A DNA stretch of 63,367 nucleotides, counting the filler, from Guillardia theta CCMP2712 (taxonomy: Eukaryota > Protista > Cryptophyta): assembly GCF_000315625.1 (NCBI RefSeq). It is 5 parts of 5 records of this genome, joined end to end, with 100 filler letters (N's around TTAATTAATTAA, not from the genome) between each part and the next. Parts side by side here need not be neighbours in the genome. Positions count along the whole stretch, not along the records: positions 1 to 25,423 come from NW_005434605.1; 4 more parts are not named here. The stretch is one strand, 5' to 3'. Below the pieces are notes generated by a model that saw only the letters and a program-made list of their open reading frames with translations, was not told the origin of the DNA and made no database searches. Both the position numbers and the translations under genes were made by a program. Positions 1 to 63,367 of this stretch are shown in pieces; positions within the stretch are counted from its first letter, which is position 1; each line of letters starts with the position of its first letter.

Positions 1-381
1 CATCGCTGTGTCCTGGCGCGAGTAGGTTGTCTTTTCCGGCATTCCACAGATCCCTCTCGAACTTTTTCCTGCACACGAAGACGGGCGTTCAGAACAAAGA
101 TAGATGAGCATAAAGATAGATGAGCATAAAAAGATAGATGAGCATAAAGATAGATGTGCATGTTTGCAGGTGTAACAGCACAGAGGTGAATCGGTACAAG
201 ATAATTGAGCATGGAGGTGATTAGGAGGGAGGAGGAGCACCGGAATGATCGGGTCGATGTGTATGCTTCCTGAATCTTCTTGATGTCTCTGCTGTTCTGA
301 AGGATGCTTCTCTCCACCGAGTCGACCCAAGAACTTGTCATCTCCTCCTCTTCCTTCTGTGTGTTCATGTTCATGTTCGTG

Positions 382-436
<55 letters not shown>

Positions 437-1159
437 CCGACGGATAACAGAGCTCTTGAGAACCCTGCGCTTGGCGATGGACGCAACTGTGTCCGGCTCG
501 AAGTTCGGGACTTCGATGAAGGAGTGGGAGGCCAGTGGGGTCGACGAAGGACGGGCTGGAAGCCGCATCAAACTTCTCCTGTGCGACGCTATCATACTCA
601 TGTTGCCTTGCAGCTTGTTGCCGNNNNNNNNNNNNNNNNNNNNNNNNNNNNNNNNNNNNNNNNNNNNNNNNNNNNNNNNNNNNNNNNNNNNNNNNNNNNN
701 NNNNNNNNNNNNNNNNNNNNNNNCATCTCCTCCTCTTCCTTCTCCTCTTCATCTTCATCTTCCAGCTTCGTGTCTTTCCACTTCCATTCCCTTGAGTACT
801 GCTCGAGGGTTGTGTGTGGCCGACGGATAACAGAGCTCTTGAGAACCCTGCGCTTGGCGATGGACGCAACTGTGTCCGGCTCGAAGTTCGGGACTTCGAT
901 GAAGGAGTGGGAGGCCAGTGGGGTCGACGAAGGACGGGCTGGAAGCCGCATCAAACTTCTCCTGTGCGACGCTATCATACTCATGTTGCCTTGCAGCTTG
1001 TTGCCGTTTCACAGGCTTTGAAGGGCCAAGTTGCCGGAGTGGCGGCGCAGCTCCTCCTCAACCTCTGCCACCTGTTCCCTCCCCTCCCTAGCCGCTTCTC
1101 TTCCTCCCAGTCCCTCCCCTCGCCATTCGCGGCACCGTCACGATCGTCGCGCCTGACAT
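1..1159 (-). CDS. Hypothetical multi-exon protein, 3' end probably beyond the window; part duplicated across an assembly gap
   Basis: Hand-spliced: MSGATIVT|VAEVEEELRRHSGNLALQSL|RSLMRLPARPSSTP...EEEEMTSSWVDSVERSILQNSRDIKKIQEAY, with GT-AG introns. No recognisable domain. Confidence 0.5.
339..1006. repeat. Direct duplication (339-623 vs 724-1006) flanking a 100-N gap; likely assembly artefact
   Basis: About 190 bp identical on both sides of the gap. The first copy has (GT)n where the second has near-equal-length coding sequence. Confidence 0.8.
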
Positions 1160-1924
1160 TTCCATTCACTGGCAACCGTTGATGGTTCATCCCCCTCATC
1201 CCCCCATCTCCCCCACCCCCACCCACCCACCCCACCCCCCCCATCCCCGCCCATCCCCACCCACCCCCCATTGAGAGTTGTTTTTGAGACAAGCTGGTGG
1301 GTAGTAGTGACTCAGTGTCACCGACCCGCCTCGGCGTCAAAAAATATTGGTCAACAGTAAACCTTCAATAAAGGTTAACCGCTGCTACATCCATGGGTGA
1401 TACCCTGGCACAACCACATGGGAAAAAGTATAATACCATCTCTAATGAAAAAGTCCTAATACTTTACCATATGCAACACCCCACCCCTCGATCAGCGGGT
1501 CGTGACACGGACAATAAAAACATTAACTTCCCCATAAAATTCTATAGATGTTCTCTGCGACTCCATCAATTATACAATAAATTTTATTGTTCAAAGTAAA
1601 ACTTATGGAACGGCTGAGTTCACTCCCCAACCACCACCCGCCCATCTCCCCTCCTCCTCTCCTCCTCCTCTTCCCCTCCTCTTCCCCTCCTCCTCTCCTC
1701 CTCCTCTTCCTCTCCTCCTTTCCTCTCCTCCTCCTCTCCATTGTCCTTGTGCTCCTCCCCATCGTCCCCTCGCTTTCCTAGTATCTCAATCCCATCTTTG
1801 GCCCCCTTAATTCATCCTTGTTCATTGTGAAGAAAGCGCAAGTACTCCTATATAGTTTCTTCCTCCTCCTCCTGTCCTCTTCAACCCCACCTCTTGAGCC
1901 TCTTTTCTACTGAAGAGAGCAGCG

Positions 1925-2203
1925 ATGGGTTGCGGAAGCTCTGTGCAGCAAGTGAAGTACGACCCGTGGGATGCGTACGATTGGGACTCGTTGCCGCAAG
2001 GATACAAGCAGCATTGGGAGGTTCTCGGCTTTAACCGAGCAAGTTGGAACGGAAACATTCCTGAGCCTCGAACTCTCTCCACGGCATGGTCTCAACTCTC
2101 CCCGGCTGAGAGGAACTCTGCGACCGCTCTAGGCTACAACCAGCGAATGTGGGACAATGGCGAGGAATTAACCATGCTTCCTCCCCCTCCAGCATCTCAG
2201 CAG

Positions 2204-2241
<38 letters not shown>

Positions 2242-2985
2242 TCCCCAGCAGTATCCCCAGCAGTATCCTCCGCAGCAGGTTCAGAACGCCAAGTTCTGTC
2301 AAAAGTGTGGCGCTCAGGCGAGCATGGCTCAGAACTTCTGCAACTCGTGCGGACAGCAGCTGGGCATGGCTGCTCCTATGGCGAACAATGGAGGAGGAGC
2401 TCCTCCTGGTTACGTGCCGACAGGATACATGATGCCGAATGCGAAGCCGAACCCTGGGTACAATCAGAATATGCCGAATGCTGGGATGTACAACAATCAG
2501 TACGTTCCACAGCAGCAGCAGCAGCAAATGATGGGTCGACCTGCCGGACGGATGGGGATGGGCGGGATGGGCGGGATGGGCGGGATGGGCAGGATGGCAG
2601 GAGCAGGGCTGGCAGGAGGAGCAGCAGGGTACATGCTGGGGGATGGTTCCATGTCAGGTGTGCTGGCAGAGGGAGCAGAGTTAATGCAGGACGGTTACGA
2701 GGCCGTAGCGGACGGCATGGAAGAAGTAGGAGGTGAACTTTCAAGGATATTATGCTGTCAAGTCTTAGACTGTTGCTCACAGGATACATGGGAGACGCGT
2801 TCGAGGCAGTGCAGTCTGCGGACTACGGTGGCATGATGGAGTCAGCAGGTGAGGGAGGATGAAGGAGAGTTGGTGCGTTGAGCGCTGATCTGACATGACA
2901 TGCAGGGGACGCGATGGAAGACTTCGGAGAGTCGGCAGGAGGATTCTTCGAGGATGCGGTGGGGGCGATAGGAGACTTCTTTTAA
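1925..2985 (+). CDS. Putative myristoylated/palmitoylated protein with Trp-rich repeat module, zinc ribbon and Gln/Gly/Met low-complexity region
   Basis: Starts MGCGSS. Two W..L....A/W..LG[FY]N...W units. FCQKCG...FCNSCG zinc ribbon. Two short 3' introns give ...EDAVGAIGDFF* (TAA 2983-2985). Confidence 0.8.
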
Positions 2986-3152
2986 CGTTAAATGCTCTTA
3001 AAAATGCTCTTAATCTGCTACTTAAAGTAATGACATAAATTGTGATGGTGATGGGGAATGTTTGACGATGTTGCAGCAAGAAAATGTATGAAAACAAAAA
3101 ACTGCCCGAAGAGCTAGTAGGGAGGCAGACGGCTGCCATGACTTTCTCTACG

Positions 3153-4347
3153 TCAAAAATCAAAAGCTAATGTCACAATGTACTGGAGAAGCTCTCCGTT
3201 CCCAAGAGTGTACAGGGGAGAATCGACGCCGAGTCGCTGCAGGAGAGGTCATGCGCTGTCTGCCATCCTTTCCCTTACCTTGTGCGACCCCATGCCTACA
3301 GCCAGTCGATACGCCACAAGAAAGCTGCAGGCAAGTGAGACGGCGGAGGAGGATCGGGAGCACCGGACGTGTGCGAGAAGGTATGGAGCAGGCGTGGGAT
3401 GGGCTCGGTGAGATGAATGCAGGCGCGGCGACGAATCACGTACTCGACAGCCTGAGGGAGGACGATGAGCTGAGATGATCAGCAGGACGAACGTCACCTG
3501 CACGCGGCCGATGCGGAAGCGAGCGATCAAGTAGGCGATCACAAGAGCAGCACTGTGCGTCAGTCCCGTCAGGCAGTGGACAAGCAGTTTGCCGTTCTCA
3601 GCCTGCCAAGCAAGTCACAAGTTAGCAGGAGCTGAGGGGTCGTCTCACCGCCCGCATGAAGGTGATGGCCTCTATCCACTTCCTCTGCAGATCGTCATCT
3701 TCGCTGATCTCCATGCAATAATATGAAATGTGATCGGGGAACCTGAGCAGGTGTCAATGAGGACGAGAAGATATTGATTCGTGAGATGGCAGCAAGGTGA
3801 TAGATACAGACATTGATAGACACTGATATGTGAGATGACAGCATGTCAATTGATGGACATTGATAGACGTGCTTCCTCCATGCATTCTACTTTTTCTTAC
3901 ATTGGGCGCACGATTTTCTCCAATGGAGAACGCACCAGCACAATCTGACAAGGGAGTGAGAAGGCGAGGAGAGAAGGACAAGTATGAGAGCACATGCGTG
4001 ATGCCGCAAGACATCAGTGCCGAGTACTTCCTTGCTGCAGCAAGAGGCCCCAACCACAGCTTCTCCGGTATGATCTCTTGCGCCACCCGGCGCATGTCGT
4101 ATGACCAGCCTGCGCAGGTGCACTGACTGTTGCGAAGATACTCGTAGAAGAATTCAGCATTGATCCGCTTCTCCCTCCATGAGTCCCACACGGTGGTGGC
4201 CGCCAGGTCATGGATCACTCCCTTGGTGATTACACTCCCTGCTTCGTTCTGTGTGGTGGACGGCAGCTGGGTCGGACCATGGCCTCCTGCCTGCCAGCTC
4301 TCCGACAAGATCTCGTCGTGTTCTTGCGATTGATCATAATGGGTCAT
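3153..4347 (-). CDS. Dual-specificity phosphatase-fold protein with degenerate active site (HCLTGLTHS)
   Basis: EIIPEKLWLG...GITHVLS, LLVHCLTGLTHSAALVIAYL, AVEYVIRRRACI; multi-exon; inferred C-terminus AVGMGSHKRLGVDSPLYTLGNGELLQYIVTLAFDF*. Confidence 0.8.
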
Positions 4348-4775
4348 CTACCTGCCCTCCTCAAACGTCTCTCAGACTGACTCCAGTCGTTCTGCTCACT
4401 GCTCTGAGTCCGCTATGTCATCAAAACGCAGCGGTCGATTCGCTTTCGCAAGCTAGGAAAGCAACAAGGTAAGCAATCAATAAACACTATGGTATAACCC
4501 TTGTTCTCAAGGATGCTTTGAGGATCATGATGTGTCAATATCAATTGTTCTCACCCTTGTGCCAAGCATTTCCTTCCCATCACCTTCTCCTCATAGTGTG
4601 CTGACTGCTCTTCTTTCATGTCGTGGGCACTCGTTTCCTTGGAAATATCTCGCCTTGCCCTTTGTCTCTATTTGCTATCAATTTCTCTTCCGAGCTTCGA
4701 TCTTTTGCATGATCGTTAACATGTCTTAAACTGACCTCTTCATAGAGGAAAGCGCTCTCCCCTGCTTCCTTCACC

Positions 4776-4834
4776 CCCTGCCCTGCCCTGCCCTGCCCTG
4801 CCCTGCCCTGCCCTGCCCTGCCCTGCCCTGCCCT
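4776..4834. repeat. (CCCTG)n microsatellite
   Basis: About 11 tandem CCCTG units. Confidence 0.9.
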
Positions 4835-5219
4835 ATCATGACACATCATGTCATGTTCGTCGCATCATGCCAAGTTCTCTCCATCTTCTCCTCTTCTTCG
4901 TCGCCTCCCCCATTCGTCTTCTGCATGAAGTTCCTCTCCACCAAACCCGAATACCCTTGGTGACCGTACCCCCAACCTTCCTACCCCTACCCCTAATTTT
5001 GATTGAATCGCCCCCTCATACCAATAATTGTATCAGCCCCTGGGTGAAAAGTCTCCACCGGTGGTTACGACTGGACCGACAAATTGATTTCCTGATCTGA
5101 TAGGGGTTATCCAACCACCCTTCCCCTCCCAATTCACCCCTGGAGTACCCCCACCATTTTTGAAATCGACTACCCACTTTTATCTCACCCCTACCCCCTC
5201 AAGAAGACATACAACTGGC

Positions 5220-6543
5220 ATGGATGTCTCCACTAGTAGCGCAGTTCATGCAGAGGAGCAGGGGGGAGGGGGAGCAGGGGGGGGAGAAGGGGGAGGACTG
5301 GAAAGGGCGCCAGTGGTGAAGAGGAGGAGGAGCAGGAGGAGCAGGAGTGGAAAGGGCGACAGTGGTGGAGATAGGTGTAGAAAGGAAGACAAGAGAGGGG
5401 AGGAAATGTGATTGAGGAGTGGGCACGGGAATGTTGGATAGGAAAGGCCGATGAGGAAAACTCCGTGGCGGTGTTGGCAACTGGGAGGGGCTGGGATGAC
5501 AGAGGGTTGCGAGGGCAGAAGATACGCATTATGCAGGGAGACAGGGGAAGGAGCGAATTCAAGGAATGCAAGGAGCGCTCTCAGAGGTTGCCAAGGTTGA
5601 GTTGGATTGTGACCATGTTTGCAGATGCCCCCGAGGGCTGCGGGCGCAGAGCCAGTCAGGAAGTCAGCTCGGAATGCGCAAGATGCGGCAGGACCAAGGT
5701 AGGAAGAGGATGCTTGTATCTGTAGGAAGAGACGACTTTGTTAGTAGGAAGAGAACACTTGTGTTCTTGTATTAAGGGATCTGAACCTGCTGTCAAGGTC
5801 GTTGGACGAGCGTCAGCGGGAGCGAGCAAGGCTCGCCAGGCTAGCGATGCTGGTAAGGATGAGAAGCATCTTAGCAGCAAGCACTGGCTGCAGCGATTGA
5901 GACGAGCCCTGATCCTTCTTGCATGTGACGGTGGTGAACAGGAGCGAGACAACCATGTGACGGACAACACACACATGATGAAAGTGCACAACCTTGGAGG
6001 CGATGAGTTGATCGGCAAAGGTTGTGCGAGCATGTCAAGCTTCGCATGTTGGCTCAATCTTTTCACAGGCGAACAGAAGAAGAAACGAAAGAAAATCTCC
6101 TTGTTTGAAAGAACCAAGAATAGGTTTGTGCTCTATCCTACCTCCTCGATGGCTTATGAGGGAAATTCCTCAGAACTCTGGACCAAATGATGCAGGAAGC
6201 CGAGACAGAGATGGTACAAGCATATGGGGTATGAATCTCTTCTCTAGCGCTGAGACTGATCTAGGTGACAGGCTTCATATTATGACATCGTCAGCCCCCC
6301 TCCAGGAAAGAATGAGGTTGGACAAGACCCTGACGTTGGCGCCTGCCTGACAGTTGCATGCAGGGCATCGCAAAGAAGTTATGCTCGATCTGTGGCTACA
6401 TCGCTCCTTACACTTGCCGCATCACGGGCATGCGTATGTCTTTGCGCTCACGTTGCGATGGAGGAGTGACAGACTTATAGGTTTCTGCTCGCGGCCATGC
6501 TTGCGGGTGCACGAGGAGACGAGGCTGAAGGGGCTCAAGTGAC
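5220..6543 (+). CDS. Hypothetical multi-exon protein
   Basis: Open exon-like segments (DAPEGCGRRASQEV..., EHLCSCIKGSEPAVKVVG...) bounded by GT/AG. No recognisable domain; boundaries uncertain. Confidence 0.3.
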
Positions 6544-6688
6544 GCTGCTGGTTGCTGAGGTTTAAACTTGTACATTAAATGTATTCTCTTGTACATGCGT
6601 GACCAGCCCTCGAGATCATCAACAGCTGGCGATCCCTCGACACCGTCTGAGTCGTCTCTACTCTTACCGTGAGCGCTGTCGGTGAAAT

Positions 6689-6771
6689 GATATGTGATAT
6701 GTGATATGTGATATGTGCAAATGTGATATGTGCATATGTGCATATGTGATATGTGCATATGTGCATATGTG
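6689..6771. repeat. (ATATGTG/ATATGTGC)n tandem repeat
   Basis: Directly visible 7-8 bp tandem units. Confidence 0.85.
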
Positions 6772-7388
6772 ACCTGCAGATGGTTTCCTAGATCATCGCA
6801 GAATGCGTGCTTGCACTCCATGATCTGATTCCGAAACTGATGTCCCTTGCTGATCTGAATTGAGACTAACCCGGAGCTATTGTGACCCTGACAGCTGCTC
6901 TAGTTCTTTCTGCTATCCTCCCTTCTTGTAATCTTCTTTCCTTGTTCGATCCTCCTACTTCCTCCTCCCCCCCCTCCCCCTCCTCCCCTTCCCTTAACCC
7001 CCCCGCTTCCCCTCCACCAGCCATTCGCCCCCTTCCTGCCCCTGCCCCCTCCCGTAACTGACGTTGAGCCCTTACTACCCTCTTGAGTGTGACCACCCCT
7101 CCTCATGAGCACAAATTCGCGATTTTGGAAGGGTGGGGGTAACAGGAGCTTCAACAGCTGAGCCTATCATCTAGTAGGGAGGGAGGCAACGACAGGGAGC
7201 AGAGAGGTAGAGGAGGAGAAGCAAAGGGAGGGAAGGAGGAGGAGAGAGGAGAAGAGATGTCCTAGGAGATCACAAGCTCATCCTCGCTGAACCCATCTGT
7301 TCCCAGACATTGAGCTGGCCTTGTTGCTCGGATCGTCGGGAAGTGAACAGGATCGAACTGCAGTCTGAACCCCGTCCTGCGGCAACAG

Positions 7389-10023
7389 ATGTCTTTACAT
7401 GGCTGCCAGGAGGACAGCACGATCACAGCGTTGCTGAGCTCACCGAGGTCCTTGCTGGCATGCGAGAGGCAGGGTTACACCCCCGAGCAGCTGCTGTACC
7501 GAGGAGAAGAGGAGTTCCACGATGCGCAGGCCGGTAGAGAGGTCTCCTTCCTCCGGTTCGAGCATGCCGAGCTCGGGCGCCGGAGGAGGTTGAGGGAGGT
7601 GCTGAATGAGTACGACATGGTGTGCCGGGAGGACATGCGGGATGGCGACGATGTGAGGCACCAGGGGCTGCCGTCGAGCCTAATCCAGCTGAGCGCGAGG
7701 TCGTACGAGAAGGAGTTTGAGATCCTCAAGATGAAGCTGAGGGAGCAGATCGCGGACGTGATACGTGAGGACCTGAAGAAGGAGCTCGAGAGGAGCTCGC
7801 AGCACCATCATCCTCGTCCCTCCTCTCCAGCCAACGACAAGTCCAAGGGGCCCGCAGCTGGGGAGGGCAAGTCTGCCAAGTTCAAACCTCCTCCGCTGGT
7901 AAGGAAGCAGTCGGAGAACGCAGCGAGAATGCAGAGAGAGCGAGAAGAGCAGCAGAAGCGGAACATCCAGATAAAGGAGGAGCGAAGGCTGGCAGCTCTC
8001 GAGAGGAAGAAGCACGAGCTGCAGGAGGAGAACGAGAGGAAGCGGACTGAATTCCAGCTGAGGCTGTCCTCTGCGCAGGACGCGCTAAGGGACCACCAGA
8101 TGAAGCAGGAGATGATGCTGGACGAGAAGATGAAGAAGAACGAGGTACAAAGGAAGAAGTTCGAAGAGGAGCGGAGGGAGGAGATGGAGAAGAGGAAGCA
8201 CATCCTGCAGATACGGCAGGACCGAGTGCAGCAGGCGATCAGCGAGCTGGACAGCCGAGAGGAGGTAAAGATCAGCAAGCTGAAGCAGAAGGAGGAAGAG
8301 GCCGGGAAGCGCCTGCAGGCTCTCCGGCAGAACAGAGGCGCGAGCTCGGAGCAGAGGAGGAGGGAAGCGGAGTACAAGGAGCAGCGGCGGCAGGAGATAC
8401 TGATGAGGGCGGAGTATGACAAGGAGGCGCGGAAACAGCATCTGATAGAGAGGCAACTGCAGGATGAGATACAGATTCAGCATCAGAAGGAGAAGAAGGA
8501 AAGGGAGAGGAGGCTGCACGTGGAGTTGGAGAGGCAGCGGAAGCAGGAGAGGATGGAGGCGATCGAGCGGTACCGGCGCATGGAGGAGTACAAGAGGAAG
8601 CAGCAAGCAGAGAGGATCGATGAGGAGACTCGGGCGATCCAGCAGCGGAAGTCAGACATGAAGAGACTGCACGAGTTCATCCTGGCGGAGAAGCGAGAGA
8701 GGGAGCACCTGAAGAAGCTCATGGTCGACAGCGTCAGGCACTTCGCCGTGACGCGCGTGTGGAGCGTGCCAGAGGAGGTCAGCTCGGAGATCGACTACAA
8801 CGAGATCAAGTCCGCCATCCAGGAAGAGTTCTGGAGCCAGAGGACGGGATCGCATGCGCTGAGGGACCAGGAGAGCAGAGACGTTCTCAAGCCGGCTCCT
8901 CCTTCTACAGCGCCGGGGCATGCTCGTCAGGTCTTCGTTACCCAGGAAGCAGAAGGCTCGTGGAGCAGGGGGGATACTCGGGATCGCCTCGACCATCACC
9001 CGAGACTAGTCGACCCAAGGGAGGCACAGGGAAGGTATCTTCCTCCTGCTCCTGCTCCTCCCCTTGTGCAGCAGCAGAAGCAGCGCCCCAAGTCTGCTCA
9101 CGTCAGTTCGACTCGCGTGGTCCTGTCAAATTCAGGTCACCCACTCAATGGGATCGCTCCTCTTGCTCCGCATCCAGACCACAGGGAGATCGAGGAGGGG
9201 CGAGAGCGTGAGATAAGGTGCAGTCAAGAACAACTCTCCCTCCCTCCCTGCCTCCCTCCCTGCCTCCCTCCCTGCCTCCCTCCCTGCCTCCCTGCCTCCC
9301 TGCCTCCCTGCCTCCCTGCCTCCCTGCCTCCCTCCCTTCGAAGCTCTTCCATCCCTCTACCCACCCCATGTCTCGTACCATGATCTTCTGCTTCTGACAA
9401 GCGGAAGGAGTTTCAGGCAACCGGCGAAAAAGCTTCGAAAGAAGAAGAGGATCAAGAATGGGTTCGCGCAAACTCCGCTCCTGCCTGCTCCTATCATGCA
9501 TGTGGTCGAGAGCCTTCGAAAGTGAGCAGCCTGATCAGGAGGAGGAAGCAGGAGAAGAAAGCAGGAGGAGGAAGCAGGAGAAGAAAGCAGGAGGAGGAAG
9601 CAGGAGGAGGAAGCAGGAGAAGAAAGCAGGGGGAAGGGGGCAGACAGAGGAGAGGGAGGGTGTAGAGGGGAGGGAAGATGAGGAAGGAATGAAGGGAGTT
9701 ATGCTGACGGTGTTGGATCTCAGGATTCAGAACTTGGAGCTGACACGCATGATTCAACTGGAGGAGGTTTGGTGAGATTTGGTCGATCAACCTGATGCCT
9801 CGACAGGAGCAGGAGAAGCGGCGAGAGAAGATGTACGAGATGGCTGAAGATGAAGACAGGACGGTGAGACGAGACTGTCGAGTTGGAAAGAGCTGACAGT
9901 GGGTGGCAGGAGTTGAAGAGAATCTTTGAGAAGGAGAGGAGGAGAGGAGCTCAAGAGATTATGAAGATGACTGCCGCACACGAGGAGCATCTTGCTAATT
10001 TATTAACACAACATGTGCGATGA
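7389..10023 (+). CDS. Long coiled-coil protein, CCDC177/DUF4659-like (possible cilia/cytoskeleton component)
   Basis: N-terminal LSSPRSLLACERQGYTPEQLL...RFEHAELGRRRRL resembles the CCDC177 SPRSLEAC motif. E/R/K/Q-rich coiled coil. Spliced tail RIQNLELTRMIQLEE...IMKMTAAHEEHLANLLTQHVR*. Confidence 0.75.
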
Positions 10024-10104
10024 TTAGAATTCATGTGAAAAAAGTCAAGTAAAAATTGAATAACACAAACACAACTGAGAAACGAAGAATGTTTCTTCGA
10101 CAAC

Positions 10105-10866
10105 TCAATCCCTGCCAAACAGAAGCCCTTGAAGGATGAGGAGGGGGGTGAGGAGAATGCGGAAGAGACCCTTGAACGGCAGGAAGACTAGCTTCATGAC
10201 TTGCTTCCACAGGGGCTTGCCCTGGCTCCCCTTGACCTCCGTAGGCATGTCCTTCCTCTCCACCGAGCGAGTTTGATGCTTGTCAGCCGCCGCCGCTCTC
10301 TTGGCTTCACTCTCCTGCACCAGCTCCTTGGTCACTGTGATGACGTTGTTGAGATTCCCGTCCTTGTCCTTCTCCACCTCCCACTGGTTGCTCGTCGTCC
10401 ACTCTCCATCGAGGATGAACTTGAAGTGATACTTGCCGGGGGGGATGGGGATAACGCCGTTGAACTCGTTCTCGTGCTTGCTCAGCTTGAAGTGCTCCAA
10501 CCACTTGCTCCAGGACCCAACCACAGTCACGTCCTCCACTTCATCCACGCCCTCACTGATGGAGAAGAAGACCGGCAGGTTGGCCGAGCTCAAGTCCACG
10601 TCCTCCGACACCGAGGACAGGAACTCTGCCCTCCTCACGACCACTTGGGGATCAGCCTCCTTCTCGTTCGTCTCGCTCACCACTGACTCAACATCAGACT
10701 CTGCTTTCCTCAGCTTGCTGGTGAACCCAGGTGCTCCATTCATCCTCCCCACTCCAACGTCGTTGGCCACATTCGCTGCCTCCACAGAGGCAGCTGAGCA
10801 CCACTGAATCGCGATCAGGAGGCAGAGTACGTGAGTGGAGAACTTGCTGGAGGAGAGTGGGGCCAT
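10105..10866 (-). CDS. Signal-peptide protein with AMPK-beta-type CBM48 starch/glycogen-binding domain and hydrophobic C-terminus
   Basis: Intronless 253-aa ORF. VTVVGSWSKW...IPPGKYHFKFILDGEW...DKDGNLNNVI matches CBM48. N-terminal VLCLLIAIQWCSA. Confidence 0.85.
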   Translation of the reverse strand: MAPLSSSKFSTHVLCLLIAIQWCSAASVEAANVANDVGVGRMNGAPGFTSKLRKAESDVESVVSETNEKEADPQVVVRRAEFLSSVSEDVDLSSANLPVFFSISEGVDEVEDVTVVGSWSKWLEHFKLSKHENEFNGVIPIPPGKYHFKFILDGEWTTSNQWEVEKDKDGNLNNVITVTKELVQESEAKRAAAADKHQTRSVERKDMPTEVKGSQGKPLWKQVMKLVFLPFKGLFRILLTPLLILQGLLFGRD

Positions 10867-12202
10867 GTCGTTATGCTCAAATCTTGTGCAGCACTTGCCC
10901 TCCTACAGGGAAGGGGGAAGCCAGCTCAGGTAGATTGAGGCTAAAACAGCTCAAAAGATCTCCAGTTGCGGCTCTGAAAAAAAGCACCAGTAAGAGGCAA
11001 GACGTAGAGAAGCATTGCTCCTCTCTCCTCCTCATCCTCATCTAATCTAAATATTCGCAAAGCACAAGATGCTCCTATCTCCCCACCCTCATAAGTGGTC
11101 TACTCTTTCGGCGATGCCTCCTCATCATCCGCTCTTCTGCTCCATAATATGATCGCCGATGGTGTAGTGGCAAGAGGGTTCGACTAGTTACTGCTCGGCT
11201 TATCATCTAAAGTCACGATTGGCCTATCGTTTCCCTCTCACGATCACATCTCTTCATATCTTCCTCCTAAATTCAAAATGACGTACCTGAGCTCTAACAC
11301 ATCATCTCTATCCTGCCTTCTTGCATAGAACCAAAACAGCCATCGGCGAACGAGAATGCTATGTTGACCTTCTCCATCCAACACCATTCACTTTCATCAT
11401 CATCTTCCTCCTTAGCATCGCTATTCTGCCATCGGCGTCTCCCCTCATTCTCTTCATCTGCCATGATCTATGGCCACCTCCTCCTGCCAACGGTTTCATC
11501 AGCCGCAACTCCCGCCATAGCGTCTCCTCATCTATCTCGCTGGCCACCTCTACCCACCCCAGCTACCAAACTGTACCCCCACCTCCAACTTCTTCACCCC
11601 CTACCCCCAGAAAAACTCAAGACCCCCCTGACTTCGCAACAAAGTACCCCCTATTTGACGTTATGGACGATTGCTAACCCTGACAATATCACCCTTTACC
11701 CCCCTGATTGCCAGGTCAGACCCCCCTACCCTCAATGTCTCTACACCCCGAATACCCCACCCCTTCACATCTCGCAACCAACAAAATATTGATGACCTAC
11801 CATCCAAACACCCACCCCCTCTACTGGATTCACTAATGAATACCCCACCCACCAATAGCTATGAACATGAAATATACCCCATCTTTCTCACAAAAGGAGA
11901 CTCAAATACCCGGTCCGGAGAGACGTACCCCATCTGGTGTCGCAACTACAAAAGTACCCCACCACCTTGTTACACATGACCCCACCCTACCAGTCAAATT
12001 GTCGTTGTGACCCTCCCCCGAGATTCAAAAAAATGTCCCGCCAAACTCAAGGCTTATCTGGTCTGCCATCATCCGTTCCCTCCCTCAGTCCAAGATGCCG
12101 TCGGTACCAAGATGCCGGGCCCCGGGCCCCGGGAGCTCATACCGCACAAATTCAACTGCTCCCCGCACGCACCTGTCCCCGCACTGTCCCCGCTGCTCCC
12201 CG

Positions 12203-14705
12203 ATGCCGCCTATGATGGCGCAGGAGCTGGAGAGGTTGTCGAGCGACATGGTGAAGGCAAGGAAGGAAGAGAAGCTGCTCACGGAGCAGGGGAAGCAGCA
12301 GACCCTCACTTTCCTCGTCCAGGGACAGGAGGAGGCGCGCGTGCTCGCCCTGCGCGCCATCGTAGCTGCTCGCGCGTTCGATGGGAAGTTGGAAGGTGCA
12401 GGGAGCCTTAAAACAGTGTCGGAACATGGAGAGGGGGGAGAAGGAGAAGCAGCAGCAGCAGCAGCGGGAGAAGCTGAAGGTGACGAGGACACGATTGTGT
12501 TGAGAGACCTGAAGGTCGAGCTGCTCGAACACGCCATACACTATATGTACACGGGTAGCTTCGAGGTGGATGAAGGGAACGTGCATGATATGCTGAAACT
12601 TGGGAAGAGGATGAGCCTGCCCGGGGTCATCAACATATGCTCCTCCTTCCTCTCAGAACGCTGCAGCAGCTCGTCAGTGTGCAAGGCCCTTGCAAGCGCG
12701 GAGGCGAGCGAAGCAGCGGAGCTGAAGGAATTCTGTCTCAACTTCATGGACAGGAGCGCGAAGGACGTGCTGGGCGACCCCTCGTTCGTTGAGCTGCCGA
12801 AGGAAGTCCTGCAGGAGGTGCTGAGGAGGGACTCCCTCGAGGTGGAGGAGGTGGACTTGTTCGCAGCGGTGGTGAGGTGGGGGAAAAGGCAGGCCGAGAT
12901 TGTTGAGCAGGAGGCAAGGCGGATGGCGGAGGCTGCGGCAGAGGCAGCTCCTTCAGGGGAGGGCAACAACGAGGGGAATGAAGGAGGAGGAGGAGGAGGA
13001 GGAGGAGGAGGAGGAGGAGGAGGAGGGAAACGGGACAACCGTCCCTTCCTCGAGATCGCCCTCAGCGGGGTAATCGACCATGTTCGTTTCCCCCTCATAT
13101 CCCCTGCTGCCCTCCGGGACGTGGTCCAGCCTTCTCTGACGGTGGAGCACGAGGGGGAGAAGCGATGCGTCGCGGAGAGGTACGTGCTGGAAGGCTACCA
13201 GCACCATGCTCTCACCAAGATCGGGCAGCCCAGCAACGTGGAGGAGGAGAGGCGGCGGCCGAGGAAGAATCAGAGCTCGTCGCAGGCTGAGGTGAACAGG
13301 GAGGAAGAGGAGGAGGCAGGGAGGGTGGAAGAGGCGAGACGCCGGGCAGGCCGCACGGTGAGGTGGCTGGAGAATCTCCCACGGCAGGCGGCGCGGGTGA
13401 GCATGAGGGGGATGGGGCTGGGTTATGCGGATGCGGTGGTGACGGCAGAGCACGTGAAGAGGGGAGGGAGGAGCCTTGAGGAGATGGACCTGAAGAACAA
13501 CGACTTGGACCTGTCCTCCATGCAGGTGCTTCTCCCAGCGCTGGGAGGATGCAGCGGGCTCAAGGGGCTGGCTCTCGGGGACAACCCCATCTTCACTGTG
13601 AGGGCTCGACTGTCGAGGAGGTGAAGTACTGACGGCAGCGAGCAGAATATGGGGGAGAGAGATGTAGAGGTTGTACAAATGCTACTTGCCAACCTCAAGA
13701 CCGTCAAGCTTGAGAAGCTCGGGTTAGGGAGCACAGGGATGGACGATAAGAGCTTGAGGGGTCTGGTGGAAGTCCTTCCTAGCTTCAGGAGCCTCAAGGT
13801 CCATATCACTTCCTGCTCCCTCCTGTGGCAATACATAGTGACATGCTCCTCGTCCTCGTCCTCGTCCTCATCTTCCTCTTCTTCCTCGTCCTCGTCCTCG
13901 TCCTCATCTTCCTCTTCTTCCTCGTCCTCCTCCTCCTCCTCATCATCATCATCCGCTTTCTCCTCCTCCCACCTTCAATCCCTCCCTCCCCATTTCCTTT
14001 CTCCACCCTCGACCCTCTCCTCTTTGTTCCTATTCTCGTCTTTGTTCCCCTCCTCTTCTCCTTCCTCCTTTCCCTCTCTCTGCCTCCCTTCCATTTTCTG
14101 CCTCCTCTCTTCAGGTGTTGGGTCTCAGCGGAAATCGTCTGACCAGCGAAGGGGTCGAGTTTCTTCTTACACGCCTCCAGGTGACGTGGGGGAGGAGGAG
14201 GATGGAAATGATTCTACTGGCTGCAAGCACAAATTGAACTTGTTGCTGCAGAAACTGCGGGAGGAAGGAGCTTGTTTGAGTTTGCACACTCTTATCCTCC
14301 ATGACAACTCTATATCAGGTTGAAACCTCACCCTCTCCCCCCCACCCACCCATCCTCTCCTCCTCTTCCTCCCCTCCCCTCCCCTCCCCTCCTCTCCTCT
14401 CCTCTCCTTTCCCCTCCCCTCCTCTCCTCTCTCTCTCCTCTCCTCTCCTCTCCTTCCTGCTGCTCTACTCCAATCTCTACCACTTCATATTCTTCTCAGT
14501 ACTTATCCCCTATCGCAATCCTTGCCTTCCTTCCCCTTCCATCCACCTTAGCTCCTCGCTCCTCTCCTCTCCTCTTGCTTCTCAGTCTGCGAACTCCTTC
14601 CCCATATTTCCTTCTCCTGATCTCCTTTCCTCAGATGCGGAAGTTTCGAAGCTGCAATCTCTTTCACCAAAGGGAATGATCGTGCAGTTGAAATCCGATA
14701 GGTGA
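12203..14705 (+). CDS. BTB/POZ-BACK protein with C-terminal RNI-like leucine-rich repeats
   Basis: BTB (LALRAIVAAR...LLEHAIHYMYTG), BACK (FVELPKEVLQEVLRRDSLEVEEVDLFAAVVRW...HVRFPLI), LRRs (LEEMDLKNNDL, LKGLALGDNPI, LHTLILHDNSI). Last exon ends VQLKSDR*. The start could be 12095. Confidence 0.85.
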
Positions 14706-14989
14706 CAAGCAGTGCAATCAGGGTTTGTTTGTAGATATCCGAGGTGATATAAAGTCCGACCTCCACGCAGCATCGAGAGAAAATAAGGAGAAGGCAGGAG
14801 GAGAAGGGAAGTGAAAGTTTCGAAAGCTTGTAATCAGAAAGAACAGCTCAACTATGCCAGTCGAAACTAGAATGTATCTCTACAACTGTCAACTAAATAT
14901 GTACAAATGGTACAAAATCAATACGCACTTCCTCCCCCTCCCCTCCTTCCAGCCACCACCTCCTCGCTACCTCCGTCCCACTCCCTTGC

Positions 14990-17900
14990 TAAGAAGCTCT
15001 GTAAATCTCTGGCATGAAAACGCGTCGGGGCTCTTGAAAGGCGGCAAGGGAGGGAAGAGGAGGAGCAATTTCAACTACCACACCCTCCGTCCTCCTCCCG
15101 TTCATGATCCTACTCGCCTGTTGCTATCAAAGAAGGTCAGAATCGAGCAAGAGAAGTCAGAGAGGAGGAGGNNNNNNNNNNNNNNNNNNNNNNNNNNNNN
15201 NNNNNNNNNNNNNNNNNNNNNNNNNNNNNNNNNNNNNNNNNNNNNNNNNNNNNNNNNNNNNNNNNNNNNNNACATTGAGAATCTTGCTTCCTCCTGCCTG
15301 CTCCTCCTCTGTTCCTCCTGCCTGCTCCTCCTCTCCTCCTCCTGCCTGCTCCTCCCCTCCTCCTCCTGCCTGCTCCTCCCCTCCTCCTCCTGCCTGCTCC
15401 TCCTCTCCTCCTCCCCTGGATCCCCGACGCTGCTCTTCGAAAGAGAAGTCCGCGGTGCGTTGGAGACGGCTGGAGGAGCGAACATGAGAGGAGAAGGCGA
15501 GCTGGACTGGAAGACGGATCGCCAGTAGGAGTCAGGAGGGTTGTAGTAGTGGTGAGGGAGGTCGAGCCAGAATGTTTTGAAGTTTCCTTTGCCACGGATT
15601 GAAACCATCCCGCGGCAGACCTGACGGGAAAGTGAAAGGAGGAAGCAAACAACAGAACCAGTGAGATGGAGGGAGGGAGGGAGGGAGGGGGGAGGGAGGG
15701 AGGGAGGGAGGGAGGGAGGGAGGGAGGGAGGGAGGGAGGGAGGGAGGGAGGGAGGGAGCTGAGATAGATAGGCGGGAGGAGGCAAGGGGGAGCGAGGGGT
15801 TTTTCATCTCCTACAATGAATGACGCGAACTCGTCGTTGGCCTCGGACAAGAGCTTCGTCCTCATCTCTGCCGACAACTGCTCCCCAACGTCAACGCAGC
15901 CCAGCTGCATAGCAGCAGGGGACCCACCTGAATCCTGTTGGGTCCCGAGGTGGCCGCGAGCTGGGAAGCAACGGTGATGGTTGAGCCGAAGAGACAGTAG
16001 CGCTGCGTTTGCTTCCTGTTGCCGACGACGCTCGCGACTACCGACCCCACATGGCAACCGATCCTCAGCATGAGCGTCTCCTGTGCCCGTCCCTGGTGGA
16101 GGAGGTGGTGAGGAAGGTGCAGGTGCAGAAGAGGATGATGGGTAGGAGGAGGGAGGGATGGAGGGAGGGATGGAGGGAAGAAGGAAGAGGAGAGGGAGAG
16201 GAGGAGAGAGGAAGAGCAGCGGGAGCGAGGGAACGATGAAGGGAGGAATGGACCTCTTCATCAAGGAGTATTTCGCGGGTTGACTGCAAGAGGGCGACGG
16301 CAAACTGGGCGACAGAGGCAGCGTTGCTGTGCTGCTCGTCGTAGAGGCCGGATGCGACCTAAGGGAAGAAGAGTCAGAGGAGGAAAGGAGGAAGAAGTTC
16401 GAACGAGGAGCGTGCAAAGAGACAGGATGTCGTGGTAGGGAGAGAGAACCATGGAGGGCTGCGAGGAAAAGGAGGACGAGCAGGGAGAGGGAAAGCTGGA
16501 TCAAGGGGAGGCAGCTTACCATGCAGGTCCCCCCGTTTGTGTGGATCCGAAAGACGCCATGGAGCTTGGAGAGGTTGTCTATCGTCTCGTAGAGTTTGCG
16601 CATGAGCTCCCGAAACTTTCAGCTGAGGGTCAGCTGGTAGGCAGGTGGGAAGGAGGGAGGGGACAGAACCTTCTGGCGAGGAAGCTCCCTGGTCAGCCTC
16701 TCCATGTTCACGACGTCGGCGAAGAGGACGGAGACGTTGGAGAACCTCTCAGGGTCGACCTTGATGCCATCCAAGACCATCTTGGCGATCTGAGCCGGAG
16801 GAGCGTCAGAGGGCGGGGAGGGGGGAAAGGGAGGGAGGGTGGGAAGGGAGGGAGGGGAGGAAAGACGAGACGAGAAGGAGGAAGTGTGGGAGGAGGACGG
16901 AGAGCCTCTCAATTCCTCCCTGTCACCTTAGGAGGGAAGGAGGGAGAAGGGTTGATGCTCTGATCGGACGAGTGGCCGCTGAAGGGAAAGCTCATCGAGT
17001 AAACTTTGTCCATCTGGAAACACAGCAGCATGGCGAGGAAGAGTCAGCACCCCAAAGACTTTCATCTCCTCGTCCGCGTCCTCGTCCTCGTCCTCGTCCT
17101 CGTCCACCTACTGCTGCGCCCCAGCCCCCCTTCAAATGAGAACCTCCTCCTCGTCCTCCTTCCCCTTCTGCACAAGATTCCAGTCCTCTCCCCTATCTAC
17201 CCAACCCCTCCCTCTGCGCTGTCCCAACTCTTCTCTTCCTCGTTGATTCTCCGCCCTCCTCACCATTCGGCTCATGAAATCTGGGTCGGACGTCAGGCTG
17301 TTGATCGCGGAGACGATGGAGGTGAAGGCTGGACGTCTCTGCGGGTCTTGACACCAGCAGTCCTGAATGAGATTGATCATCTCCTGAGGGACATTCGAAT
17401 AGTCCAGCTCCGGTCTCAGCACTCCGGTCTTCACACCCTGCATGACCTGCGTTGTGCGGTGAGGAGAACGAAGGAGGGGAAGGAGCGAAGGAGGGAGGGG
17501 AAGGGAGTAGTGAGGGAGGGAGAAGGTGAGGGAGGAGAAGCGGGAATGAAGAGGAAGGCAAGTGAATGTGATCAAGAGACAGACCTGGTAGATGTTGAGG
17601 TTGTTGTAGATGTTGTCGTTGAGAGGGTGGAAGATCTCGTACATGGTAATGGCGAAAGCGTAGACATCAGTGGCTGTGGACGCCCCTCGGCCATCCAACA
17701 GCTCAGGAGCATTCCAGAATATAGTCCCCACTCGCTCTCCCTCCTTCGATCGGGCAGAAGTCATCCCAAAGTCGGAAATCTGCAGCACAAGCTTCAGCCT
17801 CCCCCTTCATTGCTGTCCCTCTCCTCCCTTCACCTTCGGGGTCAGTTTGGCATCCACCAGGACGTTGGCAGCTTTCAGATCCTTGTGGATCAGGGGAGGG

Positions 17901-20018
17901 TTGGCCAGGTGGACATACTGCATGCCAGCCGCAATGCCTGCCAACAACGATATGAGAACAGGCGGAGCGGCGGCAGCAGAGGCAGCAAGGAGGACAGAGG
18001 GCAAGTGAGATATGGCAGGGCAGCGATCGGAGATCGGAGAGGACCAATGCAAGACATGTCACCTGAGATCAAATCCATCTGAATGTCGAACGTCATGGCA
18101 AACCGATTGTTCAACATGTCACGAATGCTGCCGTACTCGAAGTACTGCATCAGCAAGAACTCCTTGCCGTACTCGAAGCACGCTCCCATGATCGGGCACA
18201 AGTTGGGATGCCTCATCGAGATCATGACCTTGACCTCGGTCATCAGTTGCGACCGGATGCTCTTGTTCAGGCCCTGGCCCCGACCGATGAGCAGCTCCAT
18301 GAGCTGCGGCTGGTCCTGGTCCTTCATCCCTGTCCCCGAGTTCGACTTCGTCAGGTCGACCTCTCCGGAAGTTCCCCTAGCACTGATCCCGCTCGAGGTC
18401 GGCGAGGAGTGGCTCACCCTGTTAGCAAGGTTCGGCTGCCAGGCGACAGAGTTCATGGCTGACTTGAGCGGCATCTGGTTGAGCTTCAACGCTTCCGACG
18501 GCGAAACCAGCCGCTTACATGCCACCACTTGACTTCGAAAGTGAACCTTGAGAACAACCCCGAACGATCCTTGCCCGAGCACCTCAGGCTTCTCCGGAAA
18601 GCTTACTTCATCCCAGCTGACCTTCCACAAGTTCTCTTTGCGACTCTTGATGTATCCCACCAGGAAGAACACCCCGATGCAAACGAGCGCAAACCCTCCG
18701 AGCGAGATCAGCACAACAGTCCCCACGTTCCTCGCAGCCCACGAGGCCCCAACATCCTGCGAGTTGCACGGGCACAAGCTCTCGACCAAACTCATGTTGG
18801 GCGCCGGCCATGATGGGAGGTCACTGCACAAAAACAGCTGCGGGAGTGATTCGCACTGCTTCCCCTGCAGCAGAGCCAACGCGTTCGTCAGAGTCAACGT
18901 GCTTCCACTCGAGTGATTGCGAACAACCCTCGTGATCGGAGCCTTCGGGAGGTCTGCGTTCGGGTTCAACTTGACGATCATCTCGTTATCCCAACACGCG
19001 ACTTTCCCTTGCAAAACCTTATCCAGGAGCGAGGCGGTCATGTTCAGCTGAACACCGATGTCCAGGTGCGCTACGACAACTACAGGCGCTGCATAGATAG
19101 GGAGCAGCATAAATCTCGTGCGCTGCTCCAGGGAAAGCGACTGGGGCGCCACGTCCACCCCCGCAAAGTCGATGCTTGCACCCAACTCAGAGAAATTGAG
19201 CAAATCCCCTCCGTTGTAGTTCACCACCGTGCTCGGCTGCAAGTTGATGGTGTAGTAGTTGTTGAGCTTCGTGAAGAGAGGAGAGAGGAGAGTAGAGCCA
19301 TAGGCCACAATCTTGGTGGTGGTCTTTGAAGTCACAGGGAATGACATGTTGGCTACCTTCTTACCATTGCACGACAGCTCTGAGATCGATTCCAACACAT
19401 AGCTTCTGATCTGAGCCGGCATCTCAACATACCAGGCATCGTTTGCAATCTTCCTGGCTTCGCTGGAGGTAACAATCCAGATCATGTACTCCTGCAACAC
19501 CTTTACCCTCAGGCACTCCTCCACGGTAGCCACTTGGAAGTTGTAAGGGAGCAGCAGGTAGGCCATCCCAACCAAGGGCCATGCACCAGGGAATAGGGCA
19601 TGAGCAAAATCTGGACACCTGGACCTCGCAAACCCAGGACACCTCTCGTTGATAATCAGCTCAGGTTGCAACGAGGCATTCACGCTGTGCATGGTGGGGA
19701 GCATGAATCCACCGTCCAGCCCTTGTACCGCTACGATCTGCAAGTTCCTGTTGTAAGATCCATCAATATATGTCGGGTAGCCTGCATAGCCTATGGAGAA
19801 GAGATTATCCCTCAACCCCTCCAAGAGGGCATTGGTCGTTTCCTGCAGCAGGAGAACAAGTCAGCAGCGAGCGGGCATGGCGCCAACGAGGAAACAACCT
19901 TGCGGACAAACAGGTCGCACACGGGGAGCGTCCCTGACTGTCCTACAACAGGGAGAATGGAAATCTGCAGGAGCAGGAGCAGGAGCAGGAGCAGCATCCA
20001 GCCCCGCGCCTTCATCAT
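14990..20018 (-). CDS. Single-pass receptor: signal peptide, PstS-like ectodomain, TM, TKL protein kinase, class III guanylyl-cyclase-like domain
   Basis: Signal [26 protein letters not shown]. PstS motifs (YGSTL, DFAGVD, GKVACWDNEMIVKLNPNADLP, RNHSSGST, AWPLVGMAYLLL). TM VGTVVLISLGGFALVCIGVFFLVGYI. Kinase GQGSFG/VACK/HKDLKAAN/DFG/APE. Cyclase VSVLFADVV...RIGCHVGSVVASVVG...RYCLFG...RGKGNFKTFWL. The 3' end crosses an N gap and is approximate. Confidence 0.9.
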
Positions 20019-20830
20019 CCGTTCGCTCCCACAGCCATGGCGGGCATACTCGGATGCTGGTTAAATGGTGGTAAACAGAGTCGAAAATGGAGTTAAATAA
20101 GCCATAAAAGAGTTAAATTAGGCTACTTCTGATGTATTCAGGTCACGGTCCATCGGTTGTCCCGTCATCAAGAAAATGATTTAATTGGTTTTAAAATTAC
20201 TTTTGGTATGTTGGAGACGAAAAATCGATTTTTGATTCAGGGCCTTAACCGAAATAATACCTTTTCATGAAAATAATAATCAAGAATCGGGGGGATGATT
20301 TGATTTCACCCCACCCTTTGATATCGTATTGAAGGGTAGTGAACAAGTTGAGGGTCGTGCAGGCATCCTAAAAACAGTTTTAAAAGTTGGTCGACAGACA
20401 GGTGGTGGTCACCATCATGGCAGAGGAAAAGGGGGTGTGACTCTATCTTTAAAAGTCTCTGCCTGGCGCATCAAGTCTCCTACTGATTTCCCAAATGCCA
20501 AAACAATATTCAAATTCTTTCTTAATCTTTGAATTACGAGGCACAGAATTAATGACAAATTTCGTACGTTTTTAGCTTGGAAAGCCGAGTAAGATGAGCA
20601 CAGCAAAAGATAGGATTTCAAGGAATCACCCCCACCCTACCATCAGACGCACGCTCTTCCGTACCCCATGCACAATGCACCCTACCACACATTGACCCAT
20701 GTCTTACCCCTAGCCTTCTTCTGTTTCCGACCCCTCAGCCACCACCCCACCTACTCTGTTGGCACCCTCTCACCTCACGGTGCCCTGACGGCCTATTTCC
20801 CAACGAGCCTCGGAGCTTCCGACTCGTCCC

Positions 20831-21245
20831 TGTGATATGCGACATCCCGGAAACCACCAGCCCTATCTCCACCCCTACCCCTTCAACACCCCGACACTAC
20901 CAGGTCACCACCCTGTAACAAGAGCACCACCCTTTGAACCCTCGGCGTCTGATTTGGCTTCACGCACAGGTCATGACCCCTTCATAAGATCATCATGCCA
21001 ACGCGCTACTGGTGACAACTCCACCCCTACCCTCCTAGTTTCAAGTACCCACCCATGGGTCGCAACCTGTACCACCCCTCACCCCCTAATTTTCAAAGCA
21101 CCGTTGACTCAGAAGGCGTGACAGTCTCAGTTGCGACCTACCGTCCGAAGTACCACAGGCTTCTGGATGACCCCACCCTATCTTGCACTCTTGCATGTAG
21201 TAAATGCACCGGGTGTTTCCAGGCTTACACCTGGGGAGTGTCACA
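20831..21245. mobile_element. Possible further degenerate LTR remnants
   Basis: TGTGA start at 20831, with TGACA (21123) and TCACA (21245) ends. Imperfect 5-bp flanks GTCCC/GTCTC around 20831-21123. Confidence 0.25.
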
Positions 21246-21726
21246 GTGTTGACCTCCGACCGTCCGACTCGAAGCTACTAGTGACAAGCAGATGGGGTGG
21301 AGCAAGAAGTGAAGAGAACAGGGCTAGAGGAGGTTGTAAGTGAACAAGAGGACCTGAACTCATGTGGGAGAACATGTCATGTACATGTCGAGCATGTCTT
21401 GGCAATGTAAGTAGAGACCAGCGCCATGGTATCCCGCCGAGCAAACTATGAGTCGTAAATGCGAGACACAAGGACGCAAATTTATATACCCTTCTGTAAG
21501 GAGATGCAGCCACAGGGTGATGTGTTGTGTCATAGAGTTATATCATACACGCTGCACGCGCCTTGTAAGCACCAAGACATTTGCTGCCCAAAGTCGTGCC
21601 CGGTACAAGGAGGATGTACAGCAGGATAGAAGACGTCTACAGGCAAATCTCAATACTACTCTGCTGGATGACACAAAGTATCAGCAACGGTTGAAGTTTA
21701 CTGGAAATTCAACGCAAACATGATAC

Positions 21727-22170
21727 TGTCATGTTGGCGACAAACAACAGGAGCGAAGAACAGCAGACAACCGCAAGTTCGTCACTCTTCACCTTTATGT
21801 GTGATCCAGCGGAGGTGCCTTGAGCATTCGCCGTGAACGTCTGCAACCCGTAAATCTTCGGAACCCGTAAATCTTCGGAACCCGTGAATCTTCGGGCAGG
21901 ACGCAGATCTAAGCGGAAGCACGAGGGATGCTCGCTCGTGCAAGAGGAGCCTCACCACCGCTGGTGATTCCCCTCGACTATAAAAGGATCGTCAACAACG
22001 GCTAAGGTGGTCTGTCCTTTTCCCTTGCTGTGTGTGTCACGAATCGATAGTGTGTTTGTGTTATCAAATAAACTTCACATCTCTACTCTTCACCTTTGTG
22101 TGTGATCCAGCGGAATGGCCTTGAGTATTCGCTGTAGAGTCTGCAACCCGTAAAGCTTCGGGGTGTGACA
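21727..22170 (+). mobile_element. Solo-LTR-like element
   Basis: Bounded by TGTCA...TGACA; internal TATAAAAG (21979) and AATAAA (22067); ~75-bp internal direct repeat (21784-21861 vs 22085-22161). No clear TSD. Confidence 0.5.
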
Positions 22171-22804
22171 GTTGTCGTCTTAGTAGTTTTTTCGCTCGAG
22201 CTCATGAAAATTGCTTCCTGCTGGGGCAAAGTCTCGCCTTTGAAGGCTATGGGGACGGTGAGAACCTTCAGGGGCAGCTGAGGGGACCGAGCGATAGTCT
22301 CCCTCAGCCAATAGATGATTCAGAGCCCAGCTCTACACGACCACCACACAATGGTAGAGGTAGGAGACACATGGGGGCAAAACGAAAAAATGCCTCCAGG
22401 AATCGCGAAGACAACAAGCTGGTCTAGACAACGATGGAAGAGTCGAGTATGCTATCAGTGTGCTCTGGCTAACTTCGACGACACTGAGGACACAAAGCTG
22501 GCAAGTAGGCAGAACCTAGCTTGCAAAACGGTCTGAGGAAAAACAGCGAAACAGAAGAGAGAGAAGTGCCACTGGCTTCACGGAGATGAGCGGAACAGCA
22601 TGAATTTGAACTATCCAGGAGGTGCCATGGTCCAACGTCCCCTCAGTGTTTAAGCTTCAGGTTCTAGCAGATTATTTTCGACATTCGTCGCTGATGGCCC
22701 TGAGATCCAACACTCCCCGCCCAAGAAGTCTTCAGCAAAGTAGCTTCAGCATCTCTTCTCTTCTTATCTCTTCTTTCTTCTCTTCCCTTCTCTTCCCTTC
22801 CCTT

Positions 22805-22946
<142 letters not shown>

Positions 22947-23306
22947 TCTCTTCTCTTCTCTTCTTTCCTCCTTGTCTTCTACTTCACTCCTCTTGCTCCT
23001 ACTTCCCTTCCCTCCCCTCCGCCACTCCAGATCTCTTATATCCATGCCCCGCTACCTATCGGGGTCCTAGGATAGTCATAGGTCCACACGGACCCCAACC
23101 TCAAAAAAAGAGAAGTTGGAAGGCATTACAAACGAGGGTGGGTGGAAGGCAGTGTTTATAAAGTAGGGGTAGGGGTACAAGTTGACTTTTAAATCAGGGG
23201 TACAAGCAAAGATTAATTGGGGTAAATTAGGGGTAGGGTAGTGGGAAAGACACAGGTAGGGGTCTACAGGACGGGGTGGTTAGGAACTCTAACGGACCAT
23301 GCGACT

Positions 23307-25423
23307 ATGCTGAGGATAGGAGGGCGGGGAGCGAGAGGTTTGCGAAGAATGCAGAGGAGAGTGTCAGAAGAAGTGAGAGGAGGAAGTCAAACTGATGGAA
23401 TGAACTGATGTGAGAACATCACGACGACAAGATTGAAGGAGAAGATCGCAGCGGACGGAGAGGACGGGGCTTACAGTGAGTTGTTGGGAACTGTTTGTAC
23501 GCCTGGGTACAAACATCTCGAAAGAAAGAGCATGCAGACGGTATGAAAGAAGATCTTGGTAGTAAGAGTGAGAAAACGAGTTAGTTCGGGGAAGAGAGGC
23601 CTGCACTCGATCTGGTGAGGGACTCTGCTCTTGCATACAGGGTCTGCATAATGTCGAGCTCCCGAAGGAGGCAAAGAGGACATACAGGTCAAACCAACAA
23701 ATTCCACAAGGAGAAAGCAGAAGAGCAGGACGATAATCATGAAAACAAAGAAGCATCTCATCCTCCTGTACACGAGCGGCTCGAGGAGAACAGGCTAGTT
23801 GTTGGGTCACCAGCCAAGGCATCAACTTGGGAGAAGCGATCAAGGTCTGTGCGTTTCATTGACTGCCATCTTGCTCGTCCTTGCTGCCAGTCGTCGGACC
23901 TGACATGCTCTGTCTCAGCTCGAATAAGCGACAAACTCCGACGTGGAAGAGGAAGTTCAAGGTCGGGGATGAGCTGGAGAGGAACAAGAGGATAGAGCTT
24001 CACGCCAAGGTCACCTCCCTCTCGGGGAAGCTGAGGAAGGCGTTCCTAGCCTCAGACGAGAGTGGAGATTCCAAGTGAGTCGAGAGGAGGAGGCGAAGGA
24101 AGAGTGAGGGACGAGGAGAGAGGGCGGGCGGAAGTGTTGATATGTAGGCATAGAGGAGGAGCAAGGGCAGGGGCAGGGGCAGGGGCAGGAGCAGGAGATC
24201 TAAACACATTGTGCAGGCTGCAGCCAGACGAAGTGAAGGAGATGCTGCATAAGTGGGGAAAGGATCTCAAGGACGACGAGATCAGCCTGCTGGAGAATTT
24301 CCTGTGGAAGGCGGACAGGAACGGAGACGGGGTGCTGGAATATGATGAGTTTGTGAACCGCCTGGCGGAGTTTGAGCAGTCGCTGCAGTTCGACCGAGCC
24401 AACCAGGTGTCGCATGAGGCAATGACGGCGCTGGTGAACTCGAAACTTTGGAAGGAGATCGAGAGGAACAGGAGGGAGATCATCGCGGAGATGGCGAGGA
24501 GTGCGACGTCGGGGATCCGGTCCATGTCCAAGGGGGAGGTGTGGGAGGCGCTGGGGAGGGTGAAGGGGATGAAGTTCACGGACGAGATCAAGGAGTGGTT
24601 CATAGCAGCCGCCAACACGTGGGACGAGGAGAGGTTCAATGCTGGCTCGCTTTTCGATCGGTCCTCAGAAGCAGGAGGCTTCGACATCGCAAACTTCAAC
24701 TTCATGAGGGATACGGTAAAGGACCTGCGGCCAACGCACATGAGCCCTGAGAAGCTGGCTGAGTACAAGGCAAAGGCGCTGGCGCGGATGGAGAGAATGA
24801 GGCCAAAGATTGAGAATCTCATCTCAAAGCTCACGTTGCAGGTCGGAAACTCCCTCCACCGCGCCTTCCGCGCGCTCGATGACAACAAGACGGGCGTTCT
24901 GAACGCGGAGAAGATCTACAATGGCTTCAAGAGACATGGGGTGAAGATCAGCGAGGAGGAGGCGGGGGAGATCGTACAGGCGTGCGACATCAATGGGGAC
25001 GGGCACATCGAGCTGATCGACTTCCAGAACTTGTTCACGGATGAAGTGAAGGTGAGAGGAGGAAGCGGAGGGGCAGCAGCGGGAGTGCTGGGGGAGGAGC
25101 AAAAGCAGAAAAAGGCAAGAGATGGTAAAGGAGCAAGGGAGGAAGTTAGAGGAGGAATCAGAAGGGAGGAAGCAGAATGTAACTTTCCACCTCAACTTTA
25201 TGCCCTCAGGCTACAGTGGACGTGGATAGAAATCGCTCGCTCGTCGTCCGATCGGCCGCGATCCCGTCGCTCGTGCTGCAGCAGATGCGGGAGAACGGAG
25301 GGAAGACAGGCAGGTGCTGTGTGAACGCTTCCATCGCTGACCCGCGATGGAGCAGAGAGGAAGTGGTTTTCTCAGTTCCACCAGGGAGACTGGCAAGTTG
25401 CCTCCTTCCTACCCCCCTCGGCT
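23307..25423 (+). CDS. Multi-EF-hand calcium-binding protein (3' truncated at contig end; start approximate)
   Basis: EF loops DRNGDGVLEYDEF, DDNKTGVLNAEKI and DINGDGHIELIDF, plus AFLASDESGD. Confidence 0.8.
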
Positions 25424-25523
25424 NNNNNNNNNNNNNNNNNNNNNNNNNNNNNNNNNNNNNNNNNNNNTTAATTAATTAANNNNNNNNNNNNNNNNNNNNN
25501 NNNNNNNNNNNNNNNNNNNNNNN
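25424..25523. other. Artificial contig linker N44-TTAATTAATTAA-N44
   Basis: Six-frame stop spacer; identical structure occurs four times. Confidence 0.97.
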
Positions 25524-25906
25524 TACTGGGTAGACTTTCAGAACTTTTACTATAACTCTACTTATAAACCCTAAAACTTTCTAATTCCAAAAATACTTAT
25601 AAAGCATGGTATGGGCCCGCATCATTGGAGGGAGGGAGGGAGGGAGGGGAGGGAGGGAGAGATAAAGGGAAGGGAGGGACTAGAGGGAGGGACTAGAGGG
25701 AGGGATAGGTTGGCAGGGAGGGAGGGAGGGAGAGACAAGAGGGAGGGACAAGGCAGGGGAGGGGGGGGAGGGATGCAGGGAAGGAAGGACTAGAGGGAGG
25801 GATAGGTTGGCAGGCAGGGAGGGAGGGAAGGAGGGGGGTGTCCATGTTCCATACGCACATGCTGCTCAACTCATCAGATACACAAAATCAGCTCAACGTC
25901 ACCCAC

Positions 25907-27622
25907 TTATCCAACGTGTAAACAATCTCGACGGGGCGGCCTGAGCACGTGGGGTTGACACTGGAGGGCTGAGATCAATCTCACGAGTTTGCCAGGAATC
26001 GGCGAAGGAGGAGAAGGGAAGTTAGTAAGGCAGTAGACCGACATGTAATTGGTGCCTTGACTGGTATTGCTCGTGTCAAGCGGCAGACAACTTTGAGGCT
26101 TGCATGCTGAAGTGATGGCGGCTCCTGCTATCAGATGCTTTGAAAGAGTCAGGGTTGGCATGAGTGAAAGTATAAAACCTGCTGAATCACATTGGTACAC
26201 GTCGAATCACTGTAGAAATCTTGTATGATGAGAGAAGTACAGAGCTGTGCGTTGCTTTGAATCGCTAACTTCGTCATATTTTGATTCATTTGAGTGCATC
26301 TGCAGCAAACCAAGACAAGCGTCACAAGTCGAGGAGATCATGGACGAGTTCAAAAGCATCTCCAAGACGTACTGCTGCGACGTCGACGAAAACGTCTGAT
26401 TGGAATAACAGTTGGAACACTTGAAACTTCGTCAGACTCATGTAGACAGCGACGAAGTTGCATACGGTGCTGTCACGACAGTGAGACAATGCTCTGGTGC
26501 TGCAAGTGTAGCTCAAGTAGTCCTCACTTGACGGAAGAGCATCCGTGAAAATGTCCTGCATGCAATCAGGACGAGGAATCGTGTCACGGGTATCAAACCA
26601 TGTAGGGAATGCACTGCGATTGTCCAACCAGATGAATCGCGTTCAGATTGTTAACGCCACAACTGGTTGCCGTCTCTGAGAAGTAACTGTTGTGAGGTCA
26701 GTTCAAGCTCCAGAGCGAATAAAGAGTCTACAAGGTCGTGAGGTATGTCGCATCAGGCGTTAGCAAGGACGTCAACTGAGATGGATTTGAGAAGAGCTGG
26801 TTGGTACAAATCCTGTGATGCTTTTCTCAGAGAAAAGATGATCAGTAGACAGACAGGAACCTTGACTCATAATAGGTGATCTTGTTGAAGTAGGTCTTCT
26901 TCTGGCAATTGAGGGGTGTGCATGGTTGGTCGACCTTCATCAGCTGCAGCAAATTCCGTTGACAAGGTTGCCTCCTCCTCCATCACTCAACTCACGAGAG
27001 CATTCCTCGTGGCCTTGCGGTAGATGATCTCGTACGGGTTGGTCGAGCATGTGCTGTCGGTATACCTCTCGATCAGCATCCACTGAGTCGAACACTTGGC
27101 CAGACTGCATCTGCAAGTAGCTCAACAAGCGTGAGAGAGGAGCTGGGCGTACTTGGTGTATCTTCCCCCGCACGTCTCAAGCTCGCTCGTCCAATCGATC
27201 ACAGCTCCGCCTTGCGTGAGAGGACGAGCCCTGCCCAGTTCCTTGTGGTCACGAAGAGAGCAGAGGAGGTCTCATCATACCCCTGGAAGAAGTTGAACTG
27301 CTCTGCGGAGTACTGTCTGGATGCGCATGTCGGCTGTGTGCATGAGGAGCACGCGTTGTCAAGTTCGATCTGAACCCATGTAGGACAGGCGGCGGTGGAA
27401 GGAGTCTTGGAAGCAGCTGCGCACATCCTGCAGCACAGGAGTCACAGAAGGCGCTGGGGGTGCGAAGCACCAACCCTAACAGCCCCAGCATGTTGTTGGT
27501 CACTCTGAGAGCACTGGTAGTTCCACACACTGCCATCCTTCAGCCAATCGAGCACAGGAACCTCCAGCAGCAGACCTGCTCGTCAGCCTCAGGCAGCTCA
27601 GCAACGCCAGCCCGCGCGCCAT
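25907..27622 (-). CDS. Hypothetical Cys-rich protein built from many short exons
   Basis: ATG ~27622 downstream of TATAAA (~27704-27709, minus strand); successive GT-AG introns of ~45 nt; exons such as CTPLNCQKKTYFNKITYY and SACKPQSCLPLD. No family recognised. Confidence 0.45.
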
Positions 27623-27899
27623 GGCCTTGGCCGTCCCTCCCGCCATCCCTGGGCCTCACACCGGCGACCTTTAATTCCCAGGAGGCAACCGGAGGCTTCA
27701 GGGTTTATAGGCCCTCCCTCCTCCTTCCACCTCCCGCCCCCACCCTCCTCCCTTTCCCTAAACGACTCTTGGCGCTGCCAGGGGAAGCATGCTAGAGGAG
27801 GAGCAACGAGACTCTGAGAGGGGCTCTTGAGACCAGGATGACTCAGGCGGAGAGGTCAGAGGAACGCGGATCAAGCTCCTCATCGACTCGTGTAAGTTT

Positions 27900-29743
27900 T
27901 GTGTTGTGCGCTCATGCACATCGAGCGAGACTGCTGGAAGCGTCGAGAAGAGAGAAAAGGAGTCGATCGACTTGAATTCTATGCTCTATTCTTGCATCGT
28001 TGCAGGAAAAAATAAGCATCTTCACGCCCTACGGGATCTAAACTCACCACCTCCCATTCAGGAGCCCCATGATCATTCANNNNNNNNNNNNNNNNNNNNN
28101 NNNNNNNNNNNNNNNNNNNNNNNNNNNNNNNNNNNNNNNNNNNNNNNNNNNNNNNNNNNNNNNNNNNNNNNNNNNNNNNNNNNNNNNNNNNNNNNNNNNN
28201 NNNNNNNNNNNNNNNNNNNNNNNNNNNNNNNNNNNNNNNNNNNNNNNNNNNNNNNNNNNNNNNNNNNNNNNNNNNNNNNNNNNNNNNNNNNNNNNNNNNN
28301 NNNNNNNNNNNNNNNNNNNNNNNNNNNNNNNNNNNNNNNNNNNNNNNNNNNNNNNNNNNNNNNNNNNNNNNNNNNNNNNNNNNNNNNNNNNNNNNNNNNN
28401 NNNNNNNNNNNNNNNNNNNNNNNNNNNNNNNNNNNNNNNNNNNNNNNNNNNNNNNNNNNNNNNNNNNNNNNNGATCGATGAGGTAGAACAGTTGCGCACA
28501 TGGTTGACTTCGGTTGACTTCTATAGCTTCACATCGGTCCGCCTCCTTCGGTGCTGGTACGTTGGCTGCTGCAGGTGCTCTAGGTCGCTCCTGTTGTTCT
28601 TCGGCCTCGGCTTCTGCACACTAGAATTCAGAGCAATCTCATCAAAGCAGAGGCAGGACCAGCATGATGGCATAAGCCGGATCTTCGGAGATCAGATCTG
28701 CTGTATCCTCTCCTCCACCGCTTCTGCCTCCGCCGCCGCCGCTCGATCGAGCTCCTCATACATGACGATGTCGTGTTCAGAAGACTGGGGCGGATGATCC
28801 TGCACTTCAGAAACAGGGCCTGACTGTTCGTCATTTAAGAAAGTGAACGAAAGAGGCGCATGCTCAGAGCGAGTGGTAGCAGAAGATCGGTCGAGGGTTT
28901 CGTACCCGGGTTCACCAATCCTTTCACCAATCACATTGCCCCTGTTCTGATTCGTGCTCCTCATGAAGTCGTTGGCAGATATTCGGCTCCCTGATTGAGC
29001 CAACGCATTCACTTCTCGTCGCCGACTTGGCTGGTTGGCATCAAAATCCTCCTGATTGCTGATTTCGTCGTCCATAGGATCATTTGCAATCAACTGAAGT
29101 CTTTTCCTGGATTTCTCCAGCTCGGCCATGGCCTTTTGCCTCTTCTTCTCTAGATCTGAGCACATGCCCCCAAGAACACAGAGATTGTGCGGACCAAATA
29201 GAGCCACACCGCGTCTCATCTCAAAATCCTTGACAAGTACTTTCACACCCGCGGGAGAATTCACGCTCAAATCTCGGATCTCATTCAACTCCAACCCACA
29301 AATATTTTCGGTTCCATCCGTGAGAAGTAGTTTCAACATCCTTCCTCTCGTATCTGCCAATCGGTGCTCATTCGGCTCTGAGATGTTGATGACTTCGTCG
29401 ATCTGAAAATGCTGTTTCACACAGCGACCAACTCGGTCATTTTATTCTTACCTGGAGCACGAATGTTCCGCTCACTGTTTGCTTGTGCATAGACCTTATC
29501 CCAGGAGGCAGACAAGCTCTGCCTGACAGTCTGAGATCGGAGTAGAGCGCGAGCTCATAGAGTTCTTTGTCGGCATCTCTCCCCGTTCTTCTACATGCTC
29601 GATGTGCCTGCAAGCATTCTCATCTCACACAGCGGTAGTGAAGACCTCACCTGTCGCAGCCAGCCATCCTCGAGATGAAAGCCAAGAGACTTGAGACTTG
29701 CTCCCAGGCTCCCAGCCCCACCATCGGCGCCCTCCACTCGCAT
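27900..29743 (-). CDS. RMI1: RecQ-mediated genome instability protein 1 (RMI1-type DUF1767 + OB fold); spans an N gap
   Basis: GFHLEDGWL...LYSDLR...LPP...SGTFVLQIDEVINISEP...RMLKLLLTDG...GLELNEIRDLSVNSPAGVKVLV...RRGVALFGPHNLCVLGG. TDRD3 shares this domain and is not fully excluded. Confidence 0.75.
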
Positions 29744-29780
29744 CCATGTTATCCAATAGTCCACATCTGACCCCACAAGA

Positions 29781-29831
29781 TTTCCCGCCAAGTGACTTCC
29801 GGAGCTCGACGGTTACAACGGTTTAACGGTT
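29781..29831. promoter_or_regulatory. E2F-like site plus three (A)ACGGTT MYB/MSA-like sites in a short divergent promoter
   Basis: TTTCCCGCCA at 29781-29790; ACGGTT/AACGGTT at 29809, 29817 and 29825. Confidence 0.55.
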
Positions 29832-29899
29832 ATCATTCAGTCACGGCGCCGCCTGGCCACTACTCTGGCCACTACTTCACTTTTCGGGGAAGAGGGGGG

Positions 29900-30210
29900 A
29901 TGAGGTTAGGGGCAATGAGTCATGCCGGGGAGGCGGGAAGGGAGCGCGAGCAGTTGAAGGAGGAGATAAAAGAGAGTTGATCTTGTTGTGTGTATGTTTG
30001 ATTTCAGTTGATGGTTGTTCCTGCATTCTTGTCTCTCGTTTTCTAGTGCATTTGCTCTCACTGTTGATGTGGGTCACTCTCGCTTTTTCAAACGCAAGCT
30101 GAACCTTTTGTGATGTTGAATCTTTGACATGGTTCTTTTTCTTTCGCAGAATCTTTCCGTCAGAATGGATGGGCGAAGAAGAGATGTTTCCAGGCACACT
30201 CCAACTCGAC
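29900..30210 (+). CDS. 5' fragment of an unknown gene divergent from RMI1
   Basis: MRLGAMSHAGEAGREREQLKEEIKE followed by a GT donor; truncated by the linker. Confidence 0.3.
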
Positions 30211-30310
30211 NNNNNNNNNNNNNNNNNNNNNNNNNNNNNNNNNNNNNNNNNNNNTTAATTAATTAANNNNNNNNNNNNNNNNNNNNNNNNNNNNNNNNNN
30301 NNNNNNNNNN
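30211..30310. other. Artificial contig linker
   Basis: N44-TTAATTAATTAA-N44. Confidence 0.97.
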
Positions 30311-30470
30311 GAAAAGTTTCAACTCCCTCCAACAAAGTATATAATGGAAATATCACTCGTCCTAGCAAAGACCTGACTCGCTTGCGTGCATGAAATGCGT
30401 TTGCTGCTGGTGCTTCTGTAAGATCCGATCCAGAGTTGCTGCACGAGTGTGAAAATGGGACGGGGAAAGG

Positions 30471-30559
<89 letters not shown>

Positions 30560-33500
30560 CCAACCTGCAACATAGTAGCGAGCGAGAGTGACATGCTTCC
30601 ATGTTGAGAAGGAAGTTCCAGTCAACCTGTAAAGATGTCTCGATCGCTGGAAGGGGTATCGTCTACGCAAGCAAAGATCCCGTGATGTCGTTCTTCTCCA
30701 CTCGTCTCCAGCAGGGTCAGAAGCTTCTTTACACAACTTTCCTCACCGTAAAATCTCTTGACTGATCTCTTCATTGATGACAACCTGACTTGATTTCTCA
30801 CATTCGTCACCTTACAAGACTGGGCAGGCAAGTCAGGTGAACAAAAAATACTTCATGTCTGCAACCTCGCCGAACAAGACAGCAAAGCACTGAGACAAGT
30901 GCTGTTTCCTTGCGACCCTTGCTAGGTACTCGCAGAAACTGTTCGATAAGTTGCTCATCTCGACCATTTGTTTCCAACCCTTCCATATTGCTACTACCAT
31001 GATCGTCTCCAGCGCCATCTGATTTCTCCGGCACATCTCTGCAAACATATCAGCAGAGGGTTACGGGAGAAGGTCAAGTCTGCCTTACCTCGAAACTTGT
31101 AGTTCTTCTCCTTCAAGCTAATGACTGAGACCCAATCGGAGAACAACCTCCTTACTCTATTGTTGCAGTTTCTCTGGGATATGACGAAGTTGCATCTGGT
31201 ATGAGTCAGTGCTACTTGTAGCAAGCAAGGACGCTCATCACCTTGACAGCCTTCGCTCTTGTTGCTGCACCAGGATCCAAGCAGTCAATGTGGATATTCT
31301 CACGCGCCTCCTCCTCTCCATGGTGTGAATGGTCGAGACCTTCTTCATCGCCGTCCTCGAGCGCCATGTCGACAACGCACGGACGACGAGAGCCTGCTGG
31401 CTGTGCCACCTGCTCCTCAGGTAGTCTGTACGAGACGTCAGAGAGCAGTCGCGCAGAGTCACATGGCTTCTTGTCACATGGCTGAGACGTGAGGAGCGAC
31501 GCGCGTTGAGCTCGGCGAGTCTGCTGGAGGGAGAGCCACTTGGCCATGCAGGAGGTCAAGAAGAACTTGCGAGCCATGCGGTGAAGCAGACGAGACAGCC
31601 TGAGGCGAGTCACTGACAGCTCATGACAGCTCCTGCTCACCTCCTCTTCTGTTGCTGATCTGCCCAGACGCTCCTCCATGCCAGCAGCGTCTCCTTGGCA
31701 CGGGCCACTTGCCGCTGGCCAATGCGGGTGAGGGACGCTTGTCTTGTCTCGGCACGACGTCCCCAGGCCTGCAGGCTGCTCCTTGTCACGGACTTCTGGT
31801 GCTTGCGAGCAGCAGCTGAGCGTCTCGTCAGTGCAGGAGGAATGAGCAGTATGAGCCCTCACATGTCACGAGTGTCCTCAGGTGCAAACACTCGGAAAGA
31901 ATCACAACAACTCGCCGCATCGTCAACAAATTTCTCCTCCTCTTCAGACCAGCAATCCTCCGAGCTTGACCCGCACATTCCCCAGCAGCCTCGGCCCATC
32001 CTCTCATGACTCGAGCTGACAACGAACTCCGCAACCTTGACGATCATCACGACACATCAAGTCAGATCCTCCTGCCTCACCTTCTCTCAATCATCTTGGC
32101 AACTTCTCGAAGATGTTCTCCATGCTCTGACTGCTCACTCGCTGTCAGCATACACAGCTGCAAGGCTCAGACACTTTCCTGCGCCACCAGGAGGTAGAAG
32201 CAGCCTCGCAGGACTTGCGCGTTCCTCCTTAGGCTCCAACCCCGCAGACAGGAAGAGACTCTGAGGAATGTCAGTTGCATCCATCTGCTCGGAACGAGAG
32301 CTCATATTCTACCTCCTCAGCTTCCTCACGTGCTCCAGCCATGCCCACAGGACCACGAAAGACAAGCGCTGAGCGCGAACCTCCCACAGCCACACGGCCT
32401 TTCTCGTCTGCATCCTCGTCGCCATCGCTCGTTGCTGCAGTCTCTCGAACCCTCGTTGCATCAGCGTCCTCCCGTAGCTCAGAGTCGGGCTCCTCCTCCT
32501 CCTCCCGCCATCAGCCCAGCTCTCATTGGACAGCAGAACAGCAGCATAGCACAGCTTCAGACTCACTCCGGCCCTGCTGGCCTGAGAGGCCCTGCAGAGC
32601 AGCAGCAGGCATTGACGCCTCCAACGGTGGAAGCAAGAAGCAGCAGGTCGCTTGCTCACGAACAGCCTAATCCTCGTCTCTTTCCTCGTCAACCTCCTCC
32701 AATGCATCACCATCCACATCCTGATCACCTTCAAGTACTTTGACTCGAACCATATCAACCTCTCAACGTCTGCCTCGCTGCTTCCCACCTCCTTCCTCCT
32801 CCCCTGCGCCGGCGCTTGATTGCTCACAGGAGATCTCTTGCTCTGCCTTCTCGGCACACGCGCCTGATTCTTCGACCCCTCCCGAGCTGGGGTTTGAGCT
32901 GGACGCGCCTTTGGGGACCTCTGGATGTTGTCAGCTGGGGAGATCTGGTCAGCGAGGAGGTCGGAGAGGCTCAGGGCCTCAGCCCGGCCCTCGGGGGCAG
33001 CCACGTAGTCTTCTCTCGCGATGATGCTGAGCCGGCTGAGAGCTGGGCCTCTCGTCGGCATCAAGGTCTCTGCCTCTGCTTCCCATCGCCAGCCGTTGGT
33101 AGGCGTGGAGGGCTCGTCCCGGCTGTAGGTCAGGGGCGAGTGATACAACCTAGTGCTCTCCTCATCGACGCTCTCAACCTGCGGGAGAAGCTTGACGAGG
33201 CTGGGCATGTACGCGTGCTCGCCCGTCAACGGGTTGTTGTGGCAAGTGATGGACACGAGCTTGAGGTTGAGGGAGAGTAAGCGAAGGTCGTTGACGCTCG
33301 TGATGGAGTTGTTGTCGAGGTTGAGGTACCTCAGCGATGGTATGTGGGAGAAGTCTTGAAGGCCAGCAAGCCTGTTGAAGGACAGGTTGAGGAATCTGCG
33401 GCAAGGTGTGAGTACATGGACGCAGAAGAAGCGAGCTATGGACATGATCTTAGTGTTCTTTCTGAGATCGCGACAGGCATCTTCTAGCTGGTTGTTAGAA

Positions 33501-36272
33501 GCATTCAAGTTCTCTAGGAGCAAAAGAGTTTGGATGCCATGGAGGCTGCTCAGGCAGTTATGAGAGCAGTTGAGGTATCTGACGCCCAGCAGACGTCAGT
33601 CCGGAGCTGAGAAGAGCAAGGCAGGACAGAACCTTATGGAGGAGGGGAGGTGGCTCAGAGAAGAGATCTGATTGTGAGATATGTTGATGGTGTGCAGGTT
33701 GTGAAAGCGCTCAAGCACAGGGATCTGGCGAGTGACCTCGTCGTCAGCAGCTGCAGAATGGGCAGCTTCTCCTCCTTCTCCTCCTCTTTCTCCTCCTCTT
33801 TCTCTTTCTCCTCCTCCTCGTCCTCCTCACCTTCGTAAGGTTGCGATGATCGAAGTCGATCTCAGTCACCCTTGACGTCAAGCTCTCCATCCTATCATCG
33901 CTCTGCCAACAACGTCAGCACCTCCTTCAGCGCGCATGTAACATGGCATGCCTGCTCCCTGGCAGAGACGCTTCCTTCCGCTCTTGCCTGGTCGAGCTCG
34001 AGGGCCATCTTGCTGTCCTTGACCGCAGAGACTTCGAGGAAGGTGCTGGAGCGAGGGGGAGAGGAGACTGTGGTCATGTTCCGACGCCTCCTCCCGGTCT
34101 CAAAGGCAGCCCACAGGGAGGGCAAGCGAGTCTGGTGGAGCCCCCGCCACTTCCAGTCGAAGGCCTCGTAGGTTCGGATGATGCTGTCCTTGTGCGCCTT
34201 GACGAACGAGAGGATGTACTGAGCATGCTGTCAACGCAGAAGGCGGCAACAGGAGCGGGTTTGAGCAAGAAGAAGAGGAAGAAAGGAAGGAGAGCAGGAC
34301 CAGGACAAGGAGGTTCAGTCTTCACCTCGAACGAGGCCGCGTTTCCCTTCACTACACTCTCAGAGTTCCAGGAGTGATACCGAGTGTCCTCGCACTCGAC
34401 CATCCTCTTCAAGATCTGCGAGAAGTTCACGAGGGGGGGGAGGGATTCCGGGGCGTTACCTGATCGAGGAGCGCCTGCTTGCTGTCCAGCCAAGAGTTCA
34501 AGGGGTAGTGAGGCGAGCTTCCGTGAAACCCCTCGTTGCTGGCCATGCATCGAAGAACTTGCTCGTGATCTTGCAGAAACTTCACACAGTCCGGGGTGAA
34601 CTGCTCGTTCCTGCACTAGTGTCAGTCAAGTTGCACACGGCAGCGAGCCAGCATGCCTCTTCATCACATCCTCGATCATGCTCGACAGAATTTCTCCCAG
34701 CAGCATCTTCAAGATCGCTGCTGTCATCCGCTTTCCGACTTTCTTGGAGAAGAACTTGGACCAGTTCTTGAAGAGAGCGCGAAGAGGGCGGGGGGGGTCT
34801 TCGATACAGACAATCTCAGTTCTGACCTGAAACCCCTGACCTCGTACCTGAGTTGAGGACCCGTGAAAGCAGCCGGTCTAACGAGCCTTTCAGCCCTGTC
34901 GTTGTTGCTGTGAAGGGCCCTTGCAATCCACGTGCTATAGGAGCAAGCAACGACTCCAAGTATTCTCCGCTGCATGCTCTGAGAGGATAAGTCAGACGGG
35001 TCTGACTGTGTTTGAACAGTGCGTACTTGGTGTAGGCAAGAATCATACTCTTGATGATGGAATCATCTAACCAGCCCGTCAGCCATGCGTCTGCCTCCCT
35101 CCCTTCTCCAATCTCACTTCTCAACGTCTCCTTGGCCTTCACCGAGCCCCGGCCCCACAGCTTCTCAGCGCAGTTAGTCAGCAGATGCTCCATCTGCCCG
35201 TTTGCTTGGAAGACTTGCACGAGAGAAGAAGTCAATCGCTCCTCGCTCCCTTGCTCTGTTGCTCTCGCTCAGCCACATCATCGCAGTCAGAAGCAGGCGC
35301 GACTGCTCTGACCTTGCAAAGCAGCGACGACTTGGAGGATTGAGAACATGATGGGCAGGTCTTCCCCGTAGAAGAGGAGGTCACATACACCCCCGAAGAT
35401 CTGCACAGACTCGTCCATCTTCCTCGAAGCAGACGAGTTGAGGGAGATCTCAGTGCTGGCACAAGCGTGTCATACATCAAGCTGCCTATCGCTCCTCTAG
35501 CCCTCCCCCGTCTCTCTCACCATGCTTTGCCGTGTCCACCTGCCGCGTCGGCCAGCAGCGAAGCTCGAGCTGCCCTCTCTTCAGAGCTCACATCCTCCCT
35601 CCCCCCCTCGCCTCCTCCCTCTCCCCCTCGCCTCCTCCCTCTCCCCCTTGCCTCCTCTCTCTCCCCCTCGCCTGGTCCCTCTGATCCTCACCTGGTCTGG
35701 TCGGAGCTCCCAGCGACAGCGCCATCCGTGTGATGACATCGTTGTGCAGCCCCGGAATCTCCTCCGATGATGCGTCGGGACGCGAGAAGGGAGAGGCCCA
35801 CGGGCTGCTTATCCTCGCTCGCGGAGGGGTCACCCTGCTCTGTCGCCCTTGAGGAAGCAGACCAGGAGAGCCGGACTTAGACACTGGAGTGCTCGGGACC
35901 GCGAGCATGGCCTGCTCCCCCGTCATGCCCATCACCTCAGTATCCTGGGAAGGACGCATTTCCACTGGAGAGTAGGGCTCTTCCAACTCCATGATCTGTG
36001 GGTCCAGAAGGAAGGGACCCTCGACGCTGCTGAGACGAGGCGAAGAAAGAGCTTTGAGGGAGGGGGTCTCAACGCAGCCCACTCATCAACTCTCTCCTGC
36101 TCTCCTTCACTGGAGGGATAGTTCTTGCATACCAGTGGGGCAGCGGCAGGTGTCTTGTCTCTCAGACCACATGTACATCGCTTCTACAGCAAGCCCCAGC
36201 CCGATCCATGCTTGTCTCTGACCTAAGCTGCTGCCATGTCGCCGGCGGTTCCTGCAGCAACCTCGAGGCCAT
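30311..36272 (-). CDS. Large multi-exon protein with SDS22-like LRRs, LRR cap and Sfi1-like Trp/Arg helical repeats (probable basal-body/centriole protein); may be two genes
   Basis: LRRs LHTINISHNQISSL, LENLNASNNQL, FLNLSFNRLAGL, LRYLNLDNNSI; cap NNPL...YMPSLVKLLPQVESVD; downstream CFHRWRR, LWAWLEH, CMAKWLS, LFSDWVS, IWKGWKQ. An in-frame splice can join the upstream 33.9-36.3 kb exons. Confidence 0.65.
30475..30558. repeat. (CAG)28 microsatellite (probably intronic)
   Basis: Perfect triplet run. Confidence 0.9.
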
Positions 36273-36469
36273 CAGCTGCTCTCTTCTCCCAGCATCGCCA
36301 TCAGCTTCAGTCTCGCGCGTGTTGGCATGGAGAAGCGCTCACAGCAGGCAAGGGATCAGGGCGCACCATGCAGGAGGACTGAGCGCGAGGGCCTGGCCAG
36401 GGGAGCAGCAGCAGCAGGGCCGCCTCAGTGCAGATCATTCAGCGCGGCCCGCCCCGTCAACTGCAAGTC

Positions 36470-37245
36470 GGACCGTACCATAAGACTAGTACCGTAGTAC
36501 CGTACCGTAGTACCGAGTACGGTAGTACACTAATATTGAAGGCTTCACCCTGAGCCTGTGCCCGGCCCTGCCTCGGATCGGACACGGTGCCGGTGAGTGT
36601 GCAGTGCGGCCCGGCCCGCCAGAGGGGCGCCGCGACAACTCAGTAACCGGCGTGACTTCAGCGGCGGCTGTGATGGTCGGACTGTGACTCACAGTCCGAT
36701 CCGCCCGGCCGGAGTCCGGATTGGATCGGACAGGGCCCCGGCCCGGCGGTGTCAACCGTGAACTTCGAACCCGGTGAACTTCGGGACGGTAATACTGTGC
36801 ACTCAGTCATGACTATCATGCGGCCAGGTAGTATAGATCCCGAGGCTACCGTCGTACGGTACCGTACGATCGGGCCTCCGTGCCACCGGCAGCCTGGCAG
36901 TGCCCGGCCAGGCTGCTGCGGCCCGGCCAGTGCCCGGGCCCCGGGCCGGCCCCCGGGCGGCCGGCCCAGCCTGCCGCGCGGCGGCGGGCCGGCCCGGGCC
37001 GGGCCGCCGTTCCGATCCGCCGCAGTGAGCCGGGCCGGCCCGAGTGAGGCCGCCTCACCGTCTCAGGCTGCTCAGGTTGGTGGCGGCCCGCCCGGCGGGT
37101 GCCATGGTGCCCGCCCGCTGAGACCGTACGGTACGCCGTGACCGTCGGACTCAGTCCCGCGTGACCCGGGCCGCAAGGCGCCGGGCGGCCGGGCGCCCCC
37201 GCCGGGCCGCTGTGAGCGTGGGCCTGGCCTGAGCCTGACTGAGTT
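36470..37245. repeat. GC-rich intergenic tract built from short palindromes and hairpins
   Basis: Perfect inverted repeats at 36677-36699, 36852-36869 and 37044-37058; dense CCGG/GGCC, GTACGGTAC and ACTCAGT words. Confidence 0.8.
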
Positions 37246-37383
37246 GGAAAGAGAATGCCGACTGTAGTGAAGTAGTATCCTTGAACAAAAAGGAAAGTTT
37301 CGAATTATGTTGTATAATAATCTTCTGCATTTTACACTGGCATGTCTCTGAAGAGCACACTGAAACTGTATGCAGTTGCGCTC

Positions 37384-39218
37384 TCAGATCTTGTCGAAGA
37401 TCAAGCAAGCGTTGGTTCCTCCAAACCCGAAGCTGTTGGACAGAACCCGCGAAACCTGCCCGTCATACCTTTTGCGCAGGATGTTGAGGCCCTCGGCCTC
37501 GTCGCACAGATCCTTGATGTTGGCAGACTCGGCCAGGAAGCCGTTGTTGAGCATGAGAAGCGAGTAGATCGCCTCCTGCACTCCAGCAGCTCCCAGCGAG
37601 TGACCGGAGAGCGACTTGGTTGAGCCCACCATCGGGCTGTACCCGCGGGAGGAGTCCTCGACGAAGGTTCTCTTGATGGCCTGAAGCTCCATGGCGTCGC
37701 CGACGGGGGTTGAGGTGCCGTGAGTGTTGATGTAGTCGATCTTGCGAGCTCCGTTGGCCGACTTGTCCGCCATGGCCATCGCAATCTTCATGCACTTCTC
37801 TCCTCCGAAGCCGGAAGGAGCCACCATGTCGTAGCCGTCGGAGTTTGCTCCGTACCCCACAAGCTCCGCATAGATCTTCGCTCCTCTTGCCTTGGCTCTT
37901 TCATAGTCCTCGAGGATAAGCATGCCTCCTCCTCCGGCGATTACGAAGCCGTCGCGTGACTTGTCGAAGGCGCGAGATGCAGTCTCAGGCGTGTCGTTGT
38001 ATTTGGTCGAGAGAGCTCCCATGCAGTCAAACATCGCCTGCGTTCCACCATCACTACCTGCCTCCTCCTCCTCCTCCTCCTCCTCCTCCTCCTCTCATCA
38101 CCGTGAACTCCCACGCATCGTTTTCACCAGCTCCGCATGCAGCGATATCAGCCTTGCCCAGCTGAATTTGCTCCATCCCAACACCTGCTTACTATTAGCC
38201 GAGCCAGCAGCCCTGCCATGGCTCACCGATGCAGTGAGCGCCGGTAGAGCAGGCGGAAGAGATGGAGAAGGAGGGGCCCTGAAGCTTGAAGGCCGTGGAG
38301 AGAACAGCAGAAACAGTGGACCCCATAGTACGAGTGACCCTGTAAGGGCCGACCTTGTTGGCCCAACGAGGAGCTTTGCTCTTGACAGCGTCAACCGTCT
38401 CTACGACATCTTCGATGGAAGTTCCTCCCTGACCGAGGATGGAAGCAAACCTGGGGTTGCTCTGGTAGTCCGCCTCCTTGAGACCAGCATCGTCGAGGGC
38501 GTTCTTGAGGGCAATGTACGCGTACTCTATGAAGGACAGAGTCAGCTCAGCGCATACATGTACGAGATAGCAGGGCTCAAAGAACAAGCAAGGAAGCAAA
38601 CTCTGCTTGAGCTACTTTGCAGACACACAACAGGAAATTTTGACCTCGACTTGCTCACACACAAAGCGGTCAAACTCACTTGCGTTTCCGCCCATGAACC
38701 TGAGGGCCTGGCGGGGAATGAGCTCCTTGAAGTCAGCCTCGGTGAGCTGAGGCCACCCGCACACGTTGGACTTGAGGCCGAGGTCGGCAAACTCCTGGCG
38801 GAAGCGGATCCCTGACTTGGCTTCCTTCAAGTTGCTGGTGACAGTCTCCAGGTCGTTTCCAAGACAGCTCGTGATACCCATCCCGGTCACCACGACTCGG
38901 CGAAGTCCCGAGGCCTGCATGGTGACCTAGAGCTCAAGAGATAAGCTACACGCGCAGAAACAATACAAGCGAACATGGGGACAAGATCACGCGAAGCAGG
39001 CAGAAGAAACGCAACAAGAAGCAGCATGAATCACGTCAGACCACCTGTGCCTTGCCGTTTCGCCTGCCTGCCGCGAGACGGGGAGACACGAGACGAGACG
39101 TCGGGCTAGGGCCATGGCTCTTGAGAGAGGACAAGGATCCCGGGAGGACGTGGGGAGAGGGAGGAGCAAACGCCGCGATCGCGGACAGCGAGGAGGCCAA
39201 CAGGACAACTCGCAGCAT
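37384..39218 (-). CDS. fabB: Plastid-targeted beta-ketoacyl-ACP synthase I (FabB type)
   Basis: Bipartite presequence [19 protein letters not shown]; [22 protein letters not shown] (catalytic Cys), [23 protein letters not shown]; FabB-like [10 protein letters not shown] and YQSNPR. Confidence 0.95.
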
Positions 39219-39244
39219 GGCGGCCAGCGCGGGAGGGGAAGGGG

Positions 39245-39250
39245 TTATAA
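39245..39250 (-). promoter_or_regulatory. TATA-like box of fabB
   Basis: TTATAA flanked by C runs, ~27 bp upstream of the ATG. Confidence 0.45.
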
Positions 39251-39848
39251 GGGGCTGGCTTAAAAGCGCAGAGATTAGTGGAATGAAAAAACAAAGCTGG
39301 ACATCCGCTAGACATACCCAATATTATCAAGGGAAATGTACCGGTACTAGAAAAACAATAGTATCTATATCCAGATAACTAAAAACTCTTGTTACGACGA
39401 GAGTCGTTCCCGACGGGTTGACCTCAAAGGTGGCCATCTGGAGTTGGCAACCTGCTTGACTGCAACTTGACTCAAGAGCCGAAGTGAGCGAGCGATGAAT
39501 GGAGGGCAGTGCTGCAAGAGCTGTGGTGCGCATCATGCAAACACAGGGAAGAGGATGGAGGAGAGGTGGAGTTGAAGGTGTGGACTGAAAAACCATGCCA
39601 TAGATCAGGATCTGACCGCTTTTGTGATGTCTTATCAGTTGATTTATCATAGCTATCTCATATTGTTTCACGCAAGGTATCACAACATGTACAACTTTCC
39701 AGAGAATTCAAAGATAGCGCAGCGTCGGTAAGAAGACTGGAAGTCCCCCTGGGCATACCATTCTGTACAGCAACCAACAAAATACCGGTTGCGACGTTCT
39801 TCTGGATATTTTTTTTTTTTGCGACTTCATATCGAGCAGGTCATCAAC

Positions 39849-41402
39849 CTAGACCCTGTGTTGCTGATTCATACCAGGGAGCAAACTTGAGAGCTGAGTC
39901 TGTAGGAGCTGTAGGAGAAGGCGTTGCTGAAACTCGTCCGCCTGTCCAGAGCCAGCCTGATGGCCTTGCTGACCCAGCTGCATATAATCTCTCAGACCCC
40001 CCCCCATGCCCTGACCCTGACCCTGAAACGATCCCTGTTCCCCAGCTCTAATCCCGAGGCCCTGACCTCCGTCTGTTCCTGCCATCATCTGACCCAAGTT
40101 GCCAAAAGCAGCCCCGGACATCCCTTGACGGAGCATCCCCCGGGCCTCACCCATCCAAGGCCCCGGCTGAGGCATCGGCTCTGCATGGGAGGCTCGCTGC
40201 TCCACAGCAATCGGGAACTGATTGACTAATTGGGTGGCCCGGTTCAAGATCTGCTGCTGCTGCTCCAGGATGAGCTGCTGCTGCTCTGTGAACTTCTTGA
40301 GGAGGGCCGCGATCTCTCCAGACGCGCCCGACTTTACCGGCTCGATTTGAAACACCTGCTTGGAGCTGTTTGACCGATCCGAAGAAGTCTCTAGCGAACT
40401 CTCTGAAGTCTCTGATCCCTCCTTGTCCCTTCCAGTCTGCAGCTGCTCTGCACCTGAGTGCGGATTGCACGCTAGAGAGCATTGAGCTTCCTTTAACCTT
40501 GCATGCTTCCCCGACTCCTTCCCTGTCCGCCTTCGCTCTCCATGCTGTGACTCCCCTCTCCGCTTTGACCCTGCCGAGCACTCCGATGATCCTTCTGACC
40601 TGTACCCATTGTCCATTAGCCCACCCCTCCCTCCTGTCCTCTCCGTCCCCTTCGGTTCCTTCCCCTCCCCTAGCAGCTCTGGCATCGATTTGCGAACGCC
40701 GTCCTTGTGCGCCCCGCATTGCTCCGACCGGCCCGTGTCCGACGAGGTCGTTGACTTTGACTGCATGCTTGACGTCGGGCTGCTCGAGCCCTCTGGTGAG
40801 CCGCTCGATGACCCCTTGGGGTTGCACGCGTCGCTGCTGTCCTCCGCCTGGGACTCCTTGGCCGAGCTCTGCTCGCACATGGTGCTTGTCTCTGATCCCG
40901 AGCAGGTCTCCTGTACACTGCCCTCATCTTTGTCTGGCTGATGCATCTCCTCAGCCATCTCATGACCGTCGGAGTCATGAGAGTCTCCGCTCTTGTCGTT
41001 TCCTTGCCGCATGTGCGCGAGCTTCCGCTTCTTGTTAGCCTGCCGTTTTCTCTCCTTGCACGCATCAAGCTCCTCCGTCGACTCCTTTTCCTCGTCTGTC
41101 CAGAGAGGCTTGGTAGCCTCGGCCCATGTCCTGCGGTTCCATATGTCGCGGACGGTCTTGGAGCTCACGCCATACTTCTTTGCGATGAACGTGCTTTCTA
41201 CAGTCGCGTACCCTGTCTTCAGGCAACGCTCAGCGAAGATCTCGAGGGCGAGCTTGGACGATAAAGACTTTTTTTTTGCGTTGCTATCTCTGATGTCATC
41301 GTCGTTGTGAGTGCTTTGGGATTGAGCGGCAGAGGCAGCAGAAGCTTTCAATGATGCTTCAATGAGGTCATCTAGACCTCTGTTAGGTTTGTTTCCTTCC
41401 AT
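39849..41402 (-). CDS. HTH DNA-binding protein, paralog A (intronless)
   Basis: LALEIF...STFIAKKYGVSSKTVRDIWNRRTWAEATKPLW helix-turn-helix; basic NLS-like RKRQANKKRK; Ser-rich and Gln-rich regions. Confidence 0.8.
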   Translation of the reverse strand: MEGNKPNRGLDDLIEASLKASAASAAQSQSTHNDDDIRDSNAKKKSLSSKLALEIFAERCLKTGYATVESTFIAKKYGVSSKTVRDIWNRRTWAEATKPLWTDEEKESTEELDACKERKRQANKKRKLAHMRQGNDKSGDSHDSDGHEMAEEMHQPDKDEGSVQETCSGSETSTMCEQSSAKESQAEDSSDACNPKGSSSGSPEGSSSPTSSMQSKSTTSSDTGRSEQCGAHKDGVRKSMPELLGEGKEPKGTERTGGRGGLMDNGYRSEGSSECSAGSKRRGESQHGERRRTGKESGKHARLKEAQCSLACNPHSGAEQLQTGRDKEGSETSESSLETSSDRSNSSKQVFQIEPVKSGASGEIAALLKKFTEQQQLILEQQQQILNRATQLVNQFPIAVEQRASHAEPMPQPGPWMGEARGMLRQGMSGAAFGNLGQMMAGTDGGQGLGIRAGEQGSFQGQGQGMGGGLRDYMQLGQQGHQAGSGQADEFQQRLLLQLLQTQLSSLLPGMNQQHRV

Positions 41403-42537
41403 CGCAGATCACTTCGTCATGCAGATCACGAGACGGGTTATGCTTGAAAGCGAGGGCTGGGTACGGTTCTGTTGTTGAGCTTGTCTTGTATCCTGTTGCC
41501 TATGATATTCACTCCCGCTTGATCCTCCTCCTGCTTGCTCTCCTTACATGTGGAAAATGGAGGGGTCCTTTGTTTTTGGGGTGGGGTGGAGCCTATATAC
41601 CCTTTCACCCCTAAAAATATAGCTATATTACCCGGTTAGTGAACCAATCGTTTTTGTGATGTTGGGGGTGGGTAGTTTTGATACGGTGGGGTCAAATAGA
41701 AAAAGGGTGGAGTAGGAGTGGGTCCCCCCGAGTCAGAGACTAAGGGAGATACAGCAACGGAGGCAGGAGGATATCAATAATTTGCTTGAGAACACATATG
41801 ACATCAGGAGAGTATAGCACCAAAGGTACAAATTCAACGACTGTAACCTTGGGGCCCATTATTGGGATCGGAGAAATGGGGTGGTAATGCAGGGGTGGTG
41901 AGCGCGAATTTAGAACGCTTCAGTGGGAGAGTTCAGGAAGAGATGCGTTTTCTTAAAATCATTGTCAGCACGAAGGTTGGGGTGGTGGGGGTGGGGTGGT
42001 TAGAGTTTGCCTGGTTGTGTGAATAACGGGACTCTTGCATTTCCTGGAGTATACAATGCAATGAGCAGCGAAACGAAGGTGCGGCGGTAAAGCAGACGAA
42101 GTATGCCAATTGGTAGAGTATGCACCGCAGTTGTATGTATGTATACGTTTCTCCCTTCATACTTCTTTCTTACCAAGGATTACGTGGTTCGACACATCTT
42201 GGCTGCTCCTTTCTTGCTTTTCTTGCTCGTAAAATCTTGCTCGTAAAACAAGAATGCTTTTCCTACCATGATAATGGGAGCGACACACTCGTACCAACGA
42301 CAACTATATATTACGTTATCAAGAAGAAATGTGTTGAGTCATCGCAAAAAATGCTGAATTGAAGCAACAAACAAATGAAGCACGGGATTTATTTATCGTT
42401 TTTATTTAAATTGCACGGTACCTTAAGCAAAGCAGTAAACACAAGAAATCATACAATGATCAAATCCATTTACACGATATAAACAAATATGGTACGACCA
42501 ACCATCTCGCATTACCCTGATTCATCAATGCACATGG

Positions 42538-43965
42538 TCAGCCTCGTTTGACGTAAGGGAACACAGAAGCATTTGACGCCGAGAGCTGTCCCTGCAGGAG
42601 TTGCAGAAGAAGGGCCTGGTTAACTGCCCCCATCTGCTGACCTTGCGGTTGTCCTCTCTGAAAAGCTCCTCCCATTAGGTTTTCCTGACCCTGATGACCT
42701 CCATGTCTCCATCCCTCAATGACTGGTGCCCTGTGGCGAACTCCCTCTTCCCATGCCGCCCTCTGACCACCGCTGACAACATTCGCCCCGGACATCTCTC
42801 CAAACTGAAGTAATCCAGATTGGCCATTGAAGCAGTTGCTCACAGCACAGTTCGATTGAGATCCAACCAGCGTCTGCCCTCCTTGCGATATCCTACAATC
42901 CAACACCATCTGCAAAGTGTTGCCTTTGTCCAAGATCTGCTGCTGCTGCTCCAGAATCTGCTTCTGCTGCTCCGTAATGTGCTTGAGAAGGTTGGCGAGC
43001 TCCATACTAGCAAGACCATCATCCTTGTCCGACTGAACACTGCGAGAGTTGTTGTGTGACTGTAACGCATCAAGAGACCACCACACTGCTTCTGAGGCGG
43101 CTTCATCCGTCCTGCTTCGACCTCTATGCTGTGACTCCCCTCTCCGCTTTGACCCTGCCGAGCACTCCGATGATCCTTCTGACCTGTACCCATTGTCCAT
43201 TAGCCCACCCCTCGGTCCTTTCCTCTCCGTCCCCCTCGGTTCCTTCGCCCCGCATTGCTCCGACCGGCCCGTTTCTGATGAGGTCGTTGACTTCGACTGC
43301 ATGCTTGACGTCGGGCTGCTCGAGCCCTCTGGTGAGCCGCTCGATGACCCCTTGGGGTTGCACGCGTCGCTGCTGTCCTCCGCCTGGGACTCCTTGGCCG
43401 AGCTCTGCTCGCACATGGTGCTTGTCTCTGATCCCGAGCAGGTCTCCTGTACACTGCCCTCACCTTTGTCTGGCTGATGCATCTCCTCAGCCATCTCATG
43501 ACCTTCGGAGTCATGAGAGTCTCCGCTCTTGTCGTTTCCTTGCCGCATGTGCGCGAGCTTCCGCCTCTTGTTAGCCTGCCGTTTTCTCTCCTTGCACGCA
43601 TCAAGCTCCTCCGTCGACTCCTTTTCCTCGTCTGTCCAGAGAGGCTTGGTAGCCTCGGCCCATGTCCTGCGGTTCCAGATGTCGCGGACGGTCTTGGAGC
43701 TCACGCCATACTTCTTTGCGATGAACGTGCTTTCTACAGTCGCGTACCCTGTCTTCAGGCAACGCTCAGCGAAGATCTCGAGGGCGAGCTTGGAACACAA
43801 GGATCGTTTTTTTGCTTTGAAATCTGCCTCGCCATGCCTTTGTTCAGATTGGCTGACAGCTGATTCGTGCCCTGGATGGTTTGAAGATGATTTGTATGCC
43901 CCAAAAGATCCGGATTTGTTTTGAAAGAATTGAGCAAAGTCAAGCTTTTCTTTGAACCCATCCAT
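42538..43965 (-). CDS. HTH DNA-binding protein, paralog B (intronless)
   Basis: Same HTH and Ser-rich core as 39849-41402, with divergent termini. Confidence 0.8.
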   Translation of the reverse strand: MDGFKEKLDFAQFFQNKSGSFGAYKSSSNHPGHESAVSQSEQRHGEADFKAKKRSLCSKLALEIFAERCLKTGYATVESTFIAKKYGVSSKTVRDIWNRRTWAEATKPLWTDEEKESTEELDACKERKRQANKRRKLAHMRQGNDKSGDSHDSEGHEMAEEMHQPDKGEGSVQETCSGSETSTMCEQSSAKESQAEDSSDACNPKGSSSGSPEGSSSPTSSMQSKSTTSSETGRSEQCGAKEPRGTERKGPRGGLMDNGYRSEGSSECSAGSKRRGESQHRGRSRTDEAASEAVWWSLDALQSHNNSRSVQSDKDDGLASMELANLLKHITEQQKQILEQQQQILDKGNTLQMVLDCRISQGGQTLVGSQSNCAVSNCFNGQSGLLQFGEMSGANVVSGGQRAAWEEGVRHRAPVIEGWRHGGHQGQENLMGGAFQRGQPQGQQMGAVNQALLLQLLQGQLSASNASVFPYVKRG

Positions 43966-45761
43966 GCTTTCAAGTTCTCATCGATATCTGTAGTAAATGT
44001 CAAACCTTGAAACTTTCTAAGCAATGGTTTTTGAAAATTAAGGCAGAAAGGCATGATTCAAGACATAGGGCGAAAACAATGTTCTTGGATGAGTTGAGGC
44101 AAGCAAATCATATCAATGAGAGACAAACATCATTGACTTCTCAACAAAGTTGCTTATCGTTATTGCGACTGGTTTGCTTATGCCAGAAGCAGCAGGAAAA
44201 TGTGAGCAAGCAAAATTAGGGAAGAGTGACGAGTCAGCATCAGTGAGCGCGAGCGAGAGTATTCAAAAGAGGAGGAGAGGAGGAGAGGAGGAGAGGAGGA
44301 GAGGAGGAGAGGAGGAGAGGAGGAGAGGAGGAGAGGAGGAGAGGAGGAGAGAAAGCGAAAGTGAAGGTGAGACAGCAAGTAGGCCAATGAGACAGGAAGG
44401 ACTGGGGCATGGAGGATACGCACAGCGAGGTTTCGAAAAGAGAAGAGATTATGGGGAAGATGTAGACAGGTGAAAACGAGATAAGGGGGTAGGGGTATGT
44501 TTTTGAAGGGCACTTCCCAGCACGGGATAGGAGATACCCATGAGGAGGGAGGCTAATTCAAATTTCATATAAATGTAATTAAAGAATACAACATGTAGAG
44601 ACCCATGGAGCAAAATGTGTCAGGAAGGCCCTGGGACGACTTATTATTTTCGATCGGGTTTCCAGACAAGTAGAGGGTTGTGTAAGATGGTCTAAAAACA
44701 AAAAAGATACATTTCGCTGGGAGACTTTTTGAAAAGAGATAGTTTGGTAAAACCAAGTCATCTCCAAAAAGGGCCATCATCTTGGAACGATTTGTGCAAA
44801 TATATAATCTTTTAATTTCAGGAATTCATTTTCAAGTGCTTTTGAGACTTCCAATTAAATATCATTTGTAAATTTGTACTGAATCAGTCAATCACATGTA
44901 CCCACGCTTATGACATTGAAAGCATATTTTGGGGTACTTTAACTTGAAACACAATCTTTCGGAAACCATCTAGAATACCTTGTAAACAAACATCCTGTCA
45001 GGTTCAAGCAAGGCATTGAAAATTAGTACCCAAAAGGAATTTAGAGCTCACAATTTGGGAGGGCCTGGGGCACAATTCAAGTTTAAAAGGGTCAGCAGCG
45101 TTTAGCTGGTCACGCTGCCATCGGTCACGAGGGAGTCTGATCACCCCGGAGACCACCCCCTACCACCCCCGTAAGCCACACCTTAAAAGGACGTGCGAGC
45201 CAACATAGACTTAACTTGAGTTAAAGACAGACAGTCATAGCCTGCTTAAGTGAAGGTATCAGTTAAGTTTGGGGGACAGCAGTCGGCAGGATTGGTTCTC
45301 GCTGTCTTTTCTCTTCTCGCCGTTAAGTTATTACTGTGAACAACGGTTTGATAACGGTTCCTGTGAAAGTTTGTCCAGGTCAGGCCCGCCCCGTCGAGTC
45401 GTCTATTTTCGGGGAGAATGGCTGGAGAAGCGATATGCTGATCACTGCATGAACACGTGAGAGGTGACATGCCCTCCCGCCTCCTGATCCTCCTGCTCCA
45501 CCACCACCTTTGTATCCTGCTGCTCCTGCTGCTGTTGCTTTCCCCGCTTGTCCTCCTCCTGACACATTGCTGCCTGCACCCAAACATGAACATATGACAG
45601 CTACCAGCATAGTCTTCTTCTCTGTCAACAGAACCAACAAAGCATGGCTGTTACCTGTCCTCATTTTCGCATTTACCCGCTTTTCTGTGCCTGTATTCCT
45701 CGTTCCCTCCTCCGCTACTCTTCGTCTTCTTGATGCCGTGGAGCCTGACTATGATGGTAGA

Positions 45762-52583
<6,822 letters not shown>

Positions 52584-52649
52584 GGAGGAGAGGGGGAGAG
52601 CAGAGCAGAGCAGGTTGCGGGGATAATGAAGTTCAAGTTGATCTCAAGG

Positions 52650-52912
52650 CCCAGTCTCGAGTCTCTGAGAGTGGCACTCAGTCCTTCTTAGTGCCGGCAC
52701 AGGCCGCTGCCATGATGCGGCTCAGTCACCATGTTCGCACTGCCGTGCCTATGGTAGTCCCGGGAGAGCCTTTCGCCGGCCGGGCCGGGCCCACACTGAG
52801 CCGCGAGCCTCGGACGCGGCTGAGCTGACTGAGTCAGGTGCCCCCGGGGCCCGCCGCGCACCCCGGGGCCCGGTACGGTCGGACGGTCTCACCCGGCGGC
52901 GGCGGCCCGGAT
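52650..52912. repeat. Second GC-rich palindromic intergenic tract
   Basis: CTGACTgAGTCAG hairpin at 52825-52837; CCCCGGGG twice; same word set as 36470-37245. Confidence 0.7.
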
Positions 52913-54018
52913 GAGACAGGATGAGAAGGATGACAAGTGGGTGTGAGGGGGATGATGTCAGGGGAGAATATCGGGCATGCGACCTCATACGAAGGAGTTG
53001 CGACGAGAAGAGAAGAGAAGAGAAGAGAAGATGAGAGGAGAGGCGAGAAGAGAAGAGAAGAGGAGAGGAGAGGAGAGAAGAGAAGAGGAGAGAAGAGAAG
53101 AGGAGAGGAGAGGAGAGAAGAGAGAAGAGGAGAGGAGAGGAGCAGAGAGAAGAGAAGAGAAGAGAATGCTCATAGGAGAGGACCAGGCCAAAACCAAGAG
53201 GGGAGAAGAGGAGCAGAAAAGATAACGGGAGGAATAGAGGGAGAGAAAAGGAGCAGAGAAGAGAAGAAGAGAAGAGGAGGAAAGAAGTGGAGGAGAGAAA
53301 AGGAGGAGAGAAGAAGAGCAGCGAAGAGAAGGAGAGGGAGACAGGAGAGGAGCATGCAAGGACTTGAGTGTACGAGTAGGTTCAGTCGATGCTGATAGCC
53401 AGCGTCTGGGAAGGATGCGGGGGTCTAGAGGAGGAAGAGAGGATCGGAGTCGCTGCGACAGCATGGTGACAGCTACACAGGATCAGGATCAGGGCATGGA
53501 GGAGGAGGAAGCTCCACAGGAGCGAAACGACAAGGCAGAGCTCGGCCTGAAGAAGATGCCTGTACCTCCTCCCGTCCCTCCCGAGATGAAGGAAAAGGTG
53601 GCGGCAGCGTCATATACCGCCTCCTCCTTCGAGGATGAAGTTGAGATGCTGTGAAGAGTGTGGCGGGAGAGGCAGGGGAGATGACTGGGAGAGGCAGGAG
53701 GAAGGAGCTGCGCAAGACCAAGAAGCTGCCAGACAAGGACCCCACAGGGTTCGCGCATGCCATGCAGGAGCTGACGGCGGGCAACCGCGTGTGGGGGGTA
53801 CCCAAGTGATAAGAAGAGGCAGGGGAGGAGGAGGAAGGAAGGTGGATGTGGGGGCAGGGCAGGGGGAGATTGGGAGGCAACGGGGGGGAGGAGAGAGGAG
53901 GGAAGTTGAGGGGAGGGAAGTTGAGGGGAGGGAAGTTGAGGGGAGAGGAGGGGAGTGGAGGGGAGAGGATGTGTCTAACTGGTATGTTTCACTCTCAATC
54001 AATAAATCAGCACTAGCT

Positions 54019-54714
54019 CTAAGCAGGATGATACTTCCCCTCGCATCCTGACAAGCCATCAGCTCCTCCTCCTCTCCTTCTCCTTCTCCCCTCCCTTCTT
54101 CCTTCCTTCCTCCTCCTCTTCTTCCTCTCCTTCTTCTTCCCTCCTGCCCTCCTCCTGCCCTCCTCCTGCTCCTCCCCTCCTCCCCTCTCTTCCGCCAATC
54201 TTGCCTCCGCGCCCGTTCTCACCGTTCCTTTCGTCGCTGCACCCTAACAAATTCTTGGCAATCCCGTTGAATCGCGGCAGGAGGCGAGAGCATAAGATGC
54301 TGCGAGACATCAGCACAGGGCGAGCAGGGGAGAAGAGTAAGATATGAGCAGCGAGAGAAGAGCAAGTGGACGACAGAGGGGAGACTAATAGGACAGAAGG
54401 GAGAAGAGATGAGAGTAGGGAAGGAGAGGAGACGGTCACCATGGGAACATAAAGATGGATGCTCACTTCAAGGAAAAAAGGCGACCTGAGGTGCCGTATG
54501 GGAAGGAGGAAATGAAGTTGCAAACTTGTCTGACAAGAAAGACGAGAGATGACGAGCGAAGGGGATACTGGAANNNNNNNNNNNNNNNNNNNNNNNNNNN
54601 NNNNNNNNNNNNNNNNNNNNNNNNNNNNNNNNNNNNNNNNNNNNNNNNNNNNNNNNNNNNNNNNNNNNNNNNNAGGACGAGGACGAGGACGAGGACGAGG
54701 ATGAGGACGAGGAT

Positions 54715-54792
<78 letters not shown>

Positions 54793-55541
54793 GTGGTGGG
54801 GTGATGGTGTAGGGGGAGACGGCTTTGTAGAAGAAGGCGAGGAGAAGGAAGAGAAAGCAAGAAGAATGGAGACAAGGAGGATGAAGAAAGGAAGGGAGAA
54901 GGGGGAGGACAAAGAGGAGGGAGAAGAGAGAAGGAGGACAAAGAGGAGGGAGATGGACGGAAGAGGTACGAGATAAACGTCAGACTCACTTCTCCTCCGT
55001 GCATGTACTTGGCGTATAGAAACGCGTCGCAATTTTTCCCCCCTGTGAGGAGGGAAATCAAGAGAGTCTAAATGAAAGATGAAGACACAGAAGACACACT
55101 ACTTTGTAACAGCAGAAGCAGCAGAAGGAGAAGAAGAAGAAGAAGAAGCAGACAGAAGCAGAGGCAGGGGCAGCAGAAGCAGGGGCAGAAGAAGAAGAAG
55201 AAGAAGAAAAGTAGGAAGGAGAGCATTAAACAACGATCTTGCAGGTAGAAGCTATTCGATAGTCACCGATCACATAAAAATCTGGAATTCTTTTCAGTCT
55301 GACAAATCCATTGTCTTCGTAAAACTTAACAGCAATCTGTAACATGACAACAAAACTCAGATTTGAAATCTCCATTCATCTCCCCATCCAACTCCCGCTC
55401 TCCTTTCATGATCCTACTTCCCCTTTCCACCTTCTGCCCCACCTACCCTGTCTTGCTCCCAATCCTCCTCCTCCTCCTCCTCCTCTTTGTCCTCCCCCTC
55501 CCCATCTCCCTTTCCTCACCTGATTCGTCGTCAGCACGTGT
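54019..55541 (-). CDS. NAA60: N-alpha-acetyltransferase 60 (NatF), C-terminal part; 5' portion cut by contig end, 3' end uncertain
   Basis: Spliced HVLTTNQ|IAVKFYEDNGFVRLKRIPDFYVI|GGKNCDAFLYAKYMHGG matches the recalled NAA60 pattern HVLTTNNTAINFYE...YYYSI.G...DGFTYVLYINGG. Confidence 0.8.
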
Positions 55542-55641
55542 NNNNNNNNNNNNNNNNNNNNNNNNNNNNNNNNNNNNNNNNNNNNTTAATTAATTAANNN
55601 NNNNNNNNNNNNNNNNNNNNNNNNNNNNNNNNNNNNNNNNN
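55542..55641. other. Artificial contig linker
   Basis: N44-TTAATTAATTAA-N44. Confidence 0.97.
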
Positions 55642-55730
55642 CGAGGACTCCTCTGCAAGTGAGGACGCATGCACAGAAGTACTTCATGAAGCTGAGCACG
55701 GGGAGCAAGCGAGGGGGGAGGATGCAGTAG
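55642..55730 (+). CDS. SHAQKYF-class MYB, copy 0 (3' fragment at contig start)
   Basis: RTPLQVRTHAQKYFMKLSTGSKRGGRMQ*. Confidence 0.85.
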
Positions 55731-56492
55731 GGTAGGGAGGGAGAGGGCGCTGATGTAAATAAAGGAAGTGACGCTTGCCCGAGAGAGTGCGCCGCACATC
55801 CCGCTGACGGAGCAGCGCCGAGAGGGACATTGGTACAGGCAGGTTGGCTGACGAGACCGCTGGGATGGAGGGGAGAGAGACTGGGGCTGAGCTGAGGGCG
55901 AGGGCATGACGAGGGGGGGAGAGGGGGAAGCTGCAGGCGCAGTGGCTGATCAGATCGGGTCGTGTTGACTAGGCAAGTCTCCGTGAAGTGTTGACTGTAA
56001 GCACATCCCTTCGTGGCTCGAGTCTCAGGCTTGGCCTCGAACAGTGGTCTCAATAATGTGAGGAAAGACCTGATCTTGTTATGTACTTTTGCATTTCCAC
56101 ACAGAGCAGCTGTCAATGATCTGCAGTTTGAACGCGCAGCAAAGCAGTGAAGCTCCTAGAGAGAAACATCTATGTGAAACGGAAATATCCGATTGGACGG
56201 AAATATCCGAATCGAAACATCTCTGTGGAAGCGAGGATTTGAATTTTCAAAACCAAGGATTTGAATTTTCACAGTAGAACAACGAAAAGTACAATTCTTG
56301 GGACGTCAGGAACGGAAACATCCGATTTGACTTTCGGAAAGGAATATCAAGGATTCGCAGCGTTTCAGAATAGCTTTACAACTGCCAATCGAAGCCTTTC
56401 GGGCTCGGGGATGACTGATGTTATTTACTACAGGACGCTGCCTCAATAAAAATAAGGGTGAACCTCTTCCCTGCCATCACCATCTTGACGCC

Positions 56493-57053
56493 ATGCCCCC
56501 TGCCTGCTCCCCCTGCTCTGTCGACGAGGCCGTCGACGCCCTGTGCAGCCGCCCATGGCGCTCTCCGTGCGACGACCTCGACATGGCATCCTTCCTCTCC
56601 TCCTACCTCCACGACACTCCCCTCGTCGCCGAGGAGGCTGCGGTTCAAGCCGACGCGTCAGCGTGCCACGCAGGCTGGGCAGGGGCGGCGGCGGCTGGCA
56701 GGCCTGAGGCCCCGAGCGAGCCGTCAGAGGCGTCGTCTGCGAGCGACAGCGACAGCCCGGCGAGCATCCCGGCGTCCCCGAAGGAGGCGGAGAAGTCAAG
56801 GACGCAGTACAACCAGAGCCAGTGGACGCAGGAGGAGCACAAGCGGTTTGTGGAGGCGCTGGCAAGGTACCAGCAGCTGGGGAGCCGACGGGACCCGGTC
56901 ACGGGCAAGGTGTCGGTAGGGCTTGGAGCCGGAGTGGCGAAGCAGGTAGCGGCGCTTGTGGGAACGAGGACTCCTCTGCAAGTGAGGACGCATGCACAGA
57001 AGTACTTCATGAAGCTGAGCACGGGGAGCAAGCGAGGGGGGAGGATGCAGTAG
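56493..57053 (+). CDS. SHAQKYF-class single-repeat MYB transcription factor, copy 1
   Basis: WTQEEHKRFVEAL...VGTRTPLQVRTHAQKYF; intronless. Confidence 0.9.
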   Translation: MPPACSPCSVDEAVDALCSRPWRSPCDDLDMASFLSSYLHDTPLVAEEAAVQADASACHAGWAGAAAAGRPEAPSEPSEASSASDSDSPASIPASPKEAEKSRTQYNQSQWTQEEHKRFVEALARYQQLGSRRDPVTGKVSVGLGAGVAKQVAALVGTRTPLQVRTHAQKYFMKLSTGSKRGGRMQ

Positions 57054-57667
57054 GGTAGGGAGGGAGAGGGCGCTGATGTAAATAAAGGAAGTGACGCTTG
57101 CCCGAGAGAGTGCGCCGCACATCCCGCTGACGCAGCAGCGCCGAGAGGGACATTGGTACAGGCAGGTTGGCTGACGAGACCGCTGGGATGGAGGGGAGAG
57201 AGACTGGGGCTGAGCTGAGGGCGAGGACATGACGATGGGGGGAGGGGGGATGCTGCAGGCGCAGTGGCTGATCAGATCAGGTCGTGTTGACTGGGCTAGT
57301 CTCTGTCGTTGCTTGACAGAGGGAGAGAGCAGTCAGAAGCGCAGGAAGACCAGATCAATGATAAAAGTACCATTTCCCTGACTAGCTAGTCAAGGCGATG
57401 CGGCCACTGAGCAGTGCGAATGGAAGGGCAGATGAAAAAGTCTTGGTACGTGACCTGCTGACTCAAGGACTGAAAGGTCCGACACTCCGAACGCATATCA
57501 AGGCTTCGCAGCGCTTCAGAATATCTTATAGCAACGTGATATTGTCATTGCAACTCACAACATTCGCAGCCTTTCGGGCTCGGGTATCACTGTTTCTTTA
57601 CTACAGGACGCTGCCTCCATATAAAAACAAGGTCAACCCTCTCCCCCGCCATCACCGTCTTGACGCC

Positions 57668-58246
57668 ATGTCGCCATGCCCGACTCTCTCCCTTTCCTGC
57701 TCCCCCTGCTCTGTCGACGAGGCCGTCGACGCCCTGTGCAGCCGCCCATGGCGCTCTCCATGCGACGACCTCGACATGGCATCCTTCCTCTCCTCCTACC
57801 TCCACGATACTCCCCTCGTCGCCAAGGAGGCTGCGGTCCAAGCCGACGCGTCAGCGTGCCACGCAGGCTGGGCAGGGGCAGCGGCGGCGGGCAGGCCTGA
57901 GGCCCCGAGCGAGCCGTCAGAGGCGTCGTCTGCGAACGACAGCGACAGCCCGGCGAGCATCCCGGCGTCCCCGAAGGAGGCGGAGAAGTCAAGGACGCAG
58001 TACAACCAGAGCCAGTGGACGCAGGAGGAGCACAAGCGGTTTGTGGAGGCGCTGGCAAGGTACCAGCAGCTGGGGAGCCGACGGGACCCGGTCACGGGCA
58101 AGGTGTCGGTAGGGCTTGGAGCCGGAGTGGCGAAGCAGGTAGCGGCGCTTGTGGGAACGAGGACTCCTCTGCAAGTGAGGACGCATGCACAGAAGTACTT
58201 CATGAAGCTGAGCACGGGGAGCAAGCGAGGGGGGAGGATGCAGTAG
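57668..58246 (+). CDS. SHAQKYF-class MYB, copy 2
   Basis: As copy 1; TATAAAA at 57620 supports the ATG at 57668. Confidence 0.9.
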   Translation: MSPCPTLSLSCSPCSVDEAVDALCSRPWRSPCDDLDMASFLSSYLHDTPLVAKEAAVQADASACHAGWAGAAAAGRPEAPSEPSEASSANDSDSPASIPASPKEAEKSRTQYNQSQWTQEEHKRFVEALARYQQLGSRRDPVTGKVSVGLGAGVAKQVAALVGTRTPLQVRTHAQKYFMKLSTGSKRGGRMQ

Positions 58247-58860
58247 GGTAGGGAGGGAGAGGGCGCTGATGTAAATAAAGGAAGTGACGCTTGCCCGAGA
58301 GAGTGCGCCGCACATCCCGCTGACGCAGCAGCGCCGAGAGGGACATTGGTACAGGCAGGTTGGCTGACGAGACCGCTGGGATGGAGGGGAGAGAGACTGG
58401 GGCTGAGCTGAGGGCGAGGACATGACGATGGGGGGAGGGGGGATGCTGCAGGCGCAGTGGCTGATCAGATCAGGTCGTGTTGACTGGGCTAGTCTCTGTC
58501 GTTGCTTGACAGAGGGAGAGAGCAGTCAGAAGCGCAGGAAGACCAGATCAATGATAAAAGTACCATTTCCCTGACTAGCTAGTCAAGGCGATGCGGCCAC
58601 TGAGCAGTGCGAATGGAAGGGCAGATGAAAAAGTCTTGGTACGTGACCTGCTGACTCAAGGACTGAAAGGTCCGACACTCCGAACGCATATCAAGGCTTC
58701 GCAGCGCTTCAGAATATCTTATAGCAACGTGATATTGTCATTGCAACTCACAACATTCGCAGCCTTTCGGGCTCGGGTATCACTGTTTCTTTACTACAGG
58801 ACGCTGCCTCCATATAAAAACAAGGTCAACCCTCTCCCCCGCCATCACCGTCTTGACGCC

Positions 58861-59436
58861 ATGTCGCCATGCCCGACTCTCTCCCTTTCCTGCTCCCCCT
58901 GCTCTGTCGACGAGGCCGTCGACGCCCTGTGCAGCCGCCCATGGCGCTCTCCATGCGACGACCTCGACATGGCATCCTTCCTCTCCTCCTACCTCCACGA
59001 CACTCCCCTCGTCGCCAAGGAGGCTGCGGTCCAAGCCGACGCGTCAGCGTGCCACGCAGGCTGGGCGGCGGCAGCGGCTGGCAGGCCTGAGGCCCCGAGC
59101 GAGCCGTCAGAGGCGTCGTCTGCGAGCGACAGCGACAGCCCGGCGAGCATCCCGGCGTCCCCCAAGGAGGCGGAGAAGACAAGGACGCAGTACAACCAGA
59201 GCCAGTGGACGCAGGAGGAGCACAAGCGGTTTGTGGAGGCGCTGGCAAGGTACCAGCAGCTGGGGAGCCGACGGGACCCGGTCACGGGCAAGGTGTCGGT
59301 AGGGCTTGGAGCCGGAGTGGCGAAGCAGGTAGCGGCGCTTGTGGGAACGAGGACTCCTCTGCAAGTGAGGACGCATGCACAGAAGTACTTCATGAAGCTG
59401 AGCACGGGGAGCAAGCGAGGGGGGAGGATGCAGTAG
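58861..59436 (+). CDS. SHAQKYF-class MYB, copy 3
   Basis: As copy 2; TATAAAA at 58813. Confidence 0.9.
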   Translation: MSPCPTLSLSCSPCSVDEAVDALCSRPWRSPCDDLDMASFLSSYLHDTPLVAKEAAVQADASACHAGWAAAAAGRPEAPSEPSEASSASDSDSPASIPASPKEAEKTRTQYNQSQWTQEEHKRFVEALARYQQLGSRRDPVTGKVSVGLGAGVAKQVAALVGTRTPLQVRTHAQKYFMKLSTGSKRGGRMQ

Positions 59437-60651
59437 GGTAGGGAGGGAGAGGGCGCTGATGTAAATAAAGGAAGTGACGCTTGCCCGAGAGAGTGCGCCG
59501 CACATCCCGCTGACGCAGCAGCGCCGGGAGGGACATTGGTACAGGCAGGTTGGCTGACGAGACCGCTGGGATGGAGGGGAGAGAGGCTGGGGCTGAGCTG
59601 AGGGCGAGGGCATGACGATGGGGAGAGGGAGGATGCTGCAGGCGCAGTGGCTGATCAGATCGGGTCGTGTTGACTAGGCTAGTCCAGGTGAAATCAAATC
59701 TTTGTTATTTTGGTGACATATTGTGTTGTCCAAGAGATGTTGTATCGATCAGCATCAAGTCAGTAGGGAAGGGATCATTGACGTCCTGTGGTATCGCATC
59801 CTTCTTGCTCGTTGGGACCCTGCATGGCCGAGCGCCGCTCTGCGGCGGCTGTGCATCCTTGTTCGCAAGTTTCTAATGACTAAAGAGACTTGCAGGCCCG
59901 CCTCGGACTGTTCTAGATAGAAGTCGATGAGTAATAATTTTCTGTGATGCTCAGGTCCAGAAAAGCCGTTGAGAAGTCCAGTGCTAGATCGAAAAAAAAC
60001 ACTCACAACACCCCTCATGGCCTTACAGCCTCAAACTCAGATAATTGAGGGGGTAGTGTTCATGGGTATTTTCGTATGTTGAGCTCGTGTTCCCCTTGTC
60101 CCCTCTGACATGCGAGAGTCAGTGAGCCCTTGGGCCATCCAACACTGATGAATGCGCAACATGAAGGCGGGAGAGCGATTGAGGAGGGGGGAGGAGACTT
60201 ACCTCGAGTAAGGAGGAGCTGAAGGAACTAGGCGAGGACGGGAAAGGCTTCGAAAGGCACGCTGAGGAGAAAGAGGACAAGTGAGGGGTCGATAGAGGTG
60301 GAGAAAGAGGAGGAGGAGGAGGAGGAGGAGGAGGATGACGAGGATAAAGACGAAGAGGATGCATGTATATGCAGATACGTCGGGCAAGACCCCGCGGACT
60401 CTGCCAGGAGTTAGAGAAGAACAAGACGATATGACAAAGCTGGACATCGTTTGAGCTGGCAGATGTAAAAATGTTTCCGATGATGGCACCAAGATGAAGA
60501 TGAATATAGAATGCAAGCGTCTAGTTGACAGATGCCTGCAGGCGAATCTCAGCCATGGCAACGAGGTACAACCAGCACGGGATCCGAGGAGGGCAGTTCA
60601 CAAGAGCAAAGATTCAGCACAGCAGGGATCTGTTCAAGGAGCACGAGGCGC

Positions 60652-60751
60652 NNNNNNNNNNNNNNNNNNNNNNNNNNNNNNNNNNNNNNNNNNNNTTAAT
60701 TAATTAANNNNNNNNNNNNNNNNNNNNNNNNNNNNNNNNNNNNNNNNNNNN
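60652..60751. other. Artificial contig linker
   Basis: N44-TTAATTAATTAA-N44. Confidence 0.97.
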
Positions 60752-60909
60752 CCGGACATAGTTTCTCTAATGTTTTACGGCTGGGACCTATGATTGAGTG
60801 AGTGAGTGAGTGAGTGAGTGAAGAAGGTAGGGAAGAAGGGAGAGAAGAAGGGAGGGAGAAAGGAAAGGAGGGGGGGAGGGAGGGGAAGGAGGGAGGGAGG
60901 ATGCGAGGA

Positions 60910-63234
<2,325 letters not shown>

Positions 63235-63367
63235 CAATCTGACTGAGAGCAGGAGACGGGAGGAGGAGGAGGATGAGGATGAGGATGAGGATGAGGATGA
63301 GGAGGAGGAGGAGGAGGAGGAGGAGGAGGAGAAGGAGAAGGAGGAGGAGGAGGAGGTGGCGGGGGCG

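What the first reader, a model, noticed from the sequence alone, without database searches (positions are those of the whole stretch)
15560..18630. Intact kinase with a dead guanylyl cyclase: inverse of animal receptor GCs
Seen: the kinase keeps all catalytic motifs (GQGSFG, VACK, alphaC Glu, HKDLKAAN, DFG, APE). The class III cyclase keeps the first metal Asp (FADVV), but ETIGDAYM reads HTNGGTCM (specificity Glu and second metal Asp lost) and CLFGDTVNTASRM reads CLFGSTITVASQL (catalytic Asn and Arg lost). Established: animal NPR/GUCY2 receptors pair a pseudokinase with an active cyclase, and both Asp residues plus Asn/Arg are required for catalysis. Both half-sites are broken, so it could not complement in a heterodimer either. 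Inference: output is phosphorylation, with the pseudocyclase acting as a dimeriser, nucleotide sensor or dominant-negative modulator of active paralogs.
Basis: partly seen in the sequence, partly recalled or inferred. Interest (0 to 1): 0.75.

Follow-up and report, generated by a model that had tools for sequence, protein, structure and literature searches.

The report
Receptor kinase with a dead cyclase domain
A cryptophyte alga expresses a cell-surface receptor whose protein kinase keeps every catalytic residue while its attached cyclase domain has lost most of its own; it is a divergent member of a large, little-studied protist family in which both enzymes are normally intact.

Summary
A 12-exon gene lies on the minus strand (window 15272-20018). 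All 11 introns are confirmed by spliced RNA contigs from three studies.

It encodes, in order:
- a signal peptide;
- a circularly permuted PstS-like ectodomain;
- one TM helix;
- a TKL-type kinase with every catalytic motif;
- a short Pro/Ser linker;
- a class III cyclase domain that keeps only the first metal Asp. It reads HTNGGTCM for ETIGDAYM and FGSTITVASQL for FGDTVNTASRM.

The context changes the reading. The genome, a cryptophyte and probably Guillardia theta, holds about 11 further kinase-cyclase genes with both domains intact. More than 3000 relatives exist, mainly in diatoms and cryptophytes.

This gene and its sister on contig C54 sit on a long branch. Kinase and cyclase are equally diverged from the paralogs (35% identity each). 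Yet the kinase keeps 15 of 15 signature residues and the cyclase 3 of 8 (Fisher p=0.002).

So this is a derived pseudocyclase on a probably active receptor kinase, not a decaying gene and not a separate 'inverse' lineage. No activity was measured. No orthologue sequence covering the cyclase exons could be found, so dN/dS was not computed. I rate it a new variant of a known kind, of moderate interest.

The parts
19899..20018 (-). Exon 1: start codon at 20018 and a signal peptide with a poly-Leu core.
   Evidence: Sequence. The splice 19899|19842 is confirmed by RNA contigs in X1, X2 and X4. The contigs stop inside the CTG repeat, so the ATG itself is inferred.
18727..19842 (-). Ectodomain (residues 41-412): a circularly permuted PstS / PBP_like_2 domain, C-terminal half first and N-terminal half second, followed by a Cys-rich juxtamembrane stretch.
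   Evidence: Pfam PBP_like_2 4.4e-9. NCBIfam TIGR00975 PstS 1.2e-24. Against solved PstS chains, ectodomain residues 177-325 match PstS 44-193 and residues 86-150 match PstS 289-346. The order is swapped relative to the non-permuted relative P0230. ESM Atlas features score 0.96 to PBP_like_2 clusters.
18649..18726 (-). Single transmembrane helix (residues 413-438).
   Evidence: A hydrophobic stretch in the translation, followed by basic residues. Read from the sequence, not from a predictor.
17264..18594 (-). Protein kinase domain across exons 2-5 (exon 2 to 18063, exon 3 17834-17937, exon 4 17585-17779, exon 5 17264-17446). It carries GQGSFG, VACK, alphaC Glu, HKDLKAAN, DFG and APE, and an insert of about 85 residues, Ser-rich, between beta3 and alphaC.
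   Evidence: Pfam PK_Tyr_Ser-Thr on each exon. Motif table against paralogs. All splice sites confirmed.
16927..17013 (-). Exon 6: a 29-residue Pro/Ser-rich linker. The helical LLxDLFP segment that precedes the cyclase in intact paralogs is replaced here.
   Evidence: Splices 17264|17013 and 16927|16789 are confirmed. Comparison with paralogs.
15815..16789 (-). Degenerate class III cyclase-homology domain, exons 7-11 (16670-16789, 16520-16615, 16254-16358, 15928-16092, 15815-15877), continuing into exon 12. Asp848 is kept. His888, Gly892, Ser967, Thr970 and Gln974 replace Glu, Asp, Asp, Asn and Arg.
   Evidence: Pfam Guanylate_cyc 2.6e-12 on exon 10. Solved AC5 C2 and sGC alpha are the best matches. 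Alignments. All five introns, including the 50-nt one at 15878-15927, are confirmed.
15272..15620 (-). Exon 12: the last cyclase strand (IRGKGNFKTFWL), then a Ser/Pro tail and a Glu/Arg/Gln-rich repeat of 24 nt x 5.2 copies that runs into the assembly gap. The stop codon is not determined.
   Evidence: Splice 15815|15620 confirmed. Tandem repeat at 15289-15414. RNA contigs break inside the repeat.
15172..15271 (.). A 100-N scaffold gap that hides the 3' end of the coding sequence.
   Evidence: Sequence. One RNA contig bridges 15125 to 15272 with letters that are not known.

Best explanation
This is an expressed single-pass receptor of a cryptophyte alga. A PstS-like (phosphate-binding-protein-like) ectodomain sits outside the cell. 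Inside are a TKL-type Ser/Thr kinase with all catalytic residues and a class III cyclase-homology domain that can no longer make a cyclic nucleotide.

The cyclase lacks the second metal-binding Asp, the base-recognising Glu, and the transition-state Asn and Arg. It therefore cannot supply either half of a dimeric active site, alone or with a partner.

The gene descends from a family of receptor kinase-guanylate cyclases in which both enzymes are intact. In this lineage the cyclase became a pseudoenzyme. The change predates the duplication that gave the sister gene on contig C54.

The signal most likely leaves the receptor as phosphorylation. The dead cyclase domain, whose fold is an obligate dimer, is probably kept as a dimerising or regulatory module for the kinase.

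Shown here: gene structure, expression, motif states, family context, and equal overall divergence of the two domains. Inferred: kinase activity, lack of cyclase activity, the role of the dead domain, and the ligand.
For: - All 11 introns are confirmed as one in-frame isoform in RNA contigs from three studies, with no base differences in the cyclase exons.
- Each of the 11 G. theta paralogs whose kinase was recovered shows G-loop, VAVK, alphaC Glu, H[GK]DLK..N, DFG and APE. Ten of them, plus two further cyclase loci where no kinase was recovered, also carry FSDIV, ETIGDAYM and FGDTVNTASRMES. The eleventh, C12, lacks both metal Asp. This gene alone shows FADVV, HTNGGTCM and FGSTITVASQL.
- Kinase and cyclase are each 35% identical to the paralogs, which are 58% and 62% identical among themselves. 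The kinase keeps 15/15 signature positions and the cyclase 3/8 (Fisher p=0.0017). Catalysis is conserved in one domain only, while the other domain as a whole has not diverged faster.
- The sister paralog C54 (100% bootstrap) also has a degenerate cyclase (VGSAVSVASELE). The dead state is therefore old and has been kept in frame in two genes.
- A Hanusia phi orthologue is 86% identical over the ectodomain and kinase N-lobe.
- The only PF00211 match in the gene is exon 10, so there are no hidden alternative exons.
Against: - No enzyme activity was measured for either domain.
- No orthologue sequence covering the cyclase exons was found, so dN/dS was not computed.
- Intact motifs do not prove kinase activity. 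The kinase carries a long insert and lies on a long branch.
- The linker has lost the helical segment that couples and dimerises cyclase domains in relatives, which weakens the dimeriser idea.
- The 3' end lies in an assembly gap.
- The raw-read RNA run gave almost no coverage.
Confidence: 0.55

Rival explanations
1. Heterodimer modulator. The dead cyclase domain pairs with the cyclase domain of an intact or half-site paralog, for example C305 (fully intact) or C12 (both metal Asp lost, Asn/Arg kept). It then silences or regulates that partner's cGMP output, so the receptor acts mainly as a dominant-negative or regulatory subunit.
For: - Class III cyclases are obligate dimers (established knowledge).
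- The four genes that share the permuted PstS ectodomain show graded site loss: C305 DEDR-T-DNR, C12 EEAQ-T-DNR, this gene DHGR-C-STQ, and C54 degenerate. This resembles alpha/beta specialisation.
- Exon 10 resembles sGC alpha, which also lacks Asn/Arg.
Against: - This gene lacks the second metal Asp, so it cannot supply the half-site that C12 needs.
- Its cyclase domain is only 28-37% identical to the paralogs.
- It has a 2-residue insertion in the hairpin before RYCLFG, a segment that, as I recall, lies at the dimer contact. This may disfavour cross-pairing.
- No co-expression or interaction data exist.
Confidence: 0.2
2. Relic domain. The cyclase-homology domain has no function and is simply carried along by a useful receptor kinase, or the whole gene is drifting.
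For: Five of eight key residues are lost. The gene lies on a very long branch. The coupling helix in the linker is lost.
Against: - About 200 codons over six exons stay open and correctly spliced.
- The domain is no more diverged than the kinase.
- The fold-defining hydrophobic pattern is retained.
- The sister gene C54 keeps the domain as well.
Confidence: 0.1
3. Double pseudoenzyme. The kinase is also inactive despite its motifs, and the protein is a scaffold or ligand sink.
For: The sister C54 has HRN in place of HRD. The kinase is only 35% identical to family members.
Against: 15 of 15 catalytic signature positions are kept against a 35% background. That is hard to explain without selection for catalysis.
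Confidence: 0.08
4. Residual or altered catalysis. The domain still turns over a nucleotide by a non-canonical mechanism.
For: The first metal Asp, the beta4 Arg and the RYC motif are kept. His at the Glu position also occurs in the second domain of tandem cyclases in this genome.
Against: Loss of the second metal Asp together with the Asn and Arg abolishes activity in studied class III cyclases (established knowledge, not tested here).
Confidence: 0.05

Closest known systems
Protist (diatom and cryptophyte) receptor-type guanylate cyclases with a kinase domain. UniRef names them 'Guanylate cyclase', for example in Seminavis robusta. Transcriptome papers call them receptor-type guanylate cyclases (PMC7296067).
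   Same: Same architecture: a periplasmic-binding-protein-like ectodomain, one TM helix, a TKL-type kinase and a class III cyclase. Homology is clear: its intact paralog C305 finds 3083 proteins at E<=1e-20, and this gene has about 11 kinase-cyclase paralogs in its own genome.
   Different: In 101 of about 120 top family members both domains are intact: kinase signature GGGKEHGDKNDFGAPE with cyclase signature DEDR[CTSG]DNR. Here the cyclase reads DHGR-C-STQ. The coupling helix is lost and the gene sits on a long branch with one sister.
Animal receptor guanylyl cyclases (NPR-A/B, GC-C, retinal GCs).
   Same: Same order of parts: ligand-binding ectodomain of a PBP fold, one TM helix, kinase-like domain, cyclase domain. 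One domain is a pseudoenzyme that presumably serves the other.
   Different: The dead and live domains are swapped. Animal kinase-homology domains lack the HRD Asp (PMC12493192) and their cyclase is active. The ectodomain here is PstS-type (PBP type II, permuted), not ANF_receptor. The linker is Pro/Ser-rich, not a coiled coil. The family kinase matches CTR1, TAK1 and RIPK1 best, not NPR-A.
Degenerate half-sites of heterodimeric class III cyclases (sGC alpha, tmAC C1).
   Same: Exon 10 reads like sGC alpha: FGNNVTLANKF there and FGSTITVASQL here, with Asn and Arg lost in both.
   Different: Those subunits keep both metal Asp and still build one active site with their partner. This domain has also lost the second Asp, so neither half-site is usable.
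Bacterial PstS phosphate-binding proteins.
   Same: The ectodomain aligns to PstS with the GST, DFAG-x-D and R-x3-SGS-T ligand motifs largely kept.
   Different: It is circularly permuted, tethered to a membrane receptor, and has Asp at the position of the ligand Ser38 in the alignment. Ligand binding was not tested.

Membership tests
Protist receptor kinase-guanylate cyclase family | TKL-type kinase domain followed by a class III cyclase-homology domain in one polypeptide. | tested here: met
   Pfam PK_Tyr_Ser-Thr and Guanylate_cyc lie on exons of one spliced transcript. tblastn of the spliced model covers both domains of paralogs in single HSPs.
Protist receptor kinase-guanylate cyclase family | Extracellular solute-binding-protein-like domain and a single TM helix. 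| tested here: met
   PBP_like_2 / PstS matches. The hydrophobic helix at residues 413-438 is read from the sequence.
Protist receptor kinase-guanylate cyclase family | Catalytically competent cyclase (two metal Asp, Glu/Cys or Thr specificity pair, Asn, Arg). | tested here: not met
   Signature DHGR-C-STQ against the family's DEDR-[CTSG]-DNR. It is therefore a homologue by descent but not a guanylate cyclase by function.
Active eukaryotic protein kinase | G-loop GxGxxG, beta3 Lys, alphaC Glu, catalytic-loop Asp and Asn, DFG, APE. | tested here: met
   All are present. The arginine of HRD is Lys here and Gly in the paralogs.
Active eukaryotic protein kinase | Phosphotransfer activity. | not testable with these tools
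   Needs an autophosphorylation assay.
Animal receptor guanylyl cyclase (RGC group) | Pseudokinase domain that lacks the catalytic Asp. | tested here: not met
   HKDLKAAN keeps the Asp. The definition is taken from PMC12493192.
Animal receptor guanylyl cyclase (RGC group) | ANF_receptor (PBP type I) ectodomain and a coiled-coil dimerisation linker. | tested here: not met
   The ectodomain is PstS-type. The linker exon 6 is Pro/Ser-rich.
PstS phosphate-binding protein | Canonical N-to-C domain order and the eight phosphate ligands. | tested here: inconclusive
   The order is permuted. Most ligand motifs align, but Ser38 aligns with Asp. The AF2 model was unusable (pLDDT 31.8).

The most novel reading that the evidence does not exclude
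The receptor is a cell-surface sensor for phosphate or a related oxyanion. The permuted PstS ectodomain would read the external ligand and the intact kinase would report it by phosphorylation, with the dead cyclase domain holding the dimer together. The wider family would then be dual-output receptors (phosphorylation plus cGMP) that marine algae use to sense dissolved nutrients. Within one genome, paralogs would have been specialised by killing one output or the other: this gene lost the cyclase, C12 keeps a half-site cyclase, and C54 lost both.
Probability: 0.15. Interest if true: 0.8.

Novelty: new variant of a known kind. Interest (0 to 1): 0.5.

Why it matters
Receptor kinase-cyclases are abundant in diatoms and cryptophytes, with thousands of genes, yet they are known almost only from annotation and differential expression. 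This case shows three things from sequence alone:

- The family's kinase looks catalytically competent, unlike the animal pseudokinase domain.
- Individual paralogs have switched off one output.
- A dead cyclase domain can be kept for a long time next to a live kinase.

It gives a natural 'kinase-only' control for testing what the two outputs do. The PstS-like ectodomain suggests a testable link to nutrient sensing in algae.

Tried and rejected
- AF2 of the ectodomain with a 7-row alignment gave pLDDT 31.8. The model was unusable, so no fold search was run.
- The look-up of encoding contigs for the Hanusia orthologue P0001 found nothing.
- P0001 is a partly unspliced transcript that stops in the intron after exon 5, so it says nothing about the cyclase.
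- The representative search with exon 10 found no protein sharing the degenerate motif. The best hit, at 56% identity, is an ordinary GC.
- The word search on the exon 8 open frame found nothing.
- Exon 8 alone has no significant match to any solved chain.
- Full-text searches for 'pseudocyclase', and for kinase homology domain + guanylyl cyclase + mimivirus, found nothing.
- The raw-read RNA run X18 gave almost no coverage of the gene.
- A 23-nt intron after exon 10 was considered and rejected. RNA shows a 50-nt intron (15878-15927).
- Tandem duplication with the neighbouring kinase-cyclase on the same contig was rejected, because that gene groups with C36 in the tree.
It was not sent to any database, structure or complex tool. 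Those searches were done exon by exon, so folding and dimer prediction of the cyclase domain were left out.
Full report
**What is there.** The window is part of an 87.1 Mb, 669-contig genome. The closest database protein comes from the cryptophyte Hanusia phi, at 86% identity. I therefore take the organism to be a cryptophyte. It is probably Guillardia theta, but that name is my inference from genome size and this hit.

The finding lies in a minus-strand gene with 12 exons:
- exon 1, 20018-19899
- exon 2, 19842-18063
- exon 3, 17937-17834
- exon 4, 17779-17585
- exon 5, 17446-17264
- exon 6, 17013-16927
- exon 7, 16789-16670
- exon 8, 16615-16520
- exon 9, 16358-16254
- exon 10, 16092-15928
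- exon 11, 15877-15815
- exon 12, 15620 onward

I derived these exons from the sequence. All 11 junctions then appeared, with GT..AG ends on the gene's strand, in one spliced contig of about 3.2 kb in each of two runs (X1, X2) and across three shorter contigs in a third (X4), from three different studies. The only base differences listed lie outside the exons, at 14821 and 17076. So there is one in-frame isoform, and nothing restores the lost motifs. Exon 12 runs through a 24-nt repeat into a 100-N gap, so the stop codon is unknown.

**Checking the observation.** Pfam finds PBP_like_2 and PK_Tyr_Ser-Thr on exon 2, the kinase on exons 3-5, and Guanylate_cyc on exon 10 at E=2.6e-12. The spliced translation was built only in a local script. 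It carries:
- GQGSFG
- VACK
- an alphaC Glu in LMTEVKVM
- HKDLKAAN
- DFG
- APE
- the subdomain XI Arg

In the cyclase it reads LFADVV, HTNGGTCM and RYCLFGSTITVASQL. A MAFFT alignment with seven G. theta cyclase domains and one animal-type GC has no gaps at these motifs. It places His888, Gly892, Ser967, Thr970 and Gln974 on the Glu, second metal Asp, FGD Asp, Asn and Arg.

**Family context.** The genome has 81 exon-level matches to PF00211. A tblastn search of the spliced model against fetched loci identified 11 further loci in which a kinase lies upstream of a cyclase on one strand.

In all 11 the kinase reads G-x-G-x-x-G, VAVK, alphaC Glu, H-[GK]-D-L-K-x-x-N, DFG and APE. In ten of them the cyclase reads FSDIV, ETIGDAYM and FGDTVNTASRMES. 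The eleventh, C12, lacks both metal Asp.

A search with the intact paralog C305 found 3083 proteins at E<=1e-20. They come mostly from diatoms, plus Hanusia. They carry Pfam kinase and Guanylate_cyc domains with varied solute-binding ectodomains: PF12974, PF01094, PF13416 and PF12849. Of about 120 top hits, 101 carry the complete kinase signature together with intact cyclase signatures.

The C305 kinase matches active TKL kinases best among solved structures: CTR1 at 1.7e-40, then EGFR, CSK, TAK1 and RIPK1. NPR-A is not among the 60 listed. The family norm is therefore a receptor whose two enzymes both look competent. Diatom papers mention 'receptor-type guanylate cyclases' only as differentially expressed genes (PMC7296067).

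**What is special about this gene.** In a maximum-likelihood tree of kinase plus cyclase columns, this gene and a gene on contig C54 are sisters at 100% bootstrap. They sit on a very long branch, and their placement beyond that is uncertain.

C54 has the same exon pattern. Its kinase reads HRN in place of HRD. Its cyclase is also degenerate (FRCSAGVHAGEVV, YCAVGSAVSVASELE). Two large gaps hide its metal-Asp exons. The shared Ser at the FGD position suggests that the cyclase died before the two genes split.

The two domains of this gene give an internal control:
- The kinase is 35.2% identical to 11 paralogs, which are 57.6% identical among themselves.
- The cyclase is 35.4% identical to the same paralogs, which are 62.4% identical among themselves.
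- The kinase keeps 15 of 15 signature positions. The cyclase keeps 3 of 8 (Fisher p=0.0017).

So catalysis is under selection in the kinase only. The cyclase fold as a whole has not diverged faster than the kinase. With in-frame splicing over six exons, this argues against simple decay.

**Mechanism.** Class III cyclase sites form at a dimer interface. One subunit supplies two metal Asp and the other supplies Asn, Arg and the base-recognising residues (established knowledge). This domain lacks one Asp and also lacks Asn, Arg and Glu. Neither a homodimer nor a heterodimer with an intact partner would gain a working site from it.

Phosphorylation is the likely output. Why the dead domain is kept is inference. 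A dimerising or regulatory module for the kinase is my preferred reading. A dominant-negative or regulatory partner of paralogs is the main rival.

Two paralogs add to the picture. C12 has lost both metal Asp but keeps Asn and Arg. A multi-TM cyclase on contig C148 has the opposite pattern. Complementary half-sites therefore do exist in this genome.

One point weakens the dimeriser idea. The segment before the cyclase reads SINPSPSFPPKIAKMVLDG here and NALLYDLFPKHIAEALQEG in C305. The helical part that couples cyclase domains in relatives has been replaced by prolines.

**Ectodomain.** NCBIfam gives PstS at 1.2e-24. Against solved PstS chains, ectodomain residues 177-325 align with PstS 44-193, and residues 86-150 align with PstS 289-346. 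The non-permuted relative P0230 shows the same swap. The domain is therefore circularly permuted.

From their partial sequences, C12, C305 and C54 appear to share the permutation. Most phosphate-ligand motifs align, but the ligand Ser38 position holds Asp here. An AF2 model failed at pLDDT 31.8, so fold and ligand remain open.

**What could not be done.** No orthologue sequence covering the cyclase exons was found, so dN/dS was not computed. The joined protein was not sent to any search, folding or complex tool. Those steps were done exon by exon or left out. No activity was measured.

**Verdict.** The 'inverse of animal receptor GCs' label describes the domain states well, but not the origin. 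This is a derived pseudocyclase member of a large protist receptor kinase-cyclase family. I rate it a new variant of a known kind, of moderate interest.

Noticed in passing
window 18727-19842 (-): The PstS-like ectodomain is circularly permuted: the C-terminal half of PstS comes before the N-terminal half. From their partial sequences, paralogs C12, C305 and C54 appear to share this. The ligand Ser38 position aligns with Asp.
   Followed up: partly
L045 (G000:C54:483500-492500, minus strand): The sister paralog has HRN in place of the kinase HRD and also a degenerate cyclase (VGSAVSVASELE). It may be a double pseudoenzyme. Two large N gaps hide part of the gene.
   Followed up: partly
L043 (G000:C12:946500-953500, plus strand): This kinase-cyclase paralog has lost both metal Asp (FFAEIYGY, ETIGATYM) but keeps FGDTVNTASRMES. 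It is a beta/C2-like half-site that would need a partner.
   Followed up: partly
L057 (G000:C148:77500-85500, minus strand): A multi-TM protein with a cyclase domain that keeps both metal Asp (QMDIV, ETIGDCY) but has lost Asn/Arg (FGSNFQIASK). It is the complementary alpha/C1-like half-site.
   Followed up: no
L048 (G000:C69:56000-65000), about 13 kb beyond this gene on the same strand: A second kinase-cyclase gene with an intact cyclase (DEDR-T-DNR). It groups with the C36 gene, so it is not a recent tandem copy of this one.
   Followed up: partly
L020-L030 (several contigs): Many genes carry two cyclase domains in tandem with complementary signatures (DDDRQEEE-type and xHDKCDNR-type), like the C1/C2 domains of membrane adenylyl cyclases. 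His at the 'Glu' position is normal in their second domain.
   Followed up: no
window 18235-18516 (-): An insert of about 85 residues, Ser-rich, lies between the kinase beta3 Lys and the alphaC Glu. It is also present, and longer, in paralogs such as C305.
   Followed up: no
window 10108-10866 (-), 12095-14320 (+), 24062-25321 (+): Neighbouring open frames carry an AMPK1_CBM domain, BTB/BACK domains followed by leucine-rich-repeat-like sequence, and EF-hands. No link to the receptor is evident.
   Followed up: no
window 17066-17109: A GACGAG-type repeat in intron 5 collects very deep RNA coverage and many loose read ends from elsewhere in the transcriptome. This is a mapping artefact, not expression of the intron.
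   Followed up: no

What the first reader, a model, noticed from the sequence alone, without database searches (positions are those of the whole stretch)
18780..19898. Circularly permuted PstS phosphate-binding ectodomain on a receptor kinase
Seen: after the signal peptide and a 56-nt intron (19843-19898), the ectodomain starts with what is normally the C-terminal half of PstS (ETTNALLEGLRDNLFSIGYAGY ~ GNxGV...IGYVE; GGFMLPT; GAWPLVGMAYLLL ~ aYPI..tyll; YVEMP...VLESI). Only afterwards, from ~19311, comes the N-terminal half (IVAYGSTLLSPLF, VNY, DFAGVD, GKVACWDNEMIVKLNPNADLP, RNHSSGST), ending at WPAP just before the point where the first half began. The two halves sum to one domain in swapped order. 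Inference: it arose from a tandem PstS-PstS receptor that lost its outer halves; Cys residues at both new termini (PVCD, SLCPC) could staple it. Phosphate ligands are partly kept (equivalents of E. coli PstS T10, D56, R135, S139), but the GSSG motif is lost and D137 reads His, suggesting altered affinity or ligand. Candidate algal cell-surface phosphate/oxyanion sensor.
Basis: partly seen in the sequence, partly recalled or inferred. Interest (0 to 1): 0.85.

Follow-up and report, generated by a model that had tools for sequence, protein, structure and literature searches.

The report
Circularly permuted PstS receptor ectodomain
A cryptophyte-alga gene encodes a cell-surface receptor whose outer domain is a bacterial-type phosphate-binding protein with its two halves in swapped order, making it a testable candidate for an extracellular phosphate or oxyanion sensor.

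Summary
On the minus strand an expressed, spliced gene (11 GT..AG introns, including the 56-nt intron 19843-19898) encodes signal peptide, PstS C-part, linker, PstS N-part, Cys-rich stalk, TM helix, active-looking kinase and a degenerate class III cyclase domain.

- **Permutation.** Against a profile of 43 canonical PstS proteins, the C-part matches positions 203-353 (E 5e-22) and the N-part 29-182 (E 5e-33). The chain then runs on to the WP motif at about position 200, so the two pieces sum to one domain.
- **No missing half.** No other PstS-like piece lies in the window. Two paralogs carry the signal peptide and the C-part start in one exon.
- **Fold.** AlphaFold gives one compact fold (pLDDT 87, pTM 0.87). 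Folded as separate chains, the halves dock at ipSAE 0.84 against 0.00 for controls.
- **Family.** Three paralogs in this genome, an 83%-identical Hanusia phi ortholog, a Cryptomonas paramecium receptor and two metagenomic proteins share the order and form one clade.
- **Independent recurrence.** An actinobacterial PstS clade inside phoU-pstS-pstCA operons is permuted at the same loop.
- **Ligand.** Phosphate binding is unproven. This copy lacks the Ser38 loop and has D137H.

Verdict: a new variant of a known kind. I found no published report of it.

The parts
19899..20018 (-). Exon 1: start codon, signal peptide ([29 protein letters not shown]), conserved N-terminal Cys34, and the first residues of the PstS C-part
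   Evidence: ORF and sequence. Transcript contigs reach about 19995 and depth is zero beyond 20076. Paralogs C305 and C12 have the signal peptide, the Cys and the C-part start in one exon.
19843..19898 (-). Intron 1, 56 nt, GT..AG
   Evidence: The spliced joint is seen in transcript contigs of three studies, X1, X2 and X4. Boundaries were checked.
19354..19842 (-). PstS C-part placed first (precursor aa 41-203, continuing from aa 37 in exon 1). It equals canonical PstS profile positions 203-353, includes the IGY strand, the WP..AYLLL strand and the C-terminal helices, and ends in the CNG motif.
   Evidence: hmmsearch with the canonical PstS profile, E 4.8e-22; weak phmmer match to solved PstS 289-346.
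19327..19353 (-). Linker (aa 204-212) joining the old C-terminus to the old N-terminus
   Evidence: It lies between the two HMM stretches. It aligns colinearly with inter-unit linkers of tandem PstS proteins. AlphaFold models it with pLDDT about 87-96.
18799..19326 (-). PstS N-part placed second (aa 213-388), equal to profile 29 to about 201 and ending at WPAP. It carries all phosphate-ligand positions; the RNHSSGST loop lies at 18898-18921.
   Evidence: hmmsearch E 4.9e-33; Pfam PF12849 at 38.3 bits; VIA-align to E. coli PstS residues 1-170, Z 8.8, rmsd 2.7 A; ligand columns.
18727..18798 (-). Juxtamembrane stalk with the conserved CPC motif (aa 389-412)
   Evidence: Sequence. CPC is conserved in the three paralogs.
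18649..18726 (-). Single transmembrane helix (aa 413-438) followed by the basic stretch KSRK
   Evidence: Read directly from the sequence. The paralogs and P0050 are colinear here.
17264..18600 (-). Protein kinase domain across exons 2-5, with a roughly 90-aa insert. GxGxxG, VAxK, HxDLKxxN, DFG and APE are all present.
   Evidence: Pfam PF07714/PF00069 on the exons; motifs read in the spliced CDS; alignment to the paralog.
15551..16789 (-). Class III cyclase homology domain across exons 7-12, degenerate. Compared with the canonical paralog, the second metal Asp is Gly and the catalytic Asn and Arg are Thr and Gln.
   Evidence: Pfam PF00211 at 49 bits on exon 15928-16092; alignment to paralog C305.

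Best explanation
This is an expressed type I membrane receptor of a Guillardia/Hanusia-like cryptophyte. Its ectodomain is one complete PstS-type (class II periplasmic-binding-protein) fold in circularly permuted order. The chain starts in the loop after the conserved WP motif, at canonical profile position about 203. It runs through the old C-terminus, crosses a 9-residue linker into the old N-terminus, and ends at that same WP loop just before a Cys-rich stalk and the TM helix.

Inferred mechanism. A small oxyanion, most likely phosphate or a close analogue, binds in the cleft formed by the N-part residues (T, D56, R135 and the S-G-S loop). Lobe closure is then relayed through the membrane-proximal new C-terminus to an active-type kinase. 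In sister paralogs it would also reach a canonical guanylate-type cyclase. In this copy the cyclase domain is catalytically degenerate and probably serves only for dimerisation or heterodimerisation.

The permuted gene most likely arose by duplication and deletion from the tandem PstS proteins common in protists.

Shown here: sequence order, complementarity, splicing and expression, family conservation, and predicted fold assembly. Inferred: ligand, signalling, and origin.
For: - Order and complementarity of the halves.
- Gene model: spliced transcripts from three studies including the 56-nt intron; an open CDS of more than 1112 aa; no other PstS-like segment in the window; the signal peptide directly precedes the C-part in paralogs C305 and C12.
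- Fold: AlphaFold2 pLDDT 87.1, pTM 0.87. VIA-align gives Z 15.9 over 208 of 257 residues of the short PstS 4h1x, and Z 8.8 for model 175-347 against E. coli PstS 1-170. The atlas search gives TM 0.79 by target to the PstS2 family.
- Halves folded as separate chains: ipSAE 0.84 against a best control of 0.00. That mark was reached by 58 of 80 solved complexes and 2 of 110 mismatched pairs. The runs agree in at least 93% of contacts and the partner pLDDT is at least 82.
- Conservation: three paralogs share the order. The Hanusia phi ortholog is 83% identical and has the same odd ligand loop. Cryptomonas paramecium P0050 has the same C-N-TM-kinase-cyclase architecture. All seven eukaryotic permuted domains form one clade, SH-aLRT 99.
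- Viability of this cut site: an independent actinobacterial clade is permuted at the same loop inside pst operons.
- Ligand positions are partly kept.
Against: - There is no experimental structure. The predictors know the PstS fold and may assemble the halves from memory.
- I could not run a permutation-aware superposition because no coordinates were available.
- This copy has the most divergent binding site of the family: the G37/S38 loop is deleted, D137 is His, and an N-x-S sequon (N349-H-S) sits in the ligand loop. Phosphate binding is therefore uncertain.
- The cyclase domain lacks catalytic residues.
- Transcript contigs stop in the poly-Leu repeat near 19995, so the true 5' end is not seen. 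The one raw RNA run gave almost no coverage.
- The 3' end of the CDS runs into an assembly gap.
Confidence: 0.8

Rival explanations
1. The fold is a real permuted PstS domain, but the ligand is not phosphate. It could be another anion or small molecule, or the domain could have become a ligand-free scaffold or dimerisation module.
For: The Ser38 loop is deleted, D137 is His and T141 is Ser. A glycosylation sequon lies in the binding loop. All of these are conserved in the Hanusia ortholog, so the altered site is selected rather than decaying. This copy has the longest branch in its clade.
Against: T10, D56 (the residue that selects protonated phosphate over sulfate in E. coli PstS; my own knowledge), R135, S139 and G140 are kept. 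Solved D137 mutants of E. coli PstS are phosphate complexes (titles). The paralogs keep the GS38 motif.
Confidence: 0.4
2. The two pieces are leftovers of two different decayed PstS units of a tandem protein and do not form one domain. Alternatively, they complete their folds only between chains, as a domain-swapped dimer.
For: Most eukaryotic relatives are tandem PstS proteins. Some receptors, for example the Plasmodiophora P0021, show a full unit plus a lone N-part.
Against: The boundaries are exactly complementary. The single-chain model is confident, with a well-modelled linker. The halves dock with about 340 contacts while the controls score 0.00. The order is conserved across cryptophytes. 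The same permutation functions in a bacterial pst operon.
Confidence: 0.07
3. This is a gene-model or assembly artefact: a canonical N-half exon lies upstream, or the locus is mis-assembled.
For: The transcript contigs end in the CTG/poly-Leu repeat, so the 5' end is not directly seen.
Against: The signal peptide starts at a good ATG and no transcript depth is seen upstream of 20076. No PstS-like sequence occurs in 5.4 kb upstream or anywhere else in the window. Identical spliced contigs come from three studies. Two paralogs encode the signal peptide and the C-part start in a single exon.
Confidence: 0.03

Closest known systems
Bacterial phosphate-binding protein PstS (Pfam PF12849 PBP_like_2; NCBIfam TIGR00975; e.g. 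E. coli 1IXH)
   Same: Both halves are homologous over the whole domain. The predicted fold is a two-lobed class II PBP. Ligand positions T10, D56, R135, S139 and G140 are kept.
   Different: The order is permuted (profile 203-353, then 29 to about 201). The domain is tethered to a TM helix in a eukaryotic receptor rather than being a free or lipid-anchored partner of PstCAB. The Ser38 loop is missing and D137 is His. It scores below the TIGR00975 cut-off (87 against 205 bits).
Animal membrane guanylyl cyclase receptors (NPR-A/GC-A type: ANF_receptor, TM, kinase-homology domain, cyclase); comparison from my own knowledge
   Same: Overall logic: an extracellular periplasmic-binding-protein-like sensor, one TM helix, a kinase-like domain and a class III cyclase domain.
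   Different: The sensor is a class II PstS fold, permuted, not a class I ANF_receptor domain. The kinase keeps all catalytic motifs rather than being a pseudokinase. In this copy the cyclase is the degenerate part, although paralog C305 is canonical.
Known natural circular permutations among class II binding proteins (glycine-betaine-binding OpuAC/ProX, ModA, CysB; Lo and Lyu 2008, PMC2395249)
   Same: A natural circular permutation within the same structural superfamily that keeps the binding cleft.
   Different: A different family with a different cut site. Those relations were detected only structurally, at under 24% identity. Here both the permuted and unpermuted forms are recognisable by sequence. 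I found no report for PstS.
Eukaryotic tandem PstS proteins (e.g. Chromosphaera perkinsii P0001 with 4 units; Rhabdomonas costata P0005; Euglena gracilis P0011; own-genome genes on C71 and C132)
   Same: These are the closest sequence relatives. The query aligns colinearly over their C-part, linker and next N-part junction, including the CNG motif.
   Different: They have complete units in N-C-N-C order. The window protein has exactly one unit's worth of sequence, starting and ending mid-unit.
Actinobacterial permuted PstS clade found here (P0121, P0155-P0181; MAG loci L016, L017)
   Same: The same cut loop (profile 201|202) and the same C-then-N order. The predicted fold is compact (pTM 0.83), with the same order of secondary-structure elements.
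   Different: Independent origin: 81% and 64% identical to canonical actinobacterial PstS in the two halves, against 27% and 15% to the window protein. It is a lipoprotein in a phoU-pstS-pstCA operon with a fully canonical ligand site.

Membership tests
PstS / PBP_like_2 (PF12849) | Sequence match above the Pfam gathering score | tested here: met
   38.3 bits against a cut-off of 27. Only the N-part is matched, profile 56-159.
PstS equivalog (TIGR00975) | Score above the curated equivalog cut-off (205 bits) | tested here: not met
   87.3 bits in two stretches. It is a homolog, not an equivalog.
PstS / class II PBP | Canonical colinear N-to-C order of the domain | tested here: not met
   Profile 203-353 precedes 29-182. 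Solved PstS 289-346 precedes 44-193.
PstS / class II PBP | Complete two-lobed fold | tested here: met
   By prediction only. pLDDT 87 and pTM 0.87; Z 15.9 to 4h1x over 208 of 257 residues; halves dock at ipSAE 0.84 against 0.00 for the best control.
PstS (phosphate-specific) | Phosphate-ligand residues (E. coli T10, F11 NH, S38, D56, R135, S139, G140, T141) | tested here: inconclusive
   T10, D56, R135, S139 and G140 are kept. F11 is Leu (backbone donor), T141 is Ser, and the S38 loop is deleted. D137 is His.
PstS (ABC transporter partner) | Works with PstCAB permease genes | tested here: not met
   This is a eukaryotic single-gene receptor fused to a TM helix, kinase and cyclase domain. I did not search the genome for PstC or PstA.
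Circular permutant (general definition) | Two segments homologous to the two parts of the parent in swapped order, complementary and bounded by true termini | tested here: met
   Complementary profile ranges. The signal peptide lies upstream and the TM helix downstream. Transcripts support the model. No extra PstS pieces are present.
Receptor guanylyl cyclase (animal type) | ANF_receptor (class I PBP) ectodomain | tested here: not met
   Pfam finds PBP_like_2 only.
Receptor guanylyl cyclase (animal type) | Kinase-like domain followed by a class III cyclase domain | tested here: met
   PF07714 and PF00211 hit the exons of this gene and the paralog. The alignment is colinear.
Class III nucleotide cyclase (active enzyme) | Two metal-binding Asp residues plus the catalytic Asn and Arg | tested here: not met
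   The GD of the paralog's IGDAYM motif reads GG here, and the catalytic Asn and Arg of its GDTVNTASRMES motif read Thr and Gln here, in alignment to paralog C305.
Eukaryotic protein kinase (active) | GxGxxG, VAxK, alpha-C Glu, HxD..N, DFG, APE | tested here: met
   All motifs are read in the spliced CDS. Pfam hits the exons. Activity itself was not tested.

The most novel reading that the evidence does not exclude
Cryptophytes possess a family of genuine cell-surface phosphate receptors. A permuted PstS ectodomain would couple external phosphate directly to kinase and cGMP signalling. The same loop of the PstS fold has been used independently for circular permutation in Actinobacteria, which would mark it as a preferred re-termination site of this fold.
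Probability: 0.3. Interest if true: 0.8.

Novelty: new variant of a known kind. Interest (0 to 1): 0.66.

Why it matters
- **Extracellular phosphate sensing.** How eukaryotic cells sense phosphate outside the cell is poorly understood. A receptor that fuses a recognisable high-affinity phosphate-binding fold to a kinase and a cyclase gives a concrete candidate. It can be tested in a culturable alga and in vitro.
- **Protein evolution.** This is a sequence-detectable natural circular permutation for which likely intermediates (tandem PstS proteins) still exist. An independent bacterial recurrence at the same loop is found inside working pst operons. That makes PstS a good system for studying how permutation arises and what it does to hinge dynamics.
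- **Sensor engineering.** The natural cut site suggests where PstS-based biosensors can be re-terminated or tethered.

Tried and rejected
- Pfam alone sees only the N-part. Solved-structure phmmer sees the C-part only weakly. A custom profile of close canonical homologs was needed.
- Foldseek and VIA-align are sequential, so E. coli-type PstS chains align over only one half. They cannot test the permutation directly, and I had no model coordinates for CE-CP or TM-align -cp.
- The raw RNA-seq run X19 gave almost no reads on the gene apart from a low-complexity pile-up at 17070-17236. Expression therefore rests on transcript contigs, which cannot show the 5' end or expression level.
- An AU test forcing all permuted domains (eukaryotic plus bacterial) into one clade did not finish in three 5-minute runs. 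Independent origin is argued from the tree and pairwise identities.
- Six literature searches found no report of permuted PstS or of PstS-ectodomain receptor kinases or cyclases. Absence from this library is not proof of novelty.
- The Cys-staple idea could not be tested. Exon 1 residues were not in the model and the C-terminal tail has low pLDDT.
- Naming the organism as a Guillardia/Hanusia-like cryptophyte rests on one 83%-identical Hanusia phi protein.

Full report
**What is there.** The finding lies on the minus strand. Reading 20018 downwards gives an ATG and a classic signal peptide ([29 protein letters not shown]), then a GT..AG intron of 56 nt (19843-19898). A 1780-nt exon follows, encoding the whole ectodomain, a transmembrane helix and the first part of a kinase.

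Transcript contigs from three independent studies are spliced exactly at this intron and at ten more GT..AG introns downstream. They reach about 19995, inside the CTG/poly-Leu repeat, and show no depth beyond 20076. Joining the exons gives an open frame of more than 1112 codons that runs into an assembly gap near 15300.

**The observation.**
- phmmer against solved structures matched ectodomain residues 177-325 to PstS 44-193 (E about 1e-8). It weakly matched residues 86-150 to PstS 289-346.
- TIGR00975 hit in two stretches. Pfam saw only the N-part.
- To get statistics for both halves I built a profile from 43 canonical single-domain PstS proteins found in the exhaustive protein search.
- Against it, precursor residues 37-203 match profile 203-353 (E 4.8e-22) and residues 213-364 match profile 29-182 (E 4.9e-33).
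- The chain then continues to W385-P386, the conserved WP at profile about 199-200. This is aligned by eye here and by the HMM in the sister protein P0050.

The first piece therefore begins where the second ends, and together they make exactly one domain. A six-frame scan of the whole window found no further PstS-like segment.

**Not a gene-model artefact.** The genome (87 Mb, 669 contigs) holds three paralogs, on contigs C54, C305 and C12. Each has the same order: C-part end, CNG linker, N-part, WP, CPC, TM, kinase. In C305 and C12 the signal peptide, a conserved Cys and the start of the C-part (…NPYSIGYQGY) lie in one exon. The same genome also has canonical colinear PstS genes (C130, C11) and tandem ones (C71, C132).

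**Fold.**
- AlphaFold2 with a 47-row alignment gives one compact model: pLDDT 87.1, pTM 0.87, with a confident linker.
- Sequential aligners can match only half of a permuted protein to an E. coli-type PstS. Model 175-347 superposes on E. coli PstS 1-170 with Z 8.8 and rmsd 2.7 A.
- Because the two PBP lobes are pseudo-symmetric, the model also superposes over residues 1-290 on a whole short PstS: 4h1x, Z 15.9, 208 of 257 residues. The atlas search gives TM 0.79 by target to the PstS2 family. This is what a complete two-lobed fold predicts.
- Folded as two separate chains, the halves dock with ipSAE 0.84 against a best control of 0.00. That mark was reached by 58 of 80 solved complexes and 2 of 110 mismatched pairs. 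The runs agree in at least 93% of contacts and the partner pLDDT is at least 82. There are about 340 contacts, including pairing of the IGY and AYLLL strands with the long crossover strand of the N-part.

These are predictions, not measurements. I could not run a permutation-aware superposition.

**Family and origin.** The exhaustive search returned 1416 relatives. They fall into three groups:
- canonical PstS proteins, which hit the query as N then C;
- many long protist proteins that are tandem PstS arrays, on which the query aligns colinearly across a unit junction;
- a few proteins with C then N only.

The third group contains:
- P0050, from Cryptomonas paramecium, with the same C-N-TM-kinase-cyclase architecture;
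- P0049, with a signal peptide, the permuted domain and Ephrin_rec_like repeats;
- P0012, a metagenomic fragment;
- P0274, a Hanusia phi ortholog that is 83% identical and keeps the unusual ligand loop. This places the window genome among Guillardia/Hanusia-like cryptophytes.

I re-ordered all units into canonical order and built a tree. The four own copies form a clade (SH-aLRT 98). With P0049, P0012 and P0050 they form a clade of seven (SH-aLRT 99). A single eukaryotic origin from a tandem ancestor by loss of the outer halves is therefore plausible. It is not demonstrated.

**Independent recurrence.** P0121 and about 30 related clusters from uncultured Actinomycetes are lipoproteins that read profile 202-348 and then 30-201, followed by a stop. 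In MAG locus L016 the gene sits between phoU and pstC/pstA and scores 295 bits on TIGR00975. Its halves are 81% and 64% identical to canonical actinobacterial PstS, against 27% and 15% to the window protein. It branches beside those canonical proteins. AlphaFold gives pTM 0.83 with the same order of secondary-structure elements. The same loop was therefore used twice, which argues that this cut is structurally tolerated.

**Function.** All phosphate ligands of E. coli PstS lie in the N-part (my own knowledge of the 1IXH site). The table below gives the state of each position; "–" means no difference was noted.

| E. coli position | This copy | Three paralogs |
|---|---|---|
| T10 | kept | – |
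| F11 | Leu | – |
| G37/S38 loop | deleted | keep GS38 |
| D56 | kept | – |
| R135 | kept | – |
| D137 | His | Gly |
| S139, G140 | kept | – |
| T141 | Ser | – |

- Solved D137 mutants of E. coli PstS are phosphate complexes (entry titles).
- An N-x-S sequon (N349) lies in the ligand loop.
- The kinase keeps every catalytic motif.
- The cyclase domain is canonical in paralog C305. In this copy it has lost the second metal Asp and the catalytic Asn and Arg.

My reading is an oxyanion-gated receptor kinase. I put about 0.4-0.5 on phosphate itself for this copy, and higher for the paralogs. Its cyclase domain has probably become a dimerisation module.

**Comparison and novelty.** The protein works like an animal membrane guanylyl cyclase in layout, but with a class II, permuted sensor and an active-type kinase. 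Circular permutation is known among other class II binding proteins such as OpuAC/ProX, ModA and CysB (PMC2395249). I found no report of it for PstS, nor of PstS-ectodomain receptors. I rate it a new variant of a known kind, interest 0.66.

Noticed in passing
L012:1233-2333; L016:2896-4104; L017:3001-4089; proteins P0121, P0155-P0181: A clade of uncultured Actinomycetes encodes a circularly permuted PstS lipoprotein (C-part, then N-part, with the stop right after WPS). It sits between phoU and pstC/pstA, is cut at the same loop as the cryptophyte receptors, and arose independently of them.
   Followed up: yes
window:15551-16789 (-): The cyclase homology domain of this copy has lost the second metal Asp and the catalytic Asn and Arg. 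Paralog C305 (L008:3708-6332) is fully canonical and of the guanylate type, so a pseudo-cyclase or a heterodimer partner is possible.
   Followed up: partly
P0021 / P0154 (Plasmodiophora brassicae CEO97692.1, SPQ98236.1): A class C GPCR (7tm_3) whose ectodomain is a PstS unit plus a second N-part, instead of the usual ANF_receptor domain. This is another eukaryotic receptor built on PstS.
   Followed up: no
P0049 (ENA metagenome, 730 aa): A permuted PstS domain behind a signal peptide, followed by Ephrin_rec_like / TNFR-like Cys-rich repeats rather than a kinase. The permuted module is therefore combined with other stalks.
   Followed up: partly
L010 (G000:C71:249000-258999) and L097 (G000:C132:167500-171500): Two near-identical own-genome genes carry a canonical PstS unit followed by a very divergent second PstS-like unit. 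By eye from the translation, the C71 gene's long frame ends in a hydrophobic, possibly multi-pass, tail. Pfam finds nothing in that long frame.
   Followed up: partly
window:18898-18921 (-): The ligand loop reads RNHSSGST, which creates an N-x-S glycosylation sequon at the position next to R135. It is conserved in the Hanusia phi ortholog. A glycan there would sit in the binding cleft.
   Followed up: no
window:17070-17236: Reads and contigs pile up very deeply (up to about 66,000x word depth) inside the 250-nt intron 17014-17263. The stretch codes an acidic Asp/Glu low-complexity repeat on the minus strand, so this is most likely cross-mapping of repeats and not a feature of the gene.
   Followed up: partly
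window: about 15100-15300: A run of N (assembly gap) interrupts the 3' end of the CDS inside a repetitive EEERRSRQ tail. The stop codon of the receptor gene was not located.
   Followed up: no
window:10105-10866 (-), 12095-13624 (+), 7389-9383 (+): Neighbouring ORFs look unrelated by eye from their translations (no domain search was run): a secreted protein with a sequence reminiscent of an AMPK-beta/CBM48 motif, a large protein followed by LRR-like sequence, and a long coiled-coil protein. No phosphate-related neighbours were seen.
   Followed up: no
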